This document shows positions 1 to 64,000 of a stretch of DNA of 64,000 nt, piece by piece (the first letter of the stretch is position 1; every line of letters starts with the position of its first letter). A program made the translations under genes and the position numbers. The notes under the pieces were generated by a model that searched no databases, had not been told where the DNA came from, and worked only from the letters and a program-made list of their open reading frames with translations. The stretch covers positions 44,864,001-44,928,000 of the forward strand of contig CP068257.2 in NCBI GenBank assembly GCA_009914755.4, in the 5' to 3' direction. Origin of the DNA: the human T2T-CHM13v2.0 reference genome, Homo sapiens.

Positions 1-35
1 TGTTGGGATACAGGCGTGAGCCACCACGCCCGGCC
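1..35 (-). mobile_element. Alu (5' head fragment at window start)
   Basis: gggatacaggcgtgagccaccacgcccggcc = reverse complement of Alu 5' head. Confidence 0.85.
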
Positions 36-39
36 ATCT

Positions 40-1035
<996 letters not shown>

Positions 1036-1684
1036 TGTGCCTAATTACTTCTGATCAAATGCCAGACATTGTCTATATAGTGATCATTTGTGACTACAAA
1101 GGGCTTACTTTTGCATCTGGTAGGTAGATAGGTTGGGAATAGATGCAGTCCAAGATCACTTTAATCTATATAGAGAGAAAGTGATTTGAAACTGGCTCCA
1201 GTCCTTATGAGTGCTGCTCTATTTTTAGTTCATACCCAAGGTGTGGTCCTTCTGAGTCCCAACAAACAACCTGGGATGCTTTCCAGGGCACCTCGTCCGT
1301 GATGAGCTCCTGCCTCTCTGAGTCTGTCCAAGTTCCACTCAGTTCAGCTACTTGGTGATTACTTTTTGACTTCACTTGGCCCTCAGTTCTTCACTTCTGT
1401 AATGTCTTCAGATTTAAAGAAAAACTTTAATGTGATCTTTTTAGTTGTTCCCATTGGAAGAGTTGGTCTGAGTGCTATAATTTTGTCAGTGCCATAAATG
1501 GAGTTCCTATGTGTGTGTATGTATTCAGTTTAATGAACATATTTTTCATATTTTATTAAAAACTGAGATAAAATATTTACTACACATTTAAAAAGCCCGC
1601 TTTTAATTACAAATGAATGAGACAGTGGACATTCAAACACTGCTGTGGAAGCATATCTATACTCTTCAGCGTTAAGCATAATAA

Positions 1685-1984
<300 letters not shown>

Positions 1985-3127
1985 TGCATAAATAATTTAA
2001 ATTGCAGTCAGATAGGCTCTACTTTTGTGTATTAGATCTGTATATTTAAGACCCCTGTGTTTGGAAACTTTAAGGCTTGGAAAGTGAAATCTCTACGTGC
2101 TTATATTAAGAACGACTGTTACCAGTGAATGGTGCCACCGTGCAAAATATTACTCTTCACAGATTTTCCTCACCTTTTGTTCTGTGTCACGAGCTTGGAG
2201 ACTGCCTGTATTTTTTTTTTTTTTTTGTGGCATCTGTTTTCAAGTTTTATTATGGTCAGGTATTGTATTAGTCTGTTCTCATGCTGCTAACAAACACATA
2301 ACCGAGACTTGGTAATTTATAAAGGAAAGAGGTTTAATGGACACACAGTTCCACATGGCTGGGGAGGCCTCACAATCATGGCAGAAGATGAAGAAAGCAA
2401 AGGGACGTCCTACGTGGTGGCAGGCAAGAGGGTGTGTGCAGGGGAACTGTCCTTTTATAAAACCATCAGATCTTGTGAGACTTACTATCCGGAGAACAGC
2501 ATGGGGAAAAACCTGCCGCCGTGATTCAGTTACCTCCCACTGGGTCCCTCCCATGACACGTGGGGATTATTACAATTCAAAGTGAGATTTGAGTGGGGAG
2601 GACACAGAGCCAGACCATATCAGGTGTGGATCATCCCTCATTTTATTGTTTCCTCCTGCTCTGTGTCGGCACCTCCAGTAGGACCTGTCTAGTCGTGGCA
2701 GCTGTGGGCTTTCCCAGCTGCCATGGCACAGAGACCTTGCCTTGGGATCCTGGGTAAGCTTGTGTGGCCCAAGTTGGGACCTAGTGGACTCTTTGGACCC
2801 GTTCTTTGGCAGCAAGGGAAAGGCCAATACCTTTCCAAAGGAATAAACACTGGCAGCTGTGTCCAGCTCACTTGGGTCCAAGGTCTCTGGTGTGTATCTG
2901 ATTTCTGGCTGGTGCCCACCTTGGAGGCGGTAAAAGTGACCTGACCAAAGGCAGACTGTACTGTACTGGATTGGAACCTGCCGGGCCCTTGGGGCTCCCA
3001 GCCATTGTGTCATGCCCTGTTGGGGTGCTTCTTCCTTAGCCACACTTGGTCCATTGTGGAGTCACCCAGCTGCTAACTGCCTGAAGTACTTCTTTGTCAG
3101 ACACTCCTTTCAGACTCCGGAAAGCTG

Positions 3128-3215
3128 ATTTGCTTGAGCCCAGAAGTTGGAGGCTGCAGTAAGCTATGCCACTGCACTCCAGCCTAGGTGGCAGAGCGAG
3201 ACCCTGACTCTAAAA
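3128..3215 (+). mobile_element. Alu 3' fragment (right arm end)
   Basis: gcttgagcccagaagttggaggctgcagtaagctatgccactgcactccagcctaggtggcagagcgagaccctg followed by A-rich tail. Confidence 0.8.
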
Positions 3216-3239
3216 CATAATAAAAGACCAAAAAAGAAA

Positions 3240-3860
3240 AAGAACAGCACCATCATCCCCAAACACTCCTCATATTATCCCTTTGCAGTCTCCCGGTCCC
3301 CCAGCTGATCTATTCCCTATCCTTATGGGTTTATCTTTTCCGAAATGTCATATAAATGGAATCATATAGCATGTATTTCGAGAATGGCTTTCTTCTTTCA
3401 GCGTAATGTATTTTGAAATTTATTCACACTTTTGCAAGTATCAATAGTCTGTTCCTCTTTATTGCTGAGTAGTTTTCCATAGTATGGTTACGTCACAGTC
3501 TCTTCATTCACTTGACATCTGGGTTGTTTCTAGTTTTTTGGTGATTAAGAATAAAGTGGCTATAAACAATTGTGTACAGGTTTTTATGTGAACACAAGTT
3601 TTTACTTCTCTAGGGTAGATAATCAAGTGGAATTGCTGGGTCGTCTGGTGAGTGTTTGCTTTACTGTATAAAGAACTTCCACACTGTTTTCCAGAGTGGC
3701 TATACCATTTTGCATGCCCATCAGCAATATATGAGTTTCTATTGCTTCACAGTCTTTGTCAGCACTTGACATTGTCAGTATTTTTAAAGCTTTAGCTGTT
3801 TGAATAGGCATATAGTGGTATCTCATTATGGTTTTGTGTTTCCTAACAGAAGGAAAATGA
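3240..3860 (+). mobile_element. old L1 (L1M/L1P-like) 3'-end fragment
   Basis: L1 3' ORF2/3'UTR-like strings (..tcataaatggaatcatatagcatgtatttc.., ..tagtggtatctcattatggttttg..). Confidence 0.55.
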
Positions 3861-3917
3861 TAACAGTGGAAATCAGTGAAACTGAAAGCAGAAAAAACAA
3901 TAGGAAAAAATCAGTGG

Positions 3918-4223
3918 GGCCAGGTGCAGTGGCTCACACCTGTAATCCCAGCACTTTGGGAGGCTGAGACGGGTGGATCACTTGAGGTCAGGAGTTCTAG
4001 ACCAGCCTGGCTAACATGGTGAAACCCCATCTCTACTAAAAATACAAAAATTAGCCAGGCGTGGTGGTGCATGCCTGTAATCCCAGCTATTCCAGAGGCT
4101 GAGGCAGGAGAATCACTTGAACCCAGGAGGCAGAGGTTGCAGTGAGCCAGTTGTGCCACTGCATTCCATCCTGGGTGACAGAGCAAAACTCCGTCTCAAA
4201 AAAACAAAAACAAAAACAAAAAA
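3918..4223 (+). mobile_element. Alu (full length, A-rich tail aaaaacaaaaacaaaaac)
   Basis: ggccaggtgcagtggctcacacctgtaatcccagcactttgggaggctgag...ctccgtctcaaaaaaac. Confidence 0.95.
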
Positions 4224-4231
4224 CAGTAGAA

Positions 4232-4440
4232 CCAATACCTGGTTCTTTGAAAAGATAATAAATTTGATAAACCTCTAACAAGACCGACAGTGAGAAAATA
4301 CCAAAGACACAAATTACCAGTCAGGAATGAAAGAGGCCAATCTCTATAGACTGCACAGACATTAAAGCATGATAAGGGAGTACTATGAACAACTGTATCC
4401 ATATCTGGTCATATGCCCAGTAGATGTTTCGGGCAACGAT
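4232..4440 (+). mobile_element. old L1 ORF2 5'-region fragment
   Basis: ctggttctttgaaaagataataaatttgataaacctctaacaagac... resembles L1 ORF2 N-terminal coding region. Confidence 0.45.
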
Positions 4441-6422
4441 GGACCACATATACAACAGTGGCTCCATGAGATCATGATAAAGCTAAAAATTCTTACCACC
4501 TAGTGACCTTGTAGCCATTGTAACACAACACATTACTCACGTGTTTGTGGTGATGCTGGTGTAAACAAACCTGCTGTGCTGCCAGTCTTAAAAATCTAAT
4601 CCATATAATTAGGTACTGTACATAATACTTGGTAATGATAAATGAATGTTACTGGTTTATGTATTTACTGTACAATTTATTGTTATTTTAGAGTATATTC
4701 CTATTATATTTTAAAAATGTTAACTGTCAAACAGCCTCAGGCAGACCCTTCGTGAGCTATTTGAGAAGGCTTTGTCATTATAGGAAGTGTCAGCTTCCAT
4801 GCATGTTATTACCCTTGTGCACTACTCATCTTTGTTCCTGTGACCTGTAGGGGTAGTTGAGTGCTTTTGAGAATGGGTTTTTAGAAATTGTGTTGCCGAG
4901 TGAAGGACTTGGTGATATTACTAGGGATTTGGCATCTGTGATCCTAAGTGAGATTCTTCTGCAGCAGTGGAGTTCAGCCAGAGCCATATTCCGTACCTCT
5001 GTGATGCAGATTAATTGCCTCTCCTACACACATGCACATTTGAAAATTACTGCCTTGTAAACCTTAAAAAGTTGTGCACAAGTTGAAATTTAATAAGTGA
5101 AATTGTACAGTTATATCCTGAACCTGATGAGGATTGTCACTGCAGCACTGAGCATGTTGGTGTGGGTGGTGGCTGGCTGTGGACCTGGGAGTGTGCAGTG
5201 ATGGAGTGAGGGGGTGAACAAGGATGACGTACTTCCAAGGGGTACCCGGGTCAGTGCAGTGAATCAGGTGTGCTCATTGCATTGAGGAAGGGTTGGTTTT
5301 AAAAATGGAAGGCTTAGGGAAGAAAATAGTGATTTATAATATGATGCCATTCGGGTCAATTAAAAGTACACAGACACAAAGCAACATGCATTCTGCAGAA
5401 TATATTCTAAAAGACACTATAAAAAAGTTTCTAAAAGACACTATAGAAAGAAGCTATAAGAAAATATGTCTAAAAGACACTAAATGCAAAAAAAAAAAAG
5501 TCTGAAGAGATGGAACACAGTGGGGACACAGGGAATAAATAAATGGAAGGACAGGCAGATAAGCATGAGAGGCTTGGGAGGAGCCAAGTGAGCTCTTAAA
5601 GCAGAGGCTCTGTGCAGAGGGCAGGGCTTGGGCGCAGTGCAGGGTGGAGTAGGTGGGGAGGTTGTGGTAGGCTGGTGTGGACCAGAGCAGCTGCTTGGCC
5701 CACAGGCCGTGGCTCAGGCTCTTCTTCTGTAGGATGGCATATTAATGCCTACCCAGAGGCTTCCACTGAGGCTTAACTTAGATGTCAGATATTCAACGGT
5801 GTCAGTCTGTTCACACAACAAATCCTACAATAAAAAATACATCTAAAGGAAATACTCAATTATGTACTCAATAAATGACATCAGCCTGTGTCTTCTGATT
5901 CACAGCAGCCTTACTGCTTTGCTTGCTTGTTTTGAGAGAAGGGAGATCTTACAAAACACTAAAAACTCTACCATGTTCACCCAGAGGACAAGCTAATCAT
6001 GAGAATTGTAATATGTATTTCTGGTCTAAATAAAGTCTTCACATCACACATCCCCTGTTAGAACTTCCAGGTATGTGTAGGAAACCAAATAGTGTGCTTA
6101 CATTAAGAAGTGTTGTCATGATGGTGCATTTCCTACCTCATTCCTAGGTGGTTTAATTTGTTTTCAGGCTGTTTTTCCTTATGATAATTTACTGGAACAG
6201 CCGTCCTTTTTCCTCCTTTCCCAAGGACACCCCTTGGCCTGGGACGGCTTGTGTCCCATGGGTCCCTTATTGCAATACTTGTGAAACTTGAACCTGCACA
6301 GGAGTTACTGGAGGATCTTGATAAAGTGCGGATTTGGATTCTGTCAGTTTGGGATATGGCCTTAGAGTTTGCATTTTTGGCAAGCTCCCAGGGGATGGTG
6401 ATCACAATTTTTAAAATTTGAA

Positions 6423-6850
6423 GTGTTATTTACACACAGTAAAATTCACCCTTACTCTTCTACAGTGGTACAGATTTTTGACAAACGCATATGCTCATGT
6501 AACCACCACTACACTCCCAACGTAGAACAGTTTCACCACCCTCAAAATTCTCTTGTCTTTTCCTCACTCCCAGCCCCTGGCAACCACTATCTGTATCTGA
6601 CGCTATGGTTGTATCTTTTCCAGAATGTCATAAAAGTTGAGTATTCAGTAGCCTTTTGAGTCTGGCTTCTTTCACTCAGCAGCATGCATGTGAGATCTAT
6701 CCAAATTGCTGTGTGTATCAGTAGTTTGTTCCTTTTTTATTGCTGAGTGGTATTCCATTTTATGGGTCCATTATAGTTTATTTGTCCAGACACTTCATGG
6801 AAGGACATCAGTGTTTCCAGTTTTTCAATCATAAATTGATGTTTAATTTT
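6423..6850 (+). mobile_element. old L1 (L1M-like) 3'-end fragment
   Basis: cacacagtaaaattcaccc...cagcccctggcaaccactatctgtatct...ccagaatgtcataaaagttgagtattcag...attgctgagtggtattccatt, characteristic L1M 3' region. Confidence 0.55.
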
Positions 6851-6903
6851 AAAATTTTGGAATTGTAGAAGAAATGCAATTCTTTTTTCCATTGTTGTTT
6901 TAG

Positions 6904-6975
6904 GTGACATCACTCAAAAAGGATATGAAAAGAAAAGGGCAAAGCTGCTTGCACGTTATATACCGCTTATTCAAG
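6904..6975 (+). CDS. DIP2A: DIP2A coding exon (probable exon 2; DMAP1-binding region) encoding GDITQKGYEKKRAKLLARYIPLIQ
   Basis: ttgttgttttAG acceptor at 6902-6903, GTAAGG donor at 6976; enters and leaves in phase 1; DIP2-family N-terminal motif DITQKGYEKKR; in frame with all downstream exons. Confidence 0.85.
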
Positions 6976-7105
6976 GTAAGGTCAATACACTCAGGTGTTA
7001 CATAGCAATTATATTGTTTCATAACATGTGATTTTTAAATTGTTTTTAGAGTTTAACATTTGTTAGCAATGTTAAACCAACTTTAAACACTGGTATATGT
7101 TGATT

Positions 7106-7150
7106 ATTGATTGAGACAGGGTCTCGCTGTGTTGCCCAGGCTGGTCTTGA
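7106..7150 (-). mobile_element. short Alu-derived fragment
   Basis: gagacagggtctcgctgtgttgcccaggctggtcttgaa. Confidence 0.6.
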
Positions 7151-7383
7151 AAAATATGCCTCTAATATTAAATAATAAAATCCAAAGGCATAGATTATAA
7201 TTTAAAGCTCTGGCTTGATACAGATCTCAGATCTCATTCCCAAAGAGGATTTATTTTATTTTTATGATTATGAACAACCTGGCACAATTCTTACTAGGGC
7301 TAGAGCATCTATTGTAAAGATGTCGGTTCTTCCCACATTAGATTGATTTGTAGATTCAGTGCATTCATCATTTCAATAGGTTT

Positions 7384-7407
7384 TGTGTGTGTGTGTGTGT
7401 GTGTAAC
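7384..7407. repeat. (TG)n microsatellite
   Basis: tgtgtgtgtgtgtgtgtgtgtgt. Confidence 0.95.
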
Positions 7408-7940
7408 TTAACGAGTTAGTTCTAAAATGTATATCCAAGTATAAAAGGTCAAGAGACCCAAAATATTTTCAAAAAAGAATGAGGTGAGAGGATTGGCCCA
7501 ACCAGGATATGAAGAGTTATTATTAAAGCCGTTGTCACTAAGACAGACTGGACAGCTCAGACAAATGCATATGTGTGCGGACTTTGCACATGGGAATGGT
7601 GGTGTGGCAGGCATGGTGCTGGCATAGTTCTTTATCCATATATGAAACACATGACATTGGAGACAAAAATCGGTTCCAGATGTATTAGGCCTAAATGTGA
7701 AAGGTCTTTAAAGCCTTTAGAAAATCTTACAGGAAGATTGTTGCCATCTCAAGATAGGAAGGATTTTTTGATGTCACTAAAGGTACCAAAAAGCAGGAAC
7801 CATAAAGGAAAGGATTGATTAATTGGACCACATTAAAATTAAGAACTTCTTTTTTTCAAACGTCATCATAAAGAGATTGCAAAGACAAACTACAGAGTGT
7901 GAGAAGATAGTTGTAACACAAATAAGAAGTAGTATCCAGA

Positions 7941-8243
<303 letters not shown>

Positions 8244-8364
8244 AACTAGTATCCAGAATGTACCGAGCAGTGCTGTCCAGTAGAACTTCTTGCAGTAACG
8301 GACATGTTCTCTGACTGCATTGTCCAGTATATGAAACACCAGCCATGTATGATGATTGCACATA

Positions 8365-8634
<270 letters not shown>

Positions 8635-11204
8635 CCTTAATTTAATTAGTTTAAACTTAATAGCCAGAAAGTCTCCCAACATGATAAGAAAAGTCTAGTA
8701 GAGAAATGGATGAAGATTCAAATAGGTTATTTCATAAGAGGAAATCCAAATAGCCAATGAGCAAATGTAAAGATGTTTAACCTCACTAGTAATCAGAGCA
8801 ATGCACATTGTAACCACAGCCATCTGTCCTGTTGGAGAGGATTCAATCAGTAGGATGCAGGCAGCTAGTATTACATAGTAAAGTTGAAGAGGTGCAGCAG
8901 TTCTTCAGGTACATATTTGCCCTAGAGAAACTCCTATTTGTTTGCACCTTATTCTCTTGTACAAAAATGTTCATTATATCTGTAAACTGCCAAGAACTCA
9001 AATACCCATCAACAGAATTCATACAGCGGAAAGCTAAAGACCTACATGCATCAGCAAGAATGAATCTTGTAAACATCGTGAGGATGAAGGAAGCAATTAC
9101 AAAGGCATATAGCCAATACAAGCTTAAAAAAAGACGCCAAACCGATCTGTTAATATTTAGAGAGCTGGTGTAGTGAGTCCAGAAAGAGAAGGAAATGGTT
9201 TTCACAGAAGCCAGCACACCATTTCCTCATGGAAGTTAAATTGGAGAGGGCCACAGGGACCCCTAAGGCACTGAGTGTTTTATTTCATAACCTATGTGGT
9301 GGTTACATTGATTGTTTCTTAATAATATTCTTAAACTGCATACATGCTTTGTATTGCCTATATTGGTATGATATATTTTATAACAGATCAACAACAACAA
9401 GAAGATTGACGAGGCTCTTTATATGCTGATATTTATTCACCCAAAATAAAAACAAACTCAGAGTAAAATTGGGATTGAAGGAAACTATTAAAATATCTCT
9501 AAAGCCCATTTGTCCAAAATCACCAGCAATCATCAAACTAAACAACCAGATACTGTAGCCATTTCCATTCCAAATGGGTAAACAGAAATGCTGGCCATGC
9601 CCGTTCTTATTACACATTATTTGGGTGGTCACAGCTGATGCAGTGCGATGGAAAACAAAGCAGAATAAATAAATATTAGAGAACAAAAGATAATCATCTT
9701 TAAATATAGGTGATATTATTTTATACCTCAAAAACTCATGTGACTGCTCATGTAACTATTAGTAAGTGATTTTGGTTTGATATGAAGATAGAAGGCAAAT
9801 ATGCGGCTTTTCTCTAGCAATATTTCTGTTTTCAAATATGAAAAAATCTTATTCATAATGAAAACAAACTGTCAAATGCTTATTAATGCATTTGGTAAGA
9901 AAGACAGAACCTAGGTTAGGATCGTAAAATCTATTTGAAAGAAATAACCAAGACCCTAATATATGAAGAAACATACCAGTTTCCTAACTGGAAAAACTTA
10001 ATACATCCTATAAAACTGGCAGATCTCAAGTTAGTGTGTGAACATAATGTAGTCCAGTCTGAATACCAGGCCTGAGGTTTTCCTAAACCTAGGATTGGAA
10101 GTGACCCATTAGAAGAGGCAAAGTTCTGAGAGTAGCCCATCAATTTTTGAAAAAGAACACTGGTGATAAAGGACTGGCATTTGAGTTACTAAACCTGATT
10201 GTATATGCTTTATAGTCACAACAGGAGGATGCCAGTGTACAGAGTACACGACCCAGTCAGTGGAAGAAAAGAAGTCCAGAAGTGATTTGAGAGGATATGA
10301 AGGAGGAAGGGTTAATTTAATAGCTGGTACTATCCTTCTGCAGGCAAGAACCCTCTTCCTCCTCCCCACCATTAGTGAACATAAACTTCAGAATAATTAA
10401 AGTTCTAAATATGTTTTTAATTATAAAAACATACAATTCAGGAGACTATTTGAACACCCCTTTGAGTAGGAATTGTCTTCATAGGCAAGATAGGAGACCT
10501 GGGAGCTAGAACAGAAAAGATGGACAGGTGCGATAGGCTCCCTAGAAATGAGAACATTTCAGAATGACTGAGCTGCTACTCGCCAGGCCACAGCTCTGTA
10601 TGTGTACACAGTTCAGGGTGTCCACAGCAGACAAGGAGTGAGGCTTCCTGGTCTTTTAGTGAGGGTCTTTAGTTGGGTAAAGTAGCAGAAATCCAAAGGA
10701 GAGGAAATGTGGATGGGCAATAAATATTAAATTATGTTCAACCTCAGTGGTAGATATGGAAATGCAAATTAAAGGGCACCATTTTTCTCTTATCACATTG
10801 GCAAAATTCTAGAACTTTTTATAACATCTAGTGCTGACAGAGAGTGGAGAAATGGCACTTTTCATACATTGCTTGTAGGAGTGTGAATTACTGTAACCTT
10901 TTTGGAAAGTTATCTCTTCATATCTGTTAAGTTAAAAATATATCTACTCCTTCATCCAATAATTTCACATTGGGTTTTGTATCTATCTTTGTTGAATAAA
11001 TGAATCTATCTCAAAGAATAAAAGGATGCATATTTTGGAATACAAGTGTAAGGAAGTCCGTCTGTGTATATGTCACTTTACAGCATGCTTGTTTATCATC
11101 CATAAGGTGTAAGACTCTGTATTGTCCGTTGTGAACTTTAAAGTTGTTTTATCCAGTCACAAAAAGCCAAAAGCCAGTAGGGATTCTGCTCATTATGTAT
11201 TTTG

Positions 11205-11310
11205 TACATATATATACACACATCCAGACACACACAAACACACATGTGTGTGTGGGTGTGTGTGTGGATGTGTGTGTGGATGTATATGTACATATGTATG
11301 CTCACATTTT
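11205..11310. repeat. imperfect (CA)n/(TG)n-rich simple repeat
   Basis: acacacatccagacacacacaaacacacatgtgtgtgtgggtgtgtgtgtggatgtgtgtgtggatgtatatg. Confidence 0.85.
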
Positions 11311-12743
11311 GAAGGGCTAATACTGATTTCTGTAGAGAGTGTTCCCATTCTCCAGTGCTGTATAACTGACCACCCCAAAATGTACACAGTACTTGAACAA
11401 CATCAGCAGCATCTGTTCTGCTCATAAATGTGCAGTGTAGGCCCAGCTCAAATGTTACCTTGTCCCTGTCCACAGAGCCAGAGCTGGGTGCTCAAGTCCT
11501 GGGCCAACATCCTGTGAGGGCTCCTCAGTCACAGCTGTGGCTGTTGGGGTGGGGAGACTCCTGCTGCCGAGCACCTGGCTCCCCACCCCTGCCTGTGTCT
11601 CCCTCTGTCCTCATGTGGCCCCTCCACTGGGGGGCTTAACACTCTAGACTTGGTGTGTGGTGTTGCACAGAGCCAGGTAGAGCCGTGTCGCCTTTCACGA
11701 CTAGCCTTGGAAGTCACACAGCATCACTTCTGCCACACTGCGCTTGTTGGGGCAGTCACTGACCTGCCCAGGTTTGAGGCAGCGTGGACTCTGCCTCTTC
11801 AGGGAGTGGTAAGGGCTGGAGGAGCCAGCGGGACTGCAATTCCTGCTGGCCAATTTTATGAAACATTTTGAAACAAAGGCTAAAGCTAAATGCATATTTT
11901 TGTTGAAGCACAGCTGCAGGTTTTGCTTTGTGCTGTCTGCAAATGTCAGCAAATTGGGTTCAAATGATACAGGGATTTTGTTCAGTGACTTGAACAACTG
12001 TTCCCCATTCCTTCGCTCACCGTAATGTGTCTTGAGGGCATCTGTGACCAGGGGACCACTGCCCAGAGAGTGGAGGTCCTGGTGAGGGAGTGTGGAGAGC
12101 AGCAGCGTGACCTTGATCTGCCCTGATTTGGAGGCGGAGCAAGTGGGTGGTGCGGCGAGGGCAGCTGGCCCGGCCTGAGCAGGTCCCAGCCTCTCAGCAC
12201 TTTGGGCCCTGACGCCATCTTTCTAATGCCCCTCTCGCTCTTGTTTTCTCTGACTTTTCACTTTTTTCCTGTTTGTATCAGAGGGCTACTGGTGGACCCC
12301 AGTGGTGGTCTGGTGAGCTGTTTCTCACTCAGGGTTTACCGACACTGTAGAACAATGCTGGGGACGAACAGCACGGACCATTTCAGACTTGGAAACGTAA
12401 TTCAGAAGTGGGCTTTGGGAGGGCTTTCTACCACGGCTCCCACCCCTGATGTGAGCTGCCATGTACTGTGCTGCCAAGGGTACAGGGCCAGCTGTTTGAT
12501 CATCACCCTTCATGCGGATGGTGAATGAGAGGCAGGGCTGGGTGATGTGGGGAGAGGAGAGCACGGAAGTGGATGTTGCCCTTAACCCACAGCATTTATG
12601 CGTCTATCACTGACTTCCAGATTAAAGGCTCTTTGATAGAGGGTATGCAACAGATGAGAAATGTAAGCTGTTTTCAATGGACTTTTTCATAATTGGAAAA
12701 GCAAATTGTTCACATAAGGTATTCCCATAAAATTGTGTTTCAG

Positions 12744-12863
12744 GAATAGACCCATCTCTGCAAGCAGAGAATAGAATTCCTGGGCCCTCACAAACCACGG
12801 CCGCTGCACCCAAGCAGCAGAAGTCTCGGCCCACCGCCTCGAGGGATGAGCGCTTCCGGTCAG
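12744..12863 (+). CDS. DIP2A: DIP2A coding exon (probable exon 3) encoding IDPSLQAENRIPGPSQTTAAAPKQQKSRPTASRDERFRS
   Basis: gtgtttcAG acceptor 12742-12743, GTAGGG donor 12864; 120 nt, phase 1-1; continues ORF from previous exon (..IQ-G-IDPS..). Confidence 0.85.
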
Positions 12864-13984
12864 GTAGGGTCACAGCCTAGGCAGTGGGGGAGGTGGACGG
12901 GCCTGGAGCCCTTGGACTCTTGCCATGAAGTCTTCCAGTTATTTTTCCTTTGCCACAATATCTGCCAAAGAAATTATTTTCACATAAGCAGTAATGTACA
13001 TCATCATATTTTTTTCAAGAAAAACATTTAACCTTCACGTAACCACAGTCTGTTTTAATGTATGGTGTAGCTTTAGTGGCACTTTCTTAGGGGATGCCTA
13101 CAAAACTCTCTAGAGAAGTCTTCTTCTCACTCTTACTAGAATAATTTCTTTAAAACTTTTGTACACTTTTTACTTTGAAGTTGATACTAATAATTTTTGT
13201 GCTTTATGGAGCAGCTTTACTGCTAGGTGCAGGTGTTTTAGTATTTCTTTTTCTAATTTTGGAGATTTCCTTCCAATTAGATTTCTGCCACTCTGTTTGG
13301 CAGTGCTTTTATGAATATTTAAATTTGTCTCTGATGTTTTACTTGAATCAATAGAATGGCCATTGAAAAAAATTCACATTTTCTATTATAGTTTATATAT
13401 TAATAACTTGAGCACGTTATTCTATTTAATATTTTCACCACTGTGTGGTTGTATATTTTCTTCACATTTAAGCTCTTTTGACAGGCCTTTTTCAGAAAAA
13501 ATTTTAATAGGGATAATGGTTGTTTTAAGAATACTGAAAACAAAGATTAAGATTTTAAATGTTTTTTCAACAGGGAGTGTAAAGAAATAGTCTAAGAAAT
13601 ATTCGAACAGATAATGTCTTACCAATTTGATACACATTTATAAAAAACTTTATCATGTGGCAAACAGCTTCTTCTCTGATTGTATAAATAATATATGCTT
13701 AGTGTTAAATATATAAAAAATATTATACCAAATTTAAGGACAAAGTTAAAAATCACCTGATACCTCTGAATCCTGAGATGGCCGCCCTCAGCATTTCACT
13801 GAGCACTGTTGTCCTCATGCCTGGATGCAGATGCACGCACACATGTGTACTTTCCATGAGAGTGGTCCTAGAAAAGGTCTCCTCCTTTCTGCCGCTCCTT
13901 ATTTTCTACATGTCCCAGCTCTTCTCCCCAACCCTGTTCCCTGCTCATGGAAGTGATGTTAATAAACTGGTTTCTGCCCTTGTG

Positions 13985-15330
13985 AAGTTTATACTAGGTG
14001 TATTCTTTATCTTTTGAATACAGGTCTTTTATCATAAATATGATTTGCCAATATTTTCTCTCAGGCTGTGATTTGTCTTTGTGTTTCTTTAAAGTATCTT
14101 TTGAAGAGCAGAAGTTTTTAATCTTGATGAAGTCTAAGTTATCATTTTTTTAAATTGATAGTGCTTTTGTTCTTGTGTTTAAGATATCTTTGCCTAACCC
14201 AAGATTACAAAGATTCTCTCTTGTGTTTTCTTGTACAAGTTTTGTAGTTTTAGGTTTTTTAGTGCCATTTTAGTGCCCTTAAGTTTGTGATCTTTTTTTT
14301 TAGTTAATTTTAGTGTAAGTACAAGGTATGAATCAAAAGTTTACTTTTTTGCATGGAGGTAGTCAGCTGTTCCTGGGCCATTCCTTAAGCCTATGCTTTC
14401 TCCAGAGAATTCCCTTTGCACTTTTTTCTAAAAGCAGTTGCACATAAATGCGTGCATCTATTTCTGGACTCTCTGTTCTGTTCTATTGATCTATTCGTCT
14501 GTCTTTATGGCAAAACAGTGTTCTCTTGATGATCATACCTTAATAATAAGTGTTAAAATCAGTAGTGTTAGTCCTTCAACTTTGTTTCTTATCTGTGTTC
14601 TGTTGTATCTAATGTGTCTTTTTTCCTTCTTGCACCTTTAAGATTTTTCTCTTTATCACTGTTCTGTGGGCTCGATTATATCCTCTCTGAAATTCCTATA
14701 TTGAAGCCCTAACCCCGGTGGGATGCTATTTGGAGTTTGGTCCTTTGGGAGGTAATTAGGTTTAGATGAGATCATGAGGGTGGGGCCCTCACGGTGGGAT
14801 CGGTGCCCTTATAAGAAGAGGCATTGGCCAGGCGTGGTTGTTCATGCCTGTAATCCCAGCACTTTGGGAGGCTGAAGCAGGCGGAGACCAGCCTGGCCAA
14901 CATGGCAAAACCCCATCTCTACTAAAAATACAAAAATTAGTCAGGTGTGATGACACATGCCCATAGTCCTAGGTATTCTGGAGACTGAGGCATGAGAATC
15001 GCTTGAACCGGTAGGTGGAGGTTGCAGTGAGCCAATATTGCCCCACTGCACTCCAGCCTGAGTGAGACTCTGTCTCAAAAAAAAAAAAGGAAGAAAAAAA
15101 AAAGAGGCACTAGAGCTTGCTGGCCCCCGCCCTGCCCCATCAACCTGTGAGTACAATGGTTAGAAGGCAGATGTCTGTAAGCCAGGAAGAGAGCCCTCAC
15201 CAGACACCAACCATGAGGCACCTTGATCTTGGACATACAGTCTCCAGTAAGAAAAATTTGTGTTGTTTAAGCCACTTAGTTTATGCTGTTTTGTTATGGC
15301 AACTGAGCAGACTAAGATGCTGGTGTTGAG
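13985..15330 (+). mobile_element. old L1 (L1M-like) 3' end incl. 3'UTR, interrupted by the Alu at 14827-15104
   Basis: L1 3' strings (..gaagagcagaagtttttaatcttgatgaagtctaagttatc.., ..gaggtaattaggtttagatgagatcatgagggtggggccctcacggtgggatcggtgcccttataagaagag | ..accttgatcttggacatacagtctccagtaagaaaaatttgtgttgtttaagccacttagtttatgctgttttgttatggcaact..). Confidence 0.6.
14827..15104 (+). mobile_element. Alu (internal deletion) inserted in L1 tail; TSD about aagaggca
   Basis: ggccaggcgtggttgttcatgcctgtaatcccagcactttgggaggctgaagcaggcgg-agaccagcctggcc...gtctcaaaaaaaaaaaagg. Confidence 0.9.
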
Positions 15331-15900
15331 TGATTTGATTATGATGCACGTGGGCTGGTTTTGTTTCTTGTGCTTGGGGTTTGTTGAGTATTTTTGGATC
15401 TGTTGATATACCCTATCAGGTTGATATTATCTATATTTTTAGTTCTAGGTTGTTTTTAATCTATACTTATTTTCCTTTTTTTCTAAGACAGCAATAATGT
15501 TTAAAGTAGGGGAATCACAGTAACTTCCAAATCCATCACAAGGGTCTCAGTTTGTTTCTTGCTCTCTTTTCGTGAGTGCCTTTTTCCATGAGTGTTTTCA
15601 GTTAAGTCCTTGTGTGGAAATGCTTTTCGAACCTTGTATGTCTGATAATATTTTTATTAAATATTCATATTTAAATGATAATTTGGCTGGATATAAAATT
15701 CTAGGTTTAACACTTTTGTCTTCAAAACTATTGCTTTTTTGTGCCTGGTGTTACTACTGAGTATTGTCAGTCTGTTTCTTGATCTTTCAAGGTGATTTAC
15801 CTTTTTCTCTGGAAGCTTTTAGAATTGTTCTGTGTCTTTGATATCCATGAATTTCCTTTATCATATGTCTAGGTGTGAATTCTTCACCTTTCCTGAGTAG
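15330..15900 (-). mobile_element. old L1 ORF2 fragment (antisense)
   Basis: ..aatttggctggatataaaattctaggtttaacacttttgtcttcaaaactattgc.. resembles L1 antisense strand. Confidence 0.45.
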
Positions 15901-17271
15901 GAAAAGGTTTAACCTGGCCCTACAAGCCATTTAAATGTGAGATTTTTAAATGTTTTCAGACATTTGTTGGGGAAAATTGAAGCGTCTACAAAACTGGCCA
16001 TCATTGTATTATAGCTCCCCTGGACCCATAGTCGAGCTCCAGAAATTCTTGGCCATCCATGCCCTGCCTTGGATTAATCTATACTCTACCTGCTTCCTCC
16101 CTTCCCATATGGTTTCATAGCAAATCTCGGATATGTTATTTCATTTAGATGTCATAATATTCTCGATCTCTGTCATTTTGATGTCGTAATAGTCTTGGTT
16201 TCTGTATCTGAAAAGATTGTATTTCTAAAAGATAATGCCATTTTCACAAAGTAATTAACAATAAATACTTCCTTAATAGCAAATATTCAGCCAATGTTCA
16301 TATGGCTTTTGCTCGTATGGCTTCTAAGGAACAAGTTTATTTGGACCCAGGATTCAAATAAGAGCTACACATTGCAGTTGGTTGGTAAGTGTTTTCAGCC
16401 TCTATGAACCTTAGTTTGTAGGAGAAGCTGAGCTGTGTTTGTCTGATGGTTCCTCTTGGTGTCTCTGACATGCTTTTTAGGTCACTAGGTTTGATGAAAG
16501 TCAGGTTACAACGTTCAGCTGTTTACAAGACTGTCATGGGTGGCCCTGTGTTCCTCCACCAAGAGGCCTGTTGGGCCTGACTCTTGGCTGTTCACTGTGG
16601 TGCTTGAAAACCAGTGATTTTTCTCAGTTCTTAGATTGATTTCCTTTGGGCTGCAAAATGGTGAAATTTAGATTCTGACATTCCTTCTTCACTCAAAGGC
16701 CAGAATATTTCCGTAAAGAGAAACTTCTGTTATTTACAACTTGGTACAGGAAAGAAAGTCAAGATGAATATTTAATTCTTTCCATTTATTTACTAGTTTT
16801 CAGAACAATAGGTTGAGTCACTGGCCTCCTCCAATGGCAACCAATTGATTGCGTTTCCTCTTTTCCTTTTTCTTCTTTTCTTCTGTCAGTATCATATTTG
16901 ATGTTTCAGTCCATTTTAGTATTTATTCTTACCGATATTCAGATTGTCCCATTCTTCGCCATTGGGAATCTCTTCAAATTGGCTCGAGTTGTTTGACCAT
17001 TTCCTGGTTGGCTGTTAGGATAAGAAGTTCTAGGTTCATCCTGGGCATTTCTCCCCTGCTCCAGAATCTGCCATTTCTAAGGGTTTTTTTTAAGTGAGGA
17101 TGGTGTTTCAAGACCACAGTCTGGGCACTAGGATGCTGATTGCTATTGGGCTGATTGTTGTTTGTAGACATTTTCACTGTACAGAGGTAAGACAGACTTT
17201 TAAAAGACAGGATACCACATTTGTTTGTAGTGACATAATCTATTCAGATTCAGAACTGCAGGGTCTGTACT

Positions 17272-17386
17272 TCATCTCTCTCTCTCCCTCCCTCCCTTCC
17301 CTCCATCCCTCCCTCTTTCTCTTTCGCTTTTTCTCTTCTCTTCTCTTCTCTTCTCTTCTCTTCTCTTCTCTTCTCTTCTCTTCTCT

Positions 17387-17453
<67 letters not shown>
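17272..17453. repeat. long polypyrimidine (CT)n/(TCTCT)n/(CCCT)n microsatellite (Alu poly-A derived, mirror-repeat/H-DNA type)
   Basis: tctctctctccctccctccc...tctcttctcttctcttctc...(tc)x45. Confidence 0.95.
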
Positions 17454-17740
<287 letters not shown>

Positions 17741-17805
17741 CTCTCTCTCTCTTTCTTTTCTTCCTTCCTTCCCTTTCTTTCCTTCTTTTTCTCTTTTTCT
17801 TTCTT
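17741..17805. repeat. CT-rich simple repeat
   Basis: ctctctctctctttcttttcttccttccttccctttctttccttctttttctctttttctttc. Confidence 0.85.
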
Positions 17806-17950
17806 GGGTTCTCACTCTGTCACCCAGGCTGGAGGCAGTGGTACAGGCATAGCTTACTGCACCTTGGAACTCCTGGGCTCAAGTGATCCTCCAGCTTCAG
17901 CTTCCTGAGTAGCTGGGACCACAGGCGCATGCCACTGCACCTGCCTAATT
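17806..17950 (-). mobile_element. Alu fragment (half element)
   Basis: gggttctcactctgtcacccaggctggaggcagtggtacagg...cctgagtagctgggaccacaggcgcatgccactgcacctgcctaatt. Confidence 0.8.
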
Positions 17951-17965
17951 AAACAAAAAAAATTG

Positions 17966-18372
<407 letters not shown>

Positions 18373-18640
18373 CTACCTCTTTCATCTACATTTGTATCTC
18401 CTCTCCCTCATGAGTGTCCAAGCTCTAGCTATGGTAGAATCAGACTATTAAGTGCTTTTCATTTGCCATATCCCACAGGACTCACGAAGAATCTATATGA
18501 CAATGCCTTCACTGCTATCAACAATATGAGAGAGTTTAAAAGTTTTTGTTCAGTTATTTTTGTCCTTATTAGATATTTCTGGAAGTAGAGGTTGACCAGT
18601 CTAACTTCAGTGTTTTAAAGTCAGCTGCAATAGTTTAAAC

Positions 18641-18862
18641 CAGGGGTGTCCAATCTTTTGGCTACCTTGGGCCACGTTGGAAGAAGAATAATTATCCTGG
18701 GCCACACATAAAATACACTAACACTAACGATAGCTGATAAGCTAAAAAAAATTGCAAAAAAATCTCATAATGTTTTAAGAAATTTTACGAATTTGTATTA
18801 GGCTGCATTCAAAGCCCTCCTGAGCCATATGAGGCCCATGGGCCACGGGTTGAACAAGCGTG
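18641..18862 (+). mobile_element. MER5A-like hAT-Charlie DNA transposon with perfect 8-bp TSD GTTTAAAC
   Basis: caggggtgtccaatcttttggctaccttgggccacgttggaagaagaat...ttgaacaagcgtg; GTTTAAAC at 18633-18640 and 18863-18870. Confidence 0.7.
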
Positions 18863-19157
18863 GTTTAAACCAACAACTAGATACACATTTAGGCTCATTT
18901 GTTTCACTTTATTTTCAATTTTGGGGATTTCTCTTTTATTCAGTTTTGATTTATAACTAAGGAAATATTTACAAGATTCCAAAGTTAGATCTACAAACAA
19001 AGAAATATTTAAAGAAATCTAGGACCAACATGTGAGGATAGACAGAGAGAGCTTCTATTCCTTTTACCCCCACTGAAAACAAAAAAAACATGAAACTTAA
19101 TTTGTTACTTTATAAACAGTCTTGTAAAAAGTATTTTTACTGCTGTCCTTCCTGTGT

Positions 19158-19277
19158 AGATGTCCACACTGAAGCCGTGCAAGCAGCTTTGGCCAAATAC
19201 AAAGAGAGGAAGATGCCTATGCCTTCGAAGAGACGTTCTGTCCTTGTGCATTCGTCTGTGGAAACCTACACCCCTCC
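19158..19277 (+). CDS. DIP2A: DIP2A coding exon (probable exon 4) encoding VHTEAVQAALAKYKERKMPMPSKRRSVLVHSSVETYTPP
   Basis: ccttcctgtgtAG acceptor 19156-19157, GTATTG donor 19278; 120 nt, phase 1-1; paralog-like to DIP2B/DIP2C (DxHTEAVQAALAK). Confidence 0.85.
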
Positions 19278-20752
19278 AGGTATTGATAAACAATGTCAAG
19301 TGTGGCTTTTTTTGAGTGTTTCACAGGCCTGATGTTATCCTATTTACTTCCCATTGAGTTGGAATATCCGTCTGGCCTGTAGTATAGATTGGACGCATTT
19401 GGAGATTAAAAATGTTTGCATATGCTCATATTCCTTACCTGAAAATCTATGGTGTACATAGTATTCTTACCCAAATGGGTACTTGCTTTCTATAAGACTT
19501 TTTGTGTGGATCTTAATTTCTTTTACTAAGATGCTATTTATGTCTTTTAGTAAAGAGAAGAACCTAAAGCACTAAGAGGAGCCTAAAATAAGCACTAAGC
19601 TAAAGCTTCCTGAATTAGGAATTTTACAGTTATTGTCATCTTATTACCTATAACTTAACAGGTTGTAACCAGGACTTATATGCAACAGTATAAGACTATT
19701 TGGAAAGTTTTGCGGTTGATTTTGTTGTTGTTTTATTGTTGGTACCATTAGAAATGAAAACTTTTATATGAGGTTTCTCTCTAGCAATAATGTATTTTAG
19801 TCTTCCTGTTAAACTGCACAAGATGTCGATAGTGTCTAATGACTTCACATTCATGAACTTGCATTGTTGTCATATATTTAAAGTATCAAAAATAGTGACA
19901 CCCATTTTTGGTTTGAGGTATCTGGAGATACTACACAATAAAACCAAACACACCAGATTCGTAAGATGATTTAGTGGTTTTGGTAACACTTTCTTGCTTA
20001 AAAGAAGTTTATTGTTGAAAAAAATCTTAGAAATGGCTGTCAAATTATTGTTTTTGCTAAATATAGCTATAGACACTATCCAATTTTAAAATAATGTTTT
20101 AATAATTGTAAAACCCATAATGAAACACACAGTCATGCTGACTTGAAGAAACCTTAATGTACAGTTAATTTTGTTGTCTGAAGCAATTTTCTCGGAGAAG
20201 GAATTGTTTTTAGGGCTAGTTCACATGACTCCCCTGAAAGGATGCATGTAGACAGGGCTGCGGTTCTCCCATGGCCACCATGTTGTTGCTGGGGCCATGC
20301 ACAGGCCAGGATGCCTTCTCACTGCCTCCAAGATGTAGGGCCGGGCACAGGCTCTCCCCTGGGTGATGCTGACTGATGTGTGGATATGGTGTCCGACTCT
20401 GTGGACATGCAGTGCAGCACTGAATATTCACAGAACACCCCCACTGAGGTATATGCTGAAGCCGTTTAGGAGATCAGAGGCTGTCTTCACTGAGTGTGTC
20501 TGGTACCCTGTGGCTGAGTTCTCTCTGGGGAGCTGGGGGCTCATGGAATCATTTTCCCCACAGTAGGGCTTCTTGCATGCCCTTCTAGATTGAGGGTGAC
20601 CTTTGAGCTGACTGCGTGGCTTTGGGCAGAGCTGTGCCAGGTGTACAGAAGCATGCTGCACACAGGTCTGGGAGGCTCCAGTGTGAGTGGGAACTCCGTC
20701 CTCCTCTTGACTCATCCCGATATCATGCCTGTCATCGTTATTTTAACCACAG

Positions 20753-21004
20753 ACACGTCGTCTGCCTCAGAAGATGAGGGCTCTTTACGGCGACCCGGGC
20801 GACTCACCTCCACTCCGCTCCAGAGCCATTCCAGCGTCGAGCCCTGGCTCGACCGGGTCATTCAGGGCTCGTCCACCTCATCCTCTGCATCCTCCACCTC
20901 ATCTCACCCGGGAGGGAGACCCACCACTGCTCCCAGTGCTGCAGCCACGCCGGGGGCCGCCGCTACCACTGCACTCGCAGGCCTCGAGGCCCACACCCAC
21001 ATAG
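20753..21004 (+). CDS. DIP2A: DIP2A coding exon (probable exon 5); Ser/Thr/Ala/Pro-rich low-complexity linker TSSASEDEGSLRRPGRL...AGLEAHTHI
   Basis: ttttaaccacAG acceptor 20751-20752, GTCAGT donor 21005; 252 nt, phase 1-1; six-frame ORF 20590..21012 reads through this exon in the same frame. Confidence 0.9.
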   Translation, partial: TRRLPQKMRALYGDPGDSPPLRSRAIPASSPGSTGSFRARPPHPLHPPPHLTREGDPPLLPVLQPRRGPPLPLHSQASRPTPT

Positions 21005-23585
21005 GTCAGTAATAAGCTGCTGCGGCCCCTGTGCCAGCAGAGCGGGGTCAGGAGTGTCCAGGACAGAGGAGCAGATGGAGGGCACCTGAGCCAGGCGCCA
21101 CCCTGCAGACTTAGCTGCAGGCCTGAGTGCTCTCCAAGTGACTGAGGTCACACAACCCAGATAACCCATACTGGCTTATCTGCCTGAGACATTAAATTGA
21201 TTTTGAGCTTTTAATAATTGCACTTGAAAGAAATGGGCTAATATTTGGTTAATTCATCATTCAGATTAAATCCCTAATAACCTTTTGAACAATACAGCTC
21301 AGTTGCAAATTTTTTCCCCCATCAAGACCTACGTATTTTTCATCTGGGAAATGTCCTTTTGGTAACAAAAGTAGTTGTTGATACTTCTTTAATTTGGCAG
21401 TCCTAGTCCTTTGGGGCATGGGGCATTTCTCATAGTCCCCCAGAAGGGTGTGGTGTTTCTCAGTGTCATAACACCTTCCTGCTCTTGAGGGGAAGCTGGT
21501 GCATGCAGTAGGTGCAGGGGTAGATGGTCAGCACACATCCATACCTGCTGGTGGCTGTGATCATCACCCTTGACCTGGCCGCCTCTCTGTTGTCTGTGCC
21601 TTTCCTCTTGGCTATGTGTTCACAGCTGCAGGCCCATTGGTTGTCTCTGTACCTGGCTGGAATTCTGAGGTTGGGGTAGAGGGCTTTCGCTCCTCCAGAT
21701 ACCAGGTTAGACAGCCTTTGGCCTGAAAAGGTGTCAGTCAGAGCTAATCATATGATGCATGGATCTTTCCCAAATCATGGAATCCTTTAAATTACATTCA
21801 TCTTAGAGATGAAAAAAGTGTAAACCTTTCATCCTTTGAAATTCTATTTTTTAACTAAAACAGCAGCATAGTTAGCTGTATGTAGCTGGCATGTGAAACC
21901 CACATACACTCTTGCACAAGTACCTTAAAATACAATCAGTATTGTTGAAGACTCATCTTAATCCCCTCCTTTTTTTCCCAGATGAGGAAGGAAGAAAAAA
22001 AAGTCCAGCGATTGTAACTTGCTTGAGATCAGACAGCAGCCTTAAGTGGTGAAGCCAGGGCTGATACCAGTTTTCTTGATTCCTATTCATTTTCTTTGCT
22101 TTTTGTTGCTTTTCTGCCAAAACTGAAAGGTGACACCTGTGACACGCTGGTGTTTGTGCTGGGGTCCCCATGGGTGCCGAGCTCTTTTTTGTAAGACCTC
22201 GGTCATTTGGCTGGACTGGGGGCAAGTTGGGTATGTTGGGTGGCCCACAGCTTCTGTCTCATCATCCTCTGTAGTGTGCATCACTGTTGCTCTTCATGTT
22301 TTTGTTTGTTTGAGTCAGCACATCTCTTGTGTTTCCATTGAACATGTGTCCTTCTTCTGAGGCGTCCGTCTCAGATGAAAGCTCACAGTGCCCTGCTCTG
22401 TCTCCACACTGCTTCCAGCTCATAAAGGAACTGCCAAGACTACAAGGGTAGCAGCAGGCAGCATTTTCCACAGAGAAAGTTTCTCTTAGGAAAACAGCCT
22501 GCTCAGATTGTTTCTGTAGCTTTCCTGGGTGTTCCATGGCCAGAGGCTGCTGCCCACCTTTCCTCAAGGTGGTGTACAGTCCATATCTTGAAAACAGCTT
22601 TTGCACTGTTGTTTGCCTTCTCTGTTCATCGTTGGTGATTTAACTTTGTAGAAATACATAGTTAACTCCAATTCTGAGGCAGGGGCAGGAAAACAGTAGT
22701 TTTAAATGTTCTGTTACCTCATTTCTTCTCCCAGAAGCTCCTTTCTAGGTGAGATGGTGCAGGAGAGCAAACAAAACATTTGTAGTTTGAGTTTATTAGC
22801 CATTGCTGAGTCATCTCAACACTGTTTCCGGGTGGGTTAGAAATAAAAGCTTATTCAGCATGAAAAATTAGCCACAGTTCAGAATGTTTAACCGTACAGC
22901 CCTCAACTTTCCAGTGATTGTGGGGTGTCTTTAAGCAAAGCATTGAACTCTAATGTGTGTTTGAATTAGATGTTTTCATTCTCTGAAAAGGACTTGGCTG
23001 CAATTATTTATAATGTAGGTTTATTACCTATGTTGGTGGAAGACAGCTCCTGACTCCTGCAGATGCAGCTGTAATCATCTCTTCCTTTCTTGTTAGTCCT
23101 AGCATCAACATTTTGTGATCAATTCTAATACATTTAAAAAAAATTCTTAACTTGGACTTGATTTAATACTTTGCTTACAGGATTGCAATTTTCTACAGAT
23201 TGTAGCTACCCACATCCTAAATGTTGGACATAGTTAATTTGAATTTCTAAATCTCAAAAATACTCAACTTCCCTCTTATGACAGAAATCATCCTTTGTTT
23301 TAGTTTCTAACACTAGATGTGTCTTCAATTTAAACTAAGGAAAGAAACATGAAAAGAGGAAGAATATATTAAGTAAAAAATTCGAGGTAGAACATATCAG
23401 GTAAAGATAATTTTTAAAAATATATCACTTTCAGTTTTGGATTAAGGAAATCAAATACATTAAGCCTTTTTTATACAAATGTAAATACCTATTTTTAAAA
23501 GCAGTACTTTTAATTATAGTAGCTTCTTTTAATTATAGTAGCTTATTTTTATTTTGAATGTAGTTTATGTTTATTTTTATGCAGC

Positions 23586-23893
23586 TTTTTTTTTTATTTT
23601 TCCACCTAGAGACAGGGTCTTGCTCTGTCACCCACGCTGGAGTACAGTGGCATGATCATAGGTCACTGCAGCCTTGAACTCCTGGGCTTAAGAAATTCTC
23701 CCACCTTAGCCTCCTGAGCAGCTGGGACTATAGGCAAATGCCAGCATGCCTAGCTAATTTTTAAAAATTTTTTGGAAAGATGGAGTTTTTACTGTGTTGC
23801 CCAGACTGGTCTTGAACTCCTGGGCTCAAGTGATCCTCATGCCTTGGCCTTTCAAAATGTTAGGATTATAGGAATGAGCCACTGCTCCCAGCC
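23586..23893 (-). mobile_element. Alu (older subfamily)
   Basis: poly-T, agacagggtcttgctctgtcacccacgctggagtacagtggcatg...ggaatgagccactgctcccagcc. Confidence 0.9.
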
Positions 23894-24305
23894 ATTATAT
23901 AGCTGTTTTAAAAAACTACTTGTAGTACATGTATGTATACCATGTATACCTTTTTTTCCATATATACTTTTAAAATCATTTATTCTTTTTGCTAGATTTG
24001 GAAGAGTGGGGAAATTTCTTTTTAAACTAAAAGAACCTCCTGATAGACATACTTTAAAATGCTAATTTGATCAGCATCAGGCTTTTTCAAGGGTTGTGAA
24101 AAATCTTAACGGTTTAGATTTTTTCAAAAGGTATATTCTGCTATGCAGACAGTGAGTTTGTGCTTTCATATACTTCAGCTTTCTACAAACCTAGTAAAAA
24201 GTTACTGCTTTACATTGTACCTAGGAGTACCACAGTGATACTAACAGGTACCTTCATTAAAATATTAAACATTACCAGTTGTCTCTACCTAACATAGACT
24301 AGTGT

Positions 24306-25067
<762 letters not shown>

Positions 25068-25209
25068 TGAACAGATAGATGGACTGTACCATGGAAATAA
25101 AACACAAAAATGTACATTCAGACAATGGAAGGAGTGACTTTTACATATGTTCCAGATCTAATGTCTGTTTTTAAATGTTACACCAATTCTACTTTAAGAA
25201 CTTGATTGT

Positions 25210-25547
<338 letters not shown>

Positions 25548-25731
25548 TTAACTGGCAGTGGGGGAAGTTTTAATTTCTGTAGTTTTATTCTTTTAGGACT
25601 GCAAAGGTTTGGTGTCCAACATACTTTTTTGGGGGTTGTAGTAGTTTGTATGATCCTGGCTGTTTTTTTCATAATGTAACAAAAAAATGTACCAGTGACA
25701 ATTGATTTCAAATTTGTTTCTGCTTCCTTGA

Positions 25732-26241
<510 letters not shown>

Positions 26242-26536
26242 TGACAGGCAGGTTTACTCTGTGCCTGCCTCTGTGCTGAAGATGGTGGTTCTGAGTCTGG
26301 ATCCCTTTGAGAATTGAGCCACCCACATGCACGCAGATGTCTGCATAACGTGTCTGGGAGTTCATAGGGTCCCAGTATGCCTTTGGTCAGCCAAGAAAAC
26401 AAATTAATGAAAATACCACACTCTCCCCACTTAGAACTCAGCTAGTGGAGCTTTAGACTAACGGGGTTTCAAGAGCAGCTTAATACTCATTTGACTTAAC
26501 AGCCACTTTCATTTTGGGTGTGTTTTTCAAAAGCAG

Positions 26537-26665
26537 ATCTGCATTCTGCCCCTCCTGATGTCACCACGGGCCTCGTGGAGCATTCGTACTTTGAGCGTCC
26601 ACAGGTGGCTTCTGTGAGAAGTGTTCCTCGGGGGTGCAGCGGGAGCATGCTGGAAACAGCAGATG
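26537..26665 (+). CDS. DIP2A: DIP2A coding exon (probable exon 6) encoding LHSAPPDVTTGLVEHSYFERPQVASVRSVPRGCSGSMLETAD
   Basis: tttttcaaaagcAG acceptor 26535-26536, GTGAGC donor 26666; 129 nt phase 1-1; frame confirmed by six-frame ORF 26518..26754. Confidence 0.9.
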
Positions 26666-27502
26666 GTGAGCCTGCCTCTCTTTCTCCTCGTGAAATAGCA
26701 GAACACAGGTTTTGTCTTTGGGTATTGAACACAGCTTTAATGTATTCACTGTAGCAAACCCAAGCCAAACGTCAGTTTTAATCCATGCAGATAAATAGAA
26801 ACCAGTGTGTGCAGTTAATGTTATAGAAAGCATCATGTGGAGAAATAATTGGAAATATCAATGGAATTGGTCAGAGGGGAAACGAGGAGAGTGGGGAGGG
26901 AAAAGACTTCCAAATTTAGATAGGATGCAAAGGGCGTTTCGATCTGCAATATAGTAGGGAAATGAGAAGCTGTGGGAAGTTTCTTTATTTAGATTCAATG
27001 TGGCAGACAGAATGACTTAGTCAGTGCGAGTGCACACACCCACCTATGACAGAACAGCCCCCTACACTCTCCATCCTCAGCAGACTGTGAAATCGGTGCA
27101 ACAGCAATCATGGTTTCCCATGTGCAGGCTCAGAGATGTCAGTGTAACTTTCATAATGTCCTCATTTACACCATTTCTTTTTGAAACAGTCTTCAATGTC
27201 TTTTATCAAAATCATGTCAATTTTTTTCCCAAAATAATAATTTAAATAAAAATTAAGAGGAGCTCAGAGCTAGGGCCTATCATATATGTTGGTACTCCCA
27301 AACAGAGTGTCAGATTTTGTTGAGGGCTTTCATCTCCTTGTCCAGAGGCAGAAGAAAAATACTGAATCAACATGAAGCAGTCTGTACATTGGCTAGACAT
27401 GTATTTAATTCAATTTATTACTCTTTATATTTAAAAAAATTAAGAGCTTAATTAAAGGGTAATTGACATAATGAATTGCACATATTTAAAGTGTACAGTT
27501 TC

Positions 27503-27790
<288 letters not shown>

Positions 27791-28301
27791 TTTTAAGACA
27801 TTTGTACAGCTGTGGAAAGCATCACTACAATCAAGATAGTGACCATATCCAGCACGCCCAAAAGTGTCCTTGTGTTCCTTGGTCCTCCTCTCTTCGGATC
27901 CTTCTGGCTTTCCCCATACACTTCAGGCAGCCACCGATTTACTTTCTGTCACTATAGATTAGATTGCATTTTCTAGAATTTTATATAAAAGGAATCATAC
28001 AGCGTTTACGTTTATGGTCTGCCTTCTACCACTCTCCATAATTATTTTGAGATTCATTCATGTTCTGTATCAATAGTTTACTCCTTCTCATTGAGTAATA
28101 TTTCATTAAATGGATGCACCACAATTTGGCTGTTCACCTGTTGATGTGTATTTAGGTTGTTTCTAGTTTGGGCCGGTTACAAGTAAAGCTGCTATGAATA
28201 ATCAATCTTGTATACGTTTTTGCATAGATGGGTACTTTCATTTCTTTTGGGTCAATACCTAGAAGTAGAATGGCTGAATTATATTGTAGGTGTATTTCAC
28301 C

Positions 28302-28592
28302 TTTTTTTTTGGAGACTGAGTCTCACTCTGTTGCCCAGGCTAGAGTGCAGTGGCATGATCTTGGCTCACTGAAACCTCGCCATCCTGGGTTCAAGCGATT
28401 CTCCTGCCTCACCCTCCCAAGTAGCTGGGATTACAGGCATGTGCCACCACGCCCAGTTAATTTTTGCATTTTCAGTAGAGATGGGATTTCACCATGTTGT
28501 CCAGGCTGGTCTCAAACTCCTGGCCTCAAGTGATCCACCTGCCTTGGCCACCTAAAGTACTGGGATTATAGGTGTGAGCCACCATACCCAGC
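28302..28592 (-). mobile_element. Alu nested in L1
   Basis: cttttttttttggagactgagtctcactctgttgcccaggctagagtgcagtggcatg...ggtgtgagccaccatacccagcc. Confidence 0.95.
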
Positions 28593-28846
28593 CTATTTTA
28601 ACTTTTTAAGAAACTGCCACGCTGTTTTCCAAAGTGATTGTACCATTTTACATTCTCATTATTAGTAGTGAGAGTATCAGTTCCTCCACACCCTTTCCAA
28701 CAGTTGGTATTATGTTTAAAAAATTTCAGCCATCCCAATAGGCATGTAGAGATATCTCATTACAGTTTCAATTTGCATTTCCCTAACGGCTGATGGTGTG
28801 TTGAACATCTTTTTATGCACCTATTTGCCATCTGTGTATCTCTTGA

Positions 28847-29249
<403 letters not shown>

Positions 29250-29831
29250 AAATTGTGCTTGTTTTCTTATTGAGTTTTGAGGGCTGTTTATATATTCTAG
29301 ATACAAGTCATCCCATATGAGGTTTATCATTTGTATTTTCTCCCAGTCTGGCTTGCTTTAACAATGCCTTTCAAAGAACAGATGGTTTACATTTTTATGA
29401 CATTCAGTTTACCAAATTTTTTTATATATTGTGCTTTTGTGTCATATCTAAGAAATTTTTGTCTAACCCAAGGTCACAAATGTTTTCTCCTATATTTTCT
29501 TCCAGAATTTTATAGTTTTAGTTTTTACATTTAGGTAGATAGTTCATTTTGAGTTAATTTTAGCCTAAGTATCAGGTATGAATCAAAGTTTACATTTTTG
29601 TATGTGGGTATTCAGTTGTTCTAGCATCATTTATAATAAAGACCATTCTTTTCCCACCAAGTTTCCTTGGCATCTTTAATGAAAATCAGTAGACCATGTT
29701 GGAGAGGGAAGGGTCTATTTCTGGGCTCTGGGCTCTGTGTGTTGTTCCGTTTCCTTATTTATCTGTCCTTACACCTCGTATAGCCATGACCACTGTGATT
29801 TTCTTAAAATTCTTGAAATTATACAGTTTGA

Positions 29832-30213
<382 letters not shown>

Positions 30214-30219
30214 CCCCAT

Positions 30220-30517
30220 TTTTTTTTTTTTTAAATAGTGACTCTGTTGCCCAGGCTGGAGTTCACTGACATGATCATGGCTCACTGTAGCCTGAAACTT
30301 CTGGACTCAAGCAATCCTTCCTTCTCAGCCTCCCAAGGAGCAGGGACTGCAGGCACAAGCCACCACATCCAGATAATTTTTTATTTTTTAAATTTTTTGT
30401 AGAGACAGGGTCTTGCTGTGTTGACCAGGCTAGTCTTAAACTTCTGGCCTCAAGCGATCCTCTCCTGCCTTAGCTAACCAAAGTGCTGGGATTACAGCTG
30501 TGAGCCACTGCTCCTGG
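30220..30517 (-). mobile_element. Alu (older, diverged)
   Basis: tttttttttttttaaatagtgactctgttgcccaggctggagttcactgacatg...gctgtgagccactgctcctggc. Confidence 0.9.
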
Positions 30518-30528
30518 CTGGCCAATGA

Positions 30529-30815
<287 letters not shown>

Positions 30816-30856
30816 CCATGACTTCTTAACATTACCATGGAATAGTCGTGACCTCA

Positions 30857-31221
<365 letters not shown>

Positions 31222-31434
31222 ACCTGCTAGCTTAGAACAAGTCCTGTTTCCTGGAAGGCATTCAGTAAGTGTTTTCTAAATGAATTGATTCCAAAATGAC
31301 TGTCCAGTGGGGCCCACACTTGGATGGATTTGTAAGCTCTGATGCATCGTGTGGTTTGTCCTTGGACCTTACACCTGTGTCCACTTCTTCAGATGTGTCC
31401 TGGCCTCAGTGCTCCTCTGTCCTTCCCGTGACAG

Positions 31435-31554
31435 GTGTCCCTGTGAACAGCAGAGTGTCCTCCAAAATCCAGCAGCTTCTGAACACCCTGAAGAGGCCAA
31501 AGCGCCCTCCACTGAAGGAGTTCTTTGTGGATGATTTTGAGGAATTGTTGGAAG
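31435..31554 (+). CDS. DIP2A: DIP2A coding exon (probable exon 7) encoding VPVNSRVSSKIQQLLNTLKRPKRPPLKEFFVDDFEELLE
   Basis: ccttcccgtgacAG acceptor 31433-31434, GTAAGA donor 31555; 120 nt phase 1-1; frame confirmed by ORF 31296..31715. Confidence 0.9.
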
Positions 31555-32184
31555 GTAAGAGTTGTCCAACTTTGAGCTTTTCTGTTTGTATGAAAAGGGT
31601 GGCCACGAAGTTGAGAAACACAGGCAAATGTATATTATACATGGATATTGCTATATATATTCTGTTTCCAGACTCAGTGGTCACTGGGTGTAATGGTGAA
31701 TTTAGAATCACATGACTGCTTCCTTTATTTGAGCAGGTAGAAAATTTGCTGCTCATATTCAAGTGACTTGGCATTTCATAAAAATTCTTCTACGGTTTTA
31801 TTTAACTTACATTATTTAAATGTTTAATTTAAACTTTAACTCTGAAATACTTACCTTCTTGTGGTTTTAAAGTATTTAATTTTCAGCATAGATTTGGCTG
31901 CTTTTCAGAATTTTAGCCTCTCATATGTGAATGAAATACGTATTTAGGAAGAATACACACATATTTTTTAAAAGAGAAAACTAGCAAGCAGAAACCAGAA
32001 ATGAAGCCAGTACAAACATGTGAGTGTGTCGTTAGGGCCACAGGGGCCCCATGCTGGTCCTACTCGCAGACCTTGGCTGTTTGTACAGTGACACTGCTGA
32101 CAGCCGACCAGCCCAGAGTCTCCTCCACACCCGAGGATTAGACATAGCTTTCAGGAGATTATTTCCCCGTTGTAATCAGATAGT

Positions 32185-32640
32185 GTGTATTAGTCAGGGT
32201 TCTCTAGAGGGACAGAACTAATAGGATAGATGTATACATATAAAGGGAAGTTCATTAAGGCATATTGACTCACACGATCACAAGGTGAGGTCCCACAGTA
32301 AGCCATCTGCAAGCTGAGAGCAAGGAAGCCAGTCTGAGTCCCAGTGCTGAAGAACTTGGAATCCAATGTTCTAGGGCAGGAAGCATCCAGCACAGGAGAA
32401 AGGTGTAGGCTGGGAGGCTAGGCCAGTCTAGTCTTTCCACGTTCTTCTGCCTGCTTTATTCTGGCCGTGCTGGCAGCTGATTAAACTGTGCCCACCCAGA
32501 TTTAGGGTGGGTCTGCCTTTCCCAGTCCACTGACTCAAACGTTAATCTCCTTTGGCAACACCCTCACAGACACACCCAGGAAGAATACTTTGCATCCTTC
32601 AATCCCATCAAGTTGACATCAATATTAGCCATCACACAGT
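32185..32640 (+). mobile_element. MaLR LTR (MLT1-like)
   Basis: gtattagtcagggttctctagagggacagaactaatagg...cacaaggtgaggtcccacagtaagccatctgcaagctgagagcaaggaagccag...ctgcctgctttattctggccgtgctggcagctgattaaactgtgcccacccagatttagggtgggtctgcctttcccagtccactgactcaaacgttaatctcc...caagttgacatcaatattagccatcacac. Confidence 0.5.
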
Positions 32641-32670
32641 GCCTTTCAAATTCAGAGTTTATTGGTATGA

Positions 32671-33109
<439 letters not shown>

Positions 33110-33593
33110 TATAATCAAATAATCTTTTAATTCTTTTTCTTTGAACATAGTGATAGTTGTTTGGATCCCTAGGCTGAAGTGGTGGTTCTGCTTGCTTTCC
33201 TCCTGTGTGAGTGGGCCACCAGGTCCTATCTCCAGGCTGTGGATACCTGGCTGTTCACCGCTGTGGTGCCGGGGGTAGCAGAGGTGCCACAGTCCTGTCC
33301 AGAAGTTGGGAAAGTGGGAACCACTCCAAGGTCACCTTTGTCTGTGAGGTTGTGGTCACCAGGATGGTGGGTTGTTTTTAACTTTATTTCACAGCCGTCA
33401 TCATCCATGACTAAAGCTCCTTTAATCCTTTGGTTAGTTGTCGGTGACTGTGATGCAAAAATCGAAACAAATTATTGTAAGCTTTTTTATAGTTGGGATT
33501 AAAAAACAATATTATAAACTATGAATGCTTAAAAACAGAATGTGTTCGTGGTGCTCTGAATTGCTGATTTTAAAGTTTTGATTTTGCTTGTAG

Positions 33594-33791
33594 TTCAGCA
33601 ACCAGATCCAAATCAGCCAAAGCCTGAGGGAAGCGAGACGAGTGTGCTGAGAGGGGAGCCTCTCACTGCAGGTGTCCCCCGACCGCCGTCGCTGTTGGCC
33701 ACCTTGCAGCGCTGGGGCACAACACAGCCCAAATCCCCCTGTCTGACTGCCTTGGATACAACTGGGAAAGCCGTCTACACTCTCACCTATG
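33594..33791 (+). CDS. DIP2A: DIP2A coding exon (probable exon 8) encoding QQPDPNQPKPEGSETSVLRGEPLTAGVPRPPSLLATLQRWGTTQPKSPCLTALDTTGKAVYTLTY; ends with non-canonical GC donor
   Basis: attttgcttgtAG acceptor 33592-33593; only frame-preserving junction to next exon is exon end at 33791 followed by GCAAGT (GC donor, 33792-33797); the GT at 33796 would create in-frame TAA; 198 nt phase 1-1. Confidence 0.8.
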
Positions 33792-33797
33792 GCAAGT
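33792..33797 (+). promoter_or_regulatory. DIP2A: non-canonical GC 5' splice site (GCAAGT) of the intron after probable exon 8
   Basis: only junction that keeps the DIP2 reading frame (tat g|GCaagt ... ttttAG|gt aaa ctt tgg gives Y-G-K-L-W). Confidence 0.75.
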
Positions 33798-34059
33798 GTT
33801 AACAGAAAGCAGTTGTGCTTCTGGGTTAGCTGTAGAATGTCACACACATAACACAGCATAGACATACAGCTTGATAAATATTCCTGAGAAACCAGCACAG
33901 CTGGCAGATAAATAGAACATTGACCTATACCAGGTACCCATCCCACCAGAGGGGACCACTCACTGATGCATGGTGACTGCCATTGCTCTGGGTTCAAGTG
34001 TTTGGAGCGTTCTATGTATGCATTCTGAACAGTGTAGTTTAGTTTCGTCTTATTTTCAA

Positions 34060-35600
34060 CTTTGTATAAGGGGAATCATGCAGTATGTATTTCTGTGTGT
34101 TTGACATCTTTTGGTTCCATACTATGTTTTTTTTGTAACACAAATAGTAAGCATATATACAACCTGATGAATTCACAGAGTGAATATGGTCCTGTAATCA
34201 GCACTCCAAGCAGAAGTGTTGCTAGGTTCAAAGCCCCTCACACCCCTTCCACACACAAAGGGTAACTACTGTCCTGACTGCCCACACTGTTGGCTTTACC
34301 TGCCTTTAAACAAGTGTTCTTTTAGTTTATTCTCATTGATGGTATTATTTTATCGTGTGAATATACTGGAACTTACTTACACACTCTTAAGTAGATGGAC
34401 ATTTGGGTGGTTTCCACTTTGGGGCTATTGTGTATAGTGCTGTTAGGGACATGCTTATGTGAGTTTCTTGGTGAGAATATGTAGGCATTTGTGCTAGGTA
34501 TAAATGCAGAAGCAGAATTGTTCAGCATTAGGACATACTGCCAAACAGTTTTCCAAAGGCAGTGCAGCAGTTTTCACTCCCACAGGCAGTGAGTACGTGA
34601 GGGGTTCCAGTTAACTCTTTTCTCACCAGCTTTTGATATTGTTTATTTCATTATAGTCTTTGTTGTAGGTGTGTTGTAGCACAGGCTAATTTGCATTTGC
34701 CTGGTGACAAATTATGCTTTTCATATGCTTATTGGTTGTTTGAATATCCACATTTATGTACTATTCAAATATTTGGCTCATTTCTCTGTTTGCTAATGCT
34801 TTCATCTTTCTTTTTTATTTTTTTTTCTGAGAAAAGGTTTCACTCTGTCACTCAGGCTAGAGTGCAGTGGTGCAATCATAGCTCACTGCTGCCTTGACCT
34901 CCTGGGCTCGAGATGCTCCTGCCTCAGCCTCCTGAGTAGCTGGGACCATAGGCTCACATCACCACACCCAGCTAATTTAAAAAAAAAAACAAAACAAAAA
35001 AAACTTTTTTTTGTAGAAATGGGGGGTCTCCCTATGTTGCCCAGGCTGATATCGAACTCCTGGCTAAAGCAGTCCTCCCATCTTAGCCTCTCAAAGTGCT
35101 GGGATTACAAGTGTGAGCCACTGCACCTGGCCTCTTATTTCTTTGTATGTTTCAGATAGGCATCTTTCCTGAGATGCATGTTTTGCAAATGTCTCCTCAC
35201 TATTTGGATTGCCTTTTAACACTTTTAATTATGGCTTTTAATGAATGAAAAGTCTTAATGTAATCTAACTTACATGTTGTTTTTTTTTTCCTGTATTGTA
35301 GCTAAGTTTTTGTCTAATTTAGAAATTTTTTACCAAACTTAAGGTCACAAAGATATTTTCCTGCATGCTCTTCTAAAACCTTTATTGTTTTACTTTTCAC
35401 ATTTAGGTGTGATGATCCATTTAGAATTTAATTTTGTATATTGTTGGAGTAAAGTTGTATATTGTTGGTATAAAGTTGGAGTCATTTTCTTATGAGTATC
35501 TAACTGACTCAGTATCATTTATTGAAAAGGCAATCCTTTCCCCAAAGTACTGCAGTGTTACTTTGTTATATAGTGGGTGAAAAATGTACTTGCGGGTCTG
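34060..35600 (+). mobile_element. old L1 (L1M-like) 3' end, interrupted by Alu 34811-35132
   Basis: ..gaatcatgcagtatgtatttctgtgtgtttgac...ttgtttatttcattatagtctttgttgtaggtgtg.. | ..ctaacttacatgttg...aaacttaaggtcacaaagatattttcctgcatgctcttctaaaacctttattgttttacttttcacatttaggtgtgatgatccatttagaatttaattttgtatat.. Confidence 0.55.
34811..35132 (-). mobile_element. Alu nested in L1
   Basis: ttttttattttttttctgagaaaaggtttcactctgtcactcaggctagagtgcagtggtgc...gtgtgagccactgcacctggcc. Confidence 0.9.
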
Positions 35601-35845
35601 TTTCTGGGCTCCTGTTGGCGGGGGGTGTTGTCAGTCTGTTGTCTCTCCATGCTCTGAATCACTGTAGCATTAGGAGTCCTCTTGCTCTGTGATGGTTCCT
35701 CAAGATTGCCTTGACTCTTCTTGGCTCTTTGTATTTCCAAGTAAACTTTAGAATTAACTTGTCAATTTCCATAAAAATTACTACTGGGATATTGATTGGC
35801 ATTGCATTGAATCTCTAGTTCAATTTGAATAGAACTAATGTTTTA

Positions 35846-36098
35846 TAGGTTGAGAGCATCCCAAATATGAAAATCCAAAATCCAAAATGCTCTAAAATCT
35901 GAAACTGCTTGAAGCTGACATGATGCTCAAAGAAAATGCTCATTGGAGCATTTTGGATTTCTGATTTTTGGACTTGTGATGCGATGCTCAACTGGGAAAT
36001 AAATATAATGCAAATATGCCAAAATCTAAAAAAAAATTGAAATCCCAAACACTTCTAATCTCAAGCATTTCGGATAAGGGATACTCAACCTGTATTAC
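35846..36098. mobile_element. MER53-like nonautonomous DNA transposon with terminal inverted repeats
   Basis: tataggttgagagcatccc ... ccaaaatccaaaatgctc / gagcattttggatttctgatttttgg palindrome ... tcccaaacacttctaatctcaagcatttcggataagggatactcaacctgta. Confidence 0.55.
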
Positions 36099-36327
36099 AA
36101 TTATGTAATCTTCCAGTTTATGATTGTGGAATATTTTCCCCTTTTTAAAGGCCTGCTTCAATTTCTGTCAGTAATGTTTTTATACTTTGGAATACAGAAG
36201 TCTTGAGCACCTTTTATTAGATTTATTCCTGTTACAAGTGCTGTAATTTGTAATTTTCTCTACTGATTTGTTGCTTATATATAGAATTGCAATCTATATT
36301 ATTATTATTTTAAAATGATGACTTTGT

Positions 36328-36654
<327 letters not shown>

Positions 36655-37664
36655 TTAACTTATTAGTTCTTTGTTTACTCATAATTAGAAGTTTGTCTAT
36701 ATATCTTTTGTATTACCTGTCTACAAAAATCACATTATTGGTGAATAATGATAGTGTTATTTTGTCCTTTCCAATACTTATACTTTTATTCTTTTTTTTT
36801 TTTTTTTTTTTTTTGGTTTTTTTTTTTGCACAAGCTAGAACCTCCAGTACAGTGTGAAATAGAACAATGTTGAAGAGTGGGCATTCTTGCCTGTTTTTCC
36901 ATCTGAGGAAAAGCCTGTGGTAATTAAGTATGATGTGTTCTGTAGTTTTGTTTGCTTGTTTGTTGGTAGAAACTGTCAGATTAAGAACGTTCCCTTCTCC
37001 TTGTTTGTTAAAAGTTGTTATCATGAGTTGGGATTGAATTTTGTCAAATGCTTTTTCTGCTGCTAGAAAGAAGATCATATGATTTTCCTCCTTCATTAAT
37101 TTGGTGAATTATTTTGATTAATTTTCTAATGTAAAGCAGCCGTTCATTTGTAGAATAAATCCCACTTGGCCATAATATCTTACCCTTTTAAATATACACC
37201 CAGATTTAATTTGCCAATAAGTTGTTTAGGATTTTTACGTCTGTTTTCATTAGAAAAATTGATCTGTAATTCTTTAAGAAAGGAGCCCATTGCCAGCCTT
37301 TGATGAGTATGCCTAGCTCACAGCCTCAACTGTTAAACCAGCGTTCAAATCTAGGTCATGCTATTGGCAGAGCAGTCCCTGGCCAATGGCCAAGTAAGGC
37401 AGTGGGACAAGGGCCTAGTTTCTGTTAGCATGGACTTTCCTTAAAAACAGCATTGGGCTTGTGGAGACTGTCAGTTCTACATTGTGGCTTGACAGCTCCT
37501 CCTGCCCAATCTTGCTACCTGTCTTTTCCTGTCACAGATTTTTATTCTTTAGTAATCCTTTTGCATGCCTGAGCCTTTCTCAGCGTCTGCTTTGTGAAGA
37601 ACCCAGCCTGTGACACACTTCCTCTTTTTTTTTTTTTATATATTCTCCTTGGCTTGCAGTTTAA

Positions 37665-38007
<343 letters not shown>

Positions 38008-38009
38008 CA

Positions 38010-38658
38010 TTGTTTTTTGTTTGTTTGTTGTTTTAATCAACCATACATTTTTATTCTTTCTTTTACTATATACATTCCTTCCTGAGATTCTGTATTTTCC
38101 TGGGTAATCATTTCCTTCTGGCCTGTAGAACTTCCTGTATGTTCGTTATACTGTAGCTTTGCTGGCAACTTCATTTTTGAAGGTTATATTTCGTGGTGGT
38201 TTATCTTCTTTCAGCAATGCAAAGATATTGTTTATAGGCTTTTGAGAAGATGCCAGACCATTGTTGCTCTATTGACAGTAATGTGTATGGCCGCTTAAAA
38301 AGTGTTCTTTTTATTTGAATTGCAGCCGTCTTACTATGACATTTAGAGGTGATGTTCTTTGAAAATTTCCTGTGATGTTCTTTGAAATTTTCAAGATGTC
38401 CACAGGGCTTCTTGAATCTGTAGAATGGTGTCTTTCATCTGTTTGAGAAAAATTACAGCCATCTTCTCTTACTATATTGCTTCTTCCTCACTTTTTTTCT
38501 TCTCTCCTTCTGGGACTCCAGTTACACTTATACTTTTTCCCTGAGTCCTACATGTTTAATGTTCTTTTTTATATTTTGCATTCTTTCTTATATATACTTC
38601 AATTTGTATATTTTCTATTTTCCTTTATTCAAATTGTTTAATCTTGTCTTCTGAAATT

Positions 38659-38693
<35 letters not shown>

Positions 38694-39237
38694 AGATGGA
38701 GTCTGGCTCTGTCGCCCAGGCTGGAGTGCAAGTGGTGCGATGTCAGCTCACTGCAAGCTCCGCCTCCCGGGTTCACGCCATTTTCCTGCCTCAGCCTCCT
38801 GAATAGCTGGGACTATAGGCGCCTGCCACCGCACCCAGCTAATTTTTTTGTGTTTTTAGTAGAGACAGGGTTTCACTGTGTTAGCCAGGATGGTCTCGAT
38901 CTCCTGACCTCATGATCCGCCTGCCTCGGCCTCCCAAAGTGCTGGGATTACAGCCGTGAGCCACCGCTCTTGGCCCTGAAATTTCTAATCTGCTGTGAAA
39001 TCCTGATGAGTTCCTTATTTTAGATATTGCCTTTTCAGTTTAGAATTTTCATTTCTCTATTATAGTTACTATTCTAATACTCTGGAAAAATTTCTCATTA
39101 TTCCATACACTTTCCTAATCTTTGCTTCTGCTGCCTTGAATACACACATCAATTATTGTAAATGAAAGTCTTTGTTAGCTAACACCAATATCTGTATCAC
39201 CTTTGGGTCTGTTGCTCTTGTCTGTGTTTTCTCTCTC
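38010..39237 (-). mobile_element. old L1 fragment (ORF1/ORF2 junction region, antisense) interrupted by Alu 38661-38975
   Basis: ..gaatctgtagaatggtgtctttcatctgtttgagaaaaattacagccatcttctcttactatattgcttcttcctcac...ccttctgggactccagttacacttatactttttccctgag.. resembles L1 antisense strand. Confidence 0.5.
38661..38975 (-). mobile_element. Alu (33-nt poly-T) with TSD ctgaaatttct
   Basis: t33 gagatggagtctggctctgtcgcccaggctggagtgcaagtggtgcgatgtcagctcactgcaagctccgcctcccgggttcacgcc...; TSD 38650-38660 and 38976-38986. Confidence 0.95.
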
Positions 39238-39560
39238 TTTTTTTTTTTTTTTTTTTTTTTTTTTGAGACAGAGTCTTGCTCTGTTGCCCACACTGGAGTG
39301 CAGTGGTGATCACAACTCACTGCAGCCTTGACTTCTTGGGCTCAAGAGGTCCTCCCACCACAGCCTCCTGAGTAGCTGGGACTACAGGTGCACAGCACTA
39401 CGCCCAGCTAATTTTTTCTTTCTTTCTTATTTTCTTTTTTTTATAGAGATGGGGTTTCACTGTGTTGTCCAGGCTGGTCTTGAACTCCTGGGCTCAAGTG
39501 ACCTGCCTGCCTCAGCCTCCCAAAGTGCTGGATTACAGGCGTGAGCCACCATGCCTGGCC
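39238..39560 (-). mobile_element. Alu (29-nt poly-T; expanded T/C-rich middle linker)
   Basis: t29 gagacagagtcttgctctgttgcccacactggagtgcagtggtg...ggcgtgagccaccatgcctggcc. Confidence 0.9.
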
Positions 39561-40289
39561 TTTTTGATTGAATATTGTATGTTGTGTATAAAAACATTAT
39601 GGCAGGTCCAGACAATGTCATCTTCCTTAAGAGAAACCTCTTTCCCCTCCAAGTAGAGTAGTGGCTGGCTGGTCGCTGCAGTCCAGTCATGCCTGGCCCA
39701 GCCGGCCTTTGCTCTCCTCTGGCTCTCCTGGGCTTTCTGCCAGTGCCTGGTGTGTCCATGTGTCTCTTTCCTCTGATGGCTTCCCAGCCGTGGCGTTGGT
39801 CTCCTCGTGGCTTCTTAACAACCCCATTCTGCTTTTCAGAGGTTTTCCACATGGGCTCTTGGTCTCCTGCTGCACACAGCCAGAGGATTCAGCACATGTC
39901 CTGCAGGAGGTGGCTGTGCTCTCGAGACTCCTAGCCTCTACCAAAAGCTCTGCAGGTTTCTTCATGTCCTGGTGGGACTGCTCCAGGTGGATACTCAGCC
40001 CCCCGTGGGGGCTGGAATCCCTGAACATGGACAGCGTAAAGACAGCTGCAGCTCAGCTCACTTTCCGGAGGGTTTTCCCTCTCTGGAATCTTAACTCCTC
40101 TAGTTGTCTTTGCTGAGCAGCAACTTGCTGCCTCCAAAAGATCATTTCTGCATTTTATTCAGTTTTTAAACTCATCTTAGGCAGGAGTGCTGGTCTGCCA
40201 CCAGTACCCTCTCCTACTCGGAAGCAGAGTCTTCCACCATGGTGCTTTTAAAATTCATCCATGTTATTGCGGGTAGTTGTAATTCATTT

Positions 40290-41071
<782 letters not shown>

Positions 41072-42032
41072 TTATTAAGAAAGCAAAGGAATAAAAGAAT
41101 GGCTACTCCATAGGCAGACCAGCAGCTTGGGCTGCTGGACTAAGAATACTTAGAGTTATTTCTTGACTATATGCTAAACAAGGGGTGGATTATTCATAAA
41201 TTTTCTGGGAAAGGGGTGGGCAGTTTCTGGAACTGAAGGTTCCTCCCATTTTAGACCATCTAGGATAACTTCCTGACGTTGCCATGGCTGCTGTAAACTG
41301 TCATGGCACTGGTGGGAGTGTCTTTTAGCATGCCAATCATTGTAAGTAGTATATAATGAGCAGTGAGTTCAACCAGAGGTCACTTACATTGCCATCTTCA
41401 TTTGCGGGGACTTGGCCAGCTTCTTCACCACACATGCTGTTTTATCAGTAAGGTCTTTATGACCTGTATCTTGTGCCGACCTCCTATCTCATCCTGTGAC
41501 TTAGAATGCCTAACTTCTGGGGGTGCAGCCCAGCAGATCTCAGCCTTATTTTACCTAGCCCCTATTCAAGATGGAGTTGCTCTGGTTTAAACGCCTCTGA
41601 CATATTTCCCCTCTCTGTTTTATGAGAGAAGCCTTAATTCTAAAGGTTGTAGAGGGACAAAGATTCATCTTCTATAACTTCTTCAGGCTGAACAGGAGTG
41701 ATGACATTCCTGCCTAACTATTAGGGTCTTTTATATTTGAGAAAGAAAGGAGCTAAGTCAGAAAGCATCAGTATGGTGAGGGCCATTCATAACGCCAAGA
41801 AAATTTGGTATCTGGAAGATTAATAAGTGTTCAGTTTAAGAAAACATTGAGTAAGCTTATCCTGCATTCCTACACAGAGTACAACAGCAATATATTCCAC
41901 AACAGTAAAACAAAATAAGTAAAATTATCCCAAGTAAATTAAATAGGGATTTTCATGAACTGGGTAACTGTTGGAACTAAGATGATATGGGATTGCTAGC
42001 TGATTCCAGTGTGCCCAGAATTAGAATATTGA

Positions 42033-42357
<325 letters not shown>

Positions 42358-42496
42358 TGATCCAGATTTTTACATTACCCATCTCTCTTGTTTCTCTCTA
42401 CTTTACTCAATTGTTAAAAGCTGTAAATAGCTCAAAAGAGAAGTTTTCTTGGCTCTGAAAAACAAAACAAAGAATCAGCAACAATTTAAGCAAAAA

Positions 42497-42614
42497 GTCA
42501 AAACAAGTTACTTCTGTTTTCTACTGGTTCTATTAGTCCTATTAGTTCAGCTCATGTCAAAACAAGTTACTTCTGTCTTCTATTAGTTCTGTTAGTCCTA
42601 TTAGTTCAGCTCAT
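42497..42614. repeat. tandem duplication of a 59-bp unit (2 copies, ~90% identical)
   Basis: tcaaaacaagttacttctgt[t/c]ttct..ttagtcctattagttcagctcatg repeated head-to-tail. Confidence 0.85.
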
Positions 42615-43339
42615 GCAGTTAACTCCTGTTCGATATTCATGAACATTTTGGCTCTCCATGAGAGTCCTGAAAGTTTTTCCTCTATTCGAATGTCACAACC
42701 TCCAAAGTTATCAGAAACCTGCATTCAAAAACACCTGTTAGAGTTCTCTAGTTGATTATAAAACCACCTTCTAAAGAGGACCCAAACAAGACAACAATTT
42801 TGTATGGATGACAGAATGCCTTAGGGCAGCCTCTACAAAAGCCACAATTGACTAGGAATTTTGATTACTTCTGTGACATGGAACAATTTAACATACCAAT
42901 TATATTAATAACATGTACTGTCATATCAGAGTTATAGAAGTTTCACACGATTTTGGAACACAAACCAATAACATATTTATACAAATATAGCCCAAAGAAA
43001 GCCAAGCATCATTTCATATCTGACAGTGCTTGCTGTGTGATTTTTATACCAAATAAGCTGAATATGTCATTTTTTGGACTTGAGAGGACCTAATATCTAA
43101 AAGATTAATTAGGTCAGGAAAAGGCAGAATTTAGAGTATGATGTTGGAAAGTTTGTCAAATATTAAAGGTTTAAACGCTTGATATTACAAAATAGAATCC
43201 CAGGTCACCATAAGTCATTCATTTACCCAAAATGATAACTCAAAAATTTTTAAAAGGCAAAATCCTTTACTCATTAATAGAAGGAAAACTTAGCTTTCCA
43301 AATAATCTGTCTCCTTTCTTTCCCTTCTTTTTCCTATAG

Positions 43340-43672
<333 letters not shown>

Positions 43673-45104
43673 ATCTTTCATTATTTTTTTTAATATAAAA
43701 ATCCTGCTCAAGGGAGAAAGCAAAATTTCACCATTGCATTAGCGCATTATTGATGTCAAACCCAATTCTTAATAAAACCTTGTAGACAAATCTATTCAAC
43801 CATAAGGTAAGATTCTCATAAACCTTTTATAACCCTTTACACTTTTTGTTAAAGAGCAGATTCATGCTCCAAGAAAACTGTTGTGCTTTTATTCCAGTAT
43901 TCAATTTATGGAAAAACTGAATAATACCCCTTTAACTTTAGGCCAGTGTGTTCACACACAATTTCTTTTACAAGATTAATTTTTCACAAACCTTCCACAA
44001 CTTGCTCAAACCTTCAGCATTATTCTATCCAACTGAAAATAATCCTTTAACCCTTTAATCTAGGCAAAAAAAAATCCACATTCCCATGACTTCTTACAAT
44101 CTTTTTACCAAAAACACATTTCACTTTCCGTGCACATTTCACACCTTGCAGGTAGAACTGCTTTTCCCATAGTCCCATAGTCTCAAGTACATGTTACATT
44201 GTTAACCGAAGAAGCAGTTTATGACCGTAAAGCATTTAGCAAACCTAATATCTGACCTGTCTAATTTAGACCAAATGCCTAAATTTTTGAAGATATTTTT
44301 ATTTTACCAATAGTCTTTAAAACTGTCTTTATTTCCCAAAGGTTACTTAAGTCACATGAACTAAAAGGCATTACAGTTTTAATTTTTCTGACAAGATATT
44401 TGGTTTAAGGTCTTAGTATTTTTAAACCAATTAATCAAAGCTCTTTCATATATAAACATCACACACATAACATGTAAATAGACAGAAGATCCAGGAGACG
44501 TAAGATTTTCCATTTTCCAGTTTCTAAGTTTCTTAACTGGATTACTGGCTTCAGGGTGGAGCTCTTTGCTAAACAGGGCTAGGGAAACATGCAGTTTCTG
44601 GAGCCTAATAAGCAGCTGGAAGGCAAAGCAGATTCCAAAAATCAAAGTTCTCATTTCTATACCAGATACTGGATCCTCAAAAAGGGAATCAGCCCATCCC
44701 CCATGGGAGTGTTATCTCTCAGTGGGGCTTGGGGGACATTTCCATACCTTCTAGGTGGCCAAGAGCATGCTTCTCTGATCCAAACATGCAGAGAGGTGTG
44801 TATTCCCCTACAACTGCCATTAGCTACCCCCAAAGTATATTTCCTCCCTAGTTCTTACACCAGAGCTTTCTCGTCATGTGAAATCAAAACCGTCAGATAA
44901 CACAGTGCTGCAAAACAGAGCAGAGCCTTAGATTTTGAGATTTTAAATTTTAAATTCCTGGGGTTTCATGAGGAAAACAGAGGTTCTTCCCAAAATGGGG
45001 TCTGTGGCTCCTCCTCTGTTTCCCCCAAAGAGTCCCAGGCTGTTAGACCTTGAATATCTGCTTTTAAGGTGACTTTTAACCATAGTGCTCTTTTATTTTT
45101 TTAA

Positions 45105-45410
<306 letters not shown>

Positions 45411-45411
45411 T

Positions 45412-45727
45412 TCTTATTTATTTATTTATTTATTTTTTGAGATGGAGTCTGGCTCTGTCGCCCAGGCTGGAGTGCAGTGGCGTGATCTTGGCTCACTGCA
45501 ACCTCCGCCTCCCAGGTTCAAGCAGTTCTCCTGCCTCAACCTCCTGAGTAGCTAGGATTACAGGCGTGCGCCTGGCTAATTTTTTTTTTTTTTTTTTTTT
45601 TGTATTTTTAGTAGAGACGGGGTTTCACCATGTTGGCCAGGCTGGTCTTGAACCCCTGATCTTGTGATCCACCCGCCTCAGCCTCCCAAAGTGCTGGGAT
45701 TACAGGTATGAGCCACTGCACCTGGCC
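45412..45727 (-). mobile_element. Alu with (TTTA)n tail; outer TSD ccatagtgct at 45080-45089 and 45728-45737
   Basis: ttatttatttatttatttattttttgagatggagtctggctctgtcgcccaggctggagtgcagtggcgtg...ggtatgagccactgcacctggcc. Confidence 0.9.
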
Positions 45728-47080
45728 CATAGTGCTTTTTTTTTAAATTCCTTTTAAATCTCTTATTACCCAACTTCAGCCAGGCCTTACGGCCAATATT
45801 TCTGACTTTGGAACTTTACCAAAGGTAACCTCCCAGGTGAAAACAATAAACTTTAGCCAATAAGCTACAGTATTGGGCACTTGGACTATTCCCAGAAGAA
45901 GTCTAGAGCATCCAATTCTGAGCTTGCAAAGGCTTTTAACTGCTCGAGATAACCTTTAGAGCTAACTATGATATGAACCCTCAAATTCCTGTTCACTCGG
46001 TGGAAACCAAGAGAAAGTACCTCCGCGTGGTTACAAGTCAACTCCCAAGGACATTTTTCAACATGTGGTCTCTGGGCAAGATGAAGGAGCAGTTGCCCTG
46101 AGTAACAGAAAAGATGGAAAAGAGAAAGGGAGAAAAGCATTGCCTATGGCAGTATGGGGAAGGTGAGGAGCTCAGGGAGGCCGGAGAAAGACCCAGCCAT
46201 TGCGGCGACGCTGAATCAAAAGTTCAGGCAGCCGCTTGTCAGTAATGAAGGGATCTTTTCCAGCTGTCCCGTCAGCTCTGGAGTTTCCCCTTTTGGGGAG
46301 AAAAAATGCTCCCATGTTCCATGATCCTGTACATGCCTAACCTTGTCACCCAAAGCCGTCAGCAAAGAGTGCAAGGCAGATGAATCCAGAGAGAATAGTG
46401 GTTAACATTCTGTAGTGCCAGATCCATTCTTGGCCACGAGGGACTTTACTGAAGGGGGACCCTCTAACCCCTTATATCTTAGGAAGGTCTCTAACCTTCC
46501 CAAGTTGGGCCTCGAACCCAGGTTTGTTCAAGTGCCCTTGCCTTTTATTAAGAGGGGCCTTTAACCCACTCTGTCTTAGGAGAAACTCTGACTCCCCTAA
46601 GTTGGGACTCTAACCCAGTTCCATCCTTTACCCTGGTAAATGCACCCCACTTACCCAAAGTCGGCCAATTGGTGCTGTGGTCTTATCTCCTTTGGGTCGG
46701 GGGTCTCCTCAGTATTGTCCCTTTGGAATTCACCGGGAAGATGTTCCCAGAAAGGGATCCTATTCCAGACCCCAAGAGAGGCTCCTTGGACCTTGTGCAA
46801 GAAAGAATTCAGGGCAAGTCAGTGTAGTAAAGTGAAAGCAAGTTTATTAAGAAAGCAAAGGAGTAAAAGAATGGCTACTCCCTAGGCAGAGCAGCTGCAC
46901 CTTTTCTAATACAGGATCATTTATAGGAATTTTTTATATTATATTCTGGATCCCAGCCCTGTGTCAGTAATACCTTGCGAGAGTTCTCTCCCTCTTTGTG
47001 GCTGGCTTTCCACTAATGGTAGCTTAGTGAACAGAAGTTCTATCAATCACCTTCTTTTCTTTTATGATTTTTGCTTTTTG

Positions 47081-47406
<326 letters not shown>

Positions 47407-48034
47407 TAAGTACTGTTTCCCTTGGCTGAGATCAAAACATTATTCCATTAATTTGGGAAAATGCTGTTGTTTTACTGTTCACATTTAGGTCTGCCATTCA
47501 CCTGGAATGTGTTTTTGTGAATGGTGTGGGACTGGGTTCCCGGGTTCGTTTCTAAAGAAAGATAACCTACTGTCCCGTTCTTGTCTAAGGAGGAGACAGC
47601 CCTTGCCCCACTCTTCTGTGGTGGCACGTGGGTCATCAGTTGAGTTGTCCACACATGGGTGGATCTGTTTTGCTGTTCTCTGTTTTATTTCACTGATTTA
47701 TTTTCTATCTTTGTGCCTATACCACACTGTCTTAATTGCCATAGTTTTATAATAAGTCTTGACATCTGTAGAGAAAGCCTGCCATCTTGTTTTCTTCTTC
47801 AAAAGTATCTTACATGCTCACTTTGGCAGCACATACACTAAAACTGGAATGATGTAGAGAAGATGAGCATGGTACCTGTGCAAGGATGACACACTTTTGT
47901 GAAATGTTCCATATTTAAAAAACTGAAAAAAAGAGTGTCTTAGCAATTCTTACCCTGTGCATTTCTGGATCCACTTTAGAATGAGCTTATCAGGTGTCAC
48001 AGTATACCTACTGAGATTATTAGCATTACTTTGA

Positions 48035-48400
<366 letters not shown>

Positions 48401-48534
48401 ACCTTTGCATTATTGAGTCTTCCAGCCCTTGGACATCTGTCCCTCCATTCAAATATTTTTTACTTTATCTCAGTAATGTATGGTTTTCTGTGGGGAGATT
48501 TTGCATATTTCTTGTGACAGTCTCAAGTACTTAG

Positions 48535-48885
<351 letters not shown>

Positions 48886-49516
48886 TGTTTACTCTGTATT
48901 GCTAGTATGTAGAAATCAAATGGTGTTTGTATGTTGATATATTTAGCAGCCTTGCTAAATTCAGTTACAAAAGATTCATAAGCTACACCATCGTGTCATC
49001 TGCAAATAATGGTAGTTATATTTCCAGTTGTTCAGCTTTTTCTCCCTTTTTGCACTGGCTAAGCCTTTCAGTAAAATGCTGAAAACAGACATCCTTTACT
49101 TACTTCTCTCAGAGGGGAAGCTTTCAATATCCAACCATTAATTATGATATTTCCTGTTGGGTTTCTAAAGATGCCCCTTATCACATTAAGGAAGTATGTT
49201 TCCTTTTATTCTGAGTTTAAGAAGAATTTCAAAAATCATTTAAAATCATTTTAAAATCATGAATGATTTAAACTGTTTTTCTTTTCTTCCATCTATTGAT
49301 ATGATTGTTTTATTTTTCACCTTTATTTTGTTAATGTGGCAAATTATGTGGGTTTTCTGTTGAACCTCTTTGCATTCCTGAGATAAAACTGACTTGGTCA
49401 TGATGCATTATTCTTTTTATGTAGCTGGATTCAGTTTGAAATTCTTTATGCATTACAATTATTAACACCTTAAACTGACCTTTTAAAATAGGCTAAAACA
49501 GTGGTTTGAGTTGAGG

Positions 49517-50003
<487 letters not shown>

Positions 50004-50625
50004 TGATAGGCTGCTTGGTGAGGGGGTGTTAAGGCTCCTTCAAGTGTGGGGGGTTAGACTCAGATTTCTCAGTCTTCCTGTCCCATGGTCACCCCTGCCT
50101 CTGTCGTCCTCTCTAGACACCCCCAGTCCTCTAGGCTTTTCCTTTCTCTATTGTCCTGTCTTCCTCAGTGAAGCTCTCCCCTATTGAGTGCTTATGAGCA
50201 TAGCAGCTGCGCCAGGAGGGGTGTGTGGTGGGAAGGACCTCAGGGGATAAGAGCTGGTTCCTGGGCCCTGTGCCTGGCGTGAGGTCCTGATGGCTTTCCA
50301 AGTAAAGAATGGATGGCATTGATACCCGGATCACCTTTGGATCTGTTGCTTTGGTTTATATTGTCTCTTGATTTTTGGTCAGGGGAACTTCTCTTTGGGG
50401 ATGGCTGGTATTTTAACATCTTAAATTTAACATATTAAATTAGGAATTTAACATGTTAAAACAAAGATATGACCCATTTCATGAATTGTTGTAAAGATTA
50501 AAGAAATTATGTGCTACTCTTACAAATGATGTAATTGAGGGATATTTAACGTAATGAAAATCCATTTACAATGCAATATTAATTTAAAAAGTAGGGTGAA
50601 GTATCTCATTTCTTGAAAATTTTAC

Positions 50626-50700
50626 AGGCATGTATACGTGTTTATATGTGTATAGCTGTATATATATGCACACATATGTACATATACATATGTATACCAA
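50626..50700. repeat. imperfect (TATG/TACA)n-type low-complexity repeat
   Basis: gtatacgtgtttatatgtgtatagctgtatatatatgcacacatatgtacatatacatatgtatacc. Confidence 0.8.
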
Positions 50701-50721
50701 ATACTGACTTTTTCTGCTTGC

Positions 50722-51020
<299 letters not shown>

Positions 51021-51268
51021 TAGTCCAGATTTTCTGTAATAAAATCCTATTTTATTTTTGTATTAAGAAAAATAAATCTGTAAGCTATTTTTAAGAGAAA
51101 ACAATGATGTTCATTACAACATTGTGCAGAATAGTTATTAGTTGGAAACTACCTAAATTTCCACTAATGGGGTAATGGTATATTTCGGGGTATTTTGGTT
51201 TCTACATTAAAATGTTAATTACTTGTTTCTTAAATTTTACATTGCTTAGTATTTTTATTTTGTTTTAG

Positions 51269-51360
51269 GTAAACTTTGGAGTCGGAGTTTAAAACTAGCT
51301 TATACTCTACTTAATAAACTGACAAGTAAGAATGAACCTCTACTTAAACCTGGAGACAGA
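51269..51360 (+). CDS. DIP2A: DIP2A coding exon (probable exon 9) encoding (G)KLWSRSLKLAYTLLNKLTSKNEPLLKPGDR
   Basis: ttttattttgttttAG acceptor 51267-51268, GTAAGT donor 51361; 92 nt phase 1-0; conserved DIP2 motif TLTYGKLWSRS spans the junction. Confidence 0.85.
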
Positions 51361-51494
51361 GTAAGTAACTAGAATGTCACTTTGTTGGAAGGAGCAAAAG
51401 CAGGGACTTAAATAATCTGTTTCATTGAAATTAGTGTTCTATCATTTAGTTAGAATTACAGCATTAATACAAGGGATTTAAAATCAGCAGTGAG

Positions 51495-51809
<315 letters not shown>

Positions 51810-52554
51810 TTAAATATGGCAAAGTTTGTGATGTAGAGTAAAGCAGCATTCTTTTTCTGCACTCGTTGTTTCATTGTTTGTCCACTGTTTCTTCATCTTC
51901 TTTTCTGTTTGACTTCATATATGTTGATATTAAAAATGTTAGATTCCAGAGCTTAGATTTTATGAATTAAAATCTGAAGGTCTGAAACCCTGCTGTGAAA
52001 TTCTGTATTTTTATCTCCTTCCCTATTCTATGTGTCCAGGTAACCTCCTTGTACCTATCTGCCAAAATAGGATGCTGGAGACTTATTCTCTTGTGCTACA
52101 CTGCCCTATATGGTTGGCAGTAGCCATTTGGGGCTATTTAAATTAACCAAAATTAAATAAAATAAAAAATTTAGTTTCTTGGTTGCACAAGCCACATTTC
52201 AAGGGCTCAGTAGGAGTGTGGCTAGTAGCTACTGTATTTATAGATCAGAGGTAGAACATTTCTGTCATCATAGAAACTTCTGTTGGACAGTACTACTGTA
52301 GGCAAGCTGGACCAGACCGGAGGACCCTGGTATACTAGAAAGTCCAGGGTGGAAAATAGGAGAACATGGTGAAAATCAACATACCAGTGAAATCCCCTAG
52401 TGAGAAGGTCACCTGTGTCAGATCACCCAACAAGGAAACTGCAGGTTAACAAGCTGGCAGACAGTTCCAAGTAGCTCTTTCAGTGCCTAAGTCTTTAATA
52501 TGAACTATTAGCCAAGGACTTTTAAGAAGGAAATGTCAATATGAGAGAAAATAC

Positions 52555-52650
52555 CAAAAGACAAAGAAAAGGGAAGGGAAGAGAGGGAGTGAGAAAGAGA
52601 CAAGAAAAGTAAGGAAGGGAGGAAAGAGGAAACAACAAGGAAAGCTAGAT
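52555..52650. repeat. purine-rich (GA/GGA) low-complexity tract
   Basis: aagggaagggaagagagggagtgagaaagagacaagaaaagtaaggaagggaggaaagaggaaacaacaaggaaag. Confidence 0.8.
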
Positions 52651-54301
52651 ACAGAAAACAATGTTTCTAAAAAGTGAGTATTAATATTCTTGGAAATCAG
52701 AGATGAAGATGTTTCATAAGTCAAGAAAAGGATGCCGGTAGGAAAGACTAAGAGATGGAGAGCGGAGTAAAATAGGACAAAAAGACTCGATCAAGAAGAC
52801 ACAACACCTGACTGATAACTGGAGTCGAGAAAGAGAAAGGAGAACAGAAAGTAGAACATTTTAAATGAAAATAGTAATTCAGGACAATATCCCGGACCTG
52901 GAGAGTGTAAACATTCAAGGATGCACACCAAAACGCATGCCCATAATATTGCATAATACGAGGGGTACAGAAAAGAATCCCAGAGCTTTCAGGGGAAAAG
53001 TAGGATGTACACAAAGGATTGGCAATGACAGTGGCTTTTGGGATTTCTCATTGGTAAAACTGAAAGAGAGTGGAATGATGCTTCAGACATTCAGAGGGAA
53101 TATAATTTTAACTTAAAATTCTGTTCCCAAAGATTCAACAGATTTGAGAATAGTATAGCCATTTTCAGACATGCAGGACTCAGAAACGTTTGGCTCGCAA
53201 GCACTTTCTTGTCAAGTTCTTAGAAGATGTCCCTCAGCCACATGAGTGAGTGAGTGAGTAGGGTGCAAGCAGGAGGACCACAGTGGAGGCCCCAGGACGA
53301 TCACTGGCAAGTCCAGGGGGGGCAGCAGAGCCACCATCAGGAGAACCAAGACTCCAGGGTGGGGTGGAATCCTCAGCACCCACCATCAGGAGAACCGAGA
53401 CCCTCAGCAGTGGAGTCCTCAGCAGCAGGGGACACTCACGGCTCTCCTGAGTGGGTGGTTATTTGGAAAATGACCCACCAGTAGGTGGGTATTTGACCCA
53501 GCTGAGGGAGTATTTTAAAACAAATTAGCTAGAGAATACACAGAAAGCAACGCAAGTAGAAATGGAGGTAGCTGTTATCAGAAAAGAAAGGAAATGTGTA
53601 CTTGGCTATAAAAATGTAAACAGTTTAAGAATAATACTTTATGATATGTTGTGCTCATAGATGAGATTTTATGCAACGCTTTAGAATGAATTCAAGAATC
53701 ACTAATTTTCTTGAAAAACATTCTTACAAGGATAAAGACTTTCAGATTCTTGACTTGCAAGAGAATCTCTTTGGTTAGGTGAATCATAATAAAATGGACA
53801 AGGTCACAGTGATTGAGTTGAAGAAATTGGTGGCAAATTCTGCCTCCTATAATATTACACTTTATAAAAGTGAGCACAGCTCTTCCTAACAAATTCTGTA
53901 AAAATATACTTTCCATACCAAACATCTAGTCTGAAGGTTATAGGTTACATTCTGGGCAACCACTGTTAAAACCAAATTTTGAAGGAGAACCTTGCCCTTT
54001 TCAACAAACAAACTTGTTAGAAACTAAATTTCCAGACCTCAAGTACAGAATATAGATACAGCTTAAATTTTGTCTTACAAAGTCAGCACTTATTGGTTAT
54101 TCATTGTTGCGTGTTCTCAAAGGCCCTGAGTCAACTGTCTCTACTCAGTTAAATACTATTTGGACTTGTCCCTTATGGTTTCAAGCACAATTATTACAAT
54201 ATTTGGGGCTTACAAAAATTTTATTTATAACTAGCTTTTAATTTAACTAGATATTGTAAAAATTGGAAATTTGGAATATTCATTTCTTTGTCCTGTTGTA
54301 G

Positions 54302-54412
54302 GTGGCGCTCGTGTTTCCGAATAGTGACCCTGTGATGTTCATGGTTGCATTTTATGGGTGTCTCCTGGCAGAGCTGGTTCCTGTCCCCATAGAAGTGCCA
54401 TTAACAAGAAAG
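54302..54412 (+). CDS. DIP2A: DIP2A coding exon (probable exon 10; start of AMP-binding-like domain) encoding VALVFPNSDPVMFMVAFYGCLLAELVPVPIEVPLTRK
   Basis: tctttgtcctgttgtAG acceptor 54300-54301, GTAGCA donor 54413; 111 nt phase 0-0. Confidence 0.9.
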
Positions 54413-55698
54413 GTAGCAAACCCATGGCTCAGGTCCCGTGTGGTTCGCTTCTGAACTTGATACCAGCAGTATCTTACTTCCTTTTCACTCATGTGGGCAG
54501 GCAGCAAGCAGCTGTTTTGACAGAGGAGAGAAAGCTAGTAGTCAACAGGCTGGCCAGGACTCAAGAGAAATCAGATGCCGTTTTGCCTGCCTCTCTTCTT
54601 GTTAATGAGAGGGGCACTGAGAACCGTTTTGCTGGTGATGCTCCCACACCACACTCTTATTAGGTGGAGCTGTTCTATCATCTACATGAATTTCCCAACA
54701 GAAATGATAGCCATTTTTTCCTCTAATGAATAGAATTATGATTCAATAAGATTTTGTTCAACTTTTCCTCAAAACCATATGTTTATAGAAAATAATTATT
54801 ATTTCTTAGGGATAAATATATCATTACAGTGATATAGCTCACTTCTCAGTGGCAGTTTTGAATAAACGAGATGGAAATTATCTTGCATTTCTGTTCACTT
54901 ATATGACCGTAGGCAGTTTCTGTTGCTGATAAATTATTAATGTGGGGTCTTGCTGATCTAGGTATCTGTAACATTTTTGATATAACTATCAATAATATGA
55001 TTACTGAAAAAAAATAGACAAGGCATGAATTTGAGAAAATCAGTTTTCTGTCATCCTGTCCCAGAATTCAGGCAGTTGTTAACAGGAGCATTATCCAGAA
55101 ATATTCAAGAATCCCAAAAGTAAAATTTGCAAATCAAACTAGTGTATCTCAAAGCATAATATGTGATGGGCAGGTATTTGAATGCAGTGGTTCTTAGGAG
55201 TAAAACTAGAGATTTGTCAAATTTATATGAAGAAAATGACAGAATACTGCTGAGGGACACAGAAGACTTGGCTACAAGGAAATGTGTTTCTGTGTGGAAA
55301 TAATTTAATATCGTTAGTGACCAGGCCTCTCTAGATTAATTTGTAAATTTCAAACATGATTCAATAGAAATTTCAATGCCATTAACTTTGGAGTTTATTA
55401 AAAATGCTTCTAAATGTCATTTGTAAGAATAAACTTTGAGAAATTAGCCCATTAAACTTTATATTTCAACACAAATACAAACCAAAATTATCTTTTAAAT
55501 TTAAACATAGTTGTCACATTTTCATGAACTATTTCCGTGAAAAGATCATATATATCAATAATGGGACTGAATTATTCTGGAAGTTTTATGAGTGATGAAA
55601 AAAAGATCTGTTCTCTGTGCATGGCCTGGAGCACCAAGGGTCTGGGGCTGTGGCTGCTGTGAGCACCCCACCCCACACGGTCACTCTGCTTTCTGCAG

Positions 55699-55822
55699 GA
55701 TGCAGGCAGCCAGCAGGTTGGGTTTCTGCTGGGCAGCTGTGGAGTCTTCTTGGCCCTGACCACAGACGCTTGTCAGAAAGGCCTCCCCAAGGCACAGACA
55801 GGAGAGGTGGCAGCTTTCAAAG
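55699..55822 (+). CDS. DIP2A: DIP2A coding exon (probable exon 11) encoding DAGSQQVGFLLGSCGVFLALTTDACQKGLPKAQTGEVAAFK
   Basis: ctctgctttctgcAG acceptor 55697-55698, GTGAGG donor 55823; 124 nt phase 0-1. Confidence 0.9.
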
Positions 55823-56178
55823 GTGAGGCCTCCCAAGGGAAGGGGAGTCAGTGTTCTGACTGTGGTCTGTGTTAAATGCATGGTGTTCCAGAAATTAAAC
55901 ATGACAGAGGTGTCTGGGTCTTCAGCAAAAGTGATCCCTTGTTCGAGTCCTTGGTGAATCTCGGTTTTCATCTGGCTTCATGTCTCGACCTGTACTGTCT
56001 AATGTGGTAGCCACTGGCCGGATGTACCTTTTTAAATTATATAAAATGAAATGAGACTAAAACTTGCACTCCTTATTCGCTCAGTAGCTAGTGCTGCATG
56101 TTGGAGGCGCAGGCTTCGAGTGTGGGGAGCAGATGCCTCTGACTGCTTGCTGTTCTGTGTCCTGTCTGTGTGTCACAG

Positions 56179-56288
56179 GTTGGCCCCCGCTCTCCTGGCT
56201 AGTGATTGATGGGAAGCATCTAGCCAAGCCCCCAAAGGACTGGCACCCTCTGGCCCAGGACACAGGGACTGGGACTGCCTACATTGAG
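56179..56288 (+). CDS. DIP2A: DIP2A coding exon (probable exon 12) encoding (G)WPPLSWLVIDGKHLAKPPKDWHPLAQDTGTGTAYIE
   Basis: ctgtgtgtcacAG acceptor 56177-56178, GTAATG donor 56289; 110 nt phase 1-0; frame confirmed by ORF 56091..56651 (which reads through into the intron). Confidence 0.9.
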
Positions 56289-56759
56289 GTAATGACTGTT
56301 CCTAACTTAGAGAATGTAAAAACATGTCCCACAGGCTTAAGTCTTGCTTTTCATAAGAATGTAAGTTGCTATTCTTTTTTGTTAAGTTTCGGCCTAAGAG
56401 TTCTTGTTTTATCTCTGCCCTGGAAATACAGAGTGTCATATAAATCCTTGCTCAGATCCTTCCAGGTTTCTCTCTCATCTAATTCTCTCCTAACTGGCTC
56501 CCTGGGGATGCAGACAGTTATGAGGGAGCCCATGGCGCACCATTACCCTCGGGCACCTGCCCAAGAGGAGCCACAACTTCCACTGAAGCATCCCCTCAGC
56601 GGCCAGGGTTTTGCCATGTACCTGGGCTGCTGGTTAGAGGCCGATGGTTAGAGGAGAGACACTGACCACTTCTTCTTTTGAAGATTCTACCAGTTTCCAT
56701 TCTGTCTGTTGTCACCTCTAGAAATACCACATCATGTTTTTTTCCTTGAAATCTTTCAG

Positions 56760-56862
56760 TATAAAACCAGCAAAGAAGGCAGTACGGTGGGGGTCACAGT
56801 GTCCCACGCATCCCTGCTGGCACAGTGCCGGGCTCTGACCCAGGCGTGCGGGTACTCAGAAG
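56760..56862 (+). CDS. DIP2A: DIP2A coding exon (probable exon 13) encoding YKTSKEGSTVGVTVSHASLLAQCRALTQACGYSE (degenerate adenylation P-loop motif)
   Basis: tttttccttgaaatctttcAG acceptor 56758-56759, GTAAGG donor 56863; 103 nt phase 0-1; frame confirmed by ORF 56709..56969. Confidence 0.9.
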
Positions 56863-57616
56863 GTAAGGGCTCTCGGGGGTGGGGCGGTGGCCCCTCCAGC
56901 CTCACACAGATACCTGACGTACCTAATCATGTGACTGTCACTGCACCTGTCAAAACCACCCCTGGGTAGTGCCTTTGCCCATTAATCCAGGTCATGCCAG
57001 GTAGGGAGATGCACTGTCTTTAGCATGCTTACAGGGTCTCTGTGGTTGTGCTGGCCAAGAGGGCACACGGTGTCTCTTAGCAGAGTCCAGACAACCCCAT
57101 CAGGGTTGTTTTCAGTAAATGCACATGGATGTTGATTTTATGGAACATGGAACCTATATCCCACTGATTGATTTATACACAGTGCTGGGTTCACAGGCCT
57201 GCCCTGGGGGGCTGGCTTACTCTGTGACATACTGAGGGTCAGGGCATTTTTCATTCAAAAAGAGGAAAACACTTTTAGTTTTCTATTACTTTATCTATGA
57301 CTGTAGTTTTGACCTCAGCTGTCATGGATATAAATATGTAAGTAGAATCTTTATGGTTATAGATGATCTGTTGATAAAGTATAGTCAGCACCTGATTTAC
57401 TTCAAATGTCAGATACTTAACTTGAGATATCTTTAAATTAATATTATTTAATTGATAAGTACTAATTGTATATATTTATGGGGTACACTGTGACAAATAA
57501 TTTTAAAAACTGTAAAAATGGACTCAGTAGTTTTCTTACATTGTAATACTAGAATTGAACAAAACTACTGAGTGAAATTGAATGGTATGTCTAAATATCT
57601 AAAATATAGGTGTTCA

Positions 57617-57747
57617 GGCCAGGTGCAGTGGTTCATACCAGTAATCCCACCACTTTGGTAGGCTAAAGCAGGAGGAACACTTGAGGTCAAGAGTTTGAGA
57701 GCAGCCTGGACAACATAGTGAGACCCTGTCTCTACAAAAAAAGGGAG
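57617..57747 (+). mobile_element. free left Alu monomer (FLAM-like) with A-rich tail and 13-bp TSD aaatataggtgtt
   Basis: ggccaggtgcagtggttcataccagtaatcccaccactttggtaggctaaagcaggaggaacacttgaggtcaagagtttgagagcagcctggacaacatagtgagaccctgtctctacaaaaaaa; TSD 57602-57614 and 57779-57791. Confidence 0.85.
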
Positions 57748-57974
57748 AAATTTTAAATAGAATTTTAAAAAAAGAAAAAAATATAGGTGTTTAAAAGCAA
57801 GGGTGTAAGTTGAGGGCACAGCTAAAGCTTTTACTTGAGATTTGGAAAGTGATTTTAGGTATTTTTTAAGGGCTTTATTAAAAAAGTTAGATCTTTCAGA
57901 TCAAGCCCCGTGACTTTCTTTGTCTTCGGCTCAGAGCTGATCTTACATATGTCACCTACAATTTGGGTTCTTTA

Positions 57975-58270
57975 GCCAGGCGTGGTGATGTGTGCCTATA
58001 GTCCCAGCTACTCGGGAAGCTGAGGTAAGAGGACCGCCTGAGCCCAGGAGTTTTGGGCTGTAGTGGGCTGTGCTAACCAGGTATCTGCACGAAGTTTGGC
58101 AGCAACATGGTGACCTTCTAGGAGTGGGGAACCACCAGCTTGCTAAGGAGGGGTGAACCGACCCAAGTAGGAAAGGGAGCAGGTCAAAACTCCCATGCCA
58201 ATGAGTAATGGGATTGTGCCTATGAATATTCACTGCACTGCAGCCTGGCAACGTAATAAGACCTCGTCTC
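57975..58270 (+). pseudogene. RN7SLP: 7SL (SRP) RNA processed pseudogene / 7SLRNA repeat, essentially full length (~296 bp), with A-rich tail and 14-bp TSD atttg[g/t]gttctt
   Basis: gccaggcgtggtgatgtgtgcctatagtcccagctactcgggaagctgagg...ggagttttgggctgtagtgggctgtgctaaccaggtatctgcacgaagtttggcagcaacatggtgaccttctaggagtggggaaccaccagcttgctaaggaggggtgaaccgacccaagtaggaaagggagcaggtcaaaactcccatgccaatgagtaatgggattgtgcctatgaatattcactgcactgcagcctgg...agacctcgtctc aligns along the whole 7SL RNA including the S-domain absent from Alu; TSD 57961-57974 and 58287-58300. Confidence 0.85.
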
Positions 58271-58800
58271 TAAATAATAATGATAATAATTTGTGTTCTT
58301 AACCAACAGAGAAAGGGTGTTTATAGTACTGTTATTCATGGTGCAACAGCATTTCCTGGCACACAAATCAAACCTCTCCTGTTTGCCTTTGGAGTGCTGT
58401 GGCCTTTGGCGAGAAGCCAGGTCTGCCCACAGCCCCAGGCTCTGTCCTTTCTGCCTGTGCAAGGTGGGAGCCGGATATTAGAGAAGACTTGGCCAGGGGC
58501 TCTGAGCAGAGAGCTGTGCTGGGAACCCTCAGGACCCCTATCCACTCCAGCTTCCTAAGATGTGTTAGCTGCATACCTCTGGGTGAGAAAACGGGCAGAG
58601 GAAGAGTGACTTTCCGAAGGGTGATGCGAACCACCAGCTCTTACAGAGGGGAGATGCCGGATCACGGCCTCTGGGTGTGAGAATTGAGGAGATGTGGTGT
58701 AGAGTTGAGAAGTAAGAATATCCCTGACAGTTTTTCATCCCCACCTCTTGATTCTGAGAAGAATACCCACTCAAAAATATCTGATGAGAAGATGTGGAGA

Positions 58801-59207
<407 letters not shown>

Positions 59208-59402
59208 CTACTTTTATGTGTTTCCAGTAATTTGAATAGATAACCAGGATTATTATTAATTGGTATGTGGTATTTGGAAATGCTGTATCTGTTCCTGAAA
59301 CTTACATGTTGATGACGTACTCACCTCAGAATTTCTCTAGAAAATGCATAGGGCTTATTGAGAGGGTTGCTCAGTGGTGTCACCTTCTTTGTCCACTTGC
59401 AG

Positions 59403-59467
59403 CTGAAACATTAACAAACGTGCTGGATTTCAAAAGGGATGCTGGTCTGTGGCATGGCGTGTTAACA
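59403..59467 (+). CDS. DIP2A: DIP2A coding exon (probable exon 14) encoding (A)ETLTNVLDFKRDAGLWHGVLT
   Basis: ccttctttgtccacttgcAG acceptor 59401-59402, GTGAGT donor 59468; 65 nt phase 1-0; frame confirmed by ORF 59267..59485. Confidence 0.9.
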
Positions 59468-59624
59468 GTGAGTGTTGTTTGCTGATGACTAACTGTTGGA
59501 ACAAGGGATTGAGATGAACCCAAGCCTCTGCCTGAAATGTTGTTGGGAGAGTACATCGGTTTTGTTTTGCTTTTTCTGGTGTGGCTCGGGCCCACTCGCC
59601 CTAAGCATGTGTGCTCCCCCACAG

Positions 59625-59718
59625 AGCGTCATGAACAGGATGCACGTGGTCAGCGTCCCCTACGCGCTGATGAAGGCGAACCCACTCTCCTGGATCCAGA
59701 AAGTGTGCTTCTATAAAG
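59625..59718 (+). CDS. DIP2A: DIP2A coding exon (probable exon 15) encoding SVMNRMHVVSVPYALMKANPLSWIQKVCFYK
   Basis: gtgtgctcccccacAG acceptor 59623-59624, GTAACG donor 59719; 94 nt phase 0-1; frame confirmed by ORF 59496..59771. Confidence 0.9.
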
Positions 59719-60661
59719 GTAACGGATACCATGGTCAGGGCCTTCACCCTTCTTTAGGGAAATCTCTTTGAACTGACCTTTGGTGCTTAAGAAAAAATAA
59801 AGCTGACATGTGGAACTGCAGATGTAGGCTGAAGAGCTGTGGGACGTCTTTCTTGGTCACACCCCTGCCCAGGAATATGGGGGCTTTCTCTGCCTCTGGC
59901 ATGGCCCTCAGGGTTTCGTGGGTGATGTGGTAAGTAGGGCCACTTGGTGGGGTCTGGGCCTTACTTCTCTCAACGGTTGAGGTGCCTCCTGGGACCAAGC
60001 AGGAGGCCCCAGCATGGCCACACCTGCACAGTTGGCAGTCTGTGTCTCTGCCCTGTGGAGCTCAGTGGCACTTCTACCAGCCACTGAGGCACTGGATCAC
60101 CTGGGTCACCCATGTTGCCTTGTTCTACCTACTGGGCTGTGCCCCTCTAGACATGTCTCAGAGCAGTGTGGAGGGGCAGCTCTCTCTGTCTGTCCTACTT
60201 TATGGAGGGAAACTGAAGCTTGGGTAGGGGTGGGGGGATTGCTGGATTCCACATGCTAGCCAGTGCAGGGGCCAGACTGAGGCCTGAGACCATCTGTTTA
60301 GCTTCTGGGGTCCTCACACTTCTCAGCCAGCACCAGGGGTTTGGGGAAGGACAACATGAGATGAAGCGGGCAGATAGGAAAAGAGCAATATGGAGCTTCT
60401 AAGAAAAAATTAATGTTGGAAATGGATCTGAGGTTTTGATGTCTAAATTGTACCTCAGAGTTGATTTTTGTGGAAAAAGCTTTGAGGGTTTGTTAGACTG
60501 CATGTGAGAGACGGCTGCAGAGAGCTTGTGACCTGGGAGCTAAGTGTTGTGTCTGTCTGTGCATGTACACCTCTCTGTGGGATGAGGTACACGTGTCTGT
60601 AGGCGTGTGAGGGTGCCAGTCCTTGTGACGCAGGGATGTCTGTGCCATCCTCTCTCTGCAG

Positions 60662-60781
60662 CTCGGGCCGCGCTGGTGAAGTCGCGAGACATGCACTGGT
60701 CTCTCCTAGCTCAGCGGGGCCAGAGGGACGTCAGCCTCAGCTCACTGCGCATGCTGATTGTGGCCGATGGTGCCAACCCGT
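60662..60781 (+). CDS. DIP2A: DIP2A coding exon (probable exon 16) encoding (A)RAALVKSRDMHWSLLAQRGQRDVSLSSLRMLIVADGANP(W)
   Basis: ccatcctctctctgcAG acceptor 60660-60661, GTGAGT donor 60782; 120 nt phase 1-1; frame confirmed by ORF 60607..60789. Confidence 0.9.
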
Positions 60782-62055
60782 GTGAGTGAGCCTGTGTGCC
60801 CGGCGCATACCCCACACAGTGTCCCCTCCTGCAAACCAAAGTAGAATACACTGAGAAGCAAAATGGAGGCATTTTCACTGCCATTGTCATATAGATACAC
60901 ATGTCCCATCGTTTCTATGACACGGAACATCTTGGTGATTCACTGGTTTATCCCATGCATGTTTATTAGGCCACTAAATTTAAAAGCAATTTTAATATGC
61001 TTGATGAAAGGTACATGCCTTAATGAGAGTCATCTTTCTTAAGAAATTACCAGATTGTGCTGTGGCCTGGGGTTCCTGTTTCTCTTTAGGCCTCATCCCC
61101 ACCCTCCTGCCCTTTGTCCTGGTGCCCCCACGTCTCTGGCTTCTGGCTTCACTTCTCCCACCAGGACCCAACCATTCTCCCTCCTGGTTTGCCTGGGTGT
61201 CCCCCACATCCTCCCAGGAGGAGCTCCCTATGGCTGCTGCCTGACCACGTAGGGCCTCCTGCGTACGGTGGTCTGAATGGGAACTGCTTTGTCAAGGCTG
61301 CACACGTGAGCTCTGGGGCCCAGGACTGTCCAGGGTCTGACTCAGTACCTCCTCTGGGGAAGCCTCAGGTGATGCTGGTCACACAGGGGCTCCTGTTGCA
61401 GCACACACCTGTTGACCAGGTATTAGGGGTTTTCTTGTTTGTTAACCTGCATCATTGTCTATGCACTGGAGACTACCCTGCATCAGAAGCTGATGTTTCA
61501 TCTTATCCCCTCTCCAGTGTGGCCGACACCCCATCTCTTGGGAGGTCACCCCACCTTTGAGCACCCCCAGAGCCTCTCATTCTCTTGGTCCACACCTGAG
61601 CCAGGCAGGGCCTGCTTCTGGGTTCTGCAGCACTGCTCAGGTCTCTGCGTCTCCACCCCAGGCGCACCGCCACTCCGTGGTCCCCATGGTGGAGTCAGAG
61701 TGTGCACCTCCTCTCCAGTGCCTCTTCCCATGGCACTCCCCTGTTGCTGCACCTGATCCTTGCAGTGCCGTGCAGCTTGTCTCCCACCACATGCAGCACC
61801 TTCCTGTCCCTAGTGATGCCCCTTCTGCCCTTTGGAGCACCAGACCATCCATGGCTGTCTGATTTCCTTTAAAGATACCATCTTCCTTGAAGAACATGAA
61901 GTCTGAGGGTACCTGTGAAGGGGCCCCTTCCTTCTGCTGATGCAGCCCTGTGGTTCCGATGGCCGCAGGCTGCGCTAACTTGAGCATGTCCAGCCAGCCC
62001 TTCCCTGCTGGCCCCCCAGTTAGTGCTGGCGTTCCACTCTTGTTGCTCTGTGCAG

Positions 62056-62170
62056 GGTCGATCTCCTCCTGTGACGCCTTCCTCAACGTCTTCCAGTCCA
62101 GAGGTCTGAGGCCAGAGGTCATCTGTCCTTGTGCAAGTTCTCCTGAGGCGCTGACTGTCGCCATCCGCAG
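62056..62170 (+). CDS. DIP2A: DIP2A coding exon (probable exon 17) encoding (W)SISSCDAFLNVFQSRGLRPEVICPCASSPEALTVAIR(R)
   Basis: cttgttgctctgtgcAG acceptor 62054-62055, GTAACC donor 62171; 115 nt phase 1-2; frame and stop position confirmed by ORF 61950..62174. Confidence 0.9.
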
Positions 62171-62916
62171 GTAACCTTATTCCTTGCTATGTCTCATGAG
62201 CACTTAGTTGAATCTTCTGCATACAGCTGAGTTATCCTGGAGCTGTGCCTGTGCCTGTGCCTGTTAGGATCCAGGCCCATTTGTGCAGTAGTACCTTGGT
62301 GCCTGGCCCCCCACATTTTGCCGGCTTGGGTTTGTGTGGAGAATTGGGTAGGAACTTCCTGGGCCATACTCTGGATTCTTGCAGAATGCCGGCTTGCGAT
62401 TTTCCTGAGTGCTTCCCAAATTAGAAAGGCCTTGTCATCTCGTCTGTAGCTGTGGTAAACATTACAACCTAGGAACTCTTTCTTACTCTGAGGCAGGTGT
62501 CGGTCAGCCGTGGAGTCTGTGGGAACCACTGACCTGCCTGGAGAAGCACCCGGCCTGGTGCTTAGTGCCCGGCCACCCACCTCCCGGGAGGCCTGTGCTG
62601 CTCCTGTGGCGGTTTCCCTCATGTCATGTTTCTCAGCCTAGAGGGCATGTTGAGCCTGCAGACTGCCCTGAGTGTCCTTGTGTGTGGGTGCGGGGCTGCT
62701 GGTCCTTCCTGTGCTCCTCACTCCCCTCCTGAGGTTTCCTTTCCCCTCTTCTCACCTGCCCCACTCCCAGCTCCATCCTGTGGGTAGAACTCAGTGTGCT
62801 CACAGCTGAGGTGTCTTAGCCTCAATTGTAATCTTGTATTATAGTCATATATTCATAAATGGTATGTGTTTCCATATATGGAACTAACCCTAAGTTTTTA
62901 AAAGTAACCCTAACTT

Positions 62917-63226
<310 letters not shown>

Positions 63227-63940
63227 CTATTTAATCACTTAACATTAAAAAAACGCTATTGTCGTCTACAAACTATAAATTATTCTTCATTCTTTTGTTC
63301 TATGGTGATTTGTTTTGCACAACTGTGTAATTTTTTTCATATTGGAGGAAACGCCTGTTGCTCAGTATTCCAGTTACTATTGTTGTATCACAAACAACAA
63401 CAGTCATTTTATTGTCTCTCATGCTTTCTGTGGGCCAGGAGCTTAGGAAGGCCTCTGCCAGGTGGTTCTGGCTTGCAGGAGATGGTGTTTGGAGGGAGCG
63501 GTGAGGGGCTGAGACAGCTTTGTGTGTGTACATCTCAGGCCCCCACCTGGTCTCTCAGAGTGAGCTGCTCTGGGCTTCCTTGCAGTGCAGTGGCCTCAAC
63601 ACCGTCCTTCTGTTTGCCGGGCTTCACAGGGCTCCAGGCGAGTGTCCCAAGACAATCGGGTAGAAGCTGAATTGACGTTACTGGCCTGCATTGGAAGTCA
63701 CACAGCATCACAACCACTGTAGTCACAGGCCCTTTTCCCACTGAGTGGAGTGTCGACGTCACATTGCAGAGGGGCATGTAGTTTGGAGACATTGCAGCAT
63801 CTTTAGAACATGCGTTTCTCACAAGTCTGTAACATGGAGCAGTGGCTTTGGTGCAGAATCATGCTGCAGGCAAGGTGGGCCCACCTCCCTGGAATTTCAT
63901 CCCCCTCGTCAGTTAAACCCATGGTGGTTTTATTTTCTAG

Positions 63941-64000
63941 GCCACCTGATCTGGGAGGACCACCTCCAAGAAAAGCAGTCCTGTCGATGAACGGTCTAAG
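63941..64000 (+). CDS. DIP2A: DIP2A coding exon (probable exon 18, truncated by window end) encoding (R)PPDLGGPPPRKAVLSMNGL...
   Basis: ggtggttttattttctAG acceptor 63939-63940; enters in phase 2 completing AGG (Arg) from previous exon; open to window end. Confidence 0.8.

What the first reader, a model, noticed from the sequence alone, without database searches (positions are those of the whole stretch)
33780..33800. Non-canonical GC-AG intron after probable exon 8
The only junction that preserves the DIP2 reading frame into the next exon (ttttAG|GT AAA CTT TGG = G-K-L-W) ends exon 8 at ..ACC TAT G and is followed by GCAAGT. The nearby GT at 33796 would join to give TAT GGC AAG TAA, an in-frame stop. 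GCAAGT is the classic GC-donor consensus (G|GCAAGT). GC-AG introns make up about 1% of human introns and are often alternatively spliced or sensitive to weakening.
Basis: partly seen in the sequence, partly recalled or inferred. Interest (0 to 1): 0.5.

Follow-up and report, generated by a model that had tools for sequence, protein, structure and literature searches.

The report
GC-AG intron 8 of human DIP2A
Intron 8 of the human DIP2A gene starts with GC instead of the usual GT; this rare but well-known kind of splice site is real and is shared by all mammal-type sequences sampled, but it is an ordinary, already annotated feature.

Summary
Exon 8 (33594-33791) ends ...ACC TAT G and is followed by GCAAGT (33792-33797). 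Exon 9 starts at 51269 after ttttag, so intron 8 is a 17,477-nt GC-AG intron.

The window encodes residues 31-448 of a deposited Homo sapiens DIP2A protein (100% over the exon-confined matches). That protein reads ...TLTYGKLWSRS..., which this genome produces only by joining 33791 to 51269.

Intronless mammalian DIP2A contigs show the same junction. Another shows this donor position joined to exon 10.

All 9 distinct mammal-type DIP2A sequences sampled carry G|GCAAGT, including tamarin-, woodchuck-, mouse-, whale- and bat-like ones. Their flanking intron is only about 50-58% identical. Bird-type and other non-mammal-type DIP2A sequences, and DIP2C-type paralogues, have GT at the same position. 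This fits a GT>GC change in the mammalian lineage, a documented trend.

Two other GT sites (33741, 33798) are also in frame, but they are weak and do not give the conserved protein.

This is a typical U2-type GC donor, compensated by consensus at -1 and +3 to +6. Whether it regulates splicing is untested. Interest is low.

The parts
31435..31554 (+). DIP2A exon 7 (120 nt; gacag|GTGTCC ... TTGGAAG|gtaaga; ends in phase 1)
   Evidence: 100% match to human DIP2A protein P0264 residues 262-301; GT donor.
33594..33791 (+). DIP2A exon 8 (198 nt, phase 1 to phase 1, so skipping it would keep the frame); encodes (V)QQPDPNQ...TLTY(G)
   Evidence: The acceptor tgtag|TT gives Val as G|TT with exon 7. The exon end is conserved in all orthologue-type and paralogue-type sequences.
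33792..33797 (+). GC donor of intron 8: G|GCAAGT. Consensus at -3 (A), -1 (G), +1 and +3 to +6; non-consensus at -2 (T) and +2 (C).
   Evidence: U1 duplex -6.3 kcal/mol (would be -11.0 with T at +2). Identical in 9 mammal-type sequences. An independent contig of the same locus, L016, has the same C.
33796..33799 (+). Decoy GT dinucleotides. 33796 is out of frame and gives a TAA stop. 33798 is in frame (+6 nt, Lys-Cys) but the donor GTTAAC is very weak.
   Evidence: Not conserved in the rodent-type sequences.
33792..51268 (+). Intron 8, 17,477 nt, GC-AG, U2-type
   Evidence: Boundaries. No U12-type donor motif ([AG]TATCCTT) on direct reading.
51236..51268 (+). 3' splice region. Candidate branch point TTTAC (A at 51239, 29 nt upstream). 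T-rich tract tatttttattttgtttt (51250-51266). AG at 51267-51268.
   Evidence: direct reading. The branch point is inferred from the yTnAy consensus, not tested.
51269..51360 (+). DIP2A exon 9 (92 nt; GT AAA CTT TGG ... GGA GAC AGA|gtaagt); skipping it shifts the frame
   Evidence: An exon 9-skipped contig was seen in another mammal-type sequence (L015).
54302..54412 (+). DIP2A exon 10 (111 nt; start of the first AMP-binding domain); donor GTAGCA
   Evidence: P0264 reads through this donor to a stop at 54452-54454 (short isoform).

Best explanation
This is the 5' splice site of intron 8 of human DIP2A, a U2-type GC-AG intron spliced by the major spliceosome. The C at +2 removes one base pair with the 5' end of U1 snRNA. 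That loss is offset by consensus bases at -1 (G) and +3 to +6 (AAGT), and by a T-rich acceptor. The site therefore pairs with U1 about as well as the weaker GT donors of neighbouring exons and is used as the normal donor (the compensation is inferred). GT at the homologous position in bird-type and other non-mammal-type DIP2A sequences and in DIP2C-type paralogues points to a T>C transition in the mammalian lineage. Such a change would be tolerated because the rest of the site is near-perfect (inferred).
For: **Shown**
- The sequence is at the stated coordinates.
- The window is human DIP2A: 100% identity to P0264 over exons 2-10. P0264 contains TLTYGKLWSRS.
- Among candidate donors from 33740 to 33900, only 33792 reproduces that peptide.
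- Intronless mammalian DIP2A contigs P0214 and P0215 read TLTYGKLWSRS.
- L015 joins ...ACCTACG directly to exon 10, so the same donor position is used.
- The donor is G|GCAAGT in 9 of 9 distinct mammal-type sequences, and GT in bird-type L004-9 and L017, in L012 and L013, and in DIP2C-type L018-21.
- Pairwise identity is 100% at +1..+6, against 58% at +7..+30 and 49% at +31..+90.
- The U1 duplex is -6.3 kcal/mol, against -9.5, -8.0 and -6.2 for the donors of exons 7, 9 and 10.
- All the other donors that could be read cleanly in the window are GT.

**Literature**
- GC donors make up about 0.8-1% of junctions, and 1,934 human protein-coding genes have one.
- The pattern 'GC in mammals, GT in chicken and fish' is described for BLVRB and AZI2 (PMC7242645).
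- GT>GC conversions outnumber GC>GT conversions 298 to 40 in primate and rodent lineages (PMC2490688).
Against: - No human RNA-seq junction counts could be inspected. Human usage rests on one deposited protein model plus cross-species contigs.
- The species of the Logan contigs are inferred only from 90%-identity cluster mates.
- No marsupial, monotreme, afrotherian or xenarthran was identifiably sampled, so 'mammalian lineage' cannot be dated more closely.
- The U1 duplex energy is a crude proxy; MaxEntScan was not available.
- L014, L015, P0214 and P0215 could be retrocopies in genomic data rather than RNA-seq contigs. Either way they derive from spliced mRNA.
Confidence: 0.93

Rival explanations
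1. The GC donor is a deliberately weak, selected regulatory point. It would slow or modulate removal of the 17.5-kb intron 8 and tune DIP2A output through intron retention or detention, frame-shifting exon 9 skipping (with nonsense-mediated decay), or in-frame exon 8 skipping. This adds to the best explanation rather than excluding it.
For: - The C at +2 is unchanged in 9 mammal-type sequences, although C>T would create a perfect GTAAGT.
- Contigs L014 (rodent-type) and P0198 (bat-like) have exons 7-8 spliced but continue into intron 8.
- L015 skips exon 9.
- Exon 8 is 198 nt and symmetric, and a hamster DIP2C model (P0125) lacks it.
- As a class, GC donors are enriched in alternatively spliced genes (PMC2490688, PMC7242645).
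Against: - The evidence is three anecdotal contigs without any quantification. Partly spliced transcripts are common in assemblies, and a 17-kb intron is slow to remove whatever its donor.
- Invariance of a single site over this tree is not statistically remarkable. By my estimate the chance of no C>T change under neutrality is about 0.3-0.5.
- The protein search returned mostly short products, which favours truncated or aberrant ones.
- P0125 is a different paralogue and a computational model.
Confidence: 0.15
2. The true donor is the in-frame GT at 33798 (AGT|GTTAAC), giving a protein with an extra Lys-Cys. The GC would then be incidental.
For: It keeps the reading frame into exon 9 and has a canonical GT.
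Against: - It is a very weak site: 3/9 consensus matches and a U1 duplex of -1.8 kcal/mol.
- The deposited human protein and all spliced homologues read TYGKLW without an insertion.
- This GT is absent in the rodent-type sequences, which read GCAAGTAT or GCAAGTAC.
- Non-mammal-type sequences and DIP2C-type paralogues place their GT exactly at the G| position.
Confidence: 0.01
3. The C at 33793 is a sequencing or assembly error, or a rare allele, of an ordinary GT donor.
For: None beyond the prior that about 99% of donors are GT.
Against: An independent metagenome-derived contig of the same locus (L016, 99.5% identical over 939 nt) has the same GCAAGT. So do 8 other mammal-type sequences.
Confidence: 0.01
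4. Intron 8 is a U12-type (minor spliceosome) intron.
For: It has a non-GT donor. There is a TTTCTTAAAT stretch upstream of the acceptor.
Against: The donor GCAAGTGT bears no resemblance to the U12 donor consensus [AG]TATCCTT. The TTCTTAAA stretch is about 35 nt from the acceptor, further than I recall U12 branch sites usually lying, and it does not match TCCTTAAC. The donor fits the U1/U2-type consensus at -1 and +3 to +6.
Confidence: 0.01

Closest known systems
U2-type GC-AG introns of mammalian protein-coding genes (about 0.8-1% of junctions; e.g. BLVRB and AZI2, which are GC in mammals and GT in chicken and fish; PMC7242645)
   Same: GC at +1/+2 and AG at the 3' end. Near-consensus at the remaining donor positions (G|GCAAGT). 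An inner intron. GC conserved across the mammal-type sequences sampled, with GT in non-mammal-type sequences.
   Different: At 17.5 kb the intron is much longer than the reported mean for human GC-AG inner introns (about 4.2 kb; PMC7242645). This particular intron was not named in the papers searched.
GT>GC donor conversions accumulated in mammals (Churbanov et al. 2008, PMC2490688)
   Same: A GT state in outgroups and paralogues and a GC state in mammals. The strong surrounding context would allow neutral fixation.
   Different: That study mapped events on primate and rodent branches. Here GC is already shared by primate-, rodent-, bat- and whale-like sequences, so the change is older, on or before the stem of those groups.
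Regulatory GC donors (e.g. C. elegans let-2 intron 10, cited in PMC2490688)
   Same: A conserved C at +2, next to exons whose skipping was seen in at least one contig.
   Different: There is no evidence here that the C is needed for regulation. Isoform usage was not quantified.

Membership tests
U2-type GC-AG intron | GC at intron positions +1/+2 at the junction actually used | tested here: met
   G33792 and C33793. The junction is fixed by human protein P0264 and by frame enumeration.
U2-type GC-AG intron | AG at the 3' end, preceded by a pyrimidine tract | tested here: met
   tatttttattttgttttAG|GT at 51250-51269.
U2-type GC-AG intron | Compensating consensus at the other donor positions ((A/C)AG|GCAAGT) | tested here: met
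   ATG|GCAAGT: among positions -3 to +6, only -2 and +2 are off consensus. U1 duplex -6.3 kcal/mol, within the range of the neighbouring GT donors.
U2-type GC-AG intron | The junction is present in mature mRNA | tested here: met
   Deposited human DIP2A protein P0264; intronless mammalian contigs P0214 and P0215; the L015 donor position. Human RNA-seq read counts were not available.
U12-type intron | Donor [AG]TATCCTT and branch site TCCTTAAC close to the acceptor | tested here: not met
   The donor is GCAAGTGT and there is no matching branch site close to the acceptor.
DIP2A (disco-interacting protein 2 homolog A) gene | Sequence identity to the named human protein, and orthology rather than DIP2B or DIP2C | tested here: met
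   100% over the exon-confined matches to P0264 [Homo sapiens] residues 31-448. Cluster mates are named DIP2A in tamarin, flying fox and Phaethon. DIP2B and DIP2C carry distinct exon 8/9 signatures.
DIP2A (disco-interacting protein 2 homolog A) gene | DMAP1-binding domain followed by AMP-binding domains | tested here: met
   Precomputed Pfam PF06464 and PF00501 on P0264. Only the first part of the gene lies in the window.
Alternative-splicing-associated or regulatory GC donor | Measurable alternative use of the donor or flanking exons that depends on C at +2 | tested here: inconclusive
   Single contigs show intron 8 retention (L014, P0198) or exon 9 skipping (L015). There is no quantification and no test of dependence on the C.

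The most novel reading that the evidence does not exclude
The mammal-specific GC donor is kept by selection as a rate-limiting step for removal of the long intron 8. DIP2A protein output would then be tuned through intron detention or frame-shifting exon 9 skipping, and a C>T change would alter isoform balance.
Probability: 0.12. Interest if true: 0.3.

Novelty: already known. Interest (0 to 1): 0.1.

Why it matters
It matters little for biology. The site is one of roughly two thousand human protein-coding genes with a GC-AG intron, and the junction is already implicit in a deposited human DIP2A protein.

Two practical points follow.

- **Annotation:** deposited gene models of DIP2A in tamarin, black flying fox, bowhead whale and woodchuck all run through this donor and stop in intron 8. 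Only the woodchuck DNA was inspected, and there the donor is GC. This may be a recurrent failure point for predictors that expect GT.
- **Variant interpretation:** from general knowledge of GC donors, which rely on consensus at the other positions, variants at -1 or +3 to +6 of this site should be more damaging than at a typical GT site. A C>T at +2 should be benign or strengthening.

Tried and rejected
- **Literature:** a search for 'GC-AG' with 'DIP2A' found no papers. DIP2A/B/C do not appear in the held supplements of the GENCODE GC-AG survey. A search on DIP2A, splice, isoform and exon returned nothing whose title or abstract concerned this intron.
- **Metagenome scan for more orthologues:** only 6 loci were returned, including one copy of the same locus.
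- **Species of Logan contigs:** they cannot be read directly. Cluster-mate names gave only approximate labels.
- **First two protein searches:** they returned mainly single-exon ORFs from genomic contigs, which cannot tell GT from GC because GGT and GGC both encode Gly.
- **Rejected readings:** a GT donor at 33796 (gives a stop), GT donors at 33798 and 33741 (weak, wrong protein), a U12-type intron, and a sequencing error.
- **Minus strand:** a 161-aa ORF antisense to exon 8 (33512-33997) is a mechanical ORF with no support.
- **Rarity of the motif:** GCAAGT occurs 10 times in the window, so the motif alone carries no weight.

Full report
**1. What is in the sequence**

On the + strand the window reads ...GGG AAA GCC GTC TAC ACT CTC ACC TAT G|GCAAGTGTTAAC. 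The last exon base is G33791 and the intron starts with G33792 and C33793.

The open frame begins after tgtag| at 33594 and encodes (V)QQPDPNQPKPEGSETSVLRGEPLTAGVPRPPSLLATLQRWGTTQPKSPCLTALDTTGKAVYTLTY(G). The exon there runs 51269-51360 and ends AGA|gtaagt.

Intron 8 is therefore 33792-51268, 17,477 nt, of the GC-AG type.

The GT at 33796 exists.

**2. Gene identity and exon numbering**

The third protein search returned P0264, 'DIP2 disco-interacting protein 2 homolog A (Drosophila), isoform CRA_c [Homo sapiens]', 448 aa. tblastn of P0264 against the window placed residues 31-448 in nine blocks, 100% identical wherever a match is confined to an exon:

| Exon | Window coordinates |
|---|---|
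| 2 | 6903-6977 |
| 3 | about 12743-12862 |
| 4 | 19159-19278 |
| 5 | 20752-21003 |
| 6 | 26536 to about 26670 |
| 7 | 31435-31554 |
| 8 | 33594-33791 |
| 9 | 51269-51360 |
| 10 | 54302-54412 |

Residues 1-30 (exon 1) lie upstream of the window, so 'exon 8' is correct and the gene is human DIP2A.

Other evidence agrees:
- Proteins within 90% identity of the orthologue-type ORFs are named DIP2A in Saguinus oedipus, Pteropus alecto and Phaethon lepturus.
- DIP2B-type and DIP2C-type sequences have clearly different exon 8/9 signatures.
- An Alu directly after exon 9 fits a primate genome (my own recognition of the Alu consensus).

**3. Is the GC site the donor that is used?**

P0264 reads ...GKAVYTLTYGKLWSRSLKLAYTLLNKLTSKNEPLLKPGDRVALVFPN.... 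I enumerated every GT and GC from 33740 to 33900 joined to the 51269 acceptor.

| Donor position | Site | In frame? | Consensus matches | U1 duplex (kcal/mol) | Result |
|---|---|---|---|---|---|
| 33792 (GC) | ATG\|GCAAGT | yes | 6/9 | -6.3 | gives TYGKLW |
| 33798 (GT) | AGT\|GTTAAC | yes | 3/9 | -1.8 | inserts Lys-Cys |
| 33741 (GT) | CCT\|GTCTGA | yes | 4/9 | +0.7 | deletes 17 residues |
| 33796 (GT) | CAA\|GTGTTA | no | 4/9 | -3.4 | in-frame TAA stop |

Only 33792 reproduces the deposited peptide.

Support at the RNA level comes from other mammals:
- Two intronless Logan contigs encode mammalian DIP2A with TLTYGKLWSRS (P0214, P0215).
- Contig L015 joins ...ACCTACG directly to the first bases of exon 10 (GTGGCCCTGGTGTTTCCGAAC). 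This uses exactly this donor position while skipping the 92-nt exon 9.

These contigs could be RNA-seq assemblies or retrocopies. Either way they record spliced mRNA.

**4. Conservation**

GGT and GGC both encode Gly, so the read-through ORFs from the protein search could not tell GT from GC. I therefore fetched DNA (donor table).

G|GCAAGT is present in all 9 distinct mammal-type DIP2A sequences:
- the window itself. L016, an independent metagenome contig of the same locus, 99.5% identical over 939 nt, has the same donor but is not counted separately;
- L001/L002 (tamarin-like);
- L003;
- L010 (Marmota monax, GCA_901343595.1);
- L011 (mouse-like);
- L014 (rodent-type, spliced upstream);
- L022 (whale- or cetartiodactyl-like);
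- L023 (Pteropus-like);
- L024-26 (bat-like).

Species labels for the Logan contigs are inferred from cluster mates.

GT sits at the identical position in all other sequences:

| Group | Loci | Donor |
|---|---|---|
| Bird-type DIP2A | L004-9, L017 | GTAGGT |
| Other non-mammal-type | L012, L013 | GTAAGA |
| DIP2C-type | L018/19 | GTGAGC |
| DIP2C-type | L020 | GTAACC |
| DIP2C-type | L021 | GTAAGA |

Among the nine mammal-type sequences, mean pairwise identity varies by region:

| Region | Mean pairwise identity |
|---|---|
| Last 60 exon bases | 85% |
| Intron +1 to +6 | 100% |
| Intron +7 to +30 | 58% |
| Intron +31 to +90 | 49% |

The intron position is ancient. The GC state appears only in the mammal-type sequences sampled, which points to a T>C transition in the mammalian lineage. 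No identifiable marsupial, monotreme, afrotherian or xenarthran was sampled, so the event cannot be dated more precisely.

**5. Mechanism**

Shown:
- The donor matches the U1-complementary consensus at -3, -1, +1 and +3 to +6. It is off consensus at -2 (T) and +2 (C).
- The computed duplex with the U1 5' end is -6.3 kcal/mol, and would be -11.0 with T at +2.
- The donors of exons 7, 9 and 10 give -9.5, -8.0 and -6.2.
- All other donors that could be read cleanly in the window are GT.
- The acceptor has a 17-nt T-rich tract.

Inferred:
- This is the usual compensation pattern of GC donors described in the literature (PMC2490688; PMC3167603, abstract).
- The intron is removed by the major spliceosome.
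- A candidate branch point, TTTAC, lies 29 nt upstream of the AG.
- Nothing resembles a U12-type donor.

**6. Comparison with what is known**

- GC-AG junctions are about 0.8% of junctions in protein-coding genes, and 1,934 human protein-coding genes have at least one.
- More than 75% of GC-AG introns in the genes conserved between human and mouse share their ordinal position.
- The pattern 'GC in mammals, GT in chicken, fugu and zebrafish' is illustrated for BLVRB and AZI2 (PMC7242645).
- Churbanov et al. inferred 298 GT>GC against 40 GC>GT conversions in primate and rodent lineages. They proposed neutral fixation in a strong context, possibly followed by recruitment for alternative splicing (PMC2490688).

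DIP2A intron 8 fits this class in every tested respect. The only mild peculiarity is its length: 17.5 kb against a mean of about 4.2 kb for human GC-AG inner introns.

I found no paper naming this intron. The junction is nonetheless implicit in the deposited human protein, so I rate it as already known.

**7. Possible regulation (not established)**

- Exon 8 is 198 nt and symmetric, so skipping it would keep the frame. Exon 9 is 92 nt, so skipping it shifts the frame.
- I saw one exon 9-skipped contig (L015).
- Two contigs have exons 7-8 spliced but run on into intron 8 (L014; P0198).
- One hamster DIP2C model lacks exon 8 (P0125).

These are anecdotes from a search that returned mostly short, often truncated products. 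They are not quantified.

Invariance of a single C across nine mammal-type sequences is not statistically compelling on its own. My rough estimate of the chance of no C>T change under neutrality is 0.3-0.5.

I give the regulatory reading about 0.12-0.15.

**8. Verdict**

- **Observation:** confirmed.
- **Interpretation:** supported, with a minor correction about in-frame alternatives.
- **Nature:** an ordinary, annotated, mammal-conserved U2-type GC-AG intron.
- **Interest:** low.

Noticed in passing
window 33792 onward; proteins P0183 (Saguinus oedipus KAK2089671.1), P0197 (Pteropus alecto ELK03605.1), P0188 (Balaena mysticetus bmy_18698T0), P0005 (Marmota monax): Four deposited automated DIP2A gene models end by reading through the exon 8 donor into intron 8 (...TLTYGKC... 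or ...TLTYGKY...). Only the woodchuck DNA was fetched, and its donor is GC, so the gene may be truncated or split there because the GC donor was not recognised.
   Followed up: partly
window 54413-54454: The deposited human protein P0264 (448 aa) ends by reading through the weak exon 10 donor (AAG|GTAGCA) into intron 10, giving VANPWLRSRVVRF and a stop. This is a short DIP2A isoform that truncates the protein just inside the first AMP-binding domain.
   Followed up: partly
L015 (Logan SRR22936748 contig) 700-800; corresponds to window 33791 joined to 54302: A mammalian DIP2A contig joins exon 8 directly to exon 10. The 92-nt exon 9 is skipped, giving a frameshift and the stop GGPGVSEQ*. Its 5' end carries about 36 nt alignable to the 3' end of intron 6, preceded by about 390 nt that do not align to the window.
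   Followed up: partly
L014 927-1052; P0198: A rodent-type contig and a bat-like contig have upstream DIP2A exons spliced together but continue past the GC donor into intron 8. This could be intron retention or pre-mRNA.
   Followed up: no
window 33798-33850 versus L003, L022, L023, L024: The first 50 nt or so of intron 8 (GTCAACAGAAAGCAG...TTAGCTGTGAAAT) are recognisably conserved among the primate-, whale- and bat-like sequences but not in the rodent-type ones. This might be an intronic splicing element or just slow divergence.
   Followed up: no
window 51480-51600, and at about 538, 14831, 17617, 27503, 36328, 38853, 42233, 62917: An Alu lies directly downstream of exon 9. The repeat at the 5' end of L016 also hits about eight other places in the window on both strands, which looks like further Alu copies.
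   Followed up: no
L016 (OOQC01014043.1) versus window 32985-33922: A metagenome contig matches this locus at 99.5% over 939 nt and then diverges completely. It is probably host contamination with a chimeric or rearranged contig end.
   Followed up: no
P0125 (Cricetulus griseus, DIP2C-type): A deposited hamster model joins exon 7 directly to exon 9 (EELLEGKLW), omitting the 198-nt symmetric exon 8. It is either an in-frame isoform or a prediction artefact.
   Followed up: no
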